Shown: positions 1-64,000 of the stretch, piece after piece
Layout of the letters: each line of letters starts with the position of its first letter
How positions within the stretch are numbered: position 1 is the stretch's first letter
Assembly: GCA_965195285.1 (NCBI GenBank)
Contig: CBDAFS010000030.1
Location: forward strand, 18,967-82,966
Reading direction: 5' to 3'
Length of the DNA stretch: 64,000 bases
Source of the DNA: an uncultured Aminicenantes bacterium
GTDB lineage: Bacteria; Acidobacteriota; Aminicenantia; UBA2199
Notes under the pieces: generated by a model
The model's database searches: none
Seen by the model: the letters and a program-made list of their open reading frames with translations, nothing else
What the model was told of the DNA's origin: nothing
Made by a program: the position numbers and the translations under genes

Positions 1-826
1 TAATCCAAGATCTTGTTGCAGAAAGGTAGGCCAATAATAAGCAGATCGTTATTATCAAATAAAGATATATCTTACTGCCTTTATAATCTTTTTTTATACT
101 AAAAAATAGTGAAAATATATAACAGAAAAAAACCAACATTGGAGCAACTGTTAGTCTAATGAAATCATAATATCCTTCTGAAGCTGATAATTCTGCTAAC
201 GAGAATTCACTTACACCTGATAACCAGTTCCCAAATTTACTCCCTGTAAAAAGTTGGAACATCTGACTGAAGAAAAGAAAGAAAATGATCGGGAGAATTA
301 AATGAATAAATGTATATATTTCTTCCTTACGATACACTAGTAAAGGAAATGATATGAAAATTAGAAAAACAAAAAATATTTTTACATAATAATTTAAATT
401 TTTATAATCGATTCCAAAGCTGAAGGTCAACAACCATAAAAATAAAAAATAAAATAAAATAAATAATAAGGGATTTCTAAGTAATACTCTTGTACGCCTT
501 CCCTTAATTAAAGATTTAAAGAACGAAAATATGAAGAAAAAATGAAAAAAAGTAAAAGTTAATCCTGGTACTATAGTATAATTAGGTATACCTTTAATTC
601 CTCTTGAATATTCGCCATGAAAAAGAGCTCCGGGTTCATTTATTATTAGAAATACCAATGCAAACCAGAAATAATCTTTCTTGGATTTCCAAAACAAAAA
701 CAACAATACTAAAAAATATAAACGTGAGATCGTAACAGGTACAAAGTAAACAAAAAGAACCGAAGCAAAAAATATAAAATAAAATTCTAATAATTCATTT
801 TTAAAATGTCTATTTTCTAATTTCAT
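1..826 (-). CDS. O-antigen polymerase/ligase-like polytopic membrane protein (partial, runs off window)
   Basis: Not in the ORF track. Manual translation from ATG at 826 gives MKLENRHFKNELLEFYFIFF..., many hydrophobic segments and an S-x-T-R-S-W motif near the window edge, as in Wzy/WaaL. Lies in the polysaccharide locus. Confidence 0.55.
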   Translation of the reverse strand, partial: MKLENRHFKNELLEFYFIFFASVLFVYFVPVTISRLYFLVLLFLFWKSKKDYFWFALVFLIINEPGALFHGEYSRGIKGIPNYTIVPGLTFTFFHFFFIFSFFKSLIKGRRTRVLLRNPLLFILFYFLFLWLLTFSFGIDYKNLNYYVKIFFVFLIFISFPLLVYRKEEIYTFIHLILPIIFFLFFSQMFQLFTGSKFGNWLSGVSEFSLAELSASEGYYDFIRLTVAPMLVFFCYIFSLFFSIKKDYKGSKIYLYLIITICLLLAYLSATRSWI

Positions 827-944
827 TTAATAGTATGACTAAATTTACTAAAAAAAGTGAATTATTTGATTTCCTATATGCTTATAATAGTCTAGCTTAT
901 AAAGACCAAAAAAACTACTGTTTATTCATCTAAATTTGAAATCT

Positions 945-2084
945 TTAACATCCATAAAATTCTTTTATTTTATTGCAGATATAAACTACCTCATCCGGGG
1001 AGAGATCATAATAGAAAGGCAATCTGATCAGATGGGAACTGTAAAATTCACTCATGGGCAGATCCCGTTTATCATGTTTATTCTTAAAATAGGATGCTTT
1101 ATGTAAGGGAAGATAATGAAAAATGGCCCAAACTCCATTATCTTTTAAATAGGTTAATAAGTCACTCCATTCATTTTCATTTTTACAAAGAATGTAAAAT
1201 AAATGGGCATTATTGGTGGCGTAAGCATGGATATGAGGAAGTTTTATTGTTTTTTTATCCTCAAGAGCTTTCAGTTCTTCGTAATATTGTTTCCATATTT
1301 TTTTTCTTTTGGCCTGGATATCTTCGATATTTTCCAGCTGGGCATAGAGAAAAGCCGCTAAAATATCTGAGGGAAGATAGGAAGAACCGATATCCATCCA
1401 GCCGTATTTATCCACTTCGCCCCTGACAAAAGCGGCCCGGTTGGTCCCTTTTTCCCATAATATTTCGGCACGCTTTATGAATTTATCTTCATTAATGGCT
1501 AACATACCGCCTTCACCGGACATGATATTTTTGGTTTCGTGAAATGAAAAAGCACCCAGATGACCGATCGAACCCAGAGGTTTGCCTTTATGATAAGAAT
1601 CAATGGCTTGTGCAGCATCTTCAACCACGAAAATGTCATATTCATCGGCAATCTTCATGATTTTGTCCATGTCGCAGGCCACACCGGCATAATGGACCGG
1701 AACAATGGCCCTGGTTTTGGATGTTATGAGCGATTCTATTTTGTCTGCATCAATGTTGGGAGTGAGTCTTTCACTATCGGCAAATACAATTTTAGCACCT
1801 CTCAATATGAAGGCATTGGCAGTGGATGTAAACGTATATGAGGGAACAATCACTTCATCACCTGGTTGAATATCAATCAGAATGGCAGCCATTTCCAGGG
1901 CATCGGTACAGGAAGTGGTCAATAAAACTTTTTTAAAGCCATAGCGTTTTTCAAAGAACTCATGGCATTTCCTGGTAAACATCCCATTGCCGGAAATTTT
2001 GCCCGATTTTACCGCCTGTTTAATGTATTGGGTTTCCTTTCCTGTAAAATATGGTTTATTAAAAGGAATTTTTTCTATATGCAT
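945..2084 (-). CDS. rffA: dTDP-4-amino-4,6-dideoxygalactose transaminase (DegT/DnrJ family)
   Basis: IPFNKP start, LLTTSCTDALEMAA, SFHETKN PLP-lysine motif, EKGTNR..F.RG.VDKY.W typical of WecE/RffA. Confidence 0.9.
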   Translation of the reverse strand: MHIEKIPFNKPYFTGKETQYIKQAVKSGKISGNGMFTRKCHEFFEKRYGFKKVLLTTSCTDALEMAAILIDIQPGDEVIVPSYTFTSTANAFILRGAKIVFADSERLTPNIDADKIESLITSKTRAIVPVHYAGVACDMDKIMKIADEYDIFVVEDAAQAIDSYHKGKPLGSIGHLGAFSFHETKNIMSGEGGMLAINEDKFIKRAEILWEKGTNRAAFVRGEVDKYGWMDIGSSYLPSDILAAFLYAQLENIEDIQAKRKKIWKQYYEELKALEDKKTIKLPHIHAYATNNAHLFYILCKNENEWSDLLTYLKDNGVWAIFHYLPLHKASYFKNKHDKRDLPMSEFYSSHLIRLPFYYDLSPDEVVYICNKIKEFYGC

Positions 2085-2743
2085 TAAATTACTTTTTTAA
2101 GAAGTTGAGCTGGATTACCAATATAAATAGAGTAGTCTTCCACATTTTTTGTCACTACTGATCCTATGCCAACAATTGAATATTTTCCAATTCTTAAATC
2201 TTCACGGATTGTGGAATTCAACCCGACATGAGCACCCTCATCAATTGTAACTCTGCCTCCGATTACTGAATGAGCAGTAATAGTTGAAAAATCCTTTATA
2301 ATTGAGTCATGACCAATGAAGCCATTGGTATAAATATGAACAAAATTGCCGATAACTGAGCCGAAAGAGGTACATGCATGGGCACAAATTAAAGTTCCAT
2401 ATCCGATTTTTGTTGAAGGATCCAAGTAGGCACTAGGATGAATAGCAGATGCATTCGCTTCCATTGGAATCTCAATTTCATTGAATTTTTTTACTCTATG
2501 TTCCTTATCCTTTGCATTAAAGTGCAAAGCATAATGAATAAAATATCCTCTACAAACATAATCTTTTACTGCCTCACTTGGTCCGAGCACTTTAAATTTA
2601 CCTAAATCACCTCCAGGTTCAATAATGTCATTTAAAAAGCCTTCAATATCCCATTCGTTTGTAACCTTATTGGCTTCTTGAAATACTGACATGGCAATTT
2701 CACCGCTGCCATGCCCTCCAACAATTAACAAGCGCTTTTTCAT
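2084..2743 (-). CDS. Sugar N/O-acyltransferase, NeuD/PglD-like hexapeptide repeat family
   Basis: N-terminal IVGGHGSG, hexapeptide repeats, GHD motif, C-terminal GNPA. Confidence 0.8.
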   Translation of the reverse strand: MKKRLLIVGGHGSGEIAMSVFQEANKVTNEWDIEGFLNDIIEPGGDLGKFKVLGPSEAVKDYVCRGYFIHYALHFNAKDKEHRVKKFNEIEIPMEANASAIHPSAYLDPSTKIGYGTLICAHACTSFGSVIGNFVHIYTNGFIGHDSIIKDFSTITAHSVIGGRVTIDEGAHVGLNSTIREDLRIGKYSIVGIGSVVTKNVEDYSIYIGNPAQLLKKVI

Positions 2744-3675
2744 TTCAAAATTCTCCTTATTGAATACTGCTTGGCATTTGATGATTCTTTAAGCAACCTT
2801 GATATATATTCTCCAAGGACAAAAAAAATTATCAGAATCAAGGTGTTATAAAAAGATATCAATACAATCAAACTTGTCCAGCCGGTAGGTGCCTGTCCGG
2901 AAATAACTTTTCTGATTATAAATATTGTACCAATGAAAAAAGAAAAAAATGAAACTATTAATCCTATATAACCGAAAAACCGTAAGGGTATTGTCGAATG
3001 ATTTATCAGAAGGTTGAATGAAATTTTTAGCAATTTTTTAACTGTATAATTTGATTTTCCATATTTCCTTTTTTTATGCATCAGGGTAACATTCGAAATA
3101 TTCTTAGTTGTCCTTAAAAGCATTCCGGAAATATATGGAAAATTTGTTCTATCATCTTTGATCTGATCTATTATCTCTTTTTTTATGATACGAAAACTGG
3201 AAAATTTCATATTGTTTTTAGCATTAAATATTTTATGATTTAGCATTCTGATAACTGCGCTTCCAAAATTTTTATATAATTTATCCTGTTTATCAGCATA
3301 AGAACCAAATACTGCATCATAACCCTCATTAATCTTTTCAACCAATTTCGGAATTTCTTCCGGTGGATTTTGCAAATCATCATCTAGGGTAATCACATAA
3401 TTGCCATTACAATAATTAAAGCCACACATTAAAGCATTTTGCTGCCCAAAATTGGAGTAAAGGTCTATCAATGTTACATTTTCATGTTGATCATGGATTT
3501 CCTTCAATATGCTCAAGCTATCGTCTTTACTGCAATCGTTTACAAATATTATTTCAAATGTCTTGCTCATTTTGACAAAGATAGAGTTTATTCTTTCATA
3601 TAACTCCTTTAAGGATGGGGCGCTATTATAAACAGGAACCACAATCGAAAATTCTTTTGTTTCCATGTTCTTCAT
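2740..3675 (-). CDS. GT2 glycosyltransferase, ArnC/GtrB-like (polyprenol-phosphate glycosyltransferase)
   Basis: SIVVPVYN, VNDCSKD, NFGQQNA, LDDDLQNPPEEI, two C-terminal TM helices. Confidence 0.88.
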   Translation of the reverse strand: MKNMETKEFSIVVPVYNSAPSLKELYERINSIFVKMSKTFEIIFVNDCSKDDSLSILKEIHDQHENVTLIDLYSNFGQQNALMCGFNYCNGNYVITLDDDLQNPPEEIPKLVEKINEGYDAVFGSYADKQDKLYKNFGSAVIRMLNHKIFNAKNNMKFSSFRIIKKEIIDQIKDDRTNFPYISGMLLRTTKNISNVTLMHKKRKYGKSNYTVKKLLKISFNLLINHSTIPLRFFGYIGLIVSFFSFFIGTIFIIRKVISGQAPTGWTSLIVLISFYNTLILIIFFVLGEYISRLLKESSNAKQYSIRRILK

Positions 3676-3681
3676 CCGTTG

Positions 3682-4458
3682 TTAAAATCCAAAATTTTCA
3701 TTTACCAAAATCAAATGTATTCTATCTTTGAATGCTTCCATAGCGCCATCTATAATTACAGTATTCAGACATCCTCGCCTCTCTGATCTGCAATCTGTAC
3801 AGTATCCAAATTTTAAACATGGATTATCAAAACGATTATGATGTTTAAGATTATGTCTGATATAATTAAGAGGTGCTGCAATATTCCGATTTCTTTTAAT
3901 CGCCGCCTCTACATCTTCAACAATCTTGTTCTTACCGACTATAATAATTACTTTTTTAGGTCCGAATATCATGCCACTTACCCGGTTCCCTGTTCCATCT
4001 GTAGATACAATCTGTCCTTTCATTGTAATTGCATTGGCCCCGATTATGAATATATCGCTTCTTAAACTTTCTCTCATCTTATCAAACAGTTTTTCCATTA
4101 AAATATAATATTCTTCTTTCGGCAAATTCATTTTCCCTGGTGGGAGCGTCCCATATACTTCATATTTCCCATCTGGATAGCGTTTCATTGGATTAATAAT
4201 TTCTAATCCAGAAATTTTTTCTATAAGATTAAAAATATCTAATTGATGCAAGGTTACACTGTCAGCGAAACCAACTTTTGTAATCTCTTCTTTATTCTTA
4301 AATTTTTTTACAAACTCCAAAACCTTTTCTTGTGCTTTTGTTTTATTATTACAAGTATAAAAATTAATTCTTCTGGAAATGAACTTTTTCGCTAATGTAC
4401 TTGCTTGTGTGTTAAAGAAATCTAATAACTCATTACTTACATTGTTTTCATTAATCAT
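3682..4458 (-). CDS. LUD-domain (LutC/YkgG-like) protein
   Basis: GANAIT..G.IV..DG.GNRV...FGPKKVIIIVG.NKIV motif and C-terminal PC...G.C.DC....R.C cysteine cluster. Confidence 0.75.
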   Translation of the reverse strand: MINENNVSNELLDFFNTQASTLAKKFISRRINFYTCNNKTKAQEKVLEFVKKFKNKEEITKVGFADSVTLHQLDIFNLIEKISGLEIINPMKRYPDGKYEVYGTLPPGKMNLPKEEYYILMEKLFDKMRESLRSDIFIIGANAITMKGQIVSTDGTGNRVSGMIFGPKKVIIIVGKNKIVEDVEAAIKRNRNIAAPLNYIRHNLKHHNRFDNPCLKFGYCTDCRSERRGCLNTVIIDGAMEAFKDRIHLILVNENFGF

Positions 4459-4519
4459 TTTTCAATATCCTTTATGTTAAATGATACACCAATATAGAAA
4501 AACCCGCCAAATGCTCCAA

Positions 4520-4954
4520 CTAATATGAATGGGGGAAAAGACAATAGCGACAATAAGGTTGTTTGCTGTAAAGAAAAACCAAATGGAAGCAAAAAATTTG
4601 CAATTCACCTCCTGCTATACGACCAACCCCAGCTGATAATTGAATTGAAATTTTTGTTCCATAATCAGGAACTGATTCTGCAAGTTCATTTAACCATTTT
4701 ATATGTAATCTATCATCAACAAATAAATGACGTGTTCTGATTGTATTAGGAATTTGCTCAAATTCCCTTGTTGTTCTGGTAAACCCTACTCTAATAAGAC
4801 CTACACCACCTTTAGCTCTTTCCACAAAGTAGTCAATACCTCTTTGGGATAAACTGCCATCAGAATTGACTAAACCACCAATACCCATTGGAGCCATTGT
4901 AATACGGTTTTTTATTTTAAGATTCCCTATTTCCCCTGGTTCAAATAATTTCAT
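4520..4954 (-). pseudogene. Truncated old-yellow-enzyme / NADH:flavin oxidoreductase (N-terminal ~120 aa only)
   Basis: LFEP..IGNL.IKNRI.MAPM, YF.ERAKGGVGLI, K..IQL..G.GR, then similarity ends. Full-length members are over 350 aa. Confidence 0.75.
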
Positions 4955-5350
4955 AAAAAAATATCTCCAAAATATCTATTTTTAGATTTCTTCTAAGTAG
5001 ATTCAAAGGTATTCCACTTATAGTAGTTAATTCTTCAAGAACTGAATTTCTTGAATAAAGTTTCTGATTGCACATGAATTTTTTTTTGCTCCTCTTTTAT
5101 ATTTATTTCTGATATTACCTGATTAATCATCGTGATTTCCTATTTAGTATATTTATAAGAATACAGTTTAATTAAAACATCTTGTTTTTGAATTTTATTA
5201 AGCCTTTGTAATATATTCCAAAAATAAAGATGCACTAAAACTAACACAATATCCAATTTCATACAAAGATTATCAATCTATTATAAAAACTTCTTAATCA
5301 TTAGAAACGAAAACAGGAATAGCAATTCTAATCATAATACGACAATTATA

Positions 5351-6289
5351 TTAAAAAATGTTATCTTTTTTAATCTTCCTTGATATAAAAATCGCTGCTC
5401 CTATAATCCCATTCGCGACTAAAGTTAAATATGTTCCTAATGAGATAATTAACGACTCCTCTTTTGATAAACCAACAAACGAAAATAGGTATGCAAATGA
5501 AATTTCTCTAACCCCAACCCCTCCAAAACTAATAGGAACCATTGTAAAAAACCACACAAGAGGAACTAAAGTTAAAAAAGGCAAAATTGAAGTTTCAACA
5601 TTAATAATCTTGGCAACAAAAAAACTAATGTAAATAGAAATAATTTGGTAAATAATCGAAAGGGAAAAAACTTTATATATCACAATTTTCCTTAGTTGCA
5701 TAATATTAAATATATTACAAACTTTATTTAGAAAAATATTCTTTGTTTTAATCTGAATTTTTAAAAATAAAAAAAGTATGATTACAATCGAATATACCAA
5801 CATCATGGATGAGATTAGCAAAAAAAATTTTAAGGGTAAATCCCAAAAAAAAGAGCTGAAAAATGAAATAAAAATTAAGGCATAAAAACCTATTAAACGT
5901 TCCGTAAAAATCATTACACCCGATTCAGTTTTAGAAATTCCACATTTTGCTACCATCAAAAGACGAACGCCATCTCCACCTAAGGCTGTCGGAAGAAAGT
6001 TATTAAATAATGAAGCAATAAAATACTGCCCCATAATTTCAAAGATAGATATTTTTTTTTTTATAGCAACTAATGATTTAAATCGAATAGCGCCTAAATA
6101 ATTCCTGAAAACAGTTAATAAAAGCAATACAATTAAAGAAATAACACTTATATAAGATGCAAATTGTTGCAGTTCTCTAATATTTACTGACTTGAAAAAT
6201 AAGATTAAAATAATTGAACTTATTATAATCTTAATAATTATCCCGAATTTAGAATTATAAATATTTTTTAATATCCCTAACAAACGCAT
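5351..6289 (-). CDS. Lysylphosphatidylglycerol-synthase-TM (UPF0104) flippase-like membrane protein
   Basis: FNNFLPTALGGD and P.SFGGVGVRE motifs, multiple TM segments. Confidence 0.8.
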   Translation of the reverse strand: MRLLGILKNIYNSKFGIIIKIIISSIILILFFKSVNIRELQQFASYISVISLIVLLLLTVFRNYLGAIRFKSLVAIKKKISIFEIMGQYFIASLFNNFLPTALGGDGVRLLMVAKCGISKTESGVMIFTERLIGFYALIFISFFSSFFWDLPLKFFLLISSMMLVYSIVIILFLFLKIQIKTKNIFLNKVCNIFNIMQLRKIVIYKVFSLSIIYQIISIYISFFVAKIINVETSILPFLTLVPLVWFFTMVPISFGGVGVREISFAYLFSFVGLSKEESLIISLGTYLTLVANGIIGAAIFISRKIKKDNIF

Positions 6290-6301
6290 ATTATTATGTA
6301 A

Positions 6302-7186
6302 TTAATTTTTTCGTTGGATTAACTCGTGTTTCTTTAATATTTTCTTAGCAGTAATCACCATTGGAGGTCCGATAAATTTTCCATTAAGAACGGCAACACC
6401 TTTATCCATTTTTTCAGCTTCTTCAGAAAGGTGAAGCATCTCTTCTGCGTCTTTCACTTCTTTTTCTGTTGGGCTAAAATATTCATGCACAAGGGGTAGT
6501 TCTTTGGGGTGCAAAACCAGCATGCCTTCAAAACCAAGGTTTTTAGCAATTTTTAAATTTTTTTCCAAATCCTCTAAATTATGAACATATATGTGAACAG
6601 TATCTATTGGCACTACATTATTCGCCCGAGCAGCCATAGCAATCATTGCCCTTGGGACAAAAAGACTTTGCCCATTAGGGTCATGAATTCCTTCCAGATC
6701 AGCAATAAAATCTTCACATCCATAGGCAATAGCAACAATTCTTGTGGAAGCTTGACAAATTTCCTGAGCATTCATTACCGCTGCTGCCGTTTCAATCAAT
6801 GGAATTATTTTAAATTTACCAACAGGTAATCCTTTTTCATATTCGATTGTTTCAAGTAGTTTGTCAAAAAAGTAAACATCTTCACCTTTTTGAGATTTTG
6901 GATACATAAAGCCATGAATACCCTCAATAGTCAATTGATGAACATCCTTTAAAAGTTGTCCGCTTTCTCGATCATTCACTCTGGGAAATACAAGATGTTT
7001 ATTAAATGCTCCTGTTTTTACCCATTGTTCTATTTTATCTCGTGCAATTTGCTTATTTTTAACAGGTAATACTGAATCTTCTAAATCCAAAAGTAATATA
7101 TCGGTATTTGATTTTGAGGCACTTTTTAGCAACTTAGCGTTATGTCCCGGCACAAACATCAAACTTCTCATTAAATATTCCGACAT
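6302..7186 (-). CDS. CitE/malyl-CoA lyase family (HpcH/HpaI aldolase/citrate lyase)
   Basis: RSLMFVPG, LDLEDSV, PLIET, GCEDF, GF.G...HP motifs. Likely start is MSEYLMRS. Confidence 0.85.
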   Translation of the reverse strand: MSEYLMRSLMFVPGHNAKLLKSASKSNTDILLLDLEDSVLPVKNKQIARDKIEQWVKTGAFNKHLVFPRVNDRESGQLLKDVHQLTIEGIHGFMYPKSQKGEDVYFFDKLLETIEYEKGLPVGKFKIIPLIETAAAVMNAQEICQASTRIVAIAYGCEDFIADLEGIHDPNGQSLFVPRAMIAMAARANNVVPIDTVHIYVHNLEDLEKNLKIAKNLGFEGMLVLHPKELPLVHEYFSPTEKEVKDAEEMLHLSEEAEKMDKGVAVLNGKFIGPPMVITAKKILKKHELIQRKN

Positions 7187-7187
7187 T

Positions 7188-7661
7188 TTATGCTCCTCTT
7201 TTGGGTATAAGTACATGACGTCTAAGTGTTAAAACTTTATCATTTTTCTGATTATATGCTCTTGTTTCTACATAAACAATGCCACGATCAAGTTTGCTTT
7301 TTGATTCTCTTATAGACAGAATTTCTGTTTCTGTATAAATTGTATCACCTACAAATACAGGACCATCATGGGTTACTTTTTCATAATCTAAATTAGCAAT
7401 TGCCTTACCACTAATATCTCTAACAGTTAACCCAACAACAAGGCTGAAAACCAATGTACCGACAACAAGAATTTTTCCATATTGTTGACTTTTACAATAT
7501 TCTTTATCAAGGTGTAGTGGATGATGATTCATGGTTATTAATGAAAAAAGATTATTATCACTTTCAGTTATCGTTTTACCGGGCCAGTGTTTGTATAAAT
7601 CACCTACTTTGAATTCATCAAGATATTGCCCAAAGTTTTTTTTCATATCATTTATGTTCAT
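7188..7661 (-). CDS. MaoC-family dehydratase
   Basis: G.Y..EF.VG..Y.H.PG.TITE.DN..F...TMN.HPLH.D hot-dog motif, PVF.GDT. Confidence 0.88.
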   Translation of the reverse strand: MNINDMKKNFGQYLDEFKVGDLYKHWPGKTITESDNNLFSLITMNHHPLHLDKEYCKSQQYGKILVVGTLVFSLVVGLTVRDISGKAIANLDYEKVTHDGPVFVGDTIYTETEILSIRESKSKLDRGIVYVETRAYNQKNDKVLTLRRHVLIPKRGA

Positions 7662-7807
7662 CTATCCTCCAAGAATAGATATTAAAAAAATAATATTTTT
7701 TAAAATGTAATAACATTATCCCAAGGAATCAATAAAAAAATTAAGCAGTGGGTGTTCAACATAAAAAGATCCATAACAAATTGTATAATGACCACTGTTA
7801 AAGAAAA

Positions 7808-8221
7808 TCAGGATTTCATTTTTTTATTAATAAGTCTAATGTTTATTAAATGAAAAATAATAAAGGCAAAAAGAACTCCAATAATATTGAATATGGAATC
7901 TATTATATTAAATCGTCTACCGGGAATAATTTGATGATAAAACTCGATAAAAAAGGCAAAACCGATACCAATGATAAGAAATAAAATCAAGGACTGTAAA
8001 TTTTGTTTGGGTTTGTCGTTTATAATCCATAATAAAAATAATATCGACAGGATAAAAAATTCAAGAAAGTGGATGAGATAGTCGAGACGGATGGTAGTAC
8101 CTCCTGAAGTTTTGATCTTTGGAGTAGGAAGCTGGGGAAGAGAAGAAGCGATGAAGATGAGAATGAGCCAGGTGAAGAAGAGAAGTTTTGAGTTTTGTTT
8201 AATAAATTTGAGTAAGATCAT
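7808..8221 (-). CDS. VanZ-family membrane protein
   Basis: D..IHF.EF, E..Q..IPGR..S/N..D...N..G motifs. Start moved to MILLKF because the track's extension reads repeat DNA. Confidence 0.75.
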   Translation of the reverse strand: MILLKFIKQNSKLLFFTWLILIFIASSLPQLPTPKIKTSGGTTIRLDYLIHFLEFFILSILFLLWIINDKPKQNLQSLILFLIIGIGFAFFIEFYHQIIPGRRFNIIDSIFNIIGVLFAFIIFHLINIRLINKKMKS

Positions 8222-8227
8222 TTTATT

Positions 8228-8460
8228 AACATTGAATAATGAATATCGAATAACGAACACCGAATATCGAAGGAAAGAAATATCTTACAAACCTTGAAAT
8301 TTAAACATCGAACAAAGAATAATAAATGTTGAAGGAAAAGAATCATCTTGAAAACATTGAATAATGAATATCGAATAACGAACACCGAATGTTGAAGGGA
8401 AAAAACATATTATTCATAGTGAATCATGAATATCGAATATCGAATAGCGAAGTGAAAAGG
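8228..8460. repeat. Heptamer tandem-repeat arm (GAATATC/GAATAAC/GAACACC family), left arm of cassette 1
   Basis: gaataat gaatatc gaataac gaacacc gaatatc block occurs twice, plus a third degenerate block. Confidence 0.9.
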
Positions 8461-8461
8461 C

Positions 8462-8833
8462 TCATTTTATATTATCATGTGCTGTTTTTATACTGGAAAC
8501 AAAAATTGAAATCAGTTCATTGCATTCGAGTATAAGATCATCTACTTTATCGGAATGTTTAACAAGCGGTTTCCTTTTAATAATTTTCAGTGCAATGTAT
8601 GTTTCTCTCAATTCCTTGAGTGCGATTTTCATTTTATGGATAAAATCTTTTCCGGACTCTGCACTCTGGGCCTCACCATATATTAAAGCAGGAGCAGTTC
8701 CGGACCTGATTATTTGACCTCCGATATAATTTCCATTTCTTGTATTTGGCAACTGTTCAGCTAAACTTAATATATTAACAGAAAAAGAAATCAATCTTTC
8801 TTCCAAATCATATTTTTTTTTCTCATCAATCAT
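8462..8833 (-). CDS. Four helix bundle protein (TIGR02436 / 23S rRNA IVP / bAvd-like)
   Basis: DLEER...F, Q..RSGT.....Y.EAQ.AES..DF.HK..IALKEL.ET, E..EL..I. Confidence 0.9.
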   Translation of the reverse strand: MIDEKKKYDLEERLISFSVNILSLAEQLPNTRNGNYIGGQIIRSGTAPALIYGEAQSAESGKDFIHKMKIALKELRETYIALKIIKRKPLVKHSDKVDDLILECNELISIFVSSIKTAHDNIK

Positions 8834-8835
8834 GC

Positions 8836-8970
8836 TTCAAAATTCATTATTCAATTTTTATCTTTTTACATTTCGTCATTCATTATTCATCATTCGATAT
8901 TCGATATTCATTGGTTGATAATACTTCATCATTCCTTGTTCGACATTCGTTATTCGATATTCAAAACTTC
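8836..8970. repeat. Inverted heptamer arm (GATATTC/CATCATT family), right arm of cassette 1
   Basis: cattatt catcatt cgatatt cgatatt and cgacatt cgttatt cgatatt are the reverse complement of the left-arm units. Confidence 0.9.
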
Positions 8971-11094
8971 TTATCTCTTGATTGAATCTTGCACGGCAAA
9001 AGTAGCCAGAGATGAAGCATAGAGTTCGTCGAAAGGAATGGGAGAGTGAGAACCGGTTTGGATGGCATTGAAGAAAGCCAATAATTCCTGTTGATGACCC
9101 CGATCCGGTCGTCTCAGCCTGAAAGAAGAGATTTTATTACCGTAAATCTTCATGGATTTGAAATCATTGATGGTCACCGATTGTCCGCTGCAGAAAATTT
9201 CCAAGTATTCGGCCGGCAACCGTCTATGTCCGTTGGAATAGTAGCTGATGGTGGCGATGCTGCCATTGTCAAAACCCAGGCTGATCACCAAGGTATCCTG
9301 AAGGTGAGCCGGATCTCTCAGGCTCTTGGCCGAAATGGATGAGACCTCGCCACCGGACAGGAAGATGACCAGATCCACAAACTGACACACTTCACTGATG
9401 ATTACCCCGCCACCGGTTTCGGGATCATGCACCCAATGGTCTTTGGGAAATTTTTCGCCATTGATCCGGTAATTGATAGCCTTTGGTTTTTCCGGAGGAA
9501 ACAGTTCTTTTGCCTTTTGAATAAAGGGAGCAAAGCGGCGGTTAAAACCTGCCATCAGAACAGGAAGCGGCTGGCTGCGGTTGACCAATAGCCGGTGGGT
9601 TTCCCAGATGCGTTTCAGGTCATCCTTGGTCATGGCCAAAGGCTTTTCTACAAATACATGCTTGCTCATGGTCAGGGCCTTGACAACAAATTCCGCATGG
9701 AGATCGTTTCGGGTGGTGATAAATACCGTGTTGATACGGTCATCGGCAATGATCTCATCGGCATTGCCGGTACTGTAGGCAAAGCCGTATTTGTCAGCTA
9801 CCTGGCGGGCATTGTGGCTTCGGGCCGTAATCACCCCCACCAGATTGCAGTGTTTCCGGATAAACGGTAAAATCGTTTTGCGGGCAAATCCTCCGGCACC
9901 GACAAATCCCACGGCCGGATCGACCGGGTCGGTTGGTTTTTCCTTTAAGGTTACTTTTTTGGAAAGTTCCTTTTCGCTGTCATAATCAATCACCACGCCG
10001 CAAAAAGGCTCGGACCGGCTGAGGATCATGGTGTAGATCTCCGGGGTATCCACCAGGGGAACCGTATGGGAAATCAATTGATCCACCTGTAATTTCTTAT
10101 TATTCAACAATTCAATATAAGATTGCAGATTGCGGTTTTCGGTCCAGCGCACATAGCCGATGGGATAATCCTTTCCCCTTATTTCATAAAAGGGATCTTG
10201 GCTGCCGGGTCCGTAGCCGCAGGACATACGCAAATCCAACTCTTTACGGAAATAGGGTTTACGGTCAAAACCGGTGGCTACTTTTCCGATCACCACCACT
10301 TTTCCTCGCTGGCGACACAATAGCCCGGCCAGATTCACCGGATCGGTGGTGGTGGAATCCGCAGCGATAATGACCGCATCCACCCCGTTTCCCTGAGAAA
10401 TTTCGGAAACGATGTTTTCCAATTCCGGATCAAGGAAATTCAGGGCAGTTATGGTTTTCAAGCCGGCCAACCCATTTACCCGGGCTTTATCACTGTCAAC
10501 TCCTATCACATCCACGCCGGCTGCCTGCAATACCTGGATGACCAGCCGGCCGATCAACCCCAGTCCGATCACCACCGCCTTCTCGCTCAGGCGCAGATCA
10601 GCCTGGCGCACCCCCTGAATGGCAATAGCGGCAATCCCCGCAAAGGCAGCCTGTTTCAAATCGTTTTTCCCGGGGATCTTCACACAGAGGTTCCGGTTGA
10701 CTGCCACCACATCGGCATGCCATGCCCCTTTTCCTGCACAGGCCACTTGATCACCGATTTTGATGTCATTGACCTCGTTGCTGACCGCAATGACTTCTCC
10801 GGAGCAGCTGTTGCCCAGGGTGGAAGATGCTTCAAGCTTGTTCATGACCATACGGTAGGTATCGGCCAAACCGCTCTTCTTGATCTGTTCAATAACCTGA
10901 CTGACCTCGTTTTTTCGGGATATGGCCCGGGCAATATATCCCCCCCGGGCCGCCTTGACCATGTTGCCCTCTTCTCCGCCGCTGATTACCGAATAGTGGT
11001 TTCTCACCAACACCTGGCCCCGGCCTAATACCGGAAAGGGAACTTCCAGAATCCGTATGACACCCTTCATTTTTGTGTAAGTTAGTTGTTGCAC
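8971..11094 (-). CDS. Bi-domain oxidoreductase (Zn-ADH/MDR + Gfo/Idh/MocA), polysaccharide biosynthesis
   Basis: VIGLGLIG, YG PG..D..YE..G.DYP..YVRWTE.RN, VGAGGFA, HVFVEKPLA, GFNRRF. GTG start. Confidence 0.85.
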   Translation of the reverse strand: MQQLTYTKMKGVIRILEVPFPVLGRGQVLVRNHYSVISGGEEGNMVKAARGGYIARAISRKNEVSQVIEQIKKSGLADTYRMVMNKLEASSTLGNSCSGEVIAVSNEVNDIKIGDQVACAGKGAWHADVVAVNRNLCVKIPGKNDLKQAAFAGIAAIAIQGVRQADLRLSEKAVVIGLGLIGRLVIQVLQAAGVDVIGVDSDKARVNGLAGLKTITALNFLDPELENIVSEISQGNGVDAVIIAADSTTTDPVNLAGLLCRQRGKVVVIGKVATGFDRKPYFRKELDLRMSCGYGPGSQDPFYEIRGKDYPIGYVRWTENRNLQSYIELLNNKKLQVDQLISHTVPLVDTPEIYTMILSRSEPFCGVVIDYDSEKELSKKVTLKEKPTDPVDPAVGFVGAGGFARKTILPFIRKHCNLVGVITARSHNARQVADKYGFAYSTGNADEIIADDRINTVFITTRNDLHAEFVVKALTMSKHVFVEKPLAMTKDDLKRIWETHRLLVNRSQPLPVLMAGFNRRFAPFIQKAKELFPPEKPKAINYRINGEKFPKDHWVHDPETGGGVIISEVCQFVDLVIFLSGGEVSSISAKSLRDPAHLQDTLVISLGFDNGSIATISYYSNGHRRLPAEYLEIFCSGQSVTINDFKSMKIYGNKISSFRLRRPDRGHQQELLAFFNAIQTGSHSPIPFDELYASSLATFAVQDSIKR

Positions 11095-11113
11095 AGGTAA
11101 TCTCTCATTTCTT

Positions 11114-11181
11114 TAGTAAGTAGTAGGTAGTAAAAAGTAGGTAGTAAGAAGTAGGTAGTAAGAAGTAAGTAGTAAGAAGTA
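11114..11181. repeat. Heptamer arm (AGTAAGA/AGTAGGT family), left arm of cassette 2
   Basis: tagtaag tagtagg tagtaaa aagtagg tagtaag aagtagg tagtaag aagtaag tagtaag. Confidence 0.92.
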
Positions 11182-11211
11182 AAAAAATAAACGATTTTCT
11201 GAAGACAATAT

Positions 11212-11601
11212 TTACTCCGTAATAATGCAAAACTTTTCAGGCTTATTTATCATTCCAAAAAGAATTCTTCCGAGTTCCTGATATTTTTCATACAATTTCG
11301 TATGCTTTTCTTCCTGAAGATATCCATGTTTGAAAGCAAAATCCAGCCATACTTCTGTCTCACTTGCTTCTCCGATCGAATCGGTTAATTTTAAAACAAA
11401 AGATTTCGGATATCTTCGCTTCGCCCATGCTTCAGTAATGTTAGCGGAAACAGATCGTGATGATCTTCTGATCTGATCAATTAAAGAATATTTTTCTTCT
11501 TTTGGAAAAGTTTTACTGATGTTGAAGATTTCAACCGCTAGATCAAAACTCAACTGATATGCAATCAGATCTCTGTAACCCCGATACATAGTTTTTTCCA
11601 T
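11212..11601 (-). CDS. Four helix bundle protein (S23/23S rRNA IVP family, bAvd-like)
   Basis: YRDL..YQ, FPKEEKYSL.DQIRRSSRSV.ANI.E, GE..ET..WL.FA...GYL. Confidence 0.92.
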   Translation of the reverse strand: MEKTMYRGYRDLIAYQLSFDLAVEIFNISKTFPKEEKYSLIDQIRRSSRSVSANITEAWAKRRYPKSFVLKLTDSIGEASETEVWLDFAFKHGYLQEEKHTKLYEKYQELGRILFGMINKPEKFCIITE

Positions 11602-11605
11602 TATG

Positions 11606-11705
11606 TACTTCTCACTCCCTACTCCTTACTTCTTACTTCTTACTTCTTACTTCTTACTCCTTACTTCTTATTGTTTTTTTTCTACTTACTATATACTACA
11701 TACTA
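11606..11705. repeat. Inverted heptamer arm (TCTTACT family), right arm of cassette 2
   Basis: ccttact tcttact tcttact tcttact tcttact ccttact, the reverse complement of the left-arm family. Confidence 0.92.
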
Positions 11706-12857
11706 GATTTTATAAAATTCTTTATACCATTCCACAAATTTTCGAATTCCCTCTTCCACCGGGGTATCCGGCCTGTATCCGGTATCCTTTTCAAGACTGG
11801 TGGTGTCAGCCCAGGTTTCCAACACATCGCCTTTTTGCAGGGGAAGGAAGTTTTTTTTGGCTTCTTTATTCATGGCCTTTTCAATAGCGGTGATGAATTC
11901 CATCAAGTTTACTGGTTTTCCTCTGCCAATGTTATAGATTTTATACGGGGTGAGGAGCGAGAGGTCGGAGGTGAGGGGCTGGGAGTCTTCGAATGTCGAA
12001 TGATGAATATCGAACGCCGAATTTCGAGTTTTTGATTTTTGATTTACTTCTGAATTCGATATTCGGGATTCGTGATTCGGTGTTCGAAGATTGGGAGTTG
12101 GTGGTCTGTCCATAACCCGGGTGATGCCTTCGATGATGTCATCGATATAGGTGAAATCCCGGCTCATCCGGCCCTGGTTGTAGACATCAATAGGCCGGTT
12201 TTTAATAATGGCCCTGACAAATTTAAAAGCCGCCATGTCCGGCCGACCCCAGGGACCGTATACGGTAAAAAAACGAAGCCCGGTGGTGGGAATTTGGTAG
12301 AGGTGGCTGTAGGCATGGGCCATGAGCTCGCAGCTCTTCTTGCTAGCCGCATACAGAGACATGGGCTGGTCTACCATATCGGCCGTGGTAAAGGGCATTT
12401 TTTGGTTTAGGCCGTATACCGAAGAACTGGAAGCATAGACCAGATGGTTGATCTCATGGTGGCGGCAGGCCTCCAGGATGTTCAGAAAACCTTGGATGTT
12501 GGAGTCCATATAAGCCTGGGGATTTTGCAAAGAATAGCGCACCCCGGCCTGGGCTGCCAGGTGGCAGACCCGGTCGAATGGTTCTTGTTCGAACAGTTCG
12601 GTTATTTTTTCCCGATCCTCCAGGTTTAATTGGATAAACCGGTAATTGTCAAGAGTCTGGCTTTCCACGGGGATTCCATACTGAATTTTCTCCGAATCGA
12701 TTCCGGTGTCCTTCAGCCGGCCGTATTTCAGGTTGACATCATAGTAGTCATTGATATTGTCCAGGCCTATCAGCGTATGACCACTGTTTGCCATCTGTTT
12801 GACCAGGGAATGGCCGATGAATCCGGCGGTTCCAGTTATTAAGATCTTCAAGGTCAA
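11703..12857 (-). CDS. NAD-dependent epimerase (UDP-glucuronate 4-epimerase, WcaG/CapI-like) carrying an internal insertion
   Basis: ITGTAGFIG, HLAAQAGVRYS, YASSSSVYG, YAASKK, GLRFFTVYGPWGRPDMA. TTG start after AGGAG. Confidence 0.92.
   Translation of the reverse strand: MTLKILITGTAGFIGHSLVKQMANSGHTLIGLDNINDYYDVNLKYGRLKDTGIDSEKIQYGIPVESQTLDNYRFIQLNLEDREKITELFEQEPFDRVCHLAAQAGVRYSLQNPQAYMDSNIQGFLNILEACRHHEINHLVYASSSSVYGLNQKMPFTTADMVDQPMSLYAASKKSCELMAHAYSHLYQIPTTGLRFFTVYGPWGRPDMAAFKFVRAIIKNRPIDVYNQGRMSRDFTYIDDIIEGITRVMDRPPTPNLRTPNHESRISNSEVNQKSKTRNSAFDIHHSTFEDSQPLTSDLSLLTPYKIYNIGRGKPVNLMEFITAIEKAMNKEAKKNFLPLQKGDVLETWADTTSLEKDTGYRPDTPVEEGIRKFVEWYKEFYKI
11986..12090. repeat. 105-bp in-frame palindromic heptamer insertion
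   Basis: TCTTCGAA...TTCGAAGA ends, with cgaatgt cgaatga tgaatat cgaacgc facing gatattc gggattc gtgattc ggtgttc. Confidence 0.85.
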
Positions 12858-13084
12858 GGTCTCCTTATATCATAGGTTAAGGTTGAGGTTAAGGTAAAGA
12901 AAAAAACAGAAAATTTTTCCTGATTATCTCTCTTATTCTTTTCCTTTATCTTTACCTCAGTCATCCAATCTTTCCTGCGGCCTTCGGCCGCCTGGGCTTC
13001 CGCCGGTACCCTTTTTCGGGGTTTACCGGGCCAACCAAAAACAGGCTCAAACTCATCAATCTGGCTCATACTGATGATTTTCAT
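12854..13084 (-). CDS. Possible small hypothetical protein
   Basis: ATG downstream of an extended -10, stop overlaps the epimerase start. C-terminus reads through hexamer repeats. Confidence 0.3.
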   Translation of the reverse strand: MKIISMSQIDEFEPVFGWPGKPRKRVPAEAQAAEGRRKDWMTEVKIKEKNKRDNQEKFSVFFFTLTSTLTYDIRRP

Positions 13085-13102
13085 TTATGGCTCAAGTCAG
13101 GA

Positions 13103-13111
13103 ATTATACCA
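13103..13111 (-). promoter_or_regulatory. Extended -10 promoter (TGGTATAAT) heading the polysaccharide locus
   Basis: Perfect TGnTATAAT on the minus strand. Confidence 0.55.
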
Positions 13112-13140
13112 GAAAACAGTAAAATTGAAAGTGAATTCTT

Positions 13141-14109
13141 CTATCTTCTGAATTTTTTTAATTCCCGCTCAAATCCATCAATCATCAGTTTTATTTCATG
13201 GTTCTCAATGGATTCCAGCATAAAACGCCTTACCATCTGGGAAACCGCCACATAATCCATTTCCACCAGTTCCCCGATCTCCCGCAGCCGCAGGTCACTG
13301 TATTTCTTCAAACCATACAGGAACAGCTTTCGGAAGTGGTTGTTTTTGCGCTTTTTGTACAGCAGCTCTCTTTTAACCCTGAAGCGCCGGCATATGATGC
13401 GGGAGATATCTTCGGGTTGGAGCCGCCTCAGACTCTTCAGGGCCGGTTTTTCCCGGATCTCTCCCATTCTCAGGTCAGCCTCTATCTTGCGGGCAATCTT
13501 TCGGCGAAATTTTTCACCGCCTACGATCGACTGCACCCCGTAGAAATCTTCTTTTTTTATCCCCTCATCCTGATTCAGCAGGTCATAGACATACTTGCGG
13601 TAAAATTTCTTTTTGTTATTAAATTCGCTCAGGAGTTCGGCGGTGACCAGCCATAGCGGCCGTTTTTCTCTGCCGATGTAGCGGGCAAAACTGCTCCAGG
13701 GGTAATCTTCGGGTTTTTTAACCTTACCCTCCCGCAACGGGGTCAGGTGGATGTAAGCGCTCAACCTCATCAAATAACCGTTTTTTTCCACCAGAACGGC
13801 CCGGTAGCGGCCCTGGAAAACCGAGCCCTTGACCCCGTACTTGAGCTTGAACCAGTTTGAGTAGCTGGAGTTTAAATGGTGCATACAGCGGGAGAGATTG
13901 CCCTCCGGGGTTTCGATGAGCATGTGGAAACGATCGTCCAGAAGGGTATAGCAGTGGACCTTGAGGTTGAACTTATCCACCACCTCGCCGGTTTTTTCCA
14001 GGAATTTCAGCCGGTCAACCTTTTCATGAAAAATCTTCTCATGCTTGTCTCCCTGGGACATCACATGGTAACAGGCGCCCTTGTACTCTATACGGGGTTG
14101 TCGAGCCAT
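13141..14109 (-). mobile_element. REP-associated tyrosine transposase (RAYT, Y1 HUH family) with C-terminal HTH; HUH motif degenerate
   Basis: MAR.PRI...G..YHV, G.VFQGRY.A.LVE, YIHL.P, PEDY.WSS. Expected N-H-x-H reads D-R-F-H. Confidence 0.85.
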
Positions 14110-14115
14110 TTGAGA

Positions 14116-14144
14116 AATGTATCACAGTAGATTTTAAATGTCAA
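14116..14144 (-). promoter_or_regulatory. Sigma70 promoter of the RAYT gene (probably leaderless)
   Basis: TTGACA-17 bp-TACATT, with the ATG following after 6 nt. Confidence 0.55.
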
Positions 14145-14242
14145 ATGTTAAGACACGTCCCCAAGAGATTTAAAAGAAAAAGTACTCAGGTTGAGGTTAA
14201 GAAAGAAGGTTAAGGTTGAGGTTGAGGAAAAGAAAAAAACCA

Positions 14243-14440
14243 CTGGTCATTAGAACTCTCTGGGGACTTGTCATTATATCTATCAAGTTCTTGTCATTGA
14301 AACCCTCTGATTTTGGTCATTAAGAACTATCATAACATATCATTACAGTTCTCCAGGGTTCTTTATGACGCACGCATTATGTGCTAATGACAAGCTCTCT
14401 ATAGATCTTAATGACACGAGCGAAGCGAGTAAATGACCAG
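14243..14440. repeat. GTCATT/AATGAC periodic palindromic element, copy 1
   Basis: Five (G/A)TCATT then four (A/T)ATGAC at 22-24-nt spacing, CTGGTCATT/AATGACCAG ends. Confidence 0.85.
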
Positions 14441-14544
14441 ATTAGTGATATTCATCTTCAAAACTTCTTATCTTCTGAACTTCTGTCTCCTTAATTCTAA
14501 GGTTAAGGTTAAGAAAAAACTCTGTTTGTTTTTTTTTATCCTGT

Positions 14545-15876
14545 ATGTTACATTTATTTACGAAAAAGAGGAAACTTTCAGTGGAAGCGGAAAAGGAACT
14601 ATATCAACTCAAACAGGAAAACCAGCGGCTGATGCGGGCCCTGGAAGAAGTGTCTATTTTAAACGAGATTGCCATTGCCATCAGCTCCACCCTGTCCCTG
14701 GACCGGATTCTGGACCTGGTGGTGCAGAAGAGCCTTAAACACATGAAGGCCGAACAGGGGGCGGTGCTGTTGCTGGATGAGAACAAAGAGGAAAAACCCT
14801 TCCAGACCATGATCCGGGGCTGGGATACCACCACCGATACCCTGCCCTTCCGTCTGGACACCCAGCTCACCGGCTGGATGCTGAAAAACCGTCAACCCCT
14901 GCGCATCAATGACTTGAAAAAGGATGAGCGCTTCCACCTGGCCGACCCGGAGACCATTCCCATCCGTTCGCTGCTGTGTACGCCCCTAATGTTGAAAGGC
15001 CGCATGATCGGGTTGGTGACCCTGTTTAACAAAAAATCAGAAGAGGAATTCAGCAGTGAAGACCAGCGCATGATCTCTATCATCGCCGCCCAGTCAGCCC
15101 AGATCATTGAAAATGCCCGGCTGCTCAAAGAGGAACAGGAACTGATCAAGATGCAGGAAGAGCTGAGGCTGGCCTTTGAGATTCAGACCAATCTGCTGCC
15201 GGAAAATCCCCCGGCCATAGAGGGATATGACATATTCGGCAAAAGCATCCCGGCCAAGGAAGTGGGGGGGGATTATTTTGATTTTATCCCGGACCGTGAA
15301 ACCCAGCTGGTTTTCTGCCTGGGAGACGTGTCGGGCAAGGGCATGGGAGCGGCCCTGCTCATGGCCAATCTGCAGGCCACCATCCGGGGCCAGTCCCAAC
15401 TTGACCTGTCCATACCCGAATGCATGGGAAACGCCAACCGGCTGCTGTTCCGCAACACCAGCCCTGAGAAATTTGCCACCCTGTTTTACGGCTGGCTGGA
15501 TTACCGGAATCATGAACTCCGTTACTGCAATGCCGGCCATAACCTGCCCATCCTTATGACGGAAAAAAAAGATTTCCAGCTGCTCAGTGAAGGGGGAATC
15601 ATCCTGGGCTGCCTGGAAGCCGTGAGCTTCGAGGAACAGAAAATCCCCATCCGGACCGGAGATATCCTGCTAATCTATTCGGATGGCATCACCGAGGCCC
15701 TGGATGACCATGATCAGGAATTCGGCGAGGCCAGGCTGATGGAGTTGCTGAAGGAAAATATTGCTAAATCCGCCGTAGAGATGATCGACACCATCATTGA
15801 CGGGGTCACCCGTTTCAGCCGGGATGCGCCCCAGACCGATGACATGACCCTGATGATCATCAAACGTATCGGTTAA
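14545..15876 (+). CDS. GAF + PP2C (SpoIIE/RsbU-like) serine phosphatase
   Basis: GAF region, then EVGGDYFD, GDVSGKG, NAGH, YSDGITEA, DDMT. Confidence 0.9.
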   Translation: MLHLFTKKRKLSVEAEKELYQLKQENQRLMRALEEVSILNEIAIAISSTLSLDRILDLVVQKSLKHMKAEQGAVLLLDENKEEKPFQTMIRGWDTTTDTLPFRLDTQLTGWMLKNRQPLRINDLKKDERFHLADPETIPIRSLLCTPLMLKGRMIGLVTLFNKKSEEEFSSEDQRMISIIAAQSAQIIENARLLKEEQELIKMQEELRLAFEIQTNLLPENPPAIEGYDIFGKSIPAKEVGGDYFDFIPDRETQLVFCLGDVSGKGMGAALLMANLQATIRGQSQLDLSIPECMGNANRLLFRNTSPEKFATLFYGWLDYRNHELRYCNAGHNLPILMTEKKDFQLLSEGGIILGCLEAVSFEEQKIPIRTGDILLIYSDGITEALDDHDQEFGEARLMELLKENIAKSAVEMIDTIIDGVTRFSRDAPQTDDMTLMIIKRIG

Positions 15877-15912
15877 ACCAAAGATATTTTTGATATAAAT
15901 GGGGAGGATATC

Positions 15913-16695
15913 ATGTATATGCGTTTGCTTCAATTAAAAATTAAACCCGAAGGCCTTGAACTGGCCCAACATTATTACAAAGACACGGTGGTGCCCCGGT
16001 TACGCACCATGCCGGGATGCCGGTTTGCCCGGCTGATCCAGAACCACTCCGAGCCCAGTGATTTGATATCCATGACCCTGTGGGAACGCCGGCAAGATGC
16101 CGAGGCCTTCCAGCAGAGTCCGGTCTTCAAGCAGATGATGGCCGAGTTTTCCGTATTTTTAGCCGATAGTTCGGTCTGGAAGATACAGTTGAGCCAGAAG
16201 CTGGAACTGGAATACCGGCCCAAAACCCAGGAACCGGTGACCCAGGCCTTCCCGGTATCCACCCAGAAAATCCTGGTCAAGCCGGAAAATTGCGTATCTT
16301 CACCTCTGTTTGTGCGCATTGTCCAGCATAAGATCCAGCCGGGTAAAATGGAAGAATTCCGGAAACTGTACCGGGAAAGCATTATTCCCGTTCTGGAAAA
16401 AACCCGGGGCTGCTGTTCGGCCTATCTGATGGAAAACATGCAGAACGGCGAAGAAGTGGTGTCCATCACCGTCTGGGAAAACCAGCGGGCTGCGGAAGAT
16501 TATGAACAGAGTGGACAGTTTCAGGTATTGATCGACCGGGTCAAACACTGCTACACACGGCTCTTTCAGTGGAAAATGTCTTTGGCCCAAAATGGGGAAA
16601 AGCAGGCCAAGACCAGCGATGATATGCAGGTGGATCATTACACCGTGGTTTCAGGGGAGGAGTTTGGGGATTCACCAACAAAAAACAGGACTTAG
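15913..16695 (+). CDS. Tandem antibiotic-biosynthesis-monooxygenase (ABM) domain protein
   Basis: Two repeats of ...P.L...PG/RGC....L......IS.T.WE....AE.F/Y..S. Confidence 0.75.
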   Translation: MYMRLLQLKIKPEGLELAQHYYKDTVVPRLRTMPGCRFARLIQNHSEPSDLISMTLWERRQDAEAFQQSPVFKQMMAEFSVFLADSSVWKIQLSQKLELEYRPKTQEPVTQAFPVSTQKILVKPENCVSSPLFVRIVQHKIQPGKMEEFRKLYRESIIPVLEKTRGCCSAYLMENMQNGEEVVSITVWENQRAAEDYEQSGQFQVLIDRVKHCYTRLFQWKMSLAQNGEKQAKTSDDMQVDHYTVVSGEEFGDSPTKNRT

Positions 16696-17206
16696 GTTAA
16701 GGTAAAGGTAAAGGTTGAGGTTAAGGTTAAGAAAAAAAATAAAACTATTAAAACCTCCTTAATTTTCATATCTCTTTACCTTTACCTTTGCCTCAACCTT
16801 AGAATTAAGAAGTCAGGAGATAGAAATCCGAAATCCCAAATTCTAAATCCGAAACAAAGAGATTATTAATAAACATTGAATGATGAACACCAAATATTGA
16901 ATGATGAATATCGAATAACGAACACCGAATATCGAAGGAAAGAAATATCTTACAAACCTTGAAATTTGAACATTGAACAAAGAATATCGAATGTCGAAGG
17001 AAAATAATCATCTTAATTAACAGTGAATGATGATCACCGAATGTCGAATCATGAATGTCAAAGTGAAAGATTCATTTTTTTTTACACTTCATCATTCCTT
17101 GTTCGTTATTCATTATTCGAAATTCAAAATTAAATACTATTTTCCTTTACCTTAACTTTTGCCTTTACCTTTACCTTTACCTTTACCTCTACCTTTACCT
17201 TTGCCT
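16693..17206. repeat. Nested repeat mosaic between convergent genes (hexamer arms, AAATCCG heptamers, empty GAATATC cassette)
   Basis: (AGGTWA)n at left, (TTACCT)n at right, heptamer blocks inside. Confidence 0.9.
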
Positions 17207-20200
17207 TTATTTTACCTTTAGTTCAAAGCTCTGTGAATGGCTGTTAAACTCCGGGGCATACATGCATTCGATGTGGGCCATGCCGCTCTGAAACCGGCCC
17301 CGGTGTACCACCCGAAGGGAATATTCAAACACATAGGTCCCCTTGGGCAGGTAATCAATGAAAAAATGGGTGGCTGTATCCAGGGTGGATTCGTAATAAG
17401 CCAGTCCGTCCTGGAACTTATATCGGGATAGCACATTCACCGGTTCCAGGCCGCTGCCCCGATGGTCTTTCATATGGACATACTCCATATCCCGGTCGGT
17501 TCGCAGCTCGATCCGGACCACTAACAGATCACCCACCCCCAGGCTCCCTTGATAGGGTTCGATCATCGGTCCTTTGTCGGTGAAGCGGCGCACAAACAGG
17601 CGCTTCTTCAGTTTCAGGGGATTTCCGGTATGGGGGGTGATTTTTGAGATATCTTCCAGGTACTGCCAGTGAACCCCGCCCCAGGCAATGCCCTTGTCCT
17701 TTTTGGAAACCGTAATCCGGCCCATATCCGCAATAATATCCCGGGGCTGATAGACCTTTTCATAGTAACCGGTCCCGGCTTCCGGTTTTTCGATTTCCAC
17801 CTTTTGGCCACCCAGGGTGACCTCTACCGGTAAATCCGAAGCCAGCAAGTCGTCTCCCCGCAGCAGCACCGCATACACCGCATCGGCAGTGGCCTTGGTG
17901 GTTTTCCAGTCCCGGGCCTGCTTTTGTTTCAGCAGCCACACCTTACATTCCTCAACAGCCTGGTGGTCTCCCATTACTTCATCAAAGGCCTCGATCATCA
18001 CGGCCTGGGTTTCGATGGGAGCCCGGAACCACCACCAGGACAGTTCCGTTTCCCGCCAGTAACGGCCTAATTCCTCATTGAACCGGCTCCTTTCCTTGAT
18101 GGAATGCATGATTTTACGGGCAGTTACCGAATCCCCGAAGCGGTTCAGGGCCAGGGCCAGCTGGGCCTGATTCTGGCGATGGCTCAGCTTCAGCCAGTAC
18201 TCACGGGCCTGTTGGAGAAAATAATCCACGGCTTTCTGGTATTTTGAAGAAAGCGGATGCTTTTTCAGATAATAACTGCGGCCGTACAGGTACAGGGCAA
18301 CCCGGGAACCCAGATTATTGGATTTCAGATGTCCCCTGGACACAATACGGTTGTAGACTTCCAGGATCCGGTTATCCAGGAACCGGATGGCTTTTCCGGT
18401 CAGGTCAAGGGGAATGTCATCCACGCCCAGGTGTCGGAGCCGGCCGAAACCGGTAACAATATAGAGAGTAATATAATGGTTACCCGGTCCCCCCGGAAAC
18501 CAGGGCCAGGAGCCATCACTCAGCTGCATGTCTTCTAATTTCAGGTAGGCGCGTTTCAATTCCCGGTCCAGTCGGTTTTCATCGAAGAGCAGGCCGACCC
18601 GGTGTTTGGCCTGGGTTTCATTTTGGGCCTGCCTCACCCAGGGGCTTTCCCGCAACAACACACTTTTCAGATCCGGGTTTTTTTCCAGGTTGGACTTCAG
18701 AGCCCCGCTTGCCTTCCAGCGGTTAAAAATCCGGTGGATTCGGGGATCGGAATGGGCGATGTGGCGGGCCAGGCCATTGGCATAGAGCCGGTTGAATACC
18801 TGCTCGGAACACTCATGGGGAAATTCCATCAAGTAAGGCAGGGCCTGGACCGCATACCAGGCCGGATTGGAGGTCATCTGAACGGTCAGTCCTTTGTGAA
18901 CCAGGGTTTTAGAGCCGGAGGAAAGGGACAGTTTTCTGAACTCGAACCGTTTTTCCCCCTGCTTGCTGATCCACAGGGGTATGGATTCCCGCACCAACAG
19001 CCGGCGGCTCAAAACCGGCAGAACTCCCTCTTCGCCGTCAGAATATTCTTCAGTGGCACCCACGGCCCGGAAAGCCACCATATCCAACCCATCCGGGACC
19101 TTAATCCGGAATCTCAGGGTCCGGGACTGTTTGGAGGGGATGGAGAAGGTCTGGTCTTTATCCCGGTTGTTCAGGGAATCATCCAGGGAGGTTTCATTCT
19201 GTGGATTAAAAAATTGGAGCCTCAATGACCCGCTTTCCGGTTTATCCGACATATTGGTTACCTTTACGGTGAATTCGAGCTCATCACCCTCCCTTAAAAA
19301 CCGGGGCGGGTTGGGCTGGACCATGAGGTCCTTGCGGGTTATGGAGCGGCCTTCGATGCTGCCGTATTTCATATCAATGGTATGCGCAAAACCGATAAAC
19401 CGCCATTCGGTCAGGGCTTCGGGCATTTTAAATTCAATGGTCACGGACCCGTCCCCGGCGGTCTTCAGATGGGGATAAAAGAAGGCGGTTTCATTTAAAT
19501 TCTTTCTGGCCTGGACTTTGGAAAGATCAATTTTTTTTCCACCCTTATCCCTGTCTCCATTTCGTTTTGTCTCCTTTATGGTGGCATCCTTTCCTCCGGA
19601 AACTCCGTTAATATCTTCGTATGACAGCACCAGGGCCTCCCCAAGCGCTTTACTGAACATTTCTTCGGGCCTTAACACCTTCTGTTTGCTGACATGTCGT
19701 CTGGACCCGTACTGGTAACCGAAGAGGCTCTGGATCACCTCTTGGGGAAAGTGCGCATAATTGGCTGCTGAATATGAATAGCGGACATTCAGGCGGTTGA
19801 TAAAATTTGAGAAATCAATCCCTTGGTTGGAAAACCGCAAACGCAGGGAAGTACTGTCCGCATCGAAAAGGTTTGAAAAACCCTGAAAAAAATGGGGATA
19901 GTACTGGTCCAGTGACACATCATAGAGGGTGGCCACCATTTCCGCGGCCCTGATTTCAGAACCCGGACCCTTGATCTTAAGAGACCAGGTTTCCTTCTGG
20001 CCCGGTTCCAGGGTGGAGCGGAAGGTCTGCCACTGGAGTTGCAGTTGTTTGTTATACCAGGGCACATAGACCCGGGTGGTGGTTTGATACTGGCGATTCT
20101 GCTTGACCAGGGTGGCTACCAGGGTAAATCCACCCCGCAATTTTTCATCGATGGGAATCCTGATCAATCCCTGGGTCTGGCCCGGAGAAGTCCAGGATTT

Positions 20201-23200
20201 TTTCAGCCATTGGTTATCCTTGAATATTTCAATCAGCACCGGTCCCTGTTCATAACCGGTCCCCCACAGGGCTTCGAAGGTCTCACCTACCGGCAGCACC
20301 GCCTGTTTAACGGTAAAATAAAAAGGCAGTTTTACTGGAAAATGTTTTTTATCCTTCTGGTGAACTAAAAAATGCAAATAGGCCCGTACCGGGTTTCCAT
20401 ACCGGTCCTGGCTGGTCAGACAGGCCCGGTATACCCCCGGTTTTAGTTTGGCTTTCACTTCACAGGCATGACCGGAATTTTCTGAAGTCCGGAAAGCCTG
20501 TTTGAATACCCGGCGGCCCGAGGGCCATTTTTTCCAGTCCGGGGAATCTCTGAAGTTTCCCGGCTGGTCCGGAGAAGCGATTTCCATCTCCCGAATACCC
20601 ACTTCACCAATCAGGTCGCGGGGAACAGGTTGTGAAGGCCCTTGCAAGGCGAAAATCTCAACGTTTCCCACAGCCCCTGTTCGCTGACCATTGAGATTGA
20701 TGGTATTGACAGTAATGCATACCGGGCGGTCCTGTTCCTGCCAGTTCTGGCAATTCAGGGAGGCTTCCATTGAGGTATAACCCAAGCGTACCCGGGTTTC
20801 ATCCCCCCTGGTCTCCCCTGCCCCATCGGTCACTTCAGCCTGGAGTTTAAATGAAAAAACCGGTTGGCTGGAACGAGGTAGGCTGAGATCAGGCCGGGCC
20901 CTGAAGGTAATACAGAACTTACCGCTTTTATCGGTTTTCAGGGTACCGTGGATGATTTCCCGGGCTTCAGCCCGTTGTGGCCCCCTGTGCCAGTAATACC
21001 ACCAGTTGGGGAAGCGGACTTCACGCACCACCCGGTAACTGACCCGGGCATGGTCGATGGGGGCCCCGGTGTAGCTGCGAGCCTCACCGCAGACCGTTAC
21101 CCGGTCATTCAGGCGGAACTCACGGTCGGGCAGCTTCAGATCGACCTGAAACTTGGGCCGTTTATAGGCTTCCACCCGGATGGCAGTAACACCCCGGGGA
21201 GAATCGGCAACCAGGGTCATCCGGCCGGTCAGACGGTCCCGGGGAGCCATGAAGGTTCCACTGAAACTGCCAAAATCATTGGAAACCAGTTTCTGCCGGG
21301 CAACTTCCTGGTTGTTGACATCCCGAATACTGACTCCAACCCTCTGGTTGGGAAAAACCCGGTAATTATGAGTCCGGGGATCCAGCTCCAGGCAGATGCC
21401 CTTGAAGCTGATCATTTGACCCGGGCGGTAGAGTGAACGATCGGTGAAGAAAACGGTTTTAAAGCTCCGTTTTTTATGAATTGAATGACCGGGGGAAAGC
21501 CCGGTATCGCAATATAATCCGAGCCGGTCGGAGGTTATTGTCACCAGGCGGTTGTAATTGGTTTCAGACCCGCTTTTTTGTTCCCTGAAATATCCCCTCG
21601 TATCGGTATGCAGGAGCTGTTGTTCATGATATGCCCGGGACTGATAGTCGTAACGGTAAATCCTGACCGCTGCCCCGGAAGCGGGCGTACCGGAAACCGC
21701 ATCCAGGACATAACCTTCAAAAATTCGATTTCGACCCCGCAGTACCAGGGCCACCCGGCTGACCCAGAGCGGGCTGCTCTGGATTTTATTGGAAGTATCG
21801 TTAAAATCCTCTTTATAACTGGCCAAAATCCGGTAAAAACCCGGGCTCATGGCCGGGACCTCAACAGACTGCTTCCGGCTCTGGTAATCCTCGGTAGGCT
21901 TCAATGAAACCGACCATTCTGCCATTGGTTTTTCAGTCAGCATCTGCCGGAGTACTGATTCGGGTAATCGGTTAAACTGTTTTTTATTTTTCCCCTGGAG
22001 ATAGTCTTGCAAGTTGTCCCGGACAATTCTGAAGTTCACTGTCCGGATATTTTTATATTCCACTGTGAACCAATAAGGTTGATCCGGTATGATGACTTTT
22101 TCAGTCTTCAGATGAAACTGCTTTTCCTTGATCCGGGACAGCAGGGCCAGACAATTCTGTCCACCGCGGGATTTGGAAAAATTTTCATGGCCACGGCTGG
22201 CAATCTTAACAGCCTTTATTAACTTTCCCTGTTTTTTCAACTCATGAGCCCGGTAATAAGCGGCCAGACTTGACAATCGGGAATCGGGATAGCTCGACAT
22301 GATTTCCTGTAACCGCTTGCTATAACGATCGGCTACCGCCTCTCCAACGGCTTCATTTCGGACATACCTGAGGCGGTGAATATCAATATCGATGAAGGCA
22401 TCCCGGGTTTTATCATGCCGGTGAAAAAGCATGAGCTTCTGATAGAGCCGCAGGGCTAAATAACGGGGAGAATCGGTATCAATGGTTTTGATGTTCCAGG
22501 CCATGAATTGGGGGGCCGGGGCCAGGGCCGGGCTATCGGACCGGATATCAAAGGCCTGTTCGGGTCTCGCCGCAACCTGTTCACCGGAACTGTAAAAACG
22601 GAGAGCCTCCTGGGCCACAAAATCATACAGGGTCGGACGCAGGCCAATGGGAAGGCTTCCCTTGACTAAGAAATCGTAATAACGATCAACGGGAATTTTT
22701 TTCAAGCGGTTCTCGTCCTTTAAAACAGCCTTGAAGAGTGAGGAAATCTCATCAAACAATTTTGGCAGGTCCCAGGTGGTAAAATCCTTTTCATTCAGCC
22801 CGGCTGTACGGGAACGGTTCAGAAAACGCCAGCGATTGCGGGAAAAATAATGCCAGTACCACTGGGCCTGCACCACCTGCATCAGGGGTCTCATTTCCGG
22901 CCGGACCTGTTCAATCTCCGCTTTCAGCCGGTTAATTTTTTCCTCGGGCCGGTTGCCCTCGATCACCGATTCCAGAACGATTCGCTGGACAAGGGCCTTC
23001 AGGGCCTCCGCCTGTCGGTTCTGATCCAGAGCCAGATTGTATATGCGGTTCAGGTATTTTATCGCTGTTTTGGGCAGTCCGTCTTTTTCGGCCTGGTTGA
23101 CTTTTTTCCATAACACCCGGGGGTCGGTTTCCCTGATATCTCCCTGCTGGCCGATTCCCTGGGACAGCATCAGGACGATTAAAAAAATACAGATAGTAAT

Positions 23201-23218
23201 AAACCTGAATTTGGTCAT
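17207..23218 (-). CDS. Bacterial alpha-2-macroglobulin family protein
   Basis: Signal peptide, FTDRSLYRPG (MG2), RKNLNETAFFYP, PRFLREGD, thioester motif CSEQ, GSWPWF. Confidence 0.92.
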   Translation of the reverse strand: MTKFRFITICIFLIVLMLSQGIGQQGDIRETDPRVLWKKVNQAEKDGLPKTAIKYLNRIYNLALDQNRQAEALKALVQRIVLESVIEGNRPEEKINRLKAEIEQVRPEMRPLMQVVQAQWYWHYFSRNRWRFLNRSRTAGLNEKDFTTWDLPKLFDEISSLFKAVLKDENRLKKIPVDRYYDFLVKGSLPIGLRPTLYDFVAQEALRFYSSGEQVAARPEQAFDIRSDSPALAPAPQFMAWNIKTIDTDSPRYLALRLYQKLMLFHRHDKTRDAFIDIDIHRLRYVRNEAVGEAVADRYSKRLQEIMSSYPDSRLSSLAAYYRAHELKKQGKLIKAVKIASRGHENFSKSRGGQNCLALLSRIKEKQFHLKTEKVIIPDQPYWFTVEYKNIRTVNFRIVRDNLQDYLQGKNKKQFNRLPESVLRQMLTEKPMAEWSVSLKPTEDYQSRKQSVEVPAMSPGFYRILASYKEDFNDTSNKIQSSPLWVSRVALVLRGRNRIFEGYVLDAVSGTPASGAAVRIYRYDYQSRAYHEQQLLHTDTRGYFREQKSGSETNYNRLVTITSDRLGLYCDTGLSPGHSIHKKRSFKTVFFTDRSLYRPGQMISFKGICLELDPRTHNYRVFPNQRVGVSIRDVNNQEVARQKLVSNDFGSFSGTFMAPRDRLTGRMTLVADSPRGVTAIRVEAYKRPKFQVDLKLPDREFRLNDRVTVCGEARSYTGAPIDHARVSYRVVREVRFPNWWYYWHRGPQRAEAREIIHGTLKTDKSGKFCITFRARPDLSLPRSSQPVFSFKLQAEVTDGAGETRGDETRVRLGYTSMEASLNCQNWQEQDRPVCITVNTINLNGQRTGAVGNVEIFALQGPSQPVPRDLIGEVGIREMEIASPDQPGNFRDSPDWKKWPSGRRVFKQAFRTSENSGHACEVKAKLKPGVYRACLTSQDRYGNPVRAYLHFLVHQKDKKHFPVKLPFYFTVKQAVLPVGETFEALWGTGYEQGPVLIEIFKDNQWLKKSWTSPGQTQGLIRIPIDEKLRGGFTLVATLVKQNRQYQTTTRVYVPWYNKQLQLQWQTFRSTLEPGQKETWSLKIKGPGSEIRAAEMVATLYDVSLDQYYPHFFQGFSNLFDADSTSLRLRFSNQGIDFSNFINRLNVRYSYSAANYAHFPQEVIQSLFGYQYGSRRHVSKQKVLRPEEMFSKALGEALVLSYEDINGVSGGKDATIKETKRNGDRDKGGKKIDLSKVQARKNLNETAFFYPHLKTAGDGSVTIEFKMPEALTEWRFIGFAHTIDMKYGSIEGRSITRKDLMVQPNPPRFLREGDELEFTVKVTNMSDKPESGSLRLQFFNPQNETSLDDSLNNRDKDQTFSIPSKQSRTLRFRIKVPDGLDMVAFRAVGATEEYSDGEEGVLPVLSRRLLVRESIPLWISKQGEKRFEFRKLSLSSGSKTLVHKGLTVQMTSNPAWYAVQALPYLMEFPHECSEQVFNRLYANGLARHIAHSDPRIHRIFNRWKASGALKSNLEKNPDLKSVLLRESPWVRQAQNETQAKHRVGLLFDENRLDRELKRAYLKLEDMQLSDGSWPWFPGGPGNHYITLYIVTGFGRLRHLGVDDIPLDLTGKAIRFLDNRILEVYNRIVSRGHLKSNNLGSRVALYLYGRSYYLKKHPLSSKYQKAVDYFLQQAREYWLKLSHRQNQAQLALALNRFGDSVTARKIMHSIKERSRFNEELGRYWRETELSWWWFRAPIETQAVMIEAFDEVMGDHQAVEECKVWLLKQKQARDWKTTKATADAVYAVLLRGDDLLASDLPVEVTLGGQKVEIEKPEAGTGYYEKVYQPRDIIADMGRITVSKKDKGIAWGGVHWQYLEDISKITPHTGNPLKLKKRLFVRRFTDKGPMIEPYQGSLGVGDLLVVRIELRTDRDMEYVHMKDHRGSGLEPVNVLSRYKFQDGLAYYESTLDTATHFFIDYLPKGTYVFEYSLRVVHRGRFQSGMAHIECMYAPEFNSHSQSFELKVK

Positions 23219-23344
23219 CTCGATTCTCCTCGTTTGACTTGGTTATACCACATTTCTCTCAACAAAAAAAAGTCTGTCATTCATGGTTTGACATCTCCGG
23301 GAGTTTGGTCGGACAAGGAGTCCGGATTGGACAGAGGGAAATGA

Positions 23345-23731
23345 AGGTTTAGGTTAAGGTAAAGGTAAAGGTAGAGGTAAAGGTAAAGGTAAAGACGTGA
23401 AACGTAAAGAGTAAAAGGTGAAGACGTAAGGCGTAATACGTAAAGCGTAAAATGTGATTGGTAATTGGTTAACTGTAGGGGCGAATGGAAATTCGCCCAA
23501 TTGTTTATATCGATTTTTCATATTGGTTGTAATAATCATCTCTTTCAGGGCAAACCGCCGTTTGCCCCTACAACAATTTTTCTCCTAATCTAAATTTGTT
23601 TTTGTTTTGAATTTTGGACATTTGAGTTTTGAATTTGTTTCGGATTTAGAATTTGGGATTTCGGATTTGTTTCTTCTGGATTCTTACTTCTGAGTTAAAG
23701 GCAAAGGTAAAGGTAGAGGTAAAGGTAAAAA
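23345..23731. repeat. Nested repeat mosaic (hexamers, ACGTAAA heptamers, REP doublet, CGGATTT heptamers)
   Basis: Directly visible tandem blocks. Confidence 0.9.
23475..23571. repeat. GTAG-family REP doublet (REPIN-like), copy 1
   Basis: GTAGGGGCGAAtggaaaTTCGCCC ... GGGCAAACcgccGTTTGCCCCTAC. Confidence 0.85.
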
Positions 23732-23742
23732 GAAAAAATTGG

Positions 23743-23868
23743 CGGGCGTAGCAAACTATCTCCGGAACGGCTTGTGAAACCATTTTCTCGAATATCGAAA
23801 AATGGTGGAACGCTCACAAAAATGAGAACATTTTTGTGTAAAGTGAAGGAGATGTTTGTGAAAGCCCG
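23743..23868. other. Multi-branched structured non-coding element
   Basis: Closing stem CGGGC..GCAAAC.ATCTCC / GGAGAT.GTTTGT..GCCCG around two hairpins. Confidence 0.55.
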
Positions 23869-23906
23869 GAGGAGTTCTATAGCTGACTCAAAGGTTGAGA
23901 ATGTTC

Positions 23907-25124
23907 CTATTCAACCTGGATACAAACAATGGTGATGTCATCGTGCTGCTGGGCCGGGGCGGAAAACTCCAGGATGCGATCCTTGATGCCCATGATCATA
24001 TCGGTGGAGCTGAGCCGTTGTTTGCCCAGGAGCTTCAGGTGATCCTCCAACCGCTGATTGCCATACATTTCCAGGTCACTGTTCATGGCCTCGTTCACCC
24101 CGTCGGTATACAGCAGCAAAATATCACCGGACTGCAACTTCAGTGAAACGGATTCATAGCGGGGCGAGGCCATGACCCCCAGGGGGAAACGGTCTCCGGG
24201 ATTTTTCAGCACCTCAATCCGGTCAGCGCGCAGCAGCAGGGGCCGGGTCTGACCGGCATTGACAAAATCCATCCGCCGGGAATCCACTTCCAGAGCCAAC
24301 ATGAAGGCGGTCACAAAGCGGTTTCGGTCCGGACGGGAGTACAGGGCCGAGTTGATGTTTTCCAAAACCGTTACCACATCGTTCTGGTGCTGAATTTCGG
24401 AGATGAAGGCCCCGCTGGTATACACAGCGGTAAAAGCCGCATCCATGCCCTTTCCCGAGACATCCACGATGGTGATGCCTAATTTTTGCTTCTGCTTCTG
24501 AAACCAGGCATAGTCAAAAAGGTCTCCTCCCACTTCAAAGGCCGGGATGCAGCATCCTGAGATATCAAACCCCCTGACCTCCGGGTCCTGTTCGGGCATC
24601 AGGCTCATCTGCATGTTACGGGCGGTTTCCATCTCGATCTGAATACGGTTGCGCTCTTCCCGCTCACTGGCCACCGCCCAGATCAACAGGTTAACCCCGG
24701 CCAGCACCAGGGTGGCAATCAGCAGGATGGTCAGCGGGCTCCCGAACTGCAAATAGGCAATACCCATGGCAATGGCAATCAACACAAAGGCATTCTGGAC
24801 CAGCGGTTTGCGGTCCTGGGGAATGCGCTTGTAAATCTCCTTGCTCCAGGTCAGGGAAAACATGGCAGCATCCTTCAATCCCACATTTTCCTTTTGCTTC
24901 TCGAACCGCTGCCGGTAGGATTCGCGTCCGTGACGGATTGATTCCCAGGAACGATAGGCAATGAATCCGAAAATCACCAGCGACAGCAATTTTTCCACTA
25001 ATGAATTCCACTGCCCGGTCTTGATCACGATGTAAATGCCCTCGGCCAGGTTCAGGACATAGATCAGCAGTATCACAAAGGCAAGTGTCTGAAGGGTGGA
25101 TACTTTCCTGTTTTTGGCCGCCAT
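23907..25124 (-). CDS. Membrane-anchored PP2C (SpoIIE-like) phosphatase
   Basis: About four TM helices, then EVGGDLFD, DVSGKG, YTDGVNEA, DDIT. Confidence 0.88.
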   Translation of the reverse strand: MAAKNRKVSTLQTLAFVILLIYVLNLAEGIYIVIKTGQWNSLVEKLLSLVIFGFIAYRSWESIRHGRESYRQRFEKQKENVGLKDAAMFSLTWSKEIYKRIPQDRKPLVQNAFVLIAIAMGIAYLQFGSPLTILLIATLVLAGVNLLIWAVASEREERNRIQIEMETARNMQMSLMPEQDPEVRGFDISGCCIPAFEVGGDLFDYAWFQKQKQKLGITIVDVSGKGMDAAFTAVYTSGAFISEIQHQNDVVTVLENINSALYSRPDRNRFVTAFMLALEVDSRRMDFVNAGQTRPLLLRADRIEVLKNPGDRFPLGVMASPRYESVSLKLQSGDILLLYTDGVNEAMNSDLEMYGNQRLEDHLKLLGKQRLSSTDMIMGIKDRILEFSAPAQQHDDITIVCIQVE

Positions 25125-25134
25125 TTATAAAATT

Positions 25135-25163
25135 ATGCTAACGATTTACTCCGGCAATGTCAA
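25135..25163 (-). promoter_or_regulatory. Sigma70 promoter of the SpoIIE-like gene
   Basis: TTGACA-17 bp-TAGCAT just upstream of the ATG. Confidence 0.5.
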
Positions 25164-25239
25164 GTTTGGGGATGACAAAGTAAATCGGAAATGATATATT
25201 ATCGGATAACCAATTAACCGCTAATAACGTAGAAATCAT

Positions 25240-27447
25240 ATGAAAAAGACTATTCTTGTTTATATATTCATCTTATTTTTAGCAACATATTTACCCCTGT
25301 CAGCCAAAAAAAGACAGAAAGCCGAAAACACGACTCTGCTGATTACCGGGGTGATCCAGGACATTCACCAGAATCCCCTGGAAGATATCCGGGTATTCCT
25401 GAAGAACCTGGATCCCATCTGTTTTTCCAATTCCCGGGGTGAATTTGTCCTCAAGGTTTCAGGGGCTACCAGCACCCTGACCCTGGTTTTTGAGCATGCC
25501 AAATTTCACCCCTACAAGCTCCGTATTTCCGCTGCCAGAACCCGGAAGCCGCTCTCGGTGGTGCTTATTCCAAAGGAATACCTTCAAGAGGAGATATCGG
25601 TCACCGCCCTGAACCGGGAAGAAAAATCAGTGGATGTACCGGCTGCCGAAAGTGTGGTATCCGAACTGGAGATCAAGGAAAAAATCCCCGAAAATATTGT
25701 CAGCACCATGCTGAACACTCCGGGAATTCATTTTATCGGCAGCGGGGGATTTTCCATCACGCCCAGCATCCGGGGAATTGCCCGGCGCCGGGTACTGGTC
25801 CTGGTGGACGGCATGCGGGTCATCGGAGACCGTCGGGCCGGGGTTTCCGCCACTTTTCTGTCGCCGGAAATCGTGGAGAAAATTGAAGTGGTCAGATCGG
25901 CCTCATCGGTTCTCTACGGATCGGATGCTATCGGCGGTGTTATCCAGCTTCTCACCCAGAGTCCCCGCCCTGATCCGACCCTGCGCAACAGTCTGAACCT
26001 TTCTCTCGGTTCCTCGAGCCAGCGCATGAACAGCGGTTTGTTGACCCGGCAGAACCTTTTCGGTTTGAATTTAATCGGGGGATTTCAGCTGGCCCGGGCG
26101 GATAATTATTCAACCCCGGTCCAGGAAATCTATCATTCCGGCTATACTACCTACTCGGGCCTGTTGTCCCTGCACAGCAATAATGAAAAACGGAAGTTCA
26201 GCCTGAGCTATATCGGCGGATATGGTACTAACCTGGGTAAGCCCAACCGGGACAATGACCCGGATAACTACACCCGGGTTTCTGAAGAAGGGGAACATTT
26301 CATCCGGTTTCACTATAGTGAAAAACAGTTGGCTGGAAACGGCAAACTCGACGTGCTGCTGTATCTGAACCCCAGTCTGTATGCCCTGGAAAAGTACCGG
26401 GCAGACACATTATCTCACGAATATACCCGGAGCAGCGGCTATAACCTGGGTGGAAAAGCAACCTTTAAAAAATCCCTCAACCGGCATTTTTCTTTTCAGA
26501 CCGGTGTGGAATGGTTCGGCCGGCGGGATTTTGATTTTGAAAACTCCCTGGAAGACCAACAAGGCCGTGAGACAACCTTTCCCCTGAAAGACGGTAAACG
26601 GGATGACACCAGCCTCTTTCTGACCGCCGATTACAGCGGCATTCCCGGTATGGATATCATGGGCGGGATCCGTTACACCTGGTTTTCGCTGCAGGCCTTA
26701 GTGGATGACCAGGAAAAGGTCAAAAACTCGAATGCCCCGTCTTTTTTTTTAGGAGCAACCAAGAAATTCGGAAAGTCGGTTTCCCTGTTCTTCAACATGG
26801 GACGGGCCTTTCGCCTGCCCGGCCTTAGCGAATCCTTTTACACCGGGCTCACCGGCCGGAAGTATGTGATCGGAAACCCGGACCTGATCCCGGAGAGCAG
26901 TTTCAACCTGGATACGGGAATCAAGGTGTTTTTGAAACAGTTTTTCTTAGGGATTTACCTGTTCTCCTACCGGATCGATGACATGATCGAGCGCTACAAG
27001 AATGAGGACAACATCTATACATATGACAATATCACCCGGGGCCATATCCGGGGCGGGGAAGTGGAGTTTCAGTATTTCCCTTTCAGAAACCTGGAAATTT
27101 TCGGACACTATTTCCTTTACCATGGGCGGGATTCAGATCGGGATGAGCCGCTGAATGATATCCCCTCACCTAAATTGCTGTTAGGAGGTAAAATTTTAGT
27201 GGACCGTTTCTGGGTGGAGATCAACTATTTGCACAGTTTTGAAAAATCAGACCCTGGACCGGCCGAGGTCAAAAATGAAGCCTATCAACTGGTCAGTCTA
27301 AAAACCGGTTGTTACTTTTCCACTCGTTTCAGCCTGAACCTGAGAATCTCCAACTTTTTCAACGCCCTGTACTATCCCAACCCGGATCCGGACATCCCCC
27401 CGGCCAAGGGCATAGACATCTCCCTGGGCCTTCATTACAATTTTTAA
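25240..27447 (+). CDS. TonB-dependent receptor with N-terminal carboxypeptidase-regulatory-like domain
   Basis: Signal peptide, plug motifs SIRG...RRVLVLVDG and IEVVR...SVLYGSDAIGGVI, GNPDL.PE, terminal Phe. Confidence 0.92.
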   Translation: MKKTILVYIFILFLATYLPLSAKKRQKAENTTLLITGVIQDIHQNPLEDIRVFLKNLDPICFSNSRGEFVLKVSGATSTLTLVFEHAKFHPYKLRISAARTRKPLSVVLIPKEYLQEEISVTALNREEKSVDVPAAESVVSELEIKEKIPENIVSTMLNTPGIHFIGSGGFSITPSIRGIARRRVLVLVDGMRVIGDRRAGVSATFLSPEIVEKIEVVRSASSVLYGSDAIGGVIQLLTQSPRPDPTLRNSLNLSLGSSSQRMNSGLLTRQNLFGLNLIGGFQLARADNYSTPVQEIYHSGYTTYSGLLSLHSNNEKRKFSLSYIGGYGTNLGKPNRDNDPDNYTRVSEEGEHFIRFHYSEKQLAGNGKLDVLLYLNPSLYALEKYRADTLSHEYTRSSGYNLGGKATFKKSLNRHFSFQTGVEWFGRRDFDFENSLEDQQGRETTFPLKDGKRDDTSLFLTADYSGIPGMDIMGGIRYTWFSLQALVDDQEKVKNSNAPSFFLGATKKFGKSVSLFFNMGRAFRLPGLSESFYTGLTGRKYVIGNPDLIPESSFNLDTGIKVFLKQFFLGIYLFSYRIDDMIERYKNEDNIYTYDNITRGHIRGGEVEFQYFPFRNLEIFGHYFLYHGRDSDRDEPLNDIPSPKLLLGGKILVDRFWVEINYLHSFEKSDPGPAEVKNEAYQLVSLKTGCYFSTRFSLNLRISNFFNALYYPNPDPDIPPAKGIDISLGLHYNF

Positions 27448-27451
27448 TCTT

Positions 27452-27735
27452 AAGATTAACTGAGGAGTTAGAAGACAGAAGAAATAAATCCGAAATTTAA
27501 ATCATTTTAGCTCAGGTTAAGGTAGAGGTTAAGGTTAAGAAAAAAATTGTTGTAGGGGCAAACGGTGGTTTGCCCGAATCAGAAATCTATTACAAATTGA
27601 TCAAAAAAGAATAGGGCGAATTTCCATTCGCCCCTACAGTTAACCAATTACTAATCACATTTTACGCTTTACGTATTACGCCTTACGTCTTTTCCTTTAC
27701 CTCTACCTTTAACTTTACCTTCACCTTAACCTCAG
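27452..27735. repeat. Nested repeat mosaic containing REP doublet copy 2 (27552-27637), inverted relative to the 23.4-kb copy
   Basis: GTAGGGGCAAAC..GTTTGCCC ... GGGCGAA..TTCGCCCCTAC between hexamer arms. Confidence 0.9.
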
Positions 27736-27744
27736 TTTATTTTC

Positions 27745-28305
27745 TTAATCGATTCCCAGGAGGTCATCCTTGAATCCCTGGCCCGGACCCGGTTTGGGAC
27801 CGATCCAGCAGGCAAAGAGCGCATCGGCAAATGCCTTGCCTTTAATGATGCCTTTGAAGGATTTCTTAACGGTGACCTTGGTGCCCTTTCCCGGGATATA
27901 GGTGAAGGCAATCCGGTCTCCGTCCTTGACATCTTCCATCCAGCTACAGAGTTTTTCGAATTGTTTTTTCAATTCAGGTGAATGATTCGGAGTATTGGCT
28001 TCCAGGCCATCCATCCATGCTCCATTGAGCTTCTTTTTTCCCACACTGCGCAAAAAATGCATGAGGTTCCGGCGCATTTTATCCGCTTTTAATATCTTGT
28101 CGGCGTCTTTCTCCTTTTCGGGAAGGTAGAGGCCGTCCACATAAACTTTGAATACCACTTTTTTTCTCAATGCCATGCCGTTGAGAACCAGCTTGGTCCC
28201 CTCCACGGTCACGGTGTTGGGCATTTCCACTCCTTTAAAGGTCGCTGAATAAACCGGCAGGACCATAGTCAGGATAAGCAAAAGCAGCCATAATTTTTTC
28301 ATCAT
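27745..28305 (-). CDS. Secreted chalcone-isomerase-like family protein
   Basis: Signal peptide MMKKLW after AGGAGG, L.LNG..LRKK..FKVYV.GLYL, F..ALF..W.G..P. Confidence 0.85.
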   Translation of the reverse strand: MMKKLWLLLLILTMVLPVYSATFKGVEMPNTVTVEGTKLVLNGMALRKKVVFKVYVDGLYLPEKEKDADKILKADKMRRNLMHFLRSVGKKKLNGAWMDGLEANTPNHSPELKKQFEKLCSWMEDVKDGDRIAFTYIPGKGTKVTVKKSFKGIIKGKAFADALFACWIGPKPGPGQGFKDDLLGID

Positions 28306-28431
28306 TTTTCCTCCTTTCAAATCGTACTGGTTGTTCAGAAGAATGGTAGTATGGAGAAAAATAAAAGTCAAGGCTGAGATTGAGGTAAAGGTAAAGGCAA
28401 AGGTAGAGGTAAAGGCAAAGAAGGAAAACCG

Positions 28432-28650
28432 CTGGTCATTAGAACTCTCTGACTTTTGTCATTTAGAACTATCATAACTTGTCATTGAAACTCTAAAGAA
28501 CTTGTCATTAAAAAACTATTATAACTTGTCATTATAGTTCTACAGAGCTCTTAATGACGTGAACGCAGTGAACTCATGACGCATGTTTTACATGCTAATG
28601 ACGCACGCATCGCGTGCTAATGACACGAGCGAAGCGAGTAAATGACAAGT
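28432..28650. repeat. GTCATT/AATGAC periodic palindromic element, copy 2
   Basis: GTCATT at 28435/28458/28481/28504/28528; (A/C)ATGAC at 28553/28575/28597/28619/28641. Confidence 0.88.
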
Positions 28651-28764
28651 TGATTTGTTCTTAACTTCAGAACTTCTTATCTTCTGAATTCTAAGGTTAA
28701 GAGAGCACAAATTATGATGCCAATCATCCCAATGAATGCTATAATGGGTGGTGTGAAAACGGTC

Positions 28765-31596
28765 ATGCAGGAAACACACTTTCCCCAATGGATTGAAGCC
28801 GGATTCCGGACTTATGGTGATGATCCCTGGTTTTTTCTAAGGGAATTAGCCCAGAACAGCCGGGATGCCGGAGCCAGAACGGTCCGGATATCCGTGGCCT
28901 CATCCGACCGGGAGCAGGAGATTTTAGCCTTCCTGGATGACGGCAGCGGGATGTCCTTTGCCCATGCCCGGAATTTTTTGTTTCGCCTGTATGCCTCCAG
29001 CAAAGCCCATGACAAATATTCGGCCGGCATGTATGGCATCGGTTTCTGGACCGTTCTGCGATTCCAGCCTGAGTTGATTGTCATCGAATCCAAAACCGGA
29101 GATCAATCCTGGTCCATTGAGATCGATTCCCGATTCCGGGTCAAAACCACCACCTGCCAATTAAGCCGGAAGGGTACCCGGATCACCCTGATCCGGAAAT
29201 CCATAAACCAAAACCCGGAACCGTTTACGAAAGTCGTGAAAGATCGGGCCATTCATTATTGCGGTTATCTGCGTCGCAACAACCATCAGGCCAGCCCCCT
29301 GCCCGTATTCTTTGAAGACCGGTGCATTTCCCGCGAATTCGAATTGCCCCTGGTTATCGGATCTCCTTTCAAAAGGGGACCGGTAGAAGGCCTGGTCGGG
29401 TTTGATCATCAACCCCGGGTGATCCTGTACGCCCGGGGATTGCCGGTATGGGAGGGTACCCGTCTGGATGAGCTCTTTCACCTCCCCCCTGATAAGGAAC
29501 CGGAATCGGAAATCGGCCCGGGGCTGGCCCCGGTGTTCTTAATCAACGGAAACCACCTGGATGTAAATATTTCCCGGAAAACCATCATGGAAAACCGGGC
29601 CCTGGAGAAAGTTAAAAAAATCGCGGAAAGGGAAATGTCCCATTTAATCGACAATTATTCCAACCGGATATTTCACCACAGCTGGCTTCAAAAACTGCGG
29701 CTCCGGATTATAAAAATAGGTCAAAAATGGAAACCCCGCTTCTGGGTATCCCTGTTCATTTTACTGTTGATCCTGATTCCCCTGGAAATTGTCCTGCTCA
29801 AGACCCTGTTGCCATCCAGGGCCGGAACCAACAACAGCTCCAGACCGGGGGCCAATGCCTTTCTGAAACCGGAAATCCAATCCTATCCGGGGGCCACTGT
29901 ATTACCGTTTTCCCGGCCCCAGCCCCTGAACATGTCCTATTCTCCCCAAACAGATATCTGGTTCAAGGTTTTCACCGCCGGCACCTACCGCCCCAGACAG
30001 GGTTTCATCCGCTCTTCAACGCAACCGGTCTTCCCCCTGGCAACCAACCGGTCCTGTGCGGATAAAAAAATATTGGTTCGCCTGAAAATACCGGGAAGCG
30101 GCAGCCTGTTCCTGCCCCGGCCAATCGGCCATGACATTCAGCCCGACAGCCTGGTCGTCAACAGGATTCCGGTCCAAGGGGCTAAGATGACTTCCGGAGG
30201 TGAAACAATCATCAATCTGTCATTCTCAGACGGGGAAATCCGCTATTTATGCTGCCCGACAACCGAGAGGGAAGACACATTGCCATCAAGTTCGGGACAA
30301 TGGACCCGGCTCCCCGTACGGCTGAAGATCCCGGCCCGGCTCGAAAGGATTCTGGAATCCGCTGCTGAATTAAATCCCGGTCAGAAAATCCAATTAGCCA
30401 TTAAACTCAGCATCGACAACCTGTCATACGACACCTCTCCGGAAACCGCCCGGGCTTATCAGCAAGCCGGGAATGGTTCCGACTGGGTTGAAAAGGTCCT
30501 GAACATCGGCAGGGGAGACTGTGATATCATCAATGGCCTCACCGTATTGTGGCTGAGGAAGATGGGTATCCCGGCCCGGCTGGTTATCGGGCTGGTCGGC
30601 GTTCAGGGCACCATCCAAACCAGCCTGCACGCCTGGACCGAATACAAACTTCAGGGCTGGCAAATCTTAGATACCTCCCGGCTGACTGCCAGGGCAACCC
30701 CGTTGGCAGCGAATCAGTTCCTCCAGGAACCTCCCGGGCCAAGCACACCGGAAAAATCCCGTTTATGGCTATATCTGCTGCTCTCCATCCTGATCTGCCT
30801 GATCCCGGTCTTGTTTTTTGTATTCAAAAAAAATCAAAAACCATCAATTCCTCAAGGCCAACAGATGGATGAAATAAAACAGAACCTGGCCAGGATGGCC
30901 ATCGGCGCCCTGGTCCAGCCCCGGTTATGGGATGACCACGCCAGCTTCCGGGAATACCGGATCATTCCCACCGTAAACAATAAGGCCATTTCCCTGAAAA
31001 GGGCACTGACCCTGGCTGACCAGGGAAAACTGTTAGCCGGTGGACCGACCAACCCGCTTTCAACAGAATTCAGTCAACAGGGGCACCCGGTTCTGGACCT
31101 GGATGACCGGGCCTTTTCAGGACTGATTCGCTTAATCCCCGGCGTGGTTGATCTGAACCTGATCCGGGATTTGAAAGCCAGGGTATTGCCAATACCCGAA
31201 GATCCGTCCCTGTCCGGCTTCCTGGAACAGGTCAATCAAACCCTGAAAACCATAAAAAGCTCATTGCCGCCCTGCCTGCCCGGCCCCGGGTTGAACCACC
31301 AGGAAATGCTTCGGGTCAACTTTCCCGGGCCACCGGTATCAGCGGGCGGAATCCTGCGGTCATACTGGCCGGGAAACCGAAACCATGTGTCCGGGCTTCC
31401 CCGGCAATTCTTAGCCATCAATCCCCAAAGCCAACGGATCCGGGACCTGGTCTACCTGTATGCTAAAAACCCTTCCCTGGCCAGGTTCCGGATGATTAAA
31501 ATGGTCATCAACCAGGCCGGATTGTTAGGGGAGCAAAAAAAGAAGTTGTTAAGAAAAACCTCGCGCATTCTGCTTCAAGAGGACCTGATCCCATGA
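28765..31596 (+). CDS. GHKL (Hsp90/MORC-like) ATPase - TM - transglutaminase-like domain - TM fusion protein
   Basis: RELAQNSRDA, DDGSGM, GMYGIG; GDC..., LR..GIPARLV.G, HAW.E, W...D triad; two TM helices. Extended -10 TGCTATAAT at 28737-28745 suggests the MQETH start. Confidence 0.8.
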   Translation: MQETHFPQWIEAGFRTYGDDPWFFLRELAQNSRDAGARTVRISVASSDREQEILAFLDDGSGMSFAHARNFLFRLYASSKAHDKYSAGMYGIGFWTVLRFQPELIVIESKTGDQSWSIEIDSRFRVKTTTCQLSRKGTRITLIRKSINQNPEPFTKVVKDRAIHYCGYLRRNNHQASPLPVFFEDRCISREFELPLVIGSPFKRGPVEGLVGFDHQPRVILYARGLPVWEGTRLDELFHLPPDKEPESEIGPGLAPVFLINGNHLDVNISRKTIMENRALEKVKKIAEREMSHLIDNYSNRIFHHSWLQKLRLRIIKIGQKWKPRFWVSLFILLLILIPLEIVLLKTLLPSRAGTNNSSRPGANAFLKPEIQSYPGATVLPFSRPQPLNMSYSPQTDIWFKVFTAGTYRPRQGFIRSSTQPVFPLATNRSCADKKILVRLKIPGSGSLFLPRPIGHDIQPDSLVVNRIPVQGAKMTSGGETIINLSFSDGEIRYLCCPTTEREDTLPSSSGQWTRLPVRLKIPARLERILESAAELNPGQKIQLAIKLSIDNLSYDTSPETARAYQQAGNGSDWVEKVLNIGRGDCDIINGLTVLWLRKMGIPARLVIGLVGVQGTIQTSLHAWTEYKLQGWQILDTSRLTARATPLAANQFLQEPPGPSTPEKSRLWLYLLLSILICLIPVLFFVFKKNQKPSIPQGQQMDEIKQNLARMAIGALVQPRLWDDHASFREYRIIPTVNNKAISLKRALTLADQGKLLAGGPTNPLSTEFSQQGHPVLDLDDRAFSGLIRLIPGVVDLNLIRDLKARVLPIPEDPSLSGFLEQVNQTLKTIKSSLPPCLPGPGLNHQEMLRVNFPGPPVSAGGILRSYWPGNRNHVSGLPRQFLAINPQSQRIRDLVYLYAKNPSLARFRMIKMVINQAGLLGEQKKKLLRKTSRILLQEDLIP

Positions 31597-33098
31597 ATCC
31601 TGAGAATCTCTTTTCCATAGATGTGGATGCCCATTTGGAAAAATTGACCCGCCATACCTATCGCTCCCGCTCCCATTACCCGGTGGAATTGGTTCGTCTG
31701 GCCCTGATGAGGGGAGCCTCTCAGATCTCTGTCAACCTGAATGACAGCCAGGTAGAAATCCGGGACAATGGAACCGGCATCGAAGACACCCTTATCCATG
31801 AATTGAAATCCCTGATGCAAGCCTCTCATGCCGATGATATCAGGGAACAAGCCATGCTCGACCTGCAAAACTCCGAAGGCATCGGTTTATTGGCCATGTT
31901 TTCGCCCTCTCCCTTCCGGATTATCATAAAAAATTCAACTCCGAACCATGGGCATTACTTAGATTTTCAGGAAGGCAAGCTCCGAGAATTTTCCAGACAC
32001 AACTCCGGAGCCGGCACCGAGCCTTTTGTTCCGGGTACCCGCATCCTTCTGTACCGAAAGGGCCAATCCAGGGAACTGGAAATCAAAATCCTGAAGGAAT
32101 ACTGCCGGGGAGTTGTACGGAGCATTCTGCTGAACGGACAACCCATCAGTCAACAGGCCATCATCCGCAACCAGCTGGCCTGGTTGAGATTCGATCACTA
32201 TATCAATGAAGGAATGGGAGAAGTCGGAATCCCCAAACGGGGAGATGTCTGCAGAATCTGGATGTTAAGCCAGGGAATTCCCCTGACCAGAAAAATCATT
32301 GCCCCCTGGCGAGGATTCGTATTTGATGCGGCCATCGAGTACAGCGATGACCTGACCACAGAACTGCTGGACCGCCTATTAACCGAAGTCAGGAGCCTTT
32401 ACCAACATTTAATAACCAAATACCCGAAACTCCCTGCACTGACCGGGCAACGGATTGAGGAATTGATATTCAAGCACCACCGGCTGAGCGGAGATTCAAC
32501 CCTGGTGGAAAAATTAGCTGTGTTCCCGGCCTTGAATTCACCCTGCCTGTTGACCCTGCCCCAATTAAGAGAATTAGCCATTGATAGCAGATTATTGGCC
32601 ATTCCGCCCGATGCCCCGGCATCCGAATATCAGGACATTGAAAAAACCATACTCCGACTGAGTCAGCAGCAAGCCGATTATCTGGTTAACCATGTCAGTA
32701 TCCCCATTCGTTTTCTGCCAATGACCAGCCGGCATTCCCGGATGAGAAGCTGGATCTCAAGGATGATGGCCAAATGGAAATCAACATACAGGCGAATTAC
32801 CCGGGGAAAAAATAAAATCCTCCCCCCGGATCAACTGTCAGACCGGGAGAAAAATTTCAGCATGGCCTTATCCCAATACCTGAACCGGAAGACCTCTGAT
32901 TTTAACACACCGCTGATCCAAGAATCCGGTTTTATCAATGGATGGGGCCGGGTACCCGGGTGGCTGTTGATCGATGAGACCGGGTTGGAACCATCACGGC
33001 TGGTCATCCGGCGAAAACATGCATTAGTCAGAAAAGCAGTGGAGTCGGTTTTCCAAAACCCGAACAATATTGAATATATCGGCCCCTTATTCCAGTGA
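31593..33098 (+). CDS. Degenerate GHKL-ATPase domain protein
   Basis: VELVRLAL (N-box Asn missing), IRDNGTGI, GIGL. ATGA overlap with the upstream gene. Confidence 0.65.
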   Translation: MNPENLFSIDVDAHLEKLTRHTYRSRSHYPVELVRLALMRGASQISVNLNDSQVEIRDNGTGIEDTLIHELKSLMQASHADDIREQAMLDLQNSEGIGLLAMFSPSPFRIIIKNSTPNHGHYLDFQEGKLREFSRHNSGAGTEPFVPGTRILLYRKGQSRELEIKILKEYCRGVVRSILLNGQPISQQAIIRNQLAWLRFDHYINEGMGEVGIPKRGDVCRIWMLSQGIPLTRKIIAPWRGFVFDAAIEYSDDLTTELLDRLLTEVRSLYQHLITKYPKLPALTGQRIEELIFKHHRLSGDSTLVEKLAVFPALNSPCLLTLPQLRELAIDSRLLAIPPDAPASEYQDIEKTILRLSQQQADYLVNHVSIPIRFLPMTSRHSRMRSWISRMMAKWKSTYRRITRGKNKILPPDQLSDREKNFSMALSQYLNRKTSDFNTPLIQESGFINGWGRVPGWLLIDETGLEPSRLVIRRKHALVRKAVESVFQNPNNIEYIGPLFQ

Positions 33099-34640
33099 AC
33101 GCACCGGCCGGATAAAATTTTCCAGATCAAACGGACAGCCTAACATATAGCCCTCATCAAACCGCACCACCCAGGCCCCGTTTATGCCGTATTGATTACT
33201 GGTCCAGATATTTTTCTGTGTTCTGGAAAATATATTATCAATATGAAGTGAATCCTCTCGATTGGCACTGGTGAGCAACGAGGCTGCCTCTTTGAGGGTG
33301 GGCAGGCGCCAGTCTCCAAAACCGGCAAATTTTTGCCGGTTAAACCATTCCACCCAGCCTTTGACCCGCTCATGTTTCATGGGCCGGATGGAACCGGAAT
33401 AATACCACATTAATCCGGTGGTCGTATCCACAATAACCATTCGTTTTCCGATGATTTTTTTCTCGAACTGATTGTTGAAACGCCCGTATCTGTTCCAGAT
33501 CCGGTCATAGAAATTATTCCTTTTGATCATGGATTTAACCGAATCCGAATCCAGTATCCGAGGATCAGAACCAACCCGTATATATTTAAGGGCAATTACC
33601 ACGGCCAGGGCCAGCACCATGAAAAAAAATATGGTTTTTACCATCAATCTTATTTTCTGTCCCCTGGACTTTTTTTTATTCGATTTCAGACTGGAATCGA
33701 CTTTCCTGGGAATGGATTTTGAAGACCGGGTTAACGTTGATGGGGTCAATGGGAGTGAAATCTCCTTGGTTTGATCGGAAATCTTAATTGCTTTCCGCAT
33801 TTTGGATTTTCCGGGACGGGTTTCCGAAACCATCCGGGCATCCAGCAGTGGCTTCAACAATCCGTTCAGGGCTTCTTCGGTGCGAACCCGTTTGCGCCGG
33901 TCCTTTTCCATGAGCCGGTTGATCAGGGGCTGATACTTTTTTAAATTCGAGGGCAAGCGGGGAATGGGTTGTTCGATATGCTTGAGAATGACCCCCAGGG
34001 TATTTTCCGCATCATAGGGGACCTTTCCGGTCAGCAACTCATAAAGGACAACCCCCAGACTGTAAATATCGCTGCGGCCATCAACCCTTTCTCCTTTTGC
34101 CTGCTCGGGACTGATATAACTGGGGGTCCCGATGGACATGCCGGTTTTGGTCAATTTGGTCGAGGCATTGATGGGGCTGGCAATGCCAAAATCCAGAACC
34201 ACCGGAGTGCCGTCTTTACGAAACATGATGTTATCCGGCTTTATATCCCGATGAATAAAACCCATGCGGTGGGCATAAAACAGGGACCCGGCAATTTGCT
34301 TGATGAGTAACAGCGATTCTTCGGGTTTGCCACGGCGATAAGCCTTTAACCGTTCCTTCAAACTCTCCTGAAGGTATTCCATGACAATGTAGTAACTATC
34401 CCCGGTTTTGCCCACATCATAGACCGTAATGATATTGGGATGCACCAGTTTGGAAAGGGTATGGGCCTCGCGTTTGAACCGCTTTAGAAAAAGTGAGTCC
34501 CGGAAAATCGAGGGGATCAGAATCTTGATGGCCACCATCCGGTTCAGATTTTTTTGAACCGCCAGGTACACATCGGCCATGCCTCCGCGCCCTAATAATT
34601 TCATAAATTTATATCCGGGAATTTCAGGAAATTTCGGCAT
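33087..34640 (-). CDS. Ser/Thr protein kinase with TM and C-terminal DUF1566 (Lcl) domain
   Basis: LGRGGMADVY, VAIK, HRDIKPDN, DFG, GTPSYISPEQ; D..TGLMW, DWRLPT..E, WTS, AW.V.F..G, RPVR. Confidence 0.9.
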   Translation of the reverse strand: MPKFPEIPGYKFMKLLGRGGMADVYLAVQKNLNRMVAIKILIPSIFRDSLFLKRFKREAHTLSKLVHPNIITVYDVGKTGDSYYIVMEYLQESLKERLKAYRRGKPEESLLLIKQIAGSLFYAHRMGFIHRDIKPDNIMFRKDGTPVVLDFGIASPINASTKLTKTGMSIGTPSYISPEQAKGERVDGRSDIYSLGVVLYELLTGKVPYDAENTLGVILKHIEQPIPRLPSNLKKYQPLINRLMEKDRRKRVRTEEALNGLLKPLLDARMVSETRPGKSKMRKAIKISDQTKEISLPLTPSTLTRSSKSIPRKVDSSLKSNKKKSRGQKIRLMVKTIFFFMVLALAVVIALKYIRVGSDPRILDSDSVKSMIKRNNFYDRIWNRYGRFNNQFEKKIIGKRMVIVDTTTGLMWYYSGSIRPMKHERVKGWVEWFNRQKFAGFGDWRLPTLKEAASLLTSANREDSLHIDNIFSRTQKNIWTSNQYGINGAWVVRFDEGYMLGCPFDLENFIRPVRSLE

Positions 34641-34731
34641 TTTATTGCTCTTGAACAACGATTGTATAATCAATACTATATATTTTTCAAGAAAAAGTCA
34701 ACCTGAAGGAAACGCTATAATCAATTATTAA

Positions 34732-35125
34732 AATGCCGGGAGATGTTATTCGTTCACCATTGCGGGTATGACCATCAACATATTCTTATTCTATAAATGC
34801 GTCGCAATGACGGCCGCCTCACCAGTAGTGCACGTCAACAGCTCCACATTTATTGACGCAGAAGAATATGCGATGGTGCCCATCCCCTCCATTTGCGTTC
34901 CTTCACAACATCTGCCGGCATTCTCAAATTTGAATAACAACCGTTCATGATCGAGCGAACCTCAGGGAGGTAATTGGGCACCGGCGAGAACGAGTCGAAT
35001 GGTCCTCTCTTCAGTGGAAAAAATGTCTCTGTCTGAGGCCGAAGGCCGAGTTGGACATTTTTAATGAGACGAGTTCGTATTCCGGTCAATTATCGGACGG
35101 GTGAGCGAGACATGAACTGTTGTTA
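34732..35125. other. Two adjacent ~190-nt imperfect hairpins (candidate ncRNA or palindromic elements)
   Basis: Multiple nested complementary blocks in each half. Confidence 0.55.
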
Positions 35126-35228
35126 CTATGGTACGTGTGGTGATCGAACCACACCACCTGGTATTAATGCATCACAAGAGTAGAAAAAATCACCTGTTTT
35201 ATTGTATAATGAATTCTTTAAAAAACCG

Positions 35229-36731
35229 ATGTCTATCCTGAGCTTCGAATTTATTTTTTTCTTTGCCCTTGTAATCATTAGCTATTATCTTGTTCCTATT
35301 CGTTGGAGATGGGTGCATCTCCTCTTATCCAGCATATTTTTTTATGGATTAATCAGCCTGCCTTACCTTTTTCTGGTTATCATTTTAACCGTCATTGATT
35401 TTTTCATAGCCAAAGGTTTTGTTCTGGAAAAATTCAAAAACAGAAAAAAAATACTTCTTATCTCCGGGCTTGGTGCCAACATACTGATTCTATTCTTTTT
35501 CAAGGCTCTGAACCCGATTTACACCGGGCTGGTCCGGCTTTTGCACAGTCCGGACCTGAAAACCGTCTCCCCTCTGTTCAACCTGATCTTGCCCCTGGGA
35601 ATCTCCTACTATATTTTCAAGAAACTGAGCTATTTAATAGATACTTACCGGGGAAAACACTCCCCGGAAAGAAATTACGCCAAACTGCTGCTCTATGTGA
35701 TCTTTTTTCCCGAAATCACAGCCGGGCCCATTGATCGGGCCGGCACCCTGATTCCCCAGTTCGGCAGTACCCGGGATTTTGATCGCCAGCAGATTCTCCG
35801 GGGCATTCAGCTCATCTTATGGGGGATGTTTAAAAAACTGATTATTGCCGACCGGCTGGCCGGCCTGGTCAACCCGATTTTCAACCAGCCGGATCATTTC
35901 GGCGCCGGATACCTGGCCCTGGCCACCCTGGGTTTTTCCATTCAGATTTACTGTGATTTTTCCGGATACACCGATATGGCCATCGGTATCGGCCATACCC
36001 TGGGCTACTCGCTCACGGATAATTTTGACCGCCCCTATTTCTCCCGATCCATAGTTGAATTCTGGAAACGCTGGCATATATCACTGTCCAAATGGCTGCA
36101 GGATTACCTTTTTTTACCACTAGCCTATTATGCCTCCCGGAAGTTAAAAAGTGAAACGGTTTTTAAAATCAAATCCGACCTGCTGGCCTATGGCTTCGGG
36201 GTGATAGTAACCATGTCTTTGTGCGGATTGTGGCACGGGTTTAGTTTTACTTTCTTATTCTGGGGTTTTCTTCACGGGTTTTTTCTGGCCCTGTCCTTCT
36301 TTACCCGAAAACCCAGAAGAAAAATCCGGAAATTTCTGAAATTAAAACAATTCCCCGTGCTGGACCGTTTCATTCAAACCTCACTGACCTTTTCCCTGGT
36401 CTCCTTTGCCTGGATTTTCTTCCGGGCCAATTCCCTGTCCGAGGGGTTTGAAATTGTGGGCCGTATTTTTCTGGGTAGCGGAGCCGGGAGAGACAGCAGC
36501 CGTCTTTTAACCCTTTCATCAACCGGATTCTCTCCCATAGATTTTTTGATCGCAACAGTAGCCATCCTGTTCTTGCTGCTGATCGAATGGTTTCTCCCTA
36601 TAGTGAAATTCGGGAAACGGATCCGAACCGCTCCCATCTGGCAGCGCTGGCTCATCTATTATGCAGTCATATTCATTATCCTGTTTTTTGGGGTATTCGA
36701 ATCTGATATTTTCATATACGAGGGTTTTTAA
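35229..36731 (+). CDS. MBOAT family O-acyltransferase (AlgI/DltB-like)
   Basis: LPLGISYY.F, FFP...AGPI.R, QIYCDFSGYTDMA, NF..PY, FW.RWHISLS.W, GLWHG. Confidence 0.93.
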   Translation: MSILSFEFIFFFALVIISYYLVPIRWRWVHLLLSSIFFYGLISLPYLFLVIILTVIDFFIAKGFVLEKFKNRKKILLISGLGANILILFFFKALNPIYTGLVRLLHSPDLKTVSPLFNLILPLGISYYIFKKLSYLIDTYRGKHSPERNYAKLLLYVIFFPEITAGPIDRAGTLIPQFGSTRDFDRQQILRGIQLILWGMFKKLIIADRLAGLVNPIFNQPDHFGAGYLALATLGFSIQIYCDFSGYTDMAIGIGHTLGYSLTDNFDRPYFSRSIVEFWKRWHISLSKWLQDYLFLPLAYYASRKLKSETVFKIKSDLLAYGFGVIVTMSLCGLWHGFSFTFLFWGFLHGFFLALSFFTRKPRRKIRKFLKLKQFPVLDRFIQTSLTFSLVSFAWIFFRANSLSEGFEIVGRIFLGSGAGRDSSRLLTLSSTGFSPIDFLIATVAILFLLLIEWFLPIVKFGKRIRTAPIWQRWLIYYAVIFIILFFGVFESDIFIYEGF

Positions 36732-37676
36732 ATGAAATACCGCCAGAAGGTCATGTCCCTTTTACTATTGGTATTATTCCTGATTCCCCTGTTAGGAATA
36801 TCCCTGTACCTGACTCACCTGAACATCCGCATACAATATCCGGACAGGGCAACCATTCCCGAAGACACGGAAATACTGATCCTGGGCGATTCCCACACGG
36901 TCTTTGCCCTGGATCCAGTTCTTATCGGTAAAGTCTTCAACTTCGGCAGTTCCGGGGAAAGTTATATCCACAATTACTACAAACTGAAATTTGCCCTGAA
37001 GCGAAACCACTCACTGAAAGCGGTCATCCTGCCCCTGGATCTTCACTCTTTCAGTGATTTCAGAAAAGACCGCATCCATTTCAACTTGAATTGGCTCCGC
37101 ACCCTCGATTACCCGGAATTGGGACGGATAAAAAAACAGACGCTGTCCTATCTGATCAAATATCTGAATTTGAGGTTTTTTAGCTTCAAGGGCCGCTACC
37201 GGCAATTCGGGGATGCGCTGCTAAATCGCGGCCTCACCCGGAAAATCAATCAGGAGGAACCGGGTTTTGTGGCCCGGGAGGGTTATTTCTTTCACAACCG
37301 GGAGGAAAAGGCTAAAAAAAGGGCCAGCCGGCAACTCAAGGGTTTTGATCCTTTCAGCCCGGAAATGGTCTTGTTTTTCAAACGTATCCTGAAGGAATGT
37401 CAGGATCGGCAACTCCGGGTGATCCTGCTCAAGTTACCCATCACCGAGGACTATTACAAACAGGCCGGGAAGCTGATCGATATTCCCCGGCTTGATACCC
37501 GGGTACAACAGCTGGTCCGGAATTTAATCCGCGTATGTATCTTTGATTTCCAAAAAATCTACTTTAAAAATGAAGCCGGTTTATTCTGGGATCCCCAGCA
37601 CCTCAATAAAATCGGAGCCCGGGATATATCCGTTCGCATTCATAACCGCCTGATCAGACAGGGCATCATCGACTGA
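36732..37676 (+). CDS. SGNH-hydrolase-like partner of MBOAT (AlgJ/DltD-like)
   Basis: N-terminal TM, ILGDSH, F.D..HLN..GA. Confidence 0.7.
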   Translation: MKYRQKVMSLLLLVLFLIPLLGISLYLTHLNIRIQYPDRATIPEDTEILILGDSHTVFALDPVLIGKVFNFGSSGESYIHNYYKLKFALKRNHSLKAVILPLDLHSFSDFRKDRIHFNLNWLRTLDYPELGRIKKQTLSYLIKYLNLRFFSFKGRYRQFGDALLNRGLTRKINQEEPGFVAREGYFFHNREEKAKKRASRQLKGFDPFSPEMVLFFKRILKECQDRQLRVILLKLPITEDYYKQAGKLIDIPRLDTRVQQLVRNLIRVCIFDFQKIYFKNEAGLFWDPQHLNKIGARDISVRIHNRLIRQGIID

Positions 37677-37723
37677 ATTGCAAAAAATTCCGGTAAATAT
37701 CCCAGTTTAGTCGATTTACAGTA

Positions 37724-37752
37724 TTGACAAAACGGATTATTTTTCTTAGTAT
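37724..37752 (+). promoter_or_regulatory. Sigma70 promoter of the acyl-CoA operon
   Basis: TTGACA-17 bp-TAGTAT. Confidence 0.65.
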
Positions 37753-37820
37753 ATAAAATAATGAGTATTGCTTTTTACTTCCGCCAAAAATAATCATCAA
37801 AGATAAGTGAGGTAAACCAT

Positions 37821-39254
37821 ATGATCAAATTTACAGAGAATCAGTTGAAGACACCGCAATTTATGAGACCGGTATATCTGGTTACTGCCGGTCAATCCAA
37901 ATTCGACCGGGCCATTCCCGAAAAAAAGACCGAAGAGCTCTGTGTGGATGCCCTGACCATGGCGGCCGAGCTGGTCAACCTGACACCGGCCGAATTGAAG
38001 GGTTATATTCATTCCTGTTATTACGGGCATTTTGCCGATCATTTCGGAGATCAACTGCTCGGAGAAGCGGTCATACATGACCGTCTGGGCCTGGATCCCT
38101 TAGGCAATGTGGGGATCAAGACCGGCGGGGCCACCGGTGGTTCCACCCTGTGGGAAGCCGCCAAAACCGTGGCCTCCGGTTACTCGGATTGCGTACTGGC
38201 CATGGGCTGGGAACGCATGGATGAAGTTCCCACCGATGAAGGCAATTTTCTTATTTCCTGTGCTGCCGACAAAGACTGGGAATCCCCGTTGGGTTATATC
38301 TATACCGGATACTATGCTGTCATGGCCCAGCGCTACTGGCAGGTATTCGGCAAGGAAGAGGAATCCTTCCGCAAAACCCTAGCCGAAATTTCAGTGAAGC
38401 ACCACGGCTATGCCCGCATGAACCCCTTTGCTCAATCCCCCATGAAAATCACAGTCGATGATGTTCTCAATTCACCGGTGGTGGCCGATCCCCTGCGGGC
38501 TCTGGACTGCTGCCTGATGAGTGTCGGGGCGGCCTGCGCGATTATTGCCGATGAAAAGACCGCCATGGAAATTGCCCGGAATTCCGATATCAAACCGCTG
38601 CGTATCTGGGTAACGGCCGGTTCCCATACCCTGCGACCGGCAGACCGGCGACCCATGGACATTCCCCTGCTTCCCAACGAAACCCCGGATTTATATGAAG
38701 ATCTGGAAGATCGCTTCCCGGGCGCCGGACGTTATCCCGGATTCTCGGCTTTCCTGGGAGCCCGGATGTGCGCCTACTACGGCTATCGCATGGCCGGTGT
38801 GAAGGATCCCTGCGAAGACCTCGATGTGATCGAACTTCACGATGCTTTTACCATCAGTGATATTCAGACCTATGAAGATATCGGAATCCGGCCCTATGGT
38901 CAGGGCAGGACCTATGTGGAATCCGGTGATTGTTACCATACCAATCCCAAAACCGGCCAGCCGGGAAAACTTCCTTCCAATCTGTCCGGAGGCCTGATCG
39001 GCTGTATGCACGCTGTGGGTGCCACCGGAATCATGCAGACTTTCGAAATCGCCAACCACATCTGGGGAATCTGGGAGAAAATTCACGGTGATGAAAATCG
39101 CTGGAAAGCCTTCCGGCGGGAAAAACCCGCTGACTGGACCAACCTGCAGGTCAATGGAGCCAAACGGGGCCTGGCCATCAGCCATGCCGGGGTGGGATCC
39201 CATGTCACCTGCACCATCCTGATGGATCCCGATCACCTGTTGAAGCAGGATTAG
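37821..39254 (+). CDS. Thiolase-superfamily protein (SCP-x type) lacking the usual nucleophilic Cys
   Basis: G.E.M, N P.A, ELHDAFT, N.SGGL...HAVGATG; TGGATG where ACASG is expected. Confidence 0.8.
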   Translation: MIKFTENQLKTPQFMRPVYLVTAGQSKFDRAIPEKKTEELCVDALTMAAELVNLTPAELKGYIHSCYYGHFADHFGDQLLGEAVIHDRLGLDPLGNVGIKTGGATGGSTLWEAAKTVASGYSDCVLAMGWERMDEVPTDEGNFLISCAADKDWESPLGYIYTGYYAVMAQRYWQVFGKEEESFRKTLAEISVKHHGYARMNPFAQSPMKITVDDVLNSPVVADPLRALDCCLMSVGAACAIIADEKTAMEIARNSDIKPLRIWVTAGSHTLRPADRRPMDIPLLPNETPDLYEDLEDRFPGAGRYPGFSAFLGARMCAYYGYRMAGVKDPCEDLDVIELHDAFTISDIQTYEDIGIRPYGQGRTYVESGDCYHTNPKTGQPGKLPSNLSGGLIGCMHAVGATGIMQTFEIANHIWGIWEKIHGDENRWKAFRREKPADWTNLQVNGAKRGLAISHAGVGSHVTCTILMDPDHLLKQD

Positions 39255-39276
39255 TAATTTTAATAAGGAGATAACC

Positions 39277-39867
39277 ATGAGTCTATATGGAAACGCCAAG
39301 GTAAAAAATTGGAGATACAAAATAAAAGGAAATTTTCATTTCAACCATAGCCCATCCCCCATTCGAAATGTCGATGATAACGACCACCTGCTGGGAATCA
39401 CCAAACCCCGCCACATGATCTATTTGCACAGCTACGGCGGAGAAGCCCCGTTTTTCGAGGGGTTAAGCCAGGGCAAGCTCCTGGGAACCCGCTGCGACAA
39501 TCCGGGCTGTGAATTCAAGGGCACCATATACCAGCCTTACCGCATACACTGTCCTGACTGTCTGGCACGCTGCACCGAGCTGGATATGACCGATACAGCC
39601 AAGAACGAGGGCTATATTCACACCTTCATGATCTGCGAACGGTCAGGCGCTTTCAATACCCTTGACAAGCCAATTAAATTCATCAATATCGAATTCAAAG
39701 GGGTGTCTACCATATTGATGAGCTACCTGTCGGTCGGCGAGCCCAAAATCGGAACCCGGGTCATCCCCATTTTCAAAAAGGTCGACCCCAGCTATACCAT
39801 CATCGATCTCTCCTGGGTGGTAGAGGGCACCCAAGCGGATCAGCTGCCTGACGGCTTCAGCTTTTAA
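39277..39867 (+). CDS. Zn-ribbon + OB-fold (DUF35) thiolase partner
   Basis: FF.GL..GKLLGTRC....C...Y.P....CPDC. Confidence 0.8.
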   Translation: MSLYGNAKVKNWRYKIKGNFHFNHSPSPIRNVDDNDHLLGITKPRHMIYLHSYGGEAPFFEGLSQGKLLGTRCDNPGCEFKGTIYQPYRIHCPDCLARCTELDMTDTAKNEGYIHTFMICERSGAFNTLDKPIKFINIEFKGVSTILMSYLSVGEPKIGTRVIPIFKKVDPSYTIIDLSWVVEGTQADQLPDGFSF

Positions 39868-39931
39868 TAGCCATCCAATCTTCTCGAAAGCAGCCGCACC
39901 AAATTCAGGCCAAATTTAACCGGGGGTAATT

Positions 39932-41089
39932 GTGGAAGATTTTGAACTAAGCGAAGAACAAAAAATGATACGTGCGTCAATTCGAGATTTTGCCGAGGGC
40001 GAGATCGCCCCGGTTGCCGAAGCGCTCGATGAACACGAGAAATTTTCGGTTGAATTGACCAAGAAAATGGGAGACATCGGTCTATTCGGAATCTTTGTGA
40101 ACCCGGAATACGGAGGCTCGGGATTGGATTACCTCTCCTATATTATTGCCGTGGAAGAGGTAGCCAGAATCGATGGTTCCCAGGCTGCCACCGTGGCTGC
40201 CGGCAACTCGCTGGGCATTGGCCCCCTCTATTATTTCGGCAATCAGAAGCAGAAGGAAAAATGGCTTCCGGAACTCTGCCGGGGTGAAAAATTGGCCTCC
40301 TTCGGTCTGACCGAACCCGAGGCCGGATCCGATGCCAGCGCCACCAAGACCACGGCCAAACTGGAAAACCAGCAGTGGACCATCAATGGCAGCAAGATTT
40401 TTATTACCAATTCCAGTTCTCCGATTTCATCGGTTTGCATGGCGTTGGCCAAGACCGGTAAGCGGGCCGACGGCAAAGACGAGCTCTCCTCAATCCTGGT
40501 TCCCAACGGAACCCCGGGTTTTGAAACCCGGACAATGAAAAAGAAATTGATGTGGCGGAGTTCGGACACCGGGGAATTGTATTTTGATGACTGCCAGGTC
40601 CCGGAAGAAAACCTGCTGGGAAAACGCGGAGAGGGATTCCATCAGATGATGAAAACCCTGGACAATGGCCGCCTGGCCATTGCCGCCATGGGATTGGGAG
40701 GTGCCCAGGGCGCTTACGAGCTGGCCATGAAATATTCCAAGGAACGGCACCAGTTCGGGGTTCCGATCTCCACCTTCCAGGTCAATGCCTTCAAACTGGC
40801 CGATATGGCCACTGAAATCGAGACTGCCCGGGCTCTGCTCTACAAGGCCTGCCGGATGAAAAACGCAGGATTGCCCTTTTCAAAAATTGCCGCCATGTCC
40901 AAACTCTATTGCTCTGAAGTAATGGGCCGGGTGGTGGATCAGGCTGTCCAGTTGCACGGTGGCTACGGGCTCATGAAAGAATACCCGGTAGAACGGTTTT
41001 ACCGTGACCAGAAATTGCTCACCATCGGTGAAGGAACTTCTGAAATCCAACGGCTGGTCATCTCACGCCTGATCGGGTGCCCTTCATAA
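39932..41089 (+). CDS. Acyl-CoA dehydrogenase
   Basis: FGLTEPEAGSDA, INGSKIFITN, R.QFG.PI, QLHGGYG, IGEGTSEIQR. Confidence 0.95.
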   Translation: MEDFELSEEQKMIRASIRDFAEGEIAPVAEALDEHEKFSVELTKKMGDIGLFGIFVNPEYGGSGLDYLSYIIAVEEVARIDGSQAATVAAGNSLGIGPLYYFGNQKQKEKWLPELCRGEKLASFGLTEPEAGSDASATKTTAKLENQQWTINGSKIFITNSSSPISSVCMALAKTGKRADGKDELSSILVPNGTPGFETRTMKKKLMWRSSDTGELYFDDCQVPEENLLGKRGEGFHQMMKTLDNGRLAIAAMGLGGAQGAYELAMKYSKERHQFGVPISTFQVNAFKLADMATEIETARALLYKACRMKNAGLPFSKIAAMSKLYCSEVMGRVVDQAVQLHGGYGLMKEYPVERFYRDQKLLTIGEGTSEIQRLVISRLIGCPS

Positions 41090-41128
41090 ATCCATTGAAT
41101 TTAAAAATTCGATATAAGGAGTAAACAA

Positions 41129-41911
41129 ATGGATAATACGGTCGTCATGATGGAAAACCATGAGGGGATCGGTATCATTACCATTAACCGTCCCGATAAA
41201 TTGAATGCCCTGAACGGGGAAGTCATCGAACAGCTGGATGAAATCATCCAAACCCTGAAGACCGACCCGAAAGTCCAGGCGGTTATTTTCAGGGGAGCCG
41301 GAGAAAAATCTTTCGTGGCTGGGGCGGACATATCCCAGTTTCCCGAATACGGGCCTATGGAGGCCAAGCAAATGTCGCTCAAAGGCCAGGATATCATGAA
41401 CCGAATCGAACACCTGCCCAAACCGGTAATTGCCGCCCTGAACGGGCTGGCCCTGGGGGGCGGGCTGGAACTGGCCATGGCCTGTCATATCCGGATTGCC
41501 GCCTCCAACGCACGGATGGGACAGCCGGAAGTCAAATTGGGTATCATTCCCGGATACGGCGGTACCCAGCGGTTGGCCCGGCTGGTGGGAAAAGGAAAGG
41601 CCATGGAACTCATCATGAGGGGAAACATGATCACCGCCCAGGAAGCACTGGAGATCGGGCTGGTTAACCAGGTGGTCCCGTTGGAACAGCTGATGGAGGT
41701 ATCTATTCAGATGCAGAGAGAAATTTTGACCAATGGCCCGATTGCGGTAAAAACCGCCATCGAAGCGATTAATCACGGGCTCAACCTCGGATTTGAGGAA
41801 GGCTGCACCCTGGAGGCCAACTTGTTTGCCACCCTGTTTTCAACCGCTGATCAAAAAGAGGGGGCCCTGGCCTTTCTGGGAAAGAGATCTCCCGAATTCA
41901 AGAATTCCTGA
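41129..41911 (+). CDS. Enoyl-CoA hydratase/isomerase (crotonase)
   Basis: INRPDKLNALN, FVAGADI, ALGGGLELA, GQPEVKLG.IPGYGGTQRL. Confidence 0.95.
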   Translation: MDNTVVMMENHEGIGIITINRPDKLNALNGEVIEQLDEIIQTLKTDPKVQAVIFRGAGEKSFVAGADISQFPEYGPMEAKQMSLKGQDIMNRIEHLPKPVIAALNGLALGGGLELAMACHIRIAASNARMGQPEVKLGIIPGYGGTQRLARLVGKGKAMELIMRGNMITAQEALEIGLVNQVVPLEQLMEVSIQMQREILTNGPIAVKTAIEAINHGLNLGFEEGCTLEANLFATLFSTADQKEGALAFLGKRSPEFKNS

Positions 41912-41931
41912 TCAAGTCCATACCGGTTCAT

Positions 41932-43917
41932 ATGACCAAAGACAAACCCTCCGATTCACCCCAATCCAGGTTGCTATGGAGCCCGGACCGAATCCGGATC
42001 GAGAATTCCAATATGTTCCGGTTCATGAAGGTTATCAACCAAAAATTCAACCGGAATTTTAACGACTATGCAGACCTCTATCAGTGGTCCATTGACCATA
42101 TCCCCGATTTCTGGGCTTGTCTGTGGGATTTTCTGCAAATCAAGGCCAGCCAGCCCTATGACCGGGTGATCGACAGCCCGGATAAAATGCCCGGGGCCAA
42201 ATGGTTCTCCAATGCCCGGTTGAATTTTGCCGAGAATCTCCTGCAGTTTCGGGACCAGCAGGTTGCCCTGATTTTCAAGGGTGAAAATCAGGATTGCCTG
42301 AAGATGACCTATGCCCAGCTGTACACTGAAGTGGCCGGAGTGGCCCGGTCCATGAAAGCAATGGGCATACAGCCCAATGACCGGGTGGTGGGATTCATGC
42401 CCAATATGCCCCAGACCATTGTGGCCATGCTGGCGGCGGTGAGCCTGGGGGCAACCTGGTCATCCTGCTCCCCGGATTTCGGGATCAAGGGAGTACTGGA
42501 CCGGTTCGGTCAGATCCAGCCCAGCCTGCTGTTTACCGCTGACGGTTACTGGTTTAAAGGCCGGAAAATAGACAGCCTGGATCGGATATCCGAAATACTG
42601 AAATCACTGCCCAGCCTGAAAAAAGTAGTGGTGGTCCCCTATGTCGATGAAAATCCCGGTATCGATCACCTGCCCAATGCAGTCCATTACCGGGATTTCG
42701 TAGCGTCCCAACCCGATCCGACCATCGAGTTTGCCCAGCTTCCCTTTGACCATCCCCTGTACATCATGTATTCATCCGGCACCACCGGTCTGCCCAAATG
42801 TATGGTCCAGAGTGCCGGGGGAATCCTGATCCATCACCTGAAGGAACTGGTTCTTCACACCGACCTGAAGCGGGAAGACACAATATTCTATTTTACCACC
42901 TGCGGTTGGATGATGTGGAACTGGCTGGTCACTTCGCTGGCTACAGGGGCCACCCTGGTACTGTTTGATGGCAATCCCTTCCATCCCCATCCCGGCGCCC
43001 TCTGGGAATTAGCCGAACAGGAAAAGATTTCGGTTTTTGGGACCAGTGCCGGCTACCTTGCCGCCCTGCAGAATACAGGACTGAAACCCGGGCGGGAATA
43101 TGACCTGGCTTCGCTCAAAACACTGCTCTCCACGGGTTCTCCCCTGTCCATCGAGGGTTTTGACTATGTCTACCGTGAAATCAAGGATGATCTTCAGCTG
43201 GCCTCCATTTGCGGTGGTACGGATATCAACGGCTGCTTTGCCCTGGGAAACCCCATGGGACCTGTTTATGCCGGGGAATTGCAGTGCAGGGGCCTGGCCA
43301 TGAAGGTTTTTTCCTTTGATGAATCCGGACAACCGGTAACCAATCAGCAGGGAGAACTGGTATGCACCGCCCCTTTTCCTTCAATGCCCATTTATTTCTG
43401 GGATGATCCGGACAGCCAGAAGTATCTCCAGGCATATTTTAATGTCTACCCCGGTGTCTGGCGTCACGGCGATTTTATCGAAATCACCGACCATGGCGGG
43501 GTCATTATTTACGGCCGCAGCGACACCACCCTGAATCCCGGGGGAGTGCGGATCGGAACCGCCGAGATCTACCGCCTGGTTGAACTGATGGAGGAAATTG
43601 CCGATTGTGTAGTGGTCGGACAGGACTGGAAAAACGATGTCCGTGTCATACTCTTCGTGGTCATGACCGAAGGCGTGGCCCTGAGTCCGGAGTTAAAAGA
43701 CCGCATCAAAAAAACCCTCCGGCTGAATGCCTCTCCCCGCCACGTTCCGGCCAAGATCATCGAGGTACCGGACATCCCCTATACCCTGAACATGAAAAAA
43801 GTGGAGCTGGCGGTTAAAAAAGTCATCGAAGGCAGGCCGGTCCTGAATAAAGATGCACTCCGAAATCCCCAATCCCTGGATTACTTTGCCAGCCTGAAAG
43901 AACTGAAGGAAGAGTAG
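41932..43917 (+). CDS. Acetoacetate--CoA ligase
   Basis: WSSCSPDFG..GVLDRF.QI.P, YSSGTTGLPKC, TTCGWMMWNW, GRSD.TLNPGGVRIGTAEIY, KKVELAV. Confidence 0.93.
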   Translation: MTKDKPSDSPQSRLLWSPDRIRIENSNMFRFMKVINQKFNRNFNDYADLYQWSIDHIPDFWACLWDFLQIKASQPYDRVIDSPDKMPGAKWFSNARLNFAENLLQFRDQQVALIFKGENQDCLKMTYAQLYTEVAGVARSMKAMGIQPNDRVVGFMPNMPQTIVAMLAAVSLGATWSSCSPDFGIKGVLDRFGQIQPSLLFTADGYWFKGRKIDSLDRISEILKSLPSLKKVVVVPYVDENPGIDHLPNAVHYRDFVASQPDPTIEFAQLPFDHPLYIMYSSGTTGLPKCMVQSAGGILIHHLKELVLHTDLKREDTIFYFTTCGWMMWNWLVTSLATGATLVLFDGNPFHPHPGALWELAEQEKISVFGTSAGYLAALQNTGLKPGREYDLASLKTLLSTGSPLSIEGFDYVYREIKDDLQLASICGGTDINGCFALGNPMGPVYAGELQCRGLAMKVFSFDESGQPVTNQQGELVCTAPFPSMPIYFWDDPDSQKYLQAYFNVYPGVWRHGDFIEITDHGGVIIYGRSDTTLNPGGVRIGTAEIYRLVELMEEIADCVVVGQDWKNDVRVILFVVMTEGVALSPELKDRIKKTLRLNASPRHVPAKIIEVPDIPYTLNMKKVELAVKKVIEGRPVLNKDALRNPQSLDYFASLKELKEE

Positions 43918-43927
43918 ATCCTTTCGA

Positions 43928-45100
43928 TTAATCCGGGGTATCAATCAACTCCTGTGGATTGGACAACTTTCGCCTGTATAAAAAGTGTTCGGCAATCACA
44001 TCAATGAGAATTTTCGGTTTTTCATGTTCTATCACTTTTACCCAGAATCGAAAATTCCAGTCTCTCAGAAATAAGATACGTGAAAAATGATTTGATAAAA
44101 ATGGTCTCAATGCCATTCCACTGGAATCATGAAACATCACAGTCCCTGGAAAAGCCGGCAAGGGCCTCTCAATAATCATAGGTCTGAGAGTCCCGGACAC
44201 TTCCAGTTCAGATGGAATGGGAACCTTTTCCCCGGCTCCGGAAATAACTGGTTTTAATTTTACCTTCCTCTCCCAGAACCGTTTGTCCTGAAATGCGAGC
44301 ATCCTGGCTAAATTTCCATCCCTCATCATTGGTCTTTTTATTCTGAAATCGGAAATATCCAGAGGAGTGATATCCACATGCATGGGAAATGTTGAGGATA
44401 GACAGGTGATGATCCGGCAATAGGCCAGATAGGCCCCAAAATCATTCCAGTGAGAGTCGGTTTTATAATACAACACAGAATCCCGCTTACGGGACCGGAA
44501 TAAATCTGTTAAGTTCAAAACATCTATATCAGAATATCGTTGTAAATGGGTTATCAGCTGTTCTAATCGTGAATGGGCATAAAATTGCTTTATGAAATCC
44601 GGAAGGAATTCCGGGTATATTACACTCTTATCAGGAACAGGAATAAAAAGATAGAAAATATTCCTCTTTTTAAGCCACTGGTATCTTTGCTCCAGGACGA
44701 TTCGCCATTGCTCCAGTTCATTGAAGGTGAAGGGTTGAATGGAGGAAAAATAGCCGGGGTGTTCAGGTGGAAGGTTCTGTTTGGCCTGAAACAACCAGTT
44801 ATCTTTTCCCAGTATCACCTTTGAGACGGGTGATTTATTGAAAATCTTAAACCTCATCCGGTTTTGAGTACGAATCAGGAATGATCTTAAAAAAAAGTGA
44901 TTATTAAACCAGGTCTGGTAATTTTTTACAAAATCATGGGGAGAACGGATATCGAAATGAATCCTGGATTTTGACGATCTTTTCTCCAGAAAAATCTCTT
45001 CGGAAGAAAATCGAACAATCTGAAACAGAAAAACCCCAAACAGAATAACGATAAAGCCAACACAGAAAATAATGTTTCCGGTTCGACCTGGTTCATTCAT
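43928..45100 (-). CDS. AlgJ/AlgX-like SGNH O-acetyltransferase
   Basis: V..GKD.WLF, PDK..IYPE.LP, YYKTDSHWN..GAY.AY. Confidence 0.8.
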   Translation of the reverse strand: MNEPGRTGNIIFCVGFIVILFGVFLFQIVRFSSEEIFLEKRSSKSRIHFDIRSPHDFVKNYQTWFNNHFFLRSFLIRTQNRMRFKIFNKSPVSKVILGKDNWLFQAKQNLPPEHPGYFSSIQPFTFNELEQWRIVLEQRYQWLKKRNIFYLFIPVPDKSVIYPEFLPDFIKQFYAHSRLEQLITHLQRYSDIDVLNLTDLFRSRKRDSVLYYKTDSHWNDFGAYLAYCRIITCLSSTFPMHVDITPLDISDFRIKRPMMRDGNLARMLAFQDKRFWERKVKLKPVISGAGEKVPIPSELEVSGTLRPMIIERPLPAFPGTVMFHDSSGMALRPFLSNHFSRILFLRDWNFRFWVKVIEHEKPKILIDVIAEHFLYRRKLSNPQELIDTPD

Positions 45101-45182
45101 AAAGAATCCAAAAGATATTTTAACGGATCAGCCCATATTATTCAACACCCGGAGTTGTATACAACATGATCAGGCCCTTTTT

Positions 45183-45704
45183 TCAGAGTTTTCTCTTGCG
45201 GGAGTAAACCAATACCCGTTCAATGAAATTTTTCCGAAGTCCGGCATTATTCAATCGGTCTTCATCCTCAACCGGTATCAGCGGGAATCGTTTCATGAAG
45301 GCCCTGGCAAAGAGTCCGGATCCCCTGCCACCGGGATGACCGGCCCGGGGATACACTTTTACCCCCCGCATTCCAGAACTGGGAGAGCGGGACTTGAAAA
45401 CAAAGCCACAGAGTTCTTCCTTTTCCAGATCATCCAGACGTTTGCTGATCCATTTTTGCATCCGGTCGGTGTAATCCACCCCGGTTTTGTCGGTGACCAG
45501 CCTCGGTGATTCCGGATCTCCCACCAGGCACATGGCTTCCCGGGGCACAGGCAGCCCGCATTCCACCTCCGGACACACCGGAACCCATTCCACGAATGCC
45601 CCCAACGTATCCCTGAGGGTACGGTCCAGTTTATGTCCGCCGTCATAGCGAACCGGGTTCCCCAGCAAGCAGGAGCTGATACCCAGTTTGGTTTTTTCAT
45701 CCAT
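45183..45704 (-). CDS. DUF523 family protein (2-thiouracil desulfurase-like)
   Basis: GISSCLLG..VRYDG.H, VCPEV..GL.VPRE, KS.SPS.G. Confidence 0.85.
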   Translation of the reverse strand: MDEKTKLGISSCLLGNPVRYDGGHKLDRTLRDTLGAFVEWVPVCPEVECGLPVPREAMCLVGDPESPRLVTDKTGVDYTDRMQKWISKRLDDLEKEELCGFVFKSRSPSSGMRGVKVYPRAGHPGGRGSGLFARAFMKRFPLIPVEDEDRLNNAGLRKNFIERVLVYSRKRKL

Positions 45705-45718
45705 GCCAAAACCCGGAG

Positions 45719-46309
45719 TCAGGCTCTTTTCCAGCCGATGAAGGCGGTGATGGATTTCTGGGGAACCATGAGCAGGGATGCATTCAGCTCCAGACCTATT
45801 TCGTCCAGTTTTAATCTTTTAAAAAAATATTTCTGGACTTCCAGGCTTAAATCCCCATAGCCCGGTGAAAAGCGTTTTGTCGGAACCCGGCGGTGTTTTC
45901 GGATTTGATCTCCGATGAGGTTGGAAATATAGATGGCTGCCTCCTCAACACACTCCGAGCCCACCGCATCCAGAATCAATGGCTCCAGTATTTTGCTCTG
46001 CTTTTGATAGGATTCCATTTCCTCTTCAATATGGGGGCCAATGGTTACCCCGATTAAACTGACCCGCGAGCAATCCTGCAGATGGGTTCTCAACGACTCC
46101 GAAACCATTTCATAACCGTTGGAAAACAATATTTTTCCGGGTTTAAGGGAAATGGCCAGATCATCAAAACGGCAACGGGGTTCCACCAGGGTAAAAAACC
46201 TGTCAATCAAATGTTCATATTTGCTGAATTCAGCCGAGGCCGGAACTTTCAACCGCCGCTGTATTCGACTCAGGGGCAGGCCGATGGGAAAATGAGATAT
46301 CTCTTTCAT
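45719..46309 (-). CDS. Stand-alone B12-dependent methionine synthase activation-domain protein
   Basis: TIG, DA.GS..VE, RFSPGYGD..L..Q, M.P.KS.TA..G. Confidence 0.8.
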   Translation of the reverse strand: MKEISHFPIGLPLSRIQRRLKVPASAEFSKYEHLIDRFFTLVEPRCRFDDLAISLKPGKILFSNGYEMVSESLRTHLQDCSRVSLIGVTIGPHIEEEMESYQKQSKILEPLILDAVGSECVEEAAIYISNLIGDQIRKHRRVPTKRFSPGYGDLSLEVQKYFFKRLKLDEIGLELNASLLMVPQKSITAFIGWKRA

Positions 46310-47040
46310 GGCCTTTTCGATCCCTGGCCCGTTTTTTTTCTCTTTTTCAACACCTTGATAATTATATAAAGGATACAGAGAAAGGAAGCAGACAGTATGA
46401 ATTCAAGTTTATGGATAATGAAACGGTAAAAGGTAAATTCCCTGACAGCCAGAATCAGAATAAAAACCGTCATTAAATTAAATACCGAATCGTTCTCCTT
46501 GAAGAGAACCTTGCGGAAATCAAAACCGGTATCCGGTCTTTGAAAGGCCCTGAACCCGAAAAAAATTCGGGGTACCATCCGGCAATATCGTTGATAGGCC
46601 TCCCCGTGTCTTTCCGCTAAATATTTTTCTTCAGCCAGTATGATGAAATAATATTGAAGGATCAGGAAGCTGGCCCCAATCAGCAGGGCAAACCCATTGT
46701 TAAAAATTACCAGCAATCCAAAAAAAATAAAAAAATTTCCGATATACAGCGGATTCCTGGACAGGGAATAAATCCCGGTGGTATTGATGCTTTCCGCTTT
46801 CAGATAATTTTCGCGACCCGAGGTACCGGTAGCGGAAAAACCGACCGTCAGGACCCGGATCAGTTCACCGCCAAAAGCCAGCAAAAGCCCCCCCACGGCA
46901 ATCCAAATGTTCAGGGTACCCATATCCCGGGGTTTTAACCCCAAGAAAATCAGGATCATCAGTGGCAGAGGGGTGAAACTACGGTACTGGAACAGAAAAT
47001 TCCCGACAATCTGTTTCCAGTCCGGGGATTTCGATTTCAT
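46306..47040 (-). CDS. Isoprenylcysteine carboxyl methyltransferase family (lipid A phosphate methyltransferase LmtA-like)
   Basis: F.YRS..P, GTSGR, T.GIYS..RNPLY.GN, EE.YL...G..Y..Y...VP. Confidence 0.75.
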   Translation of the reverse strand: MKSKSPDWKQIVGNFLFQYRSFTPLPLMILIFLGLKPRDMGTLNIWIAVGGLLLAFGGELIRVLTVGFSATGTSGRENYLKAESINTTGIYSLSRNPLYIGNFFIFFGLLVIFNNGFALLIGASFLILQYYFIILAEEKYLAERHGEAYQRYCRMVPRIFFGFRAFQRPDTGFDFRKVLFKENDSVFNLMTVFILILAVREFTFYRFIIHKLEFILSASFLCILYIIIKVLKKRKKTGQGSKRP

Positions 47041-47055
47041 GTGGGACGGCTCTCC

Positions 47056-48206
47056 TTATTGTTCCGCCGAACCGGAGAATCTCCCGGCATCCGATTTGAT
47101 CAGGGTCTTGAGGTAATAGAAATCATGGCTTTTGATCGGGGTCAGACACACCCGTTTCACCGGGGAAGGAATCAGATCCAGATAGGATTTCAATTCCACA
47201 ATGGGTATCAAACCCGCCGTATCCCAGTCACGACACTGGAGTTTGACCACAAGTTTATCTTTGCAAATCTTCAGGGCATTTTTCACGATTTTTCTAAACA
47301 GTTCCCGGTTTTGGGGTTCGGATAATTTCATCTCTTTCTTCATCTGTCGGTGATAGGACATTAAATATATATAATCAATATCGGTCCCGGCCAGTCTGGC
47401 CAGATCATGAGAATACCAGGCCCTGGACCTTTGAACAAAATAAGGGGTTTCATAGTGAACATTCATGCCGATTTTAATATCCGGATTTATATGCTTACAT
47501 GCCCTGATAATCATGTTCAGCACCTTGATGATTTGATCCACTTTCACCTGCTTCCAATAGCGGCCATATTGAGTTCCGGGATTCATCATCAGACTTTCAT
47601 CGGCCGGATAGCCGGTGGACTGGGTAAAAACCGCCTTGCCCCAGTTGGAAAAGCCCTCATTATAGCGAAGAAAAAAATCATCCTGCAACAGAATCCCCTT
47701 GATCGGCTTGGTAGCCAACTCCCGGTAGACAGCGATTATTTTCTTAATGGCATCCGGATTGAAAATATCAAACTTTCGTACCCGGTACCGGGAACCGTTT
47801 TCAACCATATAATCAAAAAAAGAATCATTGCCAACCCAGTTGAAACGCCGGGTGATCATCCATGCATAGAGATCAACGGGCTGGGAAATGAATTCCGGAA
47901 TCAACCGATCCAGAAACGGACTGATCACCCGAAAGATTGAATTCAGGAAATAGAGGCCTCCCGAATCAGCCTTATCCTGAAAAACCCGGACAATCACTTT
48001 GTCAATCCCCATTTCATGCAAATATCGGTGAGACAATTTGCCGCTGATATTGGCCGAATGGAATTGAACTTCAAACTTACGCAGCCGGTCAGGTTGTTCC
48101 CCGGTTTCCGGCCACAGCCTTGCGCCGGGCTGTATCAGGCACAGGGCACTAAATACAAAAATTCCAATCGCGTGAATGATACTTCTGGATAATATCTTCA
48201 AGTTCA
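47056..48206 (-). CDS. PgaB C-terminal-like glycoside hydrolase domain protein
   Basis: GLYF, YAWM, GIL.QDD, D...LM.Y resemble the PgaB/HmsF C-domain. Start position uncertain. Confidence 0.6.
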
Positions 48207-48931
48207 TTTTTATCTGCTTTGCCAAACTCATATGATTTGAAATCCACACCGATGAAATCCTGAAAACTCTTTACCAGAGGCTCAATCAGGGCATCTCCGG
48301 ATTTATCTGACAACTCGGAAAGGGTAACCATGTTGGCTTCAATGAATGATCTCCGGGAATTTGACCCACCGGCATATAAATCATAGTCCATACTGATGGG
48401 AATGGAACCGTGTTGAAGCAGGGCATGTTTGTCCCTTTTCTGGGCGGACCCCACAATTTTTTTCCCTCTGATCTCAATCTCATTCGGAGTCGGAAATGAA
48501 AAACAGGGACGATTGGATTTGGCCAGACCCGTGGTTTTCCCTTTGGACAGACCGGCCTCCAGTCCGATCATTTTAAAAGCCCTGATAATGACATTTGAAA
48601 TCAGCATATAGGATTTATACAGATCATTTTCCTCGAAAAAAATGGCTTCAGAAGAAACCACCGAATAGGTGATCTCCCGGTGATGCAACACGGTCTTTCC
48701 GCCGGTAATCCTTCTAACATAGGCACAGTCTCTTTTCCGGATAAAATCAATGTTGATGGCCCTGGATATTTTTTGAGAGACTCCAAAGGAAAATGTGGGT
48801 CTTTCCCAGGAATACAGGCGGAAAAAACCACATTTTTCTCGGTGACACATACGGAACAGGTATTCATCCCGGGCCATATTCTCAGCTGCGGAAAACGGCC
48901 GTTCTTCCTGCAGCAAATACCATTCCGGCAT
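48149..48931 (-). CDS. Lipoate-protein ligase A / LipM family
   Basis: NMA.DE, RLY.W..PT.S.G..Q, VRR.TGG..VLH, K.VGSAQ, LQHGSI. Confidence 0.9.
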   Translation of the reverse strand: MPEWYLLQEERPFSAAENMARDEYLFRMCHREKCGFFRLYSWERPTFSFGVSQKISRAINIDFIRKRDCAYVRRITGGKTVLHHREITYSVVSSEAIFFEENDLYKSYMLISNVIIRAFKMIGLEAGLSKGKTTGLAKSNRPCFSFPTPNEIEIRGKKIVGSAQKRDKHALLQHGSIPISMDYDLYAGGSNSRRSFIEANMVTLSELSDKSGDALIEPLVKSFQDFIGVDFKSYEFGKADKNELEDIIQKYHSRDWNFCI

Positions 48932-49389
48932 TATTTTTTTACATCATCACTTTTTTCTTTAACTACTTTGGCCGATAAAGATTCCGAAAGGCTTTTCTTT
49001 TCCTCTTTCATTGACATATCGATATTCCCCTTGAAAATCGCGCCTTCGGCCAGGACCACTCTCTGGGAATTGATGTTGCCATTTAATATGCCCTCGGGTA
49101 AAATTTCAACCTTGGAAGCGGCTTTCACATTGCCGTCAACCTTTCCCTTGATGATGATTTCATTGGCATCGATATCCGCTTTAATGACACCGCTCTTGCC
49201 GATAATCACACGGTGATTGGTATTGATGTGACCGTCAATTTTACCTTCAACCAGCATCTCCTCGGAACTCCGGATACGGCCCTTGATCACCAGGGTTTTG
49301 CCAATTACTGAATGTTCGGAATGGCTGGTTATTTCAGAACCTGTATAACTTTCCTGCTTTGATGTTTCAAAACGTTTGAAAACTGCCAT
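48931..49389 (-). CDS. Bactofilin (polymer-forming cytoskeletal protein)
   Basis: S.IG..L.IKG.I......VEG.I.G.I.....V.IG..G...ADI.A..I.I.G.V.GN. Confidence 0.9.
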   Translation of the reverse strand: MAVFKRFETSKQESYTGSEITSHSEHSVIGKTLVIKGRIRSSEEMLVEGKIDGHINTNHRVIIGKSGVIKADIDANEIIIKGKVDGNVKAASKVEILPEGILNGNINSQRVVLAEGAIFKGNIDMSMKEEKKSLSESLSAKVVKEKSDDVKK

Positions 49390-49430
49390 ATTGACCCCTT
49401 ATAAAAATAAATATCGAATAAACCAGAAAG

Positions 49431-49502
49431 AGCGGGCAACGGGGATCGAACCCGCAACCCTAAGCTTGGGAAGCTTATACTCTACCATTGAGCTATGCCC
49501 GC
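49431..49502 (-). tRNA. tRNA-Gly(CCC), CCA not encoded
   Basis: GCGGGCATAGCTCAATGGTAGAG...TAAGC TT CCC AA GCTTA...GGTTCGATCCC...TGCCCGC T. Confidence 0.95.
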
Positions 49503-49910
49503 CTACTTTTTCGACTTTTTCTTAGCTTTGGATTTTTTATCTTTCTTTTCAAATTTGAAATCTGTAAATTCAATAATGGCCATTTCCGCTCCATCACCCT
49601 TACGGAAATCACTCTTTAAAATTCGGGTATATCCACCCTGCCTGTCCATAAAACGGGGAGCTACCTCATCAAACAACACTTGAACAGCCTTTCTTTTGTA
49701 TAAATATGCGATGGCTCGTCTTTTACTGGCCAGGGTCCCGGATTTACCCAAGGTAATCATCTTCTCCACAATGGGCTTGACAGCTTTGGCCTTGGCTATA
49801 GTGGTCTCAATTCTATTTTTTTCAATCAGACTGGTTGTTAAATTCCGCAGCAACGCTTTTCGACTTGCCGGATTCCTGCCAAGCTTAAAACCTCCCTTAT
49901 TGTGTCTCAT
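49503..49910 (-). CDS. rplQ: 50S ribosomal protein L17
   Basis: MRH...KLGR...RKAL, GGYTRI, R.GD.A.MA. Confidence 0.97.
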
Positions 49911-49913
49911 TTT

Positions 49914-50945
49914 CTACTCCTCTTGCTTCACCATATTGTCGGTATCTTCTTTTTTATATTTTTCATTCAGCTCATTTTTTATATGGTCCGGCACTTTTTG
50001 TCCCAGGGCCAAATCAAAATCACGCAGCTTCTGAATAATCTCTTCAAGTGATTTCTTACCGAAATTCTTGGAATTCAATAACTCATGCTCTGTTTTTTCA
50101 ATGAGTTCATAGATATAATCCACGCTCAGCCGTTTTAAGCATTTCAGTGCCCGAACCGACAACCCCATTGACTCTACGTTTTTCTCCAAAAATTCTGACT
50201 TCTTTTCGATCCCGAATCCAGCTTCCTGCTCAACATCCGGCAACAGGCTCTCCTTATCTTGGTAATCCAGGAAAATAGCCAAGTGGTCCCTCAGAATTTT
50301 GCCGGCCATGGAGATGGTTTCTTGGGGAGAAATGCTCTTGTTGGTCCAAATTTCCATGGTCAGTTTTTCAAAATCTGTCGTTTTTCCAACCCGGGCCGGC
50401 TCAATGTTGTACTTTACTTTCTCGACCGGATTGAAATTGGCATCCAGGGGAATAAAATCAACCGATAGGTTTTCATCATAATTTTGTTCGGCCAATTTAA
50501 AGCCGACATTTTTTTTTATCCACAACTCCGCCTGAAATTTTCCCCCTTCCTCAAGATAGGCAATATGAATATTTTTATCCAATATTTCCACATCACTATC
50601 ACTCACAATATCGCCGGATAAAATTTCTCCCGGTCCTTTTTTTTCAATGGTAACCATCCGGGGTTCATCCACATTCAATTTAAAGGGTATGCACTTTAAA
50701 TTCAGAATGATATTCAGCACATCCTCATAGACGCCTGGAATAACCGAAAACTCATGCAACACACCATCTATTCTGACTGCGGTTATGGCTTCGCCTTCGA
50801 TCATGGAAAGCAATACCCGCCGGATGGCAATTCCAATGGTACTGCCATAACCCCGTTCAAAAGGCTCGGCAACAAATTTTCCGTAGTTTGATGTTAATTC
50901 CTCAACCTTCAATCTCCGAGGTCTCTGAAAATTAAAATTCATCAT
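49914..50945 (-). CDS. rpoA: RNA polymerase alpha subunit
   Basis: EPFERGYG, IDGVLHEF, LSVRA..CL, NFGKKSL.EI. Confidence 0.97.
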   Translation of the reverse strand: MMNFNFQRPRRLKVEELTSNYGKFVAEPFERGYGSTIGIAIRRVLLSMIEGEAITAVRIDGVLHEFSVIPGVYEDVLNIILNLKCIPFKLNVDEPRMVTIEKKGPGEILSGDIVSDSDVEILDKNIHIAYLEEGGKFQAELWIKKNVGFKLAEQNYDENLSVDFIPLDANFNPVEKVKYNIEPARVGKTTDFEKLTMEIWTNKSISPQETISMAGKILRDHLAIFLDYQDKESLLPDVEQEAGFGIEKKSEFLEKNVESMGLSVRALKCLKRLSVDYIYELIEKTEHELLNSKNFGKKSLEEIIQKLRDFDLALGQKVPDHIKNELNEKYKKEDTDNMVKQEE

Positions 50946-50952
50946 TTCCTCC

Positions 50953-51585
50953 TTATTTGGAATACAATTCAACAATCAGGTGCTCCTCAACATCCAGTGA
51001 CACATCTTCCCTTTTGGGAATACTGTTCACCTTACCGGTAAATTTATCACCATCCACCACCAGCCATTCAGGAACTTCTACCAGTCCCTTCAAATCTTCA
51101 AGTATGGTTTTAATACTTTCGTTCTTAGTTGATTTTTCTGAGAAACGGATCTCGTCATCCAAGCAAAGCTGATAGGACGGAATGGTTACTTTCTTTCCAT
51201 TCACAGTGAGATGTCCGTGCCGGATGATCTGTCTGGCGTGAGCCCTGGAATAGGCAAAATTCATTCGATAGAGAATATTGTCGAATCTCAACTCCAGAGT
51301 TCTCAGAAGGGTCTCACCGGTAATACCTTTCTTTTGAGCTGCCTTTTGGAAAATATTCCGGAATGGTTTTTCTCCAATCCCGTAAAATCGTTTCACTTTT
51401 TGTTTTTCCCGGAGCTGAATCTTATAATTCGATTTCCGGTAAGAAACCCTGGATCCCCGGTGTCCGGGAGGATAACTTCTACGATCCAATCCGCATTTTT
51501 CAGTCAAACATCTCTTGCCTTTTAGAAAAAGTTTGGTGCCTTCAGCCCTGCATAACCTGCACAATGGCCCGTTGTATTTTCCCAC
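50953..51585 (-). CDS. rpsD: 30S ribosomal protein S4
   Basis: CRLCR.EG.KLFLKG.RC, QLREKQK, IVELYSK. Confidence 0.97.
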   Translation of the reverse strand: MGKYNGPLCRLCRAEGTKLFLKGKRCLTEKCGLDRRSYPPGHRGSRVSYRKSNYKIQLREKQKVKRFYGIGEKPFRNIFQKAAQKKGITGETLLRTLELRFDNILYRMNFAYSRAHARQIIRHGHLTVNGKKVTIPSYQLCLDDEIRFSEKSTKNESIKTILEDLKGLVEVPEWLVVDGDKFTGKVNSIPKREDVSLDVEEHLIVELYSK

Positions 51586-51597
51586 TATATTTCCTCC

Positions 51598-51993
51598 TTA
51601 AACCCTTCTTTTCTTTCTCGGTCTGCAACCATTATGGGGTATCGGGGTGATATCCTTTATTGTTTTTACTTTAAAAGGAGTTCCCCCAACTGTTCGGATC
51701 GCACTTTCACGACCGGATCCGGGTCCCTTCACCCTGATATCCAGGGTTTTTATTCCGAAATTCTGCGCAGCATTCAATGCCTTCTCAGCTGCCAACTGGG
51801 CGGCAAACGGGGTGGATTTACGTGAACCCTTGAATCCCACCACACCCCCGGTTGACCAGGTCAGGACATTTCCATTCTGATCGGTGATGGTAATGATGGT
51901 ATTGTTAAAAGTCGAATAAATATACATGATTCCATGAGACACGCTTTTCTTTTCTTTTTTGGATGTTTTCTTTCCCATTTTCTTTTTATCCAT
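51598..51993 (-). CDS. rpsK: 30S ribosomal protein S11
   Basis: [26 protein letters not shown]. Confidence 0.97.
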
Positions 51994-52068
51994 ATTTTTC
52001 CTCCGTCGGCATAAATAAACTTACTGAGTCCAGGTCGCATATTGCCTTATTGATTGTATTCAGATTTT

Positions 52069-52440
52069 TCATACTCTTTTCTTTTTGATCATGGCCCCTC
52101 TGGGTCCTTTCCGGGTCCGTGCATTGGTTTTGGTTCGCTGACCGCGTACCGGTAGTCCCCGTTTATGTCGGCGGCCCCGATAACTGTTGATATCCATCAA
52201 CCGTTTGATATCCTGATTGATCCGCTTTCTCAAATCTCCTTCAACCATTTCGGAAGATTCAATATGCTTTCTGATTCGGCCGAGTTCATCAGCGGATAAA
52301 TCCTTGATCTTTTTGTTCAGATCGATTTTGGTTTCGTTTAAAATTTCTTTTGACTTGGGTCTGCCAATGCCAAAAACATAGGTCAATCCGATTTCAACTC
52401 TTTTATTATTGGAAATTTCAACTCCTGCAATTCGTGCCAT
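52069..52440 (-). CDS. rpsM: 30S ribosomal protein S13
   Basis: [25 protein letters not shown]. Confidence 0.97.
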
Positions 52441-52450
52441 AATAACCTCC

Positions 52451-52564
52451 TTACCCCTGTCTCTGCTTATGCTTGGGATCTCTACAAATAACGCGTACGA
52501 CACCCTTTCTCTTGATAATTTTGCATTTATCGCATATTTTTTTAACCGATGCCCTTACTTTCAT
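52451..52564 (-). CDS. rpmJ: 50S ribosomal protein L36
   Basis: Below the ORF-track cutoff; translates to [37 protein letters not shown]. Confidence 0.97.
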
Positions 52565-52573
52565 GTTTGCCTC

Positions 52574-52801
52574 CTACTTAAACCGGTAAATAATCCTTCC
52601 TCGGGTAATATCATAGGGTGATATCTCAATGAGTATTTTATCTCCCTGTAAAATTCTGATGTTGTTCCTTCTCATCTTTCCGGATGGATGGGCCAGAATC
52701 CGATGGTGATTGTTTTCCAGTTCCACCAGAAACATGGCATTGGGTAATGATTCAAGGATCATCCCCTTTACTTCAATTACTTCTTTATTCTTGGCTGCCA
52801 T
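52574..52801 (-). CDS. infA: Translation initiation factor IF-1
   Basis: E.LPNA.F.VELEN, SGKMR..IRIL.GD, SPYD.TRGRI. Confidence 0.97.
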
Positions 52802-53550
52802 TATAACCTCGTCATTATTTCAGGACCATTTTCGGTAATGGCAACGGTATGTTCATAATGAGCGGATAAACTTCCGTCAACAGTAACCACTGTCCAGTTA
52901 TCATTCAGCGTTTTCACCTCGTAAGAACCATTGGTAATCATGGGTTCGATCGACAAGGTCATGTTTGCTTTCAACTTGGGTCCCTTGATTCCGCAATTAA
53001 AATTCAAAATCTGGGGTTCCTCATGCAACGAACGTCCAATACCATGTCCGGTTAAATCACGAACGATTTCATAATCTTTTGAGCGGACACATTTATCTAT
53101 GGCATTCGATATATCACTGACACGGTTTCCCTCTCTGGCCTGTTCAATCCCCTTATAGAGGGAATCCCTGCAGGTGCCCATTAAACCCGAAGCATTACTC
53201 GAAATATTTCCAACCGGATATGTCCAGGCCCCATCACCATAAAAATCCTTATAAATACAGCCCACATCGATTCCAATAATATCACCCTCCTGGAGTTTCC
53301 GGGTCTTTAAAGGAATTCCATGAACGACTTCATTGTTTATTGAGGTACACAGGGTAGCGGGAAATCCCCGGTATCCCTTAAATGCCGGTTTGGCTTTCAT
53401 GTCCAGGATATGGATTTCAGCCCATTGATCAAGCTCATAAGTGGTGGTACCGGGTTTAATGATACTCTCGATATCATTCAGTATCACAGCGATAATCCGG
53501 TTGGCTTCTCTCATCAATTTCAGCTCGCTATCGGTTTTGAGTATGATCAA
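52801..53550 (-). CDS. map: Methionine aminopeptidase type I
   Basis: [26 protein letters not shown]. Confidence 0.96.
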
Positions 53551-53571
53551 TTCAATCCCCTCAATTTTCCT

Positions 53572-54957
53572 CTACCGTCTCCCCCGGATTCGCCCCTTTC
53601 TTGAAAAACTCTCATAATTCCGCATGGTCAGCTGAGCTTCAATCTGCTGCACGGTATCCATGGCCACTCCCACCACAATCAGGATCGAAGTGCCTCCAAA
53701 ATAAAATTGTACCCCCATTCCCTCGTAGAATATTTTCGGTAAATTGGCTTCCAGAAAATCCCCGATAAACGGAATAGCACCCACCTTGAACCCGGTCATC
53801 AAAAATTCAGGGATCAATGCCACCAGGGCCAGATATATCGCCCCGATAAAAGTGAGTCTGGATAGTACACTGTCGATATATTCGGAGGTGTTTTTCCCGG
53901 CCCTGATTCCCGGTATAAACCCACCATATTTTTTCAAATTATCTGATACATCTTGGGGATTGAAAATAATGGATACGTAAAAATAGGTAAAGAAAACAAT
54001 GGCAGTGATATAAATCAGGTTATACAGGGGCATACCCAAACCCAGCTGACTTTGGATACTTTGGGCAATTGGATGCTTGATAAACCCGGCAATGGTTGCC
54101 GGAAAAGTGGTTACCGAAGCGGCAAAGATAATGGGAATGACTCCGCCGGTATTCACCTTCAGCGGTAAAAAAGTACTTTGACCGCCCATCATTCTTCTGC
54201 CCTGTATCCTTTTGGCATATGAGATGGGAATTCGCCGCTGACCCATTTCAACAAAAACAATAAATCCGATAACACCCACCATCAAAGCAAGCAAAAACAG
54301 GATTTTCAGGGGATTCATGTCTCCGGTTTGGAGTCCCTCCAGGGTACCGACGGCACCGGGTACCATACCCACTACAATCCCGGCAAAAATAATCAGTGAA
54401 ATACCGTTTCCGATTCCACGCTCGGATATTTGCTCACCCAGCCACATGATGAAAACCGTTCCGGTTGTCAGGGTGAGGATGGTGAGAAACCGGAACCCCC
54501 AGCCTGGATTCAATACGACCGGCAGGCCTCCGGTGGCACTTCCACCCATTTTCTCCAATCCATAGGCAATTCCGAATCCCTGGACCAAACAGATCAATAC
54601 GGTACCATATCTGGTGTATTGGGTAATTTTTTTCCGGCCCAGATCGCCTTCCTTTGAAATCTTTTCCAGATAAGGCCATACCACCTGAAGTAGCTGAAGA
54701 ATGATCGAGGCACTGATATAGGGCATAATCCCCAAGGCAAAGATGGTCATTCTTGACATGTTCCTTCCGGAAAACATATCCAAGAAACCCAGAATGGTTC
54801 CCTTGGCGTTTTCGAAAAACATCGCCAGAGCTTCCATGTTAATTCCGGGAATAATGATCTGGGAACCGATCCGGTAAACCGCCAGCATCAGAAAAGTAAA
54901 AATAACCCTTTTTCTCAATTCGGGAATAATGAAAATATTTCGAATGAATGTAATCAC
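53572..54957 (-). CDS. secY: Preprotein translocase SecY
   Basis: FALGIMPYISASII, GIGNGISLII, GVIPIIFA, GGTS.LIVVGV. Confidence 0.98.
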   Translation of the reverse strand: MITFIRNIFIIPELRKRVIFTFLMLAVYRIGSQIIIPGINMEALAMFFENAKGTILGFLDMFSGRNMSRMTIFALGIMPYISASIILQLLQVVWPYLEKISKEGDLGRKKITQYTRYGTVLICLVQGFGIAYGLEKMGGSATGGLPVVLNPGWGFRFLTILTLTTGTVFIMWLGEQISERGIGNGISLIIFAGIVVGMVPGAVGTLEGLQTGDMNPLKILFLLALMVGVIGFIVFVEMGQRRIPISYAKRIQGRRMMGGQSTFLPLKVNTGGVIPIIFAASVTTFPATIAGFIKHPIAQSIQSQLGLGMPLYNLIYITAIVFFTYFYVSIIFNPQDVSDNLKKYGGFIPGIRAGKNTSEYIDSVLSRLTFIGAIYLALVALIPEFLMTGFKVGAIPFIGDFLEANLPKIFYEGMGVQFYFGGTSILIVVGVAMDTVQQIEAQLTMRNYESFSRKGRIRGRR

Positions 54958-55409
54958 TGATCCTTTCCTCCAATAATTATGGCTTCACTTCCGCTCTTTT
55001 CAATTTTTTCCAAGGCAGTCTTTGAAAAACGGTGGGCATGAATCTTTACCTTCCTGGAAAAATCCCCATTACCAAGAACCTTGATTTTCAAACGTTTGTT
55101 TCGGGCCAATCGCCTTTCAAAAAAATCTTCTTCTTTGATTTCCTTCAAATCGATCTTTTCAATCGACTCCAAATTAACGATATTGTACTCGGTCCGGAAT
55201 ATATTGGTGAATCCTCGTTTCGGAATCCTTCTGACCAGGGGCATCTGTCCACCCTCAAATGCCCGCTTACGTGAATAACCGCTTCTGGATTTTTGTCCAT
55301 TCATTCCCCGTCCAGCGGTTTTTCCAAATCCGGATCCGGGACCCCTTCCCACTCGCTTCCTATTTTTAACCGCACCCTTGGCCGGTTTCAGGTTTGCCAG
55401 TGTAATCAT
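54954..55409 (-). CDS. rplO: 50S ribosomal protein L15
   Basis: RVGRG.GSG.GKT.GRG, FEGGQMPL.RR.PKRGF. Confidence 0.97.
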   Translation of the reverse strand: MITLANLKPAKGAVKNRKRVGRGPGSGFGKTAGRGMNGQKSRSGYSRKRAFEGGQMPLVRRIPKRGFTNIFRTEYNIVNLESIEKIDLKEIKEEDFFERRLARNKRLKIKVLGNGDFSRKVKIHAHRFSKTALEKIEKSGSEAIIIGGKDQ

Positions 55410-55612
55410 GACTTTACCTCCTTAACCTCAAGCATGAAATCAACTTTCTGGATCATTCCGAGAATTTCGGGCCTCTTTTCCCGGATCACTTTGGAATTGA
55501 TCTTTCTCAACCCCAGTCCAGAAATCACTGCCCGCTGTTTTTTAGTTCGTCCGATCATGCTCTTGGTTAATGTAATTTCAATAAGAGGGAACTGCTTTTT
55601 CTTTACTGCCAT
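55406..55612 (-). CDS. rpmD: 50S ribosomal protein L30
   Basis: ITL.KS.IG, LGLRKI, GMI.KV; operon position. Confidence 0.93.
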
Positions 55613-56103
55613 AGTTCCTCCTCACTGAGATTTCTTTTCGCTTTTATGGATTCCGGATCGTTTAAAGATTGCAATCCGGAGATGGTGGCACGGGCCACAG
55701 TCAATATATTCTTGCTCCTCAAGCTCTTGGTCAGGATATTACGAATTCCGGCCAATTCCATCACCACCCTCACCGATCCGCCGGCAATCACCCCGGTACC
55801 CGGAGAGGCGGGCCTCAGAACGACTCGGGCACTTCCGAATTCTCCAATGGTATAGTACGGAATGGTATCCTTTACGATGGGTACTTCAACCAAATTCTTC
55901 TTGGCATCGCTTACCGCTTTCTTTATGGCGAGGGGAACCTCCCGGGCTTTACCGGTACCCAGGCCTACTTTGCCCTTCTTGTCTCCAACCACCACAGCGG
56001 CTGAAAACCTGAGATTTTTTCCACCTTTCACGACTTTGGTAACCCTTCTGATCGATATCACTTTTTCTTCTAATAAAACGTCGAGTTCATCTGCATTAAA
56101 CAC
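55603..56103 (-). CDS. rpsE: 30S ribosomal protein S5
   Basis: [29 protein letters not shown]. Confidence 0.97.
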
Positions 56104-56113
56104 TGTTGACTCC

Positions 56114-56488
56114 TTAAAATTTTATTCCGTTCTTTCGGACACTATCCGCAAAATGTTTGACCCGACCTTTGAAATCGTACACGTTCCGGTCAAAAACAAC
56201 AGATTTGATCTTTTTCTTTTTCATTCGTTCAGCCATCACTTTCCCCATTATCTCGGCGGCTTCCTGGTCTTTCCGGCTTTTCAGTTTTGAACTCACTTCC
56301 TTTTCCAGAGTGGAAACGTGAGTCAGAATCTTGCTGTTGGAATCATCATAAACCTGGGCATACAAATACTTATTACTTCTGAAAATTACCAGCCTCGGTC
56401 TCTCTGAAGTACCAGATATTTTTTTCCGGATGGATTTTCTGATTCTCTGCTTTCTCTTGTTTTTCAAAACATGTTTGGGTGTTATCAT
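56114..56488 (-). CDS. rplR: 50S ribosomal protein L18
   Basis: GT.ERPRL..FRSN, VVFDR. Confidence 0.96.
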   Translation of the reverse strand: MITPKHVLKNKRKQRIRKSIRKKISGTSERPRLVIFRSNKYLYAQVYDDSNSKILTHVSTLEKEVSSKLKSRKDQEAAEIMGKVMAERMKKKKIKSVVFDRNVYDFKGRVKHFADSVRKNGIKF

Positions 56489-56492
56489 CTAA

Positions 56493-57026
56493 TTATACTC
56501 CTACTGTCTTTCTCATTTTCTTTCTTAAATACTGGCCCTCAAGCCTGATTCCCTTTAGTTTATAGGGCTCCACCGGCCTGATTTTCTGAATATTGGCGCA
56601 GACCTGGCCCAGAAGCTGCTTATCATGGGAATGAAGGGTAAAACCACCAGGGTTTTCCTGTGAGGCGGTCACACCTTCGGGCAACTTGAAGTCAACCGGG
56701 TGGGACAGACCAACCTGTAAATTAATAATATCTCCTTTGACTGTCGAACGCCAGCCCTTTCCCACAATTTCCAGTTTTTTAGAATAACCACGGGTAACCC
56801 CGATGACCGCATTATTGATCAGACTCCAGGTCAAACCATGAAATGCTTTATCGGAATCCAGTTTACGGTTCACAAAGATTTTATTGTCCTCAACCTTGAC
56901 TTCAATTTCCTCTCTGATACTCACCATGAGCTCACCCTTGGGACCCTTTACCTTCAACTTGCCTTTATCCAATTCGGTTGATACCGAACTTTCAAATTCA
57001 ATTGGTTTTGCTGCCAGTCTGGACAT
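56493..57026 (-). CDS. rplF: 50S ribosomal protein L6
   Basis: MSR....PI, VKGPKGEL, G.SHPV, EPYK.KGI. Confidence 0.96.
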   Translation of the reverse strand: MSRLAAKPIEFESSVSTELDKGKLKVKGPKGELMVSIREEIEVKVEDNKIFVNRKLDSDKAFHGLTWSLINNAVIGVTRGYSKKLEIVGKGWRSTVKGDIINLQVGLSHPVDFKLPEGVTASQENPGGFTLHSHDKQLLGQVCANIQKIRPVEPYKLKGIRLEGQYLRKKMRKTVGV

Positions 57027-57034
57027 GGTTCCTC

Positions 57035-57430
57035 CTACCATATGTATATTAAAACTTCTCCACCGATTCTATTTTTTTTACACTCTTTTCCGGTCATTAA
57101 CCCCTTTGGAGTGGATAAAATCGCCAGGCCCAATCCACCCAGGACCTCGGGAATATGGTCAACATCCGCATGTACCCGAAGACCGGGTTTTGAAATCTTC
57201 TTTAAACCTTCAATAACATTCTTGTTTTTGCTTTCATATTTCAGATCAATAAAAATATTTCCCGGGAATTCCTTTTCGACTTTGAAATCGGAAATGTACC
57301 CCTCTCGCTTGAAGATTTTCGAAATCTCTAACTTGATTTTTGACAACGGAATGGTAACATCTTTCTTTTCGACCATTATGGCATTTCTTATTCTTGTTAA
57401 CATATCAGCAATCGGATCAGTATGGCTCAT
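57035..57430 (-). CDS. rpsH: 30S ribosomal protein S8
   Basis: DPIADMLTRIRNA, SKPGLR, GGEVL. Confidence 0.97.
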   Translation of the reverse strand: MSHTDPIADMLTRIRNAIMVEKKDVTIPLSKIKLEISKIFKREGYISDFKVEKEFPGNIFIDLKYESKNKNVIEGLKKISKPGLRVHADVDHIPEVLGGLGLAILSTPKGLMTGKECKKNRIGGEVLIYIW

Positions 57431-57439
57431 CTCAACTCC

Positions 57440-57625
57440 TTACCAAGATGCTTTGGTGACACCTGGGACTTCTCCTTTTAACGACAATTCTCTGAAACAC
57501 AGCCGGCACAATTCGAATTTCTTATAAACGGCCCTTGGTCTTCCACAGATACGACACCGGGTCTTATGTCTGACCTTGAACTTTTTTGGTTTATTGGCTT
57601 TTGCAATAGTTGATTTCTTTGCCAC
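57440..57625 (-). CDS. rpsZ: 30S ribosomal protein S14, zinc-binding type Z
   Basis: 61 aa, RCRICGRP...CRLCFRE...PGV.KASW. Confidence 0.96.
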
Positions 57626-57637
57626 CTTGTCCTCCTT

Positions 57638-58183
57638 TTATCCGAAAGGCATGCCCAGATGCTTTAATAGTATCATGCCCTGATCGTTTGATTTTGCCGA
57701 AGTTACAAACGTAATAGACATTCCCTGGGTCCTTTCAACCTTACTGTAATTGATCTCAGGAAAAACCAGCTGATCCTTCATGGCCAGTGTATAATTCCCA
57801 CTCCCGTCAAAAGACCGGCTTGCCAAACCCCGAAAGTCCTTGATGCGGGGGATGACGATATCCACCATTCTTTCAAAGAATTCATACATCCGCTTGCCTC
57901 TCAGGGTTACGGAAGCAGCAATCGGCATCCCTTCCCTGACCCTGAACTGGGCAATGGATTTTTTGGCCCTCCTGATTACCGGCTTTTGACCGGTTATGAT
58001 TGCCAGTTCTTCCATGACTTTGTCCAGCACCTTGATATTCTGGGTTGCTTCCCCAACCCCCGAATTCACCACAATCTTTTCCAGACGGGGAACCATCATT
58101 ATATTTTTCAGTTTTAGCTTTTTTTTCAGTTCTGGGCGTATCTCTTTGTTGAACTTTTCTTTTAAATCGATCATCTTCGTCAT
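57638..58183 (-). CDS. rplE: 50S ribosomal protein L5
   Basis: PRLEKIV.N.GVG, ITGQKP, PRI.DFRG. Confidence 0.97.
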   Translation of the reverse strand: MTKMIDLKEKFNKEIRPELKKKLKLKNIMMVPRLEKIVVNSGVGEATQNIKVLDKVMEELAIITGQKPVIRRAKKSIAQFRVREGMPIAASVTLRGKRMYEFFERMVDIVIPRIKDFRGLASRSFDGSGNYTLAMKDQLVFPEINYSKVERTQGMSITFVTSAKSNDQGMILLKHLGMPFG

Positions 58184-58191
58184 CTTTTCTC

Positions 58192-58518
58192 CTAATCAAT
58201 CACAGTCTCACATTTTTTGCATATTCGCTGTTTTTTATCTCCGATATTTTTATAACCGATTCGAATCCCCTGCTCACATTCCTTGCAGTAATACATCACG
58301 CTGGCCATGGGAATTGATCCCTCTTTTTCCACGATACCACCCTTGATATTTTTTTGGGGATTGGGCCGTACATATTCTTTTACCATATGAATTTTTTCTA
58401 CCACCAGCCGGTTCTTCTCAGTCAAAATTTTCAGAATTTTCCCGGTTTTTCCCCTTTCCTGCTTTTTGCCCCGCACCACTACCACCAGATCATTTTTCTT
58501 CAATTTCAATTTCTTCAT
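58192..58518 (-). CDS. rplX: 50S ribosomal protein L24
   Basis: KOW motif, GGIVEKE; operon position. Confidence 0.95.
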   Translation of the reverse strand: MKKLKLKKNDLVVVVRGKKQERGKTGKILKILTEKNRLVVEKIHMVKEYVRPNPQKNIKGGIVEKEGSIPMASVMYYCKECEQGIRIGYKNIGDKKQRICKKCETVID

Positions 58519-58887
58519 CTAAATCACCTCGGGGGCCAAAGATATGATTTTCATGAAATGCTTCTCCCGCAACTCCCTGGCAACCGGTCCAAACACCCGA
58601 GTACCAATGGGCTCACCCTGTCGGTCAATGACCACCATGGCATTGTCGGAAAATCTGATATAGGAGCCGTCCCGCCGCCTCACTTCCTTACAGGTCCGGA
58701 CCACCACACCCCGAATCACCTCGCCTTTTCTTATTTTTGAATTGGGTTCGGCAACCTTGACCGTTCCGACGAATATATCGCCCACTCTGGCAATCTTACC
58801 GACACCTCCGCCCAAAGCCCTGATAAACATGACTTCCTTGGCGCCGGAATTATCAGCCACCTTCAATCGGGTTTGCATCTGTATCAT
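58519..58887 (-). CDS. rplN: 50S ribosomal protein L14
   Basis: [24 protein letters not shown]. Confidence 0.97.
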
Positions 58888-59195
58888 TTTATTACCTCAT
58901 CTTCCAAAATCAATTCCTCTTCTCCCTGAACCGTTCTTAAAATATCCAGTACCATCCATCTTTTCCGTTTACTGATCGGTCGAACCAGTTGAATACGAAC
59001 CACATCTCCAGGCTTGCACTTGTTTTTTTCATCGTGGGCAAGGTATTTTTTCTTTTTTCTAACGATTTTCTTATAGACGGGATGACTAAATATTCTCTGC
59101 ACATCAACCGAAACGGTTTTGTCCGCATCGGCAGATACGACAATACCGGTCATGGTTGTTTTGACCTGTTTGGTTTCTTCAGGATTGTTTTTCAT
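58884..59195 (-). CDS. rpsQ: 30S ribosomal protein S17
   Basis: G.VVS...KT, HP.Y.K, AHDE.N, RPISK.K.W. Confidence 0.96.
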
Positions 59196-59391
59196 TGTTG
59201 GACCCCTTTTCAGAAAGAATGGTTAATAATTGGGCGATATTACGCCTGGTATTTCCCAGTTTATGGGGGTTATCGGACTGGCCCAATGATTTCTGAATCT
59301 TCTGTTTGAACAGCTTGTCACGTAACTCCACTAATTTGTTATTGATTTCATCACGAGTCATTGACCGTATATCCTTTATTTTCATATTCAA
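59179..59391 (-). CDS. rpmC: 50S ribosomal protein L29
   Basis: Size, RRNIA.L.T motif, operon position. Confidence 0.93.
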   Translation of the reverse strand: MNMKIKDIRSMTRDEINNKLVELRDKLFKQKIQKSLGQSDNPHKLGNTRRNIAQLLTILSEKGSNNEKQS

Positions 59392-59397
59392 TGCTCC

Positions 59398-59808
59398 TTA
59401 TTTATTCCGTTGGATAACCCGGGTCTTGACCGCTAGTTTGGCCTGAGCCAATCTCATGGCTTCCTTGGCAATGTCTTCCGAAACACCTTCCAACTCATAT
59501 ATAATTTTTCCCCGCTTGACCACATCTACCCAAAACTCCGGATCTCCCTTTCCTTTTCCCATTCTGACCTCAATGGGTTTTGAGGTAACCGGTTTGTAGG
59601 GAAACAGGCGGATCCATAATTTTCCACTTCTTTTAATATATCGGTTAATGGCAACTCGTCCGGCTTCAATCTGTCTGGCCGTAATCCAGCAGTTCTCAAG
59701 TACCTGGAGACCGTATTCACCAAAAACCAGGTAATTTCCTTTGGTTGCCTTACCTTTGCGCTTTCCTCTGAATACCTTCCGGTGTTTGACTTTTGCTGGC
59801 ATTAACAT
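59398..59808 (-). CDS. rplP: 50S ribosomal protein L16
   Basis: ML.P..VK.RK, RQIEA.R, RMGKGKG. Confidence 0.97.
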
Positions 59809-59810
59809 TT

Positions 59811-60494
59811 TTATTCTCCCTTTTCTTCTATCTGAATGGACTGCTTTTTAAATCTTTCCTTGTCTTTATCGGCTGAATACACCCATACTTTAATTCCAAT
59901 CTGTCCGTAATCGGTAAAGGCCTCGGTAAAACCATAATCAATATCAGCTCTCAGGGTTTGAAGGGGCAGCTTCCCCACCAGATACCATTCGGAGCGGGCG
60001 ATTTCAGCACCACCCAATCGGCCGGAAACCTTGATCTTGATTCCGGTGGCCCCTGCTCTCAATGAAGAATCGACAGCTTTTCTCATTGCCCTCCGGAAAT
60101 GGATTCTCCTTTCAATCTGATAGGCAACTCCCTCGGCCACCAATTGGGCAACCAGTTCGGGGTATTTCACTTCGATTACATCAACTAAAATCTTGTCCAC
60201 TGTCATTCCGGTCAGTTCTTTAATGGTCTTCTTGATTTCCTGAATTCCGGCCCCTCCTTTACCGATAACAATTCCCGGTCGGGCCGTATTGATTTGAACC
60301 CTGAGGGTATCAGAGATTCGCTTCAATTCGATGGATGCAATTCCAGCATGCTTGTATTTTTTCTTGACCAATTTTCTGATATTAATATCGGTATGAAACA
60401 GTTCGATATAGTTTTTACCTTTACTATACCAGAGAGACAGCCAGCCTTTATTAAAACCCAATCTGAATCCGTATGGATGTGTTTTTTGCCCCAT
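59811..60494 (-). CDS. rpsC: 30S ribosomal protein S3
   Basis: [28 protein letters not shown]. Confidence 0.97.
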
Positions 60495-60504
60495 TATTTC
60501 TCCT

Positions 60505-60852
60505 TCATTTCATTTCATCAAGATATATGGTTACATGTGAATATTTTTTCAGTATTCTAACTCCTCTTCCCCGGGGAGCAGCCCTGAATCTTTTCAAAAA
60601 GGGTGCTTGACCGATAAAAATTTCTGAAATAAACAACTTATCCACATCAATATTTGGAAATTTAACCTGAGCATTGGCAATCGCTGAATTCAACACCTTG
60701 TTAATCGCATCTGCATCCTTTTTCTTTTTGGAAAACTTCAATATGGTCAGCGCTTCACCGGCATCTTTCCCTCTGATCAAATCCACCACCAATTTGCCCT
60801 TCCGGGGAGATATCTTCAGATATTTCCCTTTGGCAACCGCAACATAACCCAT
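60505..60852 (-). CDS. rplV: 50S ribosomal protein L22
   Basis: SPRK..LV.DLIRGK, SA.ANA, SH.T. Confidence 0.96.
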   Translation of the reverse strand: MGYVAVAKGKYLKISPRKGKLVVDLIRGKDAGEALTILKFSKKKKDADAINKVLNSAIANAQVKFPNIDVDKLFISEIFIGQAPFLKRFRAAPRGRGVRILKKYSHVTIYLDEMK

Positions 60853-60861
60853 GGCATCCTC

Positions 60862-61140
60862 CTATTTTTTCCCTCTGCTGTCTTTGGAAGTATGTCCCTT
60901 GTAATTTCTGGTTTCAGCAAATTCACCCAGTTTGTGTCCAACCATGTTCTCGTTGATAAAAACCGGAATGAATTTCTTTCCGTTATGAACAGCCAGCGTC
61001 AGTCCAACCATTTCAGGGATAACAGTTGATCGCCGTGACCAGGTTTTGATCACTTCCCTTTTTTCCGCCTTTCTGATTGTCATCACCTTTGTTAATAATT
61101 TCTTATCAACATAAACACCTTTTTTTATTGAGCGTGGCAT
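60862..61140 (-). CDS. rpsS: 30S ribosomal protein S19
   Basis: [21 protein letters not shown]. Confidence 0.97.
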
Positions 61141-61144
61141 CTAT

Positions 61145-61969
61145 CTACTTTCTCCTTTTTACAATAAACTTTTGGGTTCGTTTATTTCTTCTGGTTTTAT
61201 AACCTTTGGTCGGCTTACCCCAAGGAGTCACCGGGATTCGACCTCCCTTGGTTTTTCCTTCGCCCCCGCCATGCGGATGATCAATGGGATTCATGCACGT
61301 GCCCCTGACATGGGGACGTTTACCTACCCACCGGTTTCTTCCGGCCTTACCGATTTTGATATTGCCGTGTTCAACATTACCCAGTTGTCCGATGGTGGCG
61401 CGGCAGCCCAGTCTAATATTCCGCAATTCTCCGGAGGGCATCTTGATGAGGGCATAACTCCCTTCCTTGGCCATGAGTAAGGCCTGGGATCCGGCGGTTC
61501 GGGCAATCTGCCCCCCTCGGCCTTCGTACATTTCGATATTATGAATATTGGTGCCCACTGGAATTTTCTTTAAAATTAAAGAATTACCCGGCAGGATTTC
61601 AGCTTCATTGGAGGCCGAGATCACACTGTCTCCCACTTTCATCCCCACCGGGGCCAGGATATACCGTCTCTCGCCATCCGCATATTTCACCAGGGCGATC
61701 CGGGTGGTCCTGTTGGGATCATATTCAATAGATTCGATAACTCCGGGAATATCAAATTTATTCCGCTTGAAATCAATCAGTCTGTATTGTCTTTTATGGC
61801 CACCACCCCTGAACCTGATGGTAATTCTGCCCAGATTGTTCCGCCCCCCTGACTTTTTCAGGGCTACCAGCAATTTTTTATAGGGTTTGGCTTTGGTTAT
61901 CTCATCAAAAGTATAACCAGTTTTACCCCTTTGACCCGGGGTAATCGGTTTGAATGTTTTTATGCCCAT
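61145..61969 (-). CDS. rplB: 50S ribosomal protein L2
   Basis: [26 protein letters not shown]. Confidence 0.98.
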
Positions 61970-61970
61970 T

Positions 61971-62267
61971 TTACACAACCTCAAAGTATTCAATCATTTT
62001 TTCATCTTTTTTCAGTTTAATATAGGCCTTTTTCCAGGAAGGTCTTTTCCCCGAATAGCGACCAAAACGTTTCTCCTTGCCGTTAAAATTCATTACTCTG
62101 ACCCATTCAACCTTTGTCTTGAACAGATCTTCGACTGCGTTTTTGATCATGATCTTATTGGCATCCCGATGGACTTTAAAACAAAGGCATTGTTCCCTGT
62201 CCTTCAGATCTGTTGATTTTTCAGTGATAAACGGCGCAATGATGATATCGGTGTTATCCAGTTTCAT
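61971..62267 (-). CDS. rplW: 50S ribosomal protein L23
   Basis: P..TEKS, ANK..IK.AVE, WKKAY. Confidence 0.96.
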
Positions 62268-62884
62268 TTGAGAACCTCCATCAGATACTTCACGGCATCT
62301 ACCGAAAACATGATGTAATTGTATTTCAAAGAATCATAGACATTTATTTCCTTGCAATCCACTGCTTTGATATTGGGGATGTTTCGGGAAGAAAGCATTA
62401 ATTCCGAATTTTCTTTTTTATCAACAATCAACATCTTGTCAAAATCGAATTTTTTGAGCAGGGTCATCGTATCTTTGGTTCTGTTAGACTCCAATTTGAT
62501 CTGGTCAACCACATAGATTTTCTCATTTCTTAATTTGTCAGATAATATGGATTTTAAAGCATTGCGTCTGGCTTTCTTCGGTGTCTGATAGGAGTAGTCC
62601 CGGGGATGAGGGCCGAATGTGACGCCACCGGATCTCCATATAGGACTTCTGATCGAACCGATCCGGGCCCTTCCGGTGCCTTTTTGCTTCCAGAGTTTAC
62701 GTCCGCTTCCGGCAACTTTCCCTCTGGTCTTGGTGGCAGCAGTACCCCTTCTTTGATTGGCCTGGAAATTTTTCACCACCTCATAAATGAGATGTTCTTT
62801 CAGGGGGTAATCAAAGATTTCCTTAGGAAATTCAATTTCACTAACCGCTGTGTTCTGTATATTCCGCACCTTGACTTTTGGCAT
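62264..62884 (-). CDS. rplD: 50S ribosomal protein L4
   Basis: QKGTGRAR.GS.RSP, FGP.PR. Confidence 0.97.
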   Translation of the reverse strand: MPKVKVRNIQNTAVSEIEFPKEIFDYPLKEHLIYEVVKNFQANQRRGTAATKTRGKVAGSGRKLWKQKGTGRARIGSIRSPIWRSGGVTFGPHPRDYSYQTPKKARRNALKSILSDKLRNEKIYVVDQIKLESNRTKDTMTLLKKFDFDKMLIVDKKENSELMLSSRNIPNIKAVDCKEINVYDSLKYNYIMFSVDAVKYLMEVLK

Positions 62885-62886
62885 CT

Positions 62887-63528
62887 CTATCTCCTTTTAA
62901 CGGAATCCTTTAAAATGGAAACATAATTCCCATTAAATCCGGGAATCGCTCCTCTGACCAGTATCAGGTTGTTTTCCGGGTCCACTTTGACTACCCGAAG
63001 CCCTTTGATGGTTTTGTTCTTTCCTCCCATCCGGCCCGGCATTTTTTTTCCCTTGATAATTTTTCCGGGATAAGCGCACATGCCCACAGAGCCGGCTCTT
63101 CGATGATGCATGGATCCATGAGTTGATTTGCCTCCGGAAAAATTCCATCTTTTCACGACTCCCTGAAATCCTTTACCCTTTGTAATCCCCACTATATTCA
63201 CTCTGTCTTTTTCTTCAAAAATATCCACTTTTACCGTATCGCCAACATTAACATTATCCGCTTCCAGAATGAATTCTCTCAGGATTCTGGTTGGGGGGAC
63301 CTTGGCTTTTTCAAAATGACCGGACATGGGCTTATTGATGTTCTTCATTTTCTTTTCCTCAACCAGCCCCAGCTGTACTCTCACCACTTCCTTTTCTTTT
63401 TCTTTCCCGGTCTTTTTCTGAACCACCAGACAGGGTCCGGCTTTGATAATAGTTACCGGAATGACCTGTCCGTCATCGGTAAATATCTGAGTCATTCCAA
63501 TTTTTTTTCCAATCATTCCCTTTATCAT
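62887..63528 (-). CDS. rplC: 50S ribosomal protein L3
   Basis: K.GMTQ.F, KGKGFQG.VKR, GKKMPG.MG. Confidence 0.97.
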   Translation of the reverse strand: MIKGMIGKKIGMTQIFTDDGQVIPVTIIKAGPCLVVQKKTGKEKEKEVVRVQLGLVEEKKMKNINKPMSGHFEKAKVPPTRILREFILEADNVNVGDTVKVDIFEEKDRVNIVGITKGKGFQGVVKRWNFSGGKSTHGSMHHRRAGSVGMCAYPGKIIKGKKMPGRMGGKNKTIKGLRVVKVDPENNLILVRGAIPGFNGNYVSILKDSVKRR

Positions 63529-63540
63529 AGTAATCACCTT

Positions 63541-63849
63541 CTAATTGGATTTCACTTCGACTTCCACTCCAGCAGGTAAATCCATCTTTTTTAATTCGGC
63601 TATGGTATCATCATTGTGTTCTAAAATTTCGATTAACCGGCAATGGGTCCTTCGTTCAAAATGCTCCCTGGATTTTTTATCGGTATGAGGTGAGCGTAAA
63701 ACGCAAAATCTTTCGATTCGGTTCGGTATCGGAATGGGACCAGCTACTTTGGCTCCGGTTCGCTTGGCTTTGGTCACGATCTCAGTGGATGATTTATCCA
63801 GAATTCGACTGTCAAAAGATTTTAACTTGATTCTTATTTTGGTATTCAT
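63541..63849 (-). CDS. rpsJ: 30S ribosomal protein S10
   Basis: IRIKLK.FD, GP.P.P, RSPH..K.SRE.FE. Confidence 0.97.
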
Positions 63850-63858
63850 GCTAATCCT

Positions 63859-64000
63859 CTATTTAATGATCTCGGTTACGGAACCGGCACCGATGGTGCG
63901 TCCGCCTTCCCGGATGGCAAACTTGAAGCCCTTCTCAATGGCAATGGTGGTGATCAATTCAATATCCAAATTCGCACTGTCTCCGGGCATGACCATTTCC
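63859..64000 (-). CDS. tuf: Elongation factor Tu (C-terminal fragment)
   Basis: Translates to EMVMPGD...[20 protein letters not shown], directly upstream of rpsJ. Confidence 0.95.

Follow-up and report, generated by a model that had tools for sequence, protein, structure and literature searches.

The window analysed here, a 64,000-nt stretch of DNA from an uncultured Aminicenantes bacterium, contains two small genes that each lie between inverted arrays of degenerate 7-nt tandem repeats (Table 1), and the question raised by this locus is what kind of element such a gene and its repeats form together. The protein family concerned (PF05635/TIGR02436) is large and has solved structures and, to our knowledge, no assigned function, and we know of no agreed explanation either for rRNA intervening sequences (IVS) or for bacterial heptamer repeats. 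A reading made from the sequence only had proposed that gene and arms are one unit occurring in filled, empty and intragenic forms, and the follow-up analysis upheld this. The account that we consider probable, by a modest measure, is that the four-helix-bundle gene and two inward-pointing heptad arrays constitute one heritable, horizontally spreading cassette of the same kind as the ORF-bearing IVS of 23S rRNA, with a protein that likely binds its own arrays.

Table 1. Repeat arms, genes and hairpins of the window (position 1 is its first letter).
Feature	Position	Strand	Details
Cassette 1 purine-rich arm	8219..8456	.	TRF period 62 x 3.7 and period-7 arrays; inverted pairs I10, I19, I22, I24
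Cassette 1 gene	8462..8833	-	123-aa four-helix-bundle protein, pI 8.6
Cassette 1 pyrimidine-rich arm	8859..8966	.	ATTCATT / TTCGATA heptads
Cassette 2 purine-rich arm	11114..11187	.	GTAAGAA / GTAGGTA heptads, AGTA core; TAGTAAG x 9.9 at 11114-11182 (TRF)
Cassette 2 gene	11212..11601	-	129-aa four-helix-bundle protein, pI 8.6
Cassette 2 pyrimidine-rich arm	11601..11705	.	TACTTCT heptads, x 9.3 at 11606-11670
Intragenic mini-hairpin, gene-less	11986..12090	.	GAA-core (cassette-1-type) heptads; 105 nt, in frame in epimerase 11703-12857(-)
Empty hexamer-armed hairpin	12873..12958	.	AGGTTA ... CTTTAC; between epimerase and Y1-transposase-like gene
Hexamer arrays, small hairpin	16693..16800	.	AGGTTA/AGGTAA then CTTTAC; fold -40.4, z -5.8
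Gene-less copy of cassette 1	16866..17130	.	Both arms kept; ORF and inner part of one arm gone; D3, D4, I15
Outer 3' hexamer arm	17140..17220	.	TTTACC x 13.7, pairs with 16694-16742 (I6, I8, I12)

Both proteins exceed the cut-offs of the family, with 73.4 bits (cassette 1) and 106.6 bits (cassette 2) for TIGR02436 (cut-off 24) and 41.7 and 112.1 bits for PF05635 (cut-off 33.8), and their arms were recovered by TRF and as inverted pairs, in agreement with the earlier description of two four-helix-bundle genes within inverted heptamer arms. Four other four-helix copies of this genome lie on contig C42 and score 91–123 bits (Pfam). The six proteins have pI values of 8.6–9.6, and all six cassettes sit in polysaccharide loci, between or inside protein genes. 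The window supplies two protein/repeat pairs, one with a GAA(T) core and one with an AGTA core. The purine-rich arm of cassette 1 is built of GAATAAC-type heptads, arranged in the 62-nt super-repeat as three modules of ~62 nt with about six GAA-core heptads each (GAATAAT GAATATC GAATAAC GAACACC GAATGTT GAAGGAA). The arms of cassette 2 are 80% complementary over 70 nt (inverted pair I1), which makes them terminal inverted repeats able to pair into a stem with the ORF between them, and on the sense strand the pyrimidine-rich arm adjoins the start codon of the gene. Folding of the whole cassette 2 RNA was predicted at -164.7 kcal/mol, vs -119.6 for shuffles (z -7.9), with a stem that spans the ribosome-binding region and the start codon.

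Arms are far commoner at four-helix genes than at other ORFs, as the sequence-only reading had anticipated. All six four-helix genes of this genome reach a flank inverted-repeat score of at least 14, the 99th percentile of 587 sampled background ORFs, and they are among only 32 of 2668 crude ORFs to do so. A strict inverted-repeat scan (mismatch -2) recovered just four repeat-armed pairs, with most of its hits being IS ends; the gentler score was required because the arms are degenerate. Wider relatives were searched with a two-protein alignment, as an alignment of all six proteins was too diverged for such a search. Arms accompany 30/54 four-helix genes vs 7/155 control ORFs in same-class genomes, and 50/74 relatives of the cassette 2 protein, from at least 12 phyla, vs 14/242 control ORFs (odds ratios of ~26 and ~34), the controls having been taken from the crude ORF caller. 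Among relatives of the cassette 1 protein from metagenomes, a set scored without controls, 55 of 65 are armed. At the threshold used, arms went undetected in 24/54, 24/74 and 10/65 relatives of the three sets. The arm period is 7 in 42/50 and 53/55 arms. It might be argued that slippage-prone AT-rich spacers make tandem repeats anyway and that four-helix genes happen to sit there, given that arrays without genes are abundant (85 strict 6–8-nt tandem arrays in the genome vs 2 after shuffling, 63 of them intergenic) and that ordinary genes can be found between two hairpins. However, the odds ratios, the strict polarity of the arms and the branch-specific conservation of their cores, both described below, leave such hitch-hiking next to no probability.

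Gene and arms travel together, and copies are also nested in the loops of other hairpins. The ORF-less copy of cassette 1, which had been noticed previously, shares 93% identity with the left arm along 122 nt and 91% with the right arm along 44 nt; it lies within hexamer arms, AGGTTA at 16694–16731 and the outer TTTACC arm, and the first hexamer array of the small hairpin preceding it doubles as the outer 5' arm. The mini-version reported inside the epimerase is likewise real and in frame, encoding ~30–35 residues of a surface loop that are extra relative to PDB 5u4q and to orthologues from three other genera (three of four fetched regions from relatives were used in the alignment); these orthologues do not have the copy. 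This mini-hairpin folds on the sense (-28.1, z -4.6) and antisense strands (-44.7, z -3.7), and a degenerate 29-nt pattern taken from the epimerase gene to look for strain variants had no match in JGI metagenomes. Other gene-less copies with the same core occur elsewhere in this genome, and solo or direct heptad arrays exist as well, for example at C15:62291–62367 and in the epimerase insert of the sister species (G001).

Close relatives differ by gains or losses of cassettes, and a given site may carry arms but no gene. At 12873–12958, alignment and synteny show that sister species G001 has a four-helix gene enclosed by these same hexamer arms, while the site is empty in this genome (G000), so that the presence/absence differences suggested by the earlier reading do exist; a second, messier filled/empty case was also seen. 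In a contig of ~97–99% identity (run X3), this site measures 431 nt, as against 84 nt in the window. The insertion borders at the G001/G000 site are unreadable because the filled and empty states share their arms, and no target-site duplication is definable. Arms differ between strains by whole heptads, with exactly 14 nt missing from the purine-rich arm of cassette 2 in a related strain's contig (run X2). Congener G003 carries an orthologue of cassette 1 whose gene is near-identical along the whole alignment, although its arms are several-fold shorter, the pyrimidine-rich arm being far shorter. The pN/pS between the two orthologous genes, 0.73 from 25 changes only, indicates weak constraint on the cassette 1 gene between congeners. 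A seemingly gene-less cassette 1 in run X3 (contig joint 8271 to 8939) was left unused, since its shorter side has 27 letters and fits the copy at 16866–17130 equally well.

Each heptad consists of a core of 3–4 nt and a loosely constrained spacer, and the core differs between the two deep protein branches. GAAT occurs at least twice in the 5' arm at 38/55 loci of branch 1 and 3/50 of branch 2, and AGTA at 0/55 and 22/50, respectively. The heptad profile of branch 1 is G.83, A.95, A.89, T.68 and that of branch 2 is A.81, G.87, T.70, A.74, with the remaining positions weak in both. These cores are branch-specific and conserved over unrelated contexts at 55–70% protein identity, the loci compared having 31 distinct left-flank contexts among 47 comparable. 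The branch-different cores lend indirect support to the suggestion that the protein may act on its own repeats. Within the class set alone, the similarity of units tracks protein identity weakly (Spearman -0.15, permutation p 0.024; p 0.07 between genomes only). The signal of the core is clear only when the two deep branches are compared.

A conserved core would also be expected if the heptads were iteron-like duplex sites through which the protein keeps its own gene and the neighbouring ones repressed or insulated, the hairpin being incidental. Double-stranded DNA operators would suit several observations: conservation lies in the sequence and not in the pairing (the core is specific to the branch, and G·U mismatches are as frequent as A·C), arrays run inward to the gene from either side, and solo and direct arrays exist. 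However, we know of no helix-turn-helix or ribbon-helix-helix motif in the four-helix fold, and operators leave unexplained the gain, loss and nesting of cassettes and their presence in rRNA genes of other bacteria. In addition, the known relatives of the protein (Avd) are described as acting on RNA and on a polymerase, and not as operators (PMC6182149). We therefore regard an operator function as unlikely, and favour a cassette whose protein binds its own arrays.

The arms are also strictly polar. The 5' arm is purine-rich and not pyrimidine-rich in 28 vs 0, 40 vs 3 and 35 vs 1 cases (103 vs 4 in sum), so that orientation is clearly non-random, and the purine-rich arm that bears the core is 5' on both strands, with arrays pointing inward to the gene. 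The order of a purine-rich 5' arm and a pyrimidine-rich 3' arm noted previously was thus correct, but its use as a pointer to the transcript was not, as a polarity that holds on both strands says nothing on which strand folds. Mismatches between the arms on the sense strand show no excess of G·U, with 161 G·U vs 177 A·C (63 vs 78 and 98 vs 99), and so give no sign of selection for RNA pairing. This pattern of mismatches argues against RNA pairing alone as what would account for the arms.

These results bear on the possibility that the hairpins evolved locally to direct the processing or stability of long polysaccharide-operon transcripts, with the four-helix protein regulating this processing by binding RNA and no mobile cassette involved. 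Such a host-serving element would agree with the location of all six cassettes in polysaccharide loci, with a gene that points the same way as its co-directional neighbours in 85/92 cases, with a 5' arm that extends to the start codon in 14/39 cassettes, with the predicted stem over the ribosome-binding region and start codon, and with the precedent of RNase III in rRNA given in the available text of PMC4990558. The lack of a G·U excess speaks against it, however, as do close relatives of both proteins that keep these cores in at least 31 unrelated contexts and at least 12 phyla, filled and empty states that differ between sister species and strains, and one copy in a coding region, where cutting of the mRNA would destroy the message. 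Orthologous operons of relatives that have no cassette and an unchanged gene order, which were seen in part, point in the same direction, and we hold an origin as a host RNA element to be improbable.

A spreading cassette finds its closest parallel in the IVS of 23S rRNA. As far as the accessible text of the Coxiella study goes (PMC4990558), the IVS has a 28-bp inverted-repeat stem that is cut by RNase III and, upstream of the ORF, heptamers in tandem that vary in number between strains, and ORF-bearing IVS are discussed as selfish or formerly mobile elements. The cassettes resemble the IVS described there (Coxiella burnetii helix 45; Leptospira) in having the same protein family in the loop of a long terminal-inverted-repeat stem, heptamers that adjoin the ORF and vary in number between strains, and no encoded recombinase (PMC4990558). 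They differ in lying in mRNA operons, once inside a coding sequence, and in having arms of up to ~230 nt that consist wholly of heptads, with a core that follows the protein branch. The 23S gene of this genome (C14:90211–93206) is 2996 nt long, vs a model of 2925 positions, and is without an ORF-bearing insert; a gene for RNase III is present. No paper was found that extends the packaging of a gene with heptad arms beyond rRNA IVS, and what is new here is the core that follows the protein branch, the polarity on both strands, the co-orientation with the operon, the changes of arms by whole heptads and the filled and empty sister site.

The cassettes also share features with bAvd, the accessory protein of diversity-generating retroelements (DGRs), since the sequence families are related, PF05635 is described as Avd-like in the accessible part of PMC10053308, and both proteins are small and basic. 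The cassette 2 protein furthermore matches by sequence PDB 2rld and 2gsc, each deposited with five chains. Unlike for bAvd, no reverse transcriptase was found: there is no RVT_1 match anywhere in the assembly (94.9% complete), and inside the cassettes the four-helix gene is the sole ORF, with neither transposase nor reverse transcriptase, as the sequence-only reading had stated. It is accordingly very improbable that the genes are relics of a DGR, namely Avd accessory genes that outlasted the loss of its reverse transcriptase; the Avd models do give weak matches, but these are below the cut-offs (NF033474 29 bits, cut-off 80; PF22296 38 bits, cut-off 40), the six copies each have their own repeat unit, and the general repeat output, which was not a dedicated search, showed no template/variable repeat pair.

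Cyanobacterial STRR heptamers are tandem, mostly intergenic 7-nt repeats. The TAACTGA heptamers of Beggiatoaceae form direct arrays, mostly intergenic and near start codons, without an associated protein gene according to the available text (PMC4679880), and the terms 'four helix', 'S23' and 'intervening' have no occurrence in that paper. The arrays described here share with both the tandem 7-nt unit and the mostly intergenic location, but come as inverted pairs and are linked to a protein family. As short hairpin repeats in intergenic spacers with filled and empty forms and nesting, they also recall MITEs and REP/BIME hairpins, and the presence/absence at orthologous sites (G001 filled, G000 empty) is like that of IS and MITEs; however, unlike MITEs and REP/BIME with Y1 (RAYT), their arms are tandem short units, with no unique terminal repeat and no transposase. 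The Y1_Tnp+DnaA_C gene at 13141–14109 was considered as a mobiliser and rejected, as its family, of at least 16 copies, carries separate terminal repeats (GGGGTCAGGTCT / GGGGTGACGGTGCTT type) that show no relation to the heptads; the position of the gene next to a cassette is conserved only as part of the ordinary synteny with G001.

Binding of repeats by an oligomeric protein has analogues in TRAP of Bacillus, a ring protein that reads spaced triplets on single strands, and in the omega repressor of plasmid pSM19035, which binds contiguous 7-bp heptads. A core of 3–4 nt at fixed spacing, repeated 4–10 times, may similarly fit one subunit per repeat, but the protein folds are unrelated and the likeness is an analogy only. 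In the cassette that we propose, the small basic protein, which resembles relatives that form pentamers, would most likely bind its own arrays, each heptad core taking up about one subunit. Transcription of the cassette would be by read-through, the arms could pair into a long stem with the start codon hidden inside, and this stem may be a substrate for host RNase III, as in rRNA IVS. A bolder version, in which a pentamer reads the arrays with one subunit per 7-nt unit and branch-specific core, and together with them forms a mobile element that recognises itself, has no transposase and inserts into hairpin loops, is tentative and on the doubtful side. If it were true, it would represent a new class of bacterial mobile DNA, accounting for rRNA IVS and the heptamer repeats of many genomes. 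If gene and arrays are one unit with a branch-specific core, then the puzzles of the protein family, the rRNA IVS and the heptamer repeats become one question that is directly testable. For annotation, such cassettes are of consequence because they interrupt operons, extend enzymes by extra loops and cause assemblies to break at repeats.

Among the arrays of this genome, AGGTWA-type hexamers are the most frequent. The closest four-helix match to them within the 95%-complete assembly reaches no more than 31–39% identity, indicating no close cognate gene. One hexamer-armed hairpin encloses an ORF of 105 aa that is not a four-helix gene, and ordinary genes can sit between two hairpins.

The observation from the sequence alone, that two four-helix-bundle genes of the window (C30:18967-82966, in an assembly of 3.28 Mb, 62 contigs and 42% G+C) each lie within inverted heptamer arms, stands. 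Both proteins exceed the curated TIGR02436 and PF05635 cut-offs and fall below cut-off against the Avd models in the profile search, and each ORF is flanked on both sides by 7-nt tandem arrays that are mutual reverse complements, the arm pair of cassette 2 being 70 nt long with 80% complementarity. The ORF-less copy of cassette 1 was likewise borne out: it repeats both arms, lacks the inner part of one of them, and is nested in a second, hexamer hairpin. The core of cassette 1 is present in this copy and in the intragenic copy within the epimerase, and that of cassette 2 recurs elsewhere in the genome in one empty hairpin and one solo array. For one protein of the genome, the second-best match also came from a 'Candidatus Aminicenantes' genome (L061).

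Features of the window and, where a contig (C-number) or fetched locus (L-number) is named, of other parts of its genome (G000)
Feature	Coordinates	Strand	Description
Cassette 1 gene	8462-8833	-	four-helix gene
Cassette 1 arms	8219-8456; 8859-8966		GAATAAC-type units; TTCGATA-type units
707-aa ORF	8971-11094	-	between the two cassettes; halves zinc-type alcohol/quinone oxidoreductase-like and Gfo/Idh/MocA-type (inositol dehydrogenase-like)
Cassette 2 gene	11212-11601	-	four-helix gene
Cassette 2 arms	11114-11182; 11606-11670		TAGTAAG x 9.9; TACTTCT x 9.3
Epimerase gene	11703-12857	-	contains a small in-frame hairpin, 105 nt of GAA-core heptads
Gene-less copy of cassette 1	16866-17130		arms matched 93% over 122 nt and 91% over 44 nt
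Surrounding hexamer hairpin	16694-16742 + 17140-17220		
Alpha-2-macroglobulin gene	17207-23218		2003 aa; one array group on either side
Intergenic array groups	23351-23729; 27514-27732; 28362-28692		three more hexamer and heptamer groups, no four-helix genes
Chalcone-isomerase-like gene	27745-28305		one array group on either side
23-nt repeat	28456-28534		additional, 3.4 copies
Empty hairpin	C41:17466-17755		cassette-2 core
Solo array	C15:62291-62367		cassette-2 core
Abutting heptamer arrays	L058 (G000:C42:20001-30000), 3488-3760		four different: AGTTTTG, TTCTATC, TTTCGAA, TGAACCC; partner arm not identified nearby
Inverted hexamer arms	L055 (G000:C16), 4646-5151		enclose a 105-aa ORF (4688-5005), not four-helix-bundle; weak zinc-ribbon and DUF983 matches only

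Short tandem arrays of this kind are far from a chance feature of the genome, with 85 strict 6-8-nt arrays against 2 after shuffling in 200-nt blocks. Of these, 63 are intergenic and 53 are concentrated on four contigs (C42, C41, C30 and C16). TIGR02436 genes number six in the genome; the window contains two of them and C42 the other four. When the best ungapped inverted match between the two 160-nt flanks was scored for every crude ORF of at least 90 aa, with the threshold of 14 set at the 99th percentile of a 587-ORF sample, 32 of 2668 ORFs reached it, including all six four-helix genes (scores 14-35). The other 26 are mostly genes for Y1-type transposases of ~300 aa whose terminal repeats are unique, together with four ordinary ORFs between hexamer arrays and a remainder of low-complexity matches. 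The most frequent arrays of the genome are hexamers (31 by the strict pattern, 49 by TRF), and no close cognate gene for them was found in the assembly, where the best match to the hexamer-armed proteins of the sister species G001 is 31-39% identical.

The idea that gene and arms form a cassette is well supported by sequence comparison with relatives, in which arms proved commoner at four-helix genes than at other ORFs, as the sequence-only reading would have it. The family is present in 27 of 40 related genomes of the class, and 54 loci with 65 full-length matches yielded 57 ORFs, three of them unscorable near a contig end; flank scores of at least 14 were obtained for 30/54 four-helix ORFs and for 7/155 other ORFs of the same loci. 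When the cassette-2 protein and its nearest paralogue were used as queries against one genome per species, 80 loci (51-70% identity) were returned; they are spread over Bacteroidota, Desulfobacterota, Chloroflexota, Nitrospinota, Cloacimonadota, Verrucomicrobiota, Ignavibacteriota, Chlorobiota, Planctomycetota and further groups, with arms at 50/74 scorable loci vs 14/242 control ORFs. Metagenome contigs searched with the cassette-1 protein gave a further 80 loci (55-88% identity), and in this set, scored without controls, arms were present at 55/65 scorable loci, with a period of 7 in 53 of the 55. Related cassettes also occur in cultured bacteria, among them the Flavobacterium pectinovorum, Maribacter and Carboxylicivirga genomes of loci L132, L127 and L109.

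The polarity of the arms is far from random, the purine-rich, core-bearing arm coming first. The 5' arm exceeded 60% purine in 28 of 39 cassettes of the class set (none below 40%, 11 intermediate), in 40 of 50 of the cassette-2 branch (3 and 7) and in 35 of 55 of the cassette-1 branch (1 and 19). Within this genome, 29 inverted array pairs run purine-then-pyrimidine and three in the opposite order, these three enclosing ordinary genes flanked by two hairpins. The polarity seen in the window extends to relatives, but its use as a pointer to the folding strand does not hold, as the property is true for both strands simultaneously and is therefore no evidence on which of them folds. Among cases with co-directional neighbours, the four-helix gene ran in the same direction in 32/36 and 53/56, and all six copies of this genome are co-directional and lie in polysaccharide loci, with DegT aminotransferase, glycosyltransferase and epimerase genes among their neighbours in the window, and Wzy_C, Bac_transf, Epimerase_2, CpsB and a Wzc-like kinase among those on C42.

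The sequence of the heptads follows the branch of the protein. Arms of cassette-1 relatives (branch 1) repeatedly show runs such as GAATATC GAATATC GAACAAG GAATGAT GAAG, and those of cassette-2 relatives (branch 2) show AGTAAGG, AGTAGGC, CAGTAAT and similar units. Two or more GAAT cores are present in the 5' arm at 38/55 loci of branch 1 and 3/50 of branch 2, and two or more AGTA cores at 0/55 and 22/50, respectively. With the arms set in register and base frequencies taken per position, the heptad profile reads G.83, A.95, A.89, T.68 in branch 1 and A.81, G.87, T.70, A.74 in branch 2, each followed by three weakly constrained positions. The branch-1 left flanks represent 31 distinct contexts among 47 usable loci. 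The core is conserved as sequence, because unconstrained non-coding DNA would be unrecognisable at 55-70% protein identity. In the class set alone, unit similarity and protein identity are weakly related (Mantel-type permutation p 0.024, n = 21), with units at most one change apart in 3/9 pairs at 45-60% protein identity vs 2/179 pairs below 35%, and one pair shares the unit AAGTAAG, yet has no BLAST match of at least 80 aa between the called ORFs. The branch-specific core points to probable recognition of the heptads by the encoded protein.

Genes and arms also turn over among close relatives, in agreement with the expectation that sites would differ in presence and absence. G001 is syntenic with window 11402-14163, and between its epimerase and Y1-type genes it carries a four-helix gene flanked by AGGTTG and CAACCT arms; the window has the same arms at this site (12873-12958) around a ~40-nt loop, with no gene. 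Sequencing runs X1-X5 come from sediment populations in which this species is present. One X3 contig, known by its flanks and length, shows ~97-99% identity to either side of the site and replaces the window's 84 nt by 431, which suggests recent loss of the gene in the window genome. Where C42:17317-17591 has a heptamer hairpin alone, G001 has another cassette, armed with hexamers. On a contig from run X2, cassette 2 is kept and its left arm is shorter by exactly 14 nt, or two heptads. The cassette-1 gene of the congener G003 aligns nearly identically from end to end (pN/pS 0.73, based on 25 changes), and its arms measure ~45 + 20 nt vs ~230 + 110 nt in the window.

The in-frame mini-version reported inside the epimerase was recovered as well, its 30-35 extra residues being absent from the best solved homologue (5u4q) and from orthologues of three other genera. 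A match was obtained in 20 other related genomes, where open frames mostly span 340-372 aa; in 19 of these genomes the alignment to the window's epimerase is broken at residues 249-262. Of the relatives compared, G001 alone carries an insert in the corresponding surface loop (L029, G001:C265, about 506-663); it differs from the window's in comprising ~19 heptamers of other sequence (CCAGCCC / CACGAGT-type) in direct orientation, translated as a duplicated peptide.

Whether the arms act as RNA was weighed on several grounds. The sense-strand RNA of cassette 2 folds at -164.7 kcal/mol vs -119.6 ± 5.7 for shuffles, with a predicted stem of ~70 bp that includes the start codon; the 5' arm reaches or overlaps the start codon in 14/39 class-set cassettes, and the genome encodes RNase III. 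The excerpted account of the Coxiella IVS describes a 28-bp terminal inverted-repeat stem that RNase III cleaves in vitro, tandem GACAGAT heptamers 5' of the ORF, two or three depending on the strain, and an older mobile-element idea (PMC4990558). By analogy with this rRNA precedent, we infer that the cassettes might be excised from RNA. Folding of the intragenic copy gave -28.1 for the sense strand, poorer than the -44.7 of the antisense strand, and sense-strand arm mismatches comprise 63 and 98 G·U vs 78 and 99 A·C (class set and cassette-2 branch, respectively), so wobble pairs are not favoured. The likeness of the arms is kept by action on sequence or by renewal at the DNA level, not by RNA pairing alone. 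The genome's own 23S gene carries no four-helix-ORF insert, and the assembly gave no RVT_1 domain match. The six four-helix proteins have pI values of 8.6-9.6, and that of cassette 2 has matches to two family members of known structure, both deposited as five chains; one of these two is an assembly of five four-helix bundles, according to a title cited in PMC10053308. A full-text search, with most subscription journals outside its coverage, returned no literature tying the family to heptamer arms outside rRNA, and the excerpted text of the Beggiatoa TAACTGA-repeat paper leaves the family unmentioned (PMC4679880).

A separate family, combining Y1_Tnp (IS200-like) with a DnaA_C helix-turn-helix, is represented in the genome by at least 16 copies, full or partial (window 13141-14109(-), C47:23160-24080, C61:47174-48022 and C14:33230-34120, among others), most of them bounded by terminal inverted repeats (25-30 nt) of either the GGGGTCAGGTCT or the GGGGTGACGGTGCTT type. 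Short gene-less derivatives with loops of ~154 nt occur at C15:122687-122889, C53:37423-37626 and C53:42600-42803. At G000:C3:1313-1830, a 115-aa ORF within a perfect 30-nt inverted repeat matches the Y1-type transposase over its first 90 residues only, and looks like a truncated copy of it.

Follow-up and report, generated by a model that had tools for sequence, protein, structure and literature searches.

An inverted-heptamer element in frame in the variable loop of an Aminicenantes epimerase gene, and its intergenic relatives

The epimerase gene and the element inside it

The DNA analysed here, referred to below as the window, is a stretch of 64,000 nucleotides from an uncultured Aminicenantes bacterium. 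One of its minus-strand genes encodes a nucleotide-sugar epimerase and contains, in frame, an imperfect palindrome built of short repeats. The features concerned are as follows:

11703 to 12857, minus strand: intact gene for a 384-aa nucleotide-sugar epimerase, NAD-dependent and of UDP-glucuronate 4-epimerase type (WcaG/CapI/Uge)
11944 to 11985, minus strand: older C-rich heptamer run of six units, encoding residues 292–305; the element lies in 7-base phase within this run
11986 to 12090, no strand assigned: inverted-heptamer element, an imperfect palindrome in frame (105 nt = 35 codons = 15 × 7, residues 257–291); copy, without the gene, of the GAATATC-family cassette
11991 to 12025, plus strand: arm 1 of the element, five degenerate heptamer units of the GAAYNNN family, 4 of the 5 found exactly in the intergenic unit pool
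12026 to 12050, plus strand: T-rich spacer of 25 nt, the loop of the hairpin, ending in an ACTTC junction common to the intergenic copies
12051 to 12085, minus strand: arm 2 of the element, five units of the GAAYNNN family on the opposite strand, 2 of the 5 found exactly in the intergenic pool
12091 to 12104, minus strand: two more units of the older C-rich run, which the element separates from the other six, with the second TGGGAG

The open reading frame of the epimerase consists of 384 codons without an internal stop, and its start is preceded by AGGAG, which resembles a ribosome-binding site. The product matches the Pfam Epimerase family (E=6.5e-54) and carries the motifs GxxGxxG at residue 9, SSS at 142, and YxxxK at 169. 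Its closest solved relative is Klebsiella 5U4Q (E=2.6e-128), the alignment being split exactly at the loop discussed below (residues 256–290), and the next relative by fold is a Bacillus UDP-glucuronate 4-epimerase. By its motifs and its SDR fold, the protein is a UDP-glucuronate 4-epimerase-like extended SDR; its probable substrate is suggested by these solved and fold relatives and by the source names of its homologues. It keeps 162 of the 173 columns that are conserved in 90 outgroup sequences, and, of the 11 that it misses, three are inside the loop and the other eight are common to its relatives. An identical sequence of 363 aa (P0002) exists on a separate contig of 2,528 nt, which argues against an assembly slip. 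No promoter or terminator was found inside the insert, the counts over 10900–13200 being at chance level.

An earlier note on this DNA had described a stop-free, translated palindrome of 105 nt at this place in the gene, and its length, its division into 35 codons or 15 heptamers, its ends, and the peptide first read from it (residues 257–291) all proved correct: the element opens with TCTTCGAA at 11986 and closes at 12090 with the reverse complement of that sequence. Runs of at least three units of the family number 11 in the window, against a mean of 0.08 and a maximum of 1 in 50 base shuffles. The RNA of the coding strand from 11940 to 12110 (minus strand) folds at −28.2 kcal/mol (z = −3.49), with none of 200 shuffles equally good, and the DNA of the same interval gives z = −2.86, with 2 of 200 shuffles equally good. 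The palindrome is not, however, a true inverted duplication. When the arms are paired with each other, 18 of the 20 constant unit positions match, as against 5 of the 15 variable ones; the hairpin is interrupted by an internal loop every 7 nt, and its longest unbroken stem is 8 bp. A true inverted duplication was rejected on the basis of the variable positions and the short stem, and the arms are two separately degenerate runs that face each other, without inverted copying.

Random arms drawn from the 41 intergenic units of the window are stop-free in the frame of the element 49% of the time, so that its stop-free state is weak evidence. Selection for the frame may be supposed on general grounds; the same 49% would be obtained without selection, and searches of full-length proteins favour in-frame alleles.

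TGGGAG on both sides of the element and a second heptamer run beside it had also been pointed out, and both are present (TGGGAG at 11980 and 12092, the run at 11950–11985). The target duplication that this implied did not hold, since the two copies of TGGGAG, at a distance of 112 nt, are adjacent units of the older heptamer run. Because 112 is not a multiple of 3, the pair cannot delimit a frame-keeping insertion: deletion of the element plus one copy of TGGGAG leads to a stop at residue 279, whereas the frame stays open, and the loop has 32 residues, if only the 105 nt are deleted. TGGGAG was consequently rejected as a target-site duplication, and the insert has no usable one. In a common register, the loop without the 105 nt is identical to the 32-residue loop of the homologue P0008 at 9 of 18 positions. 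In P0003, the closest relative, the loop ends in TFE-x-SQP, as does that of the window protein; consequently, this boundary may predate a single 105-nt event, or P0003 may have overwritten the same element.

A search of Rfam gave no match over the insert, the five weak matches in 7500–17500 all being elsewhere. This interval contains no rRNA match, and the element sits in a protein gene, not in an rRNA precursor. Nor did the insert present the signs of a self-splicing intron or of ribosome bypass, namely a recognisable catalytic RNA fold or a stop flanked by matching take-off and landing codons in frame.

Intergenic relatives and the four-helix-bundle cassettes

Three further features of the window bear on the source of the insert:

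16866 to 17129, no strand assigned: gene-less sister element, intergenic, made up of three repeat blocks, a spacer, and an inverted arm; its inner part, 17034 to 17128, is the closest relative of the insert
8208 to 8966, minus strand: full cassette of the repeat family of the insert, with inverted heptamer arms around a four-helix-bundle gene at 8462 to 8833 (123 aa)
11114 to 11682, minus strand: second cassette, directly downstream of the epimerase, with a four-helix-bundle gene at 11212 to 11601 and inverted arms of the TACTTCT heptamer family

The insert has a common origin with the intergenic copies. With the epimerase gene masked, it aligned colinearly from end to end with 17034–17128 (68 of 104 columns), with scores of 84 and 87, where the best of 30 shuffles reached 68, and a 19-nt stretch of it matched 17038–17056 at 18 positions, where 0.01 such matches are expected by chance. 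The T-rich spacer and the ACTTC junction are common to the insert and the intergenic copies, and 6 of the 10 arm units have an exact counterpart in the intergenic pool (binomial 2.4e-4, base composition being ignored). In a comparison limited to three copies, the arms belong to one family and the inner ACTTC is common, and the outer ends of the insert differ from those of 17034–17128. When the peptide of the insert was searched in six frames against the masked window, the region of 17034–17128 was again the best match, if narrowly (score 55 against a maximum of 50 in 25 shuffles).

The gene at 8462–8833 matches TIGR02436 (E=1.5e-20) and Pfam 23S_rRNA_IVP. The gene-less 16866–17129 is identical to the two ends of the cassette around this gene at 168 of 208 and 55 of 70 columns and is a version of the cassette that lacks the gene. 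The gene of the second cassette matches TIGR02436 (E=7.6e-31) and, weakly and below the cut-off, Avd. Both cassettes interrupt a run of polysaccharide genes on the minus strand, each with its own heptamer family. At the first of them, the longest open reading frame of a VanZ-family gene begins inside the repeat arm (8222–8260, minus strand), so that 13 residues at its N-terminus come from the repeat; the ATG at 8221 is probably where this gene really starts.

The intergenic spaces 14180–14520, 16690–17220, 23330–23740, 27500–27740, and 28340–28700 are stacks of nested repeat families, with runs of the hexamer AGGTTA/TTTACC, several heptamer runs, and short palindromes of the GTAG type. The segments 23408–23506 and 27606–27704 are 93% complementary, and 14409–14479 and 28618–28688 are 85% identical. 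A bacterial alpha-2-macroglobulin of 2003 aa is encoded at 17207–23218 (minus strand).

The inverted heptamer layout around four-helix-bundle genes is general. Nineteen such genes were examined (two from the window, five from 80 GTDB loci, and 12 of 36 plasmid matches), and, in 12 of them, the upstream flank paired best with its own downstream flank, over every cross-locus pairing; two were tied, two had a direct repeat, and three had nothing. The sequence of the heptamer unit around these genes varies from locus to locus. The DNA of the cassettes had no match among the plasmids. On a plasmid of Nostoc punctiforme, the four-helix-bundle gene (L085, 401–808) has a 21-nt in-frame insert relative to that of L081, and four other plasmid matches are similarly longer. 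In Pseudanabaena (L089, 398–757), the gene lies between cas6 and cas4, and its heptamer flanks are direct, not inverted.

In 1.38 Mb, 41 heptamer runs are intergenic, 6 are at gene edges, and 4 are inside genes, the insert accounting for 2 of these 4. In the 64-kb window, 2 of the 16 period-7 segments are inside a gene, and both are in the insert. The ribosomal protein operon at 49503–63849 (L3 to L17) is without period-7 runs.

The loop in homologues and close relatives

The insert falls in a loop whose length was counted between the anchors RDFTYxxD and YNIG. The site is indeed the variable loop that precedes PYxIYNIG. The loop of the window epimerase has 67 residues, against the usual 32–35, in an open frame; repeat DNA has made new in-frame sequence here, as the earlier note had supposed. 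The result that would have refuted its reading, a loop of equal length and similar sequence in homologues from genomes without these repeats, was not obtained: among 120 homologues, 109 have loops of 32 or 35 residues, three of 25, one of 33, and six of 54–80 (one of these being the window's own sequence), with one unmeasurable; at 80 GTDB loci, 74 of the 75 measurable loops have 21–37 residues and one has 55, the other five loci being unmeasurable.

The loops of the closest relatives differ from that of the window protein. P0003 is 94.5% identical to it outside the loop and has a loop of 69 residues, in which 16 of 61 columns are identical; P0005 is 91.9% identical outside a loop of 25 residues (5 of 50 columns), and P0004 is 90.6% identical outside a loop of 66 residues (16 of 50 columns). 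The loop of P0006 also has 25 residues. P0003, P0005, and P0004 group with the window protein with a support of 100/97, in a tree of 21 rows whose bootstrap is rough. In a scan of GTDB, no member of this close clade was among the at least 600 matches listed, the best segments being 45–65% identical.

A heptamer-coding test, which is based on peptides only, asks whether 7-periodic DNA could encode a loop peptide better than shuffled versions of it. Eight of nine clade loops pass this test (z from 2.5 to 7.7), with P0010 failing, against none of 20 ordinary loops reaching 2.5 (the highest is 2.3). None of four other long or odd loops (P0083, P0130, P0132, and P0144) passes and, among 120 short fragments, P0389 alone does (z of 5.0). 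The test recovers the true units in the case of the window's own loop, and the best-fitting units differ between proteins. The loop of P0004 fits two successive runs, the first rich in purines and the second, roughly complementary to it, rich in pyrimidines. That of P0003 has its best match in another intergenic repeat block of the window, 14457–14561, by a narrow margin (score 58 against a shuffle maximum of 53); in the same kind of six-frame matching to the window repeats, the loops of P0004, P0007, P0008, P0009, and P0389 scored no higher than their own shuffles. The loop lengths of 4 of the 10 clade members depart from 25+7n residues.

These comparisons suggest that the loops of the relatives probably originate from repeats, and an order of events can tentatively be read from them (see below). 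If the relatives do carry other repeat-derived loops at the same spot, the loop would be a tolerated landing site and not a new functional domain. It is also lengthened by non-repeat routes, since long loops without a heptamer signal exist: three of 52–71 residues, among 150 representatives (50%-representatives), gave no such signal.

Larger changes are found at the same spot in two other proteins. In P0262, a complete DUF559 domain (endonuclease-like, E=6.7e-32) lies in frame in this loop. In P0251, a heptamer-coded insert in the loop is followed by a frameshift, with the loss of ~80 residues at the C-terminus; 11 of 14 residues of the shifted tail can be recovered, against a maximum of 10 in 200 shuffles, and the frameshift could also be a sequencing error. 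The insert of P0251 was not called an inverted pair, as its left half fits no heptamer well. A Prolixibacteraceae epimerase (L035, 10007–12299) has a loop of 55 residues and two tandem duplicates of its 3′ end, with a long heptamer array upstream (9082–9731) and a DUF559 gene downstream; its loop, hairpin-like by eye, contains no inverted repeat of at least 14 nt. The N-terminal extension of P0088 looks repeat-like, and the loop of P0144, which failed the whole-loop test, has a short heptamer-fitting stretch (9 of 10 residues).

The structural modelling that had been suggested agrees with an insertion that leaves the fold intact. In an AlphaFold2 model based on 99 sequences (pTM 0.81), the SDR fold is kept, and residues 257–301, which are without secondary structure, are the only segment with a pLDDT below 50, a value that is expected for any insert without alignment depth and that does not in itself prove disorder. 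The insert is thus predicted to be disordered on an intact fold. Its peptide, searched as the region 236–315, was found in no other family: the 120 listed of 186 matches are all epimerases, in proteins of 211–672 aa.

Origin and fate of the insert

The explanation that best fits these observations, with a probability of about 0.72, is that the insert is translated and tolerated, and that it arrived via recombination or template switching between similar heptamer units. The surface loop that runs from the last helix of the NAD-binding domain to the PYxIYNIG strand would tolerate almost any length. In this lineage, it would first have been taken over by a short heptamer run, and a gene-less copy of the inverted-heptamer cassette would then have entered the older run with the 7-base phase preserved, most likely by such an exchange between similar units and not by means of a target-duplicating transposase. 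This route is suggested by the in-phase nesting, the absence of a duplication, and the ragged outer ends. The surviving alleles would be those whose length has changed by a net multiple of three without the gain of a stop, and 15 heptamers, which make 35 codons, would qualify. The mRNA would be read straight through, and the enzyme would carry a disordered, probably neutral loop some 32–42 residues longer than usual.

Another explanation, although an unlikely one, is non-autonomous transposition of the MITE or REPIN type, in which the element is moved in trans by a RAYT-like protein (13141–14109, minus strand). This Y1-type transposase gene is only 283 nt upstream of the epimerase, the ends of the insert are inverted, and gene-carrying and gene-less versions coexist; moreover, REPINs are non-autonomous inverted pairs that insert into or beside one another and so become nested, according to the accessible part of PMC3116915. 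However, there is no frame-keeping target duplication, the TCTTC/GAAGA termini differ from those of the sister copy, and the RAYT-like gene both scores 61.8 bits, which is under the 80-bit NCBIfam cut-off, and is flanked by hexamer runs, which are another repeat family. That its product has an Arg at what we take to be the position of the first His of the HUH motif also counts against transposition. The RAYT-like protein has a DnaA-type C-terminal helix-turn-helix, and the hexamer runs that flank its gene are in the same orientation.

It is rather improbable that the hairpin is an RNA processing site, at which RNase III or the neighbouring four-helix-bundle proteins would cut or destabilise the operon mRNA. 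Such processing would tune expression without shortening the protein and is compatible with the translated insertion. It would be in keeping with the fold of the coding strand (z = −3.49), with the two four-helix-bundle cassettes in the epimerase's run of minus-strand genes, and with the case of Coxiella, where, in the available text of PMC4990558, tandem heptamers precede the S23p ORF and the terminal stem is cut by RNase III. That stem is a near-perfect one of 28 bp, however, as against 8 bp for the longest unbroken stem of the insert; the variable positions of the arms are uncompensated (5 of 15), and the 25-residue loops of P0005 and P0006 leave no room for a hairpin.

A palindrome made in place, without a donor, is very unlikely. 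Slippage would have expanded the older run, and a fold-back replication error would have given the inverted arm; this would account for the element being in phase with the older run, for the coding-strand arm being C-rich likewise, and for only 2 of the 5 units of that arm being in the intergenic pool. A fold-back would, however, leave complementary variable positions, and the match of 5 in 15 largely refutes it; the 18-of-19 match to 17038–17056 (0.01 expected), together with the common spacer and ACTTC junction, argues in addition for a donor. It is scarcely to be expected that the gene is decaying and that the insertion is damage: in P0251, a repeat insertion at the same loop does end in a frameshift, but here the frame is open, the catalytic motifs are present, 162 of 173 conserved columns are kept, and AGGAG precedes the start. 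The removal or skipping of the insert by splicing or ribosome bypass, which the earlier note had offered as an alternative and which would give an enzyme of normal length, has almost nothing to recommend it: although cutting exactly 105 nt leaves an open frame and a 32-residue loop, and matching hexamers lie on both sides of the hairpin, no intron or other Rfam family covers the insert, the hexamers are 112 nt apart and out of frame, no stop is present to bypass, the stem has only 8 unbroken pairs, the excision of an IVS leaves rRNA in pieces (PMC4990558, as far as its text is available), and removal is unnecessary because the loop tolerates a domain of 100 residues (P0262).

The translated and tolerated insertion leads to a broader proposal, which is speculative and has the odds against it. 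Four-helix-bundle (S23p/Avd-like) genes with locus-specific inverted heptamer runs might constitute a mobile family that crosses phyla and needs neither a transposase nor target duplication to spread, moving by in-phase recombination into existing heptamer runs. Gene-less derivatives might then act as a natural loop-randomising system, a heptamer-seeded coding loop being a hot spot at which new peptides of 30–45 residues appear in less time than the remainder of the protein needs to drift by 5–10%, and the hairpin might provide the four-helix-bundle protein or RNase III with a handle on the host mRNA.

The locus offers a clean natural case of the conversion of non-coding repeat DNA into protein sequence, with the donor, its gene-carrying parent, and the allele series of the relatives in view. 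It makes testable both the way in which inverted heptamer runs that flank four-helix-bundle genes move and the pace at which a seeded permissive loop turns over. It is also a warning that such loops, and N-terminal extensions, are repeat debris in annotations and alignments. A new enzyme function is not indicated; the importance of the case lies in the visible donor cassette and in the fast, repeated rewriting of one loop.

The nesting of the insert can be compared with the STRR and small dispersed repeats of cyanobacteria; Elhai, in 2008, reportedly described small repeats inserted into the heptamer runs of Nostoc. In the literature searched, mostly without subscription papers, no link between four-helix-bundle genes and heptamers was found outside rRNA. 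Within rRNA, heptamers precede the S23p ORF in the 23S IVS of Coxiella, which has terminal inverted repeats and a terminal stem of 28 bp, and its excision by RNase III results in fragmented rRNA (PMC4990558, in the part available). The cassettes at 8208–8966 and 11114–11682 resemble it in having a TIGR02436/PF05635 gene between inverted heptamer runs, but their neighbours are protein genes of a polysaccharide cluster, and the insert, unlike the IVS, has no ORF of its own (only the 25-nt spacer) and lies in the coding region of an mRNA.

Short degenerate heptamer runs, often in convergent pairs, are also known from Xanthomonas and Nostoc (PMC4692102) and from Geobacter (PMC2700814); most of them are intergenic, and some are intragenic. 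The repeats of the window are of this kind; in the accessible portions of both papers, however, no link to four-helix-bundle genes and no repeated in-frame replacement of one loop is described. With REPINs and MITEs, as far as the former are covered by the accessible part of PMC3116915, the insert shares the form of an inverted pair nested in another repeat run, but it has no target duplication or fixed target motif, and probably neither a constant terminal repeat nor a matching transposase.

The precedent of Rickettsia, which the earlier note had invoked, applies to the way in which the insert works but not to membership. RPEs are palindromic repeats of ~100–150 nt that are found in frame in genes and also between genes, and they encode a conserved peptide in many unrelated genes (PMC10969869, in the text accessible). 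The insert, too, is a palindromic repeat in frame inside a metabolic gene, with relatives between genes. In contrast to that account of RPEs, it is built of degenerate heptamers, is present in one gene of the 64-kb window, and encodes an unconserved peptide, which was found in no other family among the 120 matches listed and is not kept even in the closest relatives. The coding insertion of palindromes is thus already known from the RPEs; less ordinary are the cassette that served as source and the turnover, again and again, of a single loop.

Follow-up and report, generated by a model that had tools for sequence, protein, structure and literature searches.

A probable gene-less copy of an intervening-sequence-like hairpin cassette outside rRNA in a metagenome-assembled bacterial contig

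A gene-less copy of a filled hairpin cassette

The 64-kb window (the whole stretch of DNA analysed here) probably contains, at 16872-17130, a paralogous gene-less copy of an intervening-sequence-like hairpin cassette that lies outside rRNA. Two linker-bearing copies of this cassette are present in the window, 8.6 kb apart and in the same orientation. The filled copy (cassette 1, 8219-8966) is a long imperfect inverted repeat with arms made of tandem GAA-N4 heptamers, and its loop holds a gene for a four-helix-bundle protein. When the two copies are aligned, they differ by the presence or absence of this loop cargo, as the earlier note on this DNA had proposed. The coordinates of both copies, of their parts and of the other features discussed below are collected in Table 1.

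Table 1. Positions of the hairpin cassettes, their parts and further elements in the window
Feature	Position	Strand	Remarks
'Filled' cassette (cassette 1)	8219..8966	.	left arm 8219-8461, ORF, right arm 8834-8966
Gene of 123-aa four-helix-bundle protein (P0002)	8462..8833	-	PF05635 1.4e-10; TIGR02436 1.5e-20
Second filled cassette (cassette 2)	11114..11690	.	arms TAGTAAG (left) / TACTTCT (right)
129-aa ORF of second cassette (P0003)	11212..11601	-	PF05635 1.9e-32
GAA-N4-type hairpin, in frame	11985..12095	.	within epimerase gene 11703-12857 (-)
RAYT-like gene: IS200-like Y1 transposase domain and DnaA C-terminal helix-turn-helix	13141..14109	-	
Outer AGGTAA/AGGTTA-type hexamer arm	16694..16752	+	pairs with 17130-17188, empty copy nested inside
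ORF-less ('empty') copy of GAA-N4 heptamer hairpin cassette	16872..17130	.	
Left segment of empty copy	16896..17013	+	homologous to 8231-8348; 110/118
35-nt linker	16933..16967	+	identical to 8268-8302, private to the two copies
Inner left block	17014..17071	+	homologous to last unit of filled left arm (about 8362-8461)
Junction	17072..17087	+	TCA (complement of ORF stop, 17072-17074), 9 T (17075-17083), ACAC
Right arm of empty copy	17086..17131	+	homologous to 8923-8968; 41/46
Outer CCTTTA-type arm	17130..17220	+	period 6, 13.7 copies; overlaps stop of alpha-2-macroglobulin-like gene

The left arm of the filled cassette is composed of 62-nt higher-order units, each consisting of a heptamer block and a linker, and the right arm is its complement. 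Tandem Repeats Finder reports 3.7 copies of period 62 at 8219-8451, together with intergenic tandem 7-nt units (period 7 or 14) at 8234-8271, 8428-8451, 8872-8912 and 16893-16936. At its inner end the 5' arm has GAAGT, and ACTTC opens the 3' arm; the region 8215-8975 folds as a single long stem enclosing the ORF (z -3.1, 0/20 shuffles). The 123-aa cargo protein matches TIGR02436 with 73.4 bits (cutoff 24) over positions 3-108 of the 109 in the model. It has 6079 relatives at E<=1e-5, with PF05635 found in 120/120 of those listed, and its relatives in PDB are 2rld, the closest solved structure, and 2gsc. The PF05635 family takes its name from the intervening sequences of 23S rRNA.

Global alignment of 8200-9000 with 16850-17150 gave 93% identity for the left segment (110 of 118 positions, 16896-17013 versus 8231-8348) and 89% for the right arm (41 of 46, 17086-17131 versus 8923-8968), bearing out the near-duplication and the right-arm match that had been noticed earlier. 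What had been described as a non-repetitive spacer shared by the two copies turned out to be the linker of the 62-nt repeat unit, but this version of the linker is private to them. Within the window, the 23-mer of the shared spacer and the full 35-mer are each found at two positions only, 8268 and 16933; at up to 8 mismatches the window yields no further match to the linker (the chance expectation is none), and there are 0 matches, even at 8 mismatches, in the 354,733 nt of 55 outside loci that have the same arm motif.

The junction of the empty copy joins sequences that border the ORF in the filled one, as previously claimed. TCATTTT and TTTTTACAC abut and merge into the 9-T run at 17075-17083, while in the filled copy TCATTTT (8462-8468) and TTTTTACAT (8863-8871) are separated by 394 nt. 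The TCA and the following TTT at the junction are the complement of the stop codon and last codon of the ORF, and this retained last codon encodes part of a C-terminal NIK that is also found in the L038 homologue described below. The gene is thus sharply absent, but the view that it is 'cleanly missing' does not extend to the arms, which show at least three more block differences. The empty copy lacks the 394-nt piece 8469-8862, which holds a 29-nt inner arm block and the whole ORF apart from the last codon and the stop, and it also lacks the 53-nt right-arm block 8872-8924. The net length of its left arm is about 55 nt below that of the filled arm, a shortfall of roughly one 62-nt unit, and about 25 extra nt (a partial extra unit) are present at its far left. 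The left arm is made of counterparts of the first, second and last units of the filled arm, and the right side corresponds to the outermost block of the filled right arm. The aligned arms of the two copies differ by 8 + 5 substitutions.

The part of the left segment that pairs with the right arm is its first heptamer block (about 16898-16936). The empty copy has terminal inverted repeats of 45 nt (16893-16937 and 17087-17131) with 76% complementarity. On its left side, which is roughly 200 nt long, a partner exists for only about 45 nt, and the partner of the inner left block, which corresponds to 8834-8862 in the filled copy, is missing. The inner hairpin of the empty copy, taken by itself, does not exceed shuffles in stability (z -1.56 and -1.40 as RNA, -0.54 as DNA). 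The whole spacer 16680-17230 with its outer AGGTAA-type arms reaches z -5.8, with 0/100 shuffles as stable. The neighbours of the empty copy are an ABM-domain gene (15913-16695, +) and an alpha-2-macroglobulin-like gene (17207-23218, -), whose 3' ends converge on it.

Four-helix-bundle genes within inverted heptamer repeats

Flank comparisons show that, as judged by complementarity and period, four-helix-bundle genes generally sit within inverted heptamer repeats that differ from cassette to cassette, and that they do so in several phyla. The window itself holds a second filled cassette, which has the same layout as cassette 1 and quite different heptamers. Its 129-aa protein matches TIGR02436 with 106.6 bits (cutoff 24) over positions 2-107 of 109. 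To obtain a sample independent of the arms, relatives of P0002 were searched by tblastn against plasmids, and 12 of the 22 records were taken, originating from Nostocales, Planktothrix, Pseudanabaena, Chlorohelix, Treponema and Bernardetia. The others were left out as near-duplicates (H2, H3, H6, H8 and H15) or as mostly partial matches (H17-H19, H21 and H22, of which H19 covers 81%). For each gene, the 200-nt upstream and downstream flanks were compared for their best local complementarity, with shuffles as the reference.

The flanks of the plasmid genes scored z>=9 in 7/12 cases and z 3.9-4.8 in a further 3/12, several of the 12 being related Nostocales and two pairs having a common arm type and context, so that independent cases number fewer than 12. 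Complementary flanks were not found at 2/12 plasmid genes (L057 and L066). By comparison, 6 of 249 control ORFs from the 55 arm-bearing loci (L001-L055, see below) scored z>=9, and one of the six is the four-helix-bundle gene of L038; the difference between 7/12 and 6/249 is significant (Fisher p=8e-8, about 1e-7). Other controls with complementary flanks, such as QueH in L050 and DUF6714 in L034, are bracketed by other kinds of repeats and were set aside. Within the window, z is 9 for the gene of cassette 1 and 18 for that of cassette 2, and z>=4 was found for 4/57 ORFs, namely, these two genes, the macroglobulin-like gene and a chalcone-isomerase-like gene.

Furthermore, the best period is 7 in 31 of the 32 flanks of 16 cassettes versus 10 of 110 random segments. 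The heptamers vary by cassette (e.g. AATTCAA, TAATTCG, CAAGTCG and AATCCCC) and the arms stay complementary, which amounts to covariation at the scale of the whole arm. Because the heptamer differs from one cassette to another while the arms continue to match, this provides the strongest evidence that it is probably the pairing, and not a particular sequence, that is kept.

Structures have been solved for the four-helix-bundle family but, to our knowledge, its function has not been described; its latest link to a sequence context, through rRNA intervening sequences, dates from the 1990s. In the literature searched, most subscription journals lying outside its scope, we found no four-helix-bundle genes in inverted heptamer repeats outside rRNA, and the link between this large protein family and heptamer-repeat hairpins is apparently general and undescribed. 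The PF05635 domain is likewise described as functionally uncharacterised in the available part of a recent report (10.1101/2024.02.27.582315). The location of these genes in heptamer loops, the common gene-less hairpins and the in-frame hairpin in an enzyme gene (see below) now lend themselves to concrete assays.

The protein shares its four-helix-bundle fold family with Avd of diversity-generating retroelements. P0003 matches the bAvd model (PF22296) at 2.5e-9 with 38 bits (cutoff 40) and the Avd model at 1e-6 with 29 bits (cutoff 80), and P0002 does not match the Avd model. No reverse-transcriptase domain was detected in the scanned neighbours of the cassettes (oxidoreductase, epimerase and VanZ). 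We therefore rejected an Avd identity, given the 29 versus 80 bits of P0003 and cassette-neighbour genes devoid of reverse transcriptase.

Gene-less hairpins in other genomes

A genome collection was scanned with one 19-mer from the arm, which biases the sample toward this arm type. The scan returned 55 loci (L001-L055), compared with about 4 expected by chance according to an arithmetic estimate; some of the 55 are probably chance or coding matches (e.g. L004, L010 and L013). Bacteroidota are represented by nine Larkinella loci, Saprospiraceae, Kordia, Mucilaginibacter and others, and the remaining taxa include Ignavibacteria, Planctomycetota, Nitrospirota, Gemmatimonadota, Anaerolinea, and delta- and gammaproteobacteria. 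No synteny between the window and the 55 arm loci was detected by blastn; L002 was considered as an orthologous locus and rejected, its VanZ being only 27% identical to that of the window. The heptamer pattern extends beyond the fixed 19-mer, with an in-phase GAAG arm end in 23/57 occurrences, and a complementary arm is present within 70 nt at 21/55 loci. By the orientation of the genes around them, 40 loci were classifiable: 24 are flanked by tandem, 12 by convergent and 4 by divergent genes.

A four-helix-bundle gene accompanies the arm at only 2/55 loci (L035 and L038), and gene-less hairpins are therefore the common state, in many phyla. In L038, the gene is located between a phosphoribosyltransferase-domain gene and the next downstream gene. 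L035 has three hairpins in a tandem array, one of them filled and the other two empty; a short sequence in the loops of the empty ones matches the end of the ORF.

Heptanucleotide repeats are reported to be the commonest long simple repeats in prokaryotes, and direct intergenic ones have been described in Beggiatoaceae, Cyanobacteria and Bacteroidetes, as far as the available text of that account goes (PMC4679880). The cassettes resemble such repeats, among them long simple sequence repeats, the cyanobacterial STRR and TAACTGA repeats, in having tandem 7-nt units in intergenic regions and several heptamers per spacer; unlike the cassettes, the reported repeats are direct and lie upstream of start codons (PMC4679880). 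Inverted arms enclosing a four-helix-bundle gene do not appear in the same available text, where the phrase 'four helix' occurs 0 times (PMC4679880). Hairpin cassettes, both gene-less and filled, are a possible source of unexplained heptanucleotide repeats in bacteria.

Origin of the two copies

The private 35-nt linker, present in both copies and in 0 of the 55 outside loci, supports copying rather than independent slippage as the link between them, in agreement with the earlier note. As the visible copies number only two, a spacer shared through a merely local duplication, which that note named as evidence against its reading, may still apply. No sequence outside the element is common to both sites within the window, and it would thus be the element itself, rather than a larger segment, that was copied. 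As candidate routes of copying, we consider HUH/Y1 (RAYT-like) transposition guided by the hairpin, and recombination or template switching from one heptamer tract to another. Several blocks and 7-11% of the arm sequence separate the copies, so their history is not a single event.

Purely on parsimony, we favour loss of the cargo over its gain, since the stop and the last codon persist in the empty copy, as does an inner arm block now left without a partner. The empty state would have resulted from loss of the 394-nt piece (the ORF and the inner 5' arm block) between short A/T runs, and the arms would later have been altered through gain or loss of repeat blocks. Conversely, the gene-less hairpin may be ancestral and the four-helix-bundle gene may have been inserted or recombined into one loop, which we consider unlikely. 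Such a gain would agree with gene-less hairpins being the common state and with a sharp junction at which both loop flanks are preserved. ORF-containing and ORF-less insertions, with other cargo, have also been described at the same rRNA sites in the part of the report available (10.1101/2024.02.27.582315). However, the insert would have had to bring a 29-nt block (8834-8862) that happens to pair with the existing inner left block, and the ORF would have had to borrow from the loop its stop and a last conserved codon, the NIK C-terminus being common to the L038 homologue.

MITEs are non-autonomous DNA transposons with terminal inverted repeats, a target-site duplication, a transposase-encoding autonomous partner and many near-identical copies. 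The suggestion made earlier of an autonomous/non-autonomous, MITE-like pair implies that the filled copy is autonomous and that its protein acts in trans on gene-less, non-autonomous riders. Indeed, the copies have imperfect terminal inverted repeats, and the short form equals the longer form minus an internal piece. Moreover, gene-less hairpins far outnumber filled ones (53/55 loci), one hairpin has landed in a conserved epimerase gene of which the closest relatives have no insert, and four-helix-bundle genes are described, in the available part of one study, as strain-specific with cross-phylum best hits (PMC8700078). Yet the suggestion fared poorly, and we regard it as quite doubtful: the long form has no transposase, as Pfam and NCBIfam assign neither a transposase nor a nuclease domain to P0002; inspection by eye revealed no target-site duplication at either copy, the A/T-rich string common to the left flanks belonging to the repeat unit; the private linker is common to two copies only; and no four-helix-bundle gene occurs in the 4-kb flanks of the nine Larkinella loci, which hold many gene-less hairpins.

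The window is part of a metagenome-assembled contig of 82,966 nt, and the copies and their repeats were compared as assembled in it. For ribosomal protein L2, the nearest named relatives belong to Aminicenantes and Acidobacteriota assemblies, with about 80% identity. G+C is about 30% before the right end of cassette 1 and about 50% beyond it, and the arms are a widespread repeat, so one copy, or the join at 8.2-9.0 kb with its G+C jump, might be a chimera made at a repeat. We hold this to be very improbable, as each copy is surrounded by unique flanks with intact genes, and several blocks as well as 7-11% of sequence set the two apart. The G+C jump is, in addition, weakened as the mark of a chimera: the low-G+C block (1-8 kb) continues the same-strand string of polysaccharide genes, a usual low-G+C place. 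Finally, it is scarcely credible that similar arms grew independently at both sites by slippage of a common heptamer: likeness of arms proves little, arms from unrelated genomes reaching 100% identity with those of the window over as many as 32 nt and 93% over as many as 44 nt, but the two copies share 118 nt at 93% with an identical 35-nt linker that is absent from the 55 outside loci (<=8 mismatches).

Relation to rRNA intervening sequences and possible mechanism

Intervening sequences with an S23p/PF05635 ORF are known in the 23S rRNA of Leptospira and Coxiella. That of Coxiella has a 28-bp terminal stem around the S23p ORF and is cut by RNase III, according to the available part of the account (PMC4990558). 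The cassettes are similar to such sequences in that complementary termini form a stem, a PF05635 ORF occupies the loop (8462-8833 and 11212-11601), ORF-less relatives exist and the element is probably part of a host transcript. They differ in that the window contains no rRNA, the cassettes being located between, and once within, protein-coding genes, and in that their arms are tandem heptamers of variable number rather than a unique inverted repeat. Rfam, at gathering thresholds and at E<=1, identified in the window one tRNA and weak hairpin-like matches to microRNA precursors, and no rRNA.

Both window cassettes, those of L035 and L038, and 9/12 plasmid genes are co-oriented with their neighbours (as listed), which fits an element transcribed by read-through from the host operon. 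A scan of the window for sigma-70 promoters and terminators gave sites no more numerous than in shuffles. Of 16 cassettes, 12 have the more stable flank duplex on the sense strand (p=0.038) and the other 4 on the opposite strand, lending weak support to pairing of the arms in RNA. We propose that cassette and host operon are transcribed together, which would let the arms pair in the RNA. The double-stranded stem would then insulate the loop or allow it to be processed out, RNase III being the obvious candidate, and the cassette would in this way do little harm to its operon. A gene-less copy would be a harmless or mildly useful stem-loop, tolerated mostly at gene ends.

More speculatively, the four-helix-bundle protein and the heptamer hairpin might constitute one self-propagating system, although we rate this as rather improbable. 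The pentameric, mildly basic protein would recognise the hairpins as DNA or RNA and promote their copying or retention; the very numerous gene-less hairpins in Bacteroidota, Planctomycetota, Cyanobacteria and other groups would depend on it as non-autonomous riders, with the 23S rRNA intervening sequences reflecting only one of its landing sites. If true, such a system would tie together the origin of intervening sequences, the function of the protein family and the excess of heptanucleotide repeats in prokaryotes.

Other repeats of the window

Most long spacers between 8 and 29 kb are mosaics of short-period modules, several of them in 2-3 copies, and such modules are absent from the window beyond 29 kb. 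REP sequences have a conserved GTAG head beside a short G+C-rich palindrome. The cassette hairpins resemble REP/REPIN elements in being extragenic, often in doublets, numerous per genome and rare between divergent genes (4/40); unlike these, their GAA-N4 arms have no GTAG head and are short-period and variable in sequence. As in REP/REPIN systems with a RAYT, the window has a RAYT-like Y1 gene and two classical-looking doublets starting with GTAG (23475-23571 and 27552-27637, four such units in the window). The Y1 gene differs from such systems in being flanked by another type of module, AGGTTA and not GAA-N4, and in its 61.8 bits with the RAYT model NF047646, which is below the cutoff of 80. 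No link of the Y1 gene or of the REP-like doublets to GAA-N4 arms was found in the window, and jackhmmer with the Y1 protein revealed no RAYT-like gene in the 55 arm loci. The product of this gene is thus only a candidate for the mobilising enzyme.

The genes around the two filled cassettes follow the order epimerase, cassette 2, oxidoreductase, cassette 1, VanZ, MaoC, aldolase, flippase-like, glycosyltransferase, acetyltransferase and aminotransferase, and both cassette genes are on the same strand as this polysaccharide gene string. The epimerase gene contains a hairpin of the GAA-N4 type in frame. Rickettsia palindromic elements are palindromic repeats that lie in frame within protein-coding genes and are translated as an extra loop; the hairpin in the epimerase gene is similar in this respect but differs in its unrelated sequence and host, and here represents one case only. 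The epimerase hairpin folds more stably as antisense than as sense strand (-42.7 vs -31.0). In an alignment of 14 sequences, the extra stretch of about 37 aa that it encodes falls in one surface loop, and the epimerase is 384 aa long versus 347-352 aa for most of the 120 listed relatives. In the same alignment, P0007, P0008 and P0012 have no insert, P0007 being 91% identical to the epimerase in this alignment and 80% by BLASTP. By contrast, P0005, P0006, P0009, P0011 and P0084 carry differing inserts at the same position, one of which contains a two-residue repeat that would correspond to a 6-nt repeat in DNA. Given this variation among close relatives, hairpins appear to arise, vanish or turn over at one site between closely related lineages.

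Short-period repeat arms and their cargo

Repeat arms also bracket ordinary genes in the window: the AGGTAA-type and GAAATCC-type pairs enclose a chalcone-isomerase-like gene and a 2003-aa alpha-2-macroglobulin-like gene, respectively, and the cargo is therefore not limited to four-helix-bundle genes. A hairpin of GAA-N4 heptamers, the type found in the arms of cassette 1 (the hairpin around the four-helix-bundle gene), is located in frame within the epimerase-like gene, where it adds ~37 extra amino acids in a loop of the encoded protein; in close relatives, the insert site is either insert-free or occupied by different inserts. Outside the window, the array of alternating arms at L035, a locus sharing the arm 19-mer, comprises one filled hairpin, with a gene in its loop, and two empty ones, the loops of which contain a short string resembling the end of the ORF.

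Table. Repeats, modules and associated genes
Feature	Position	Location or strand	Description
GAA-N4 hairpin, in frame	11985-12095	within ORF 11703-12857 (-)	UDP-glucuronate-epimerase-like gene
AGGTAA-type arm pair	27683-27735 / 28374-28426		
GAAATCC-type arm pair	16763-16858 / 23634-23729		
Tandem array of alternating arms	L035 3880-4660	Ignavibacteriae assembly	
~250-nt module, two copies	14237-14479; 28426-28688		71-85% identity
REP-like doublets, n=2	23475-23571; 27552-27637	window	
99-nt module, two copies	23408-23506; 27606-27704		inverted relative to each other, 93% complementarity
Gene with IS200-like Y1 domain and DnaA C-terminal helix-turn-helix	13141-14109	-	

Genomic context of cassette 1 and its relatives

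The right end of cassette 1 separates regions of ~30% (1-8950) and ~50% (8950 onward) G+C, and the low-G+C part carries on the same-strand string of polysaccharide genes. Cassette 1 thus forms the border to a variable block; alternatively, it may mark a join made during assembly. Among the matches listed, many close relatives of its four-helix-bundle protein, P0002, are encoded on contigs of only 0.5-3 kb, the pattern that assembly breaks at flanking repeats would give. On the plasmids L058, L061, L062, L065, L066 and L067, found by tblastn with P0002, the four-helix-bundle genes are flanked by defence-type genes, the flanking pairs being helicase and N-6 methylase, DUF1156 and HEPN protein, and cas2 and cas1; the gene lying between cas2 and cas1 is on the opposite strand.

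Duplicated modules, REP-like doublets and the Y1 gene

In each REP-like doublet, a pair of unlike G+C-rich palindromes, both with GTAG at their head, face one another; their order is opposite in the two doublets. The 99-nt module is composed of a heptamer tract and a single REP-like unit, and its two copies enclose SpoIIE-phosphatase and TonB-receptor genes. In the ~250-nt module, repeats resembling TTGTCATTA precede their complement, which resembles TAATGACA. Against the model of REP-associated tyrosine transposases, the product of the Y1-domain gene scored 61.8 bits, below the cutoff of 80; one member of its 90% cluster carries the name RayT in its own source.
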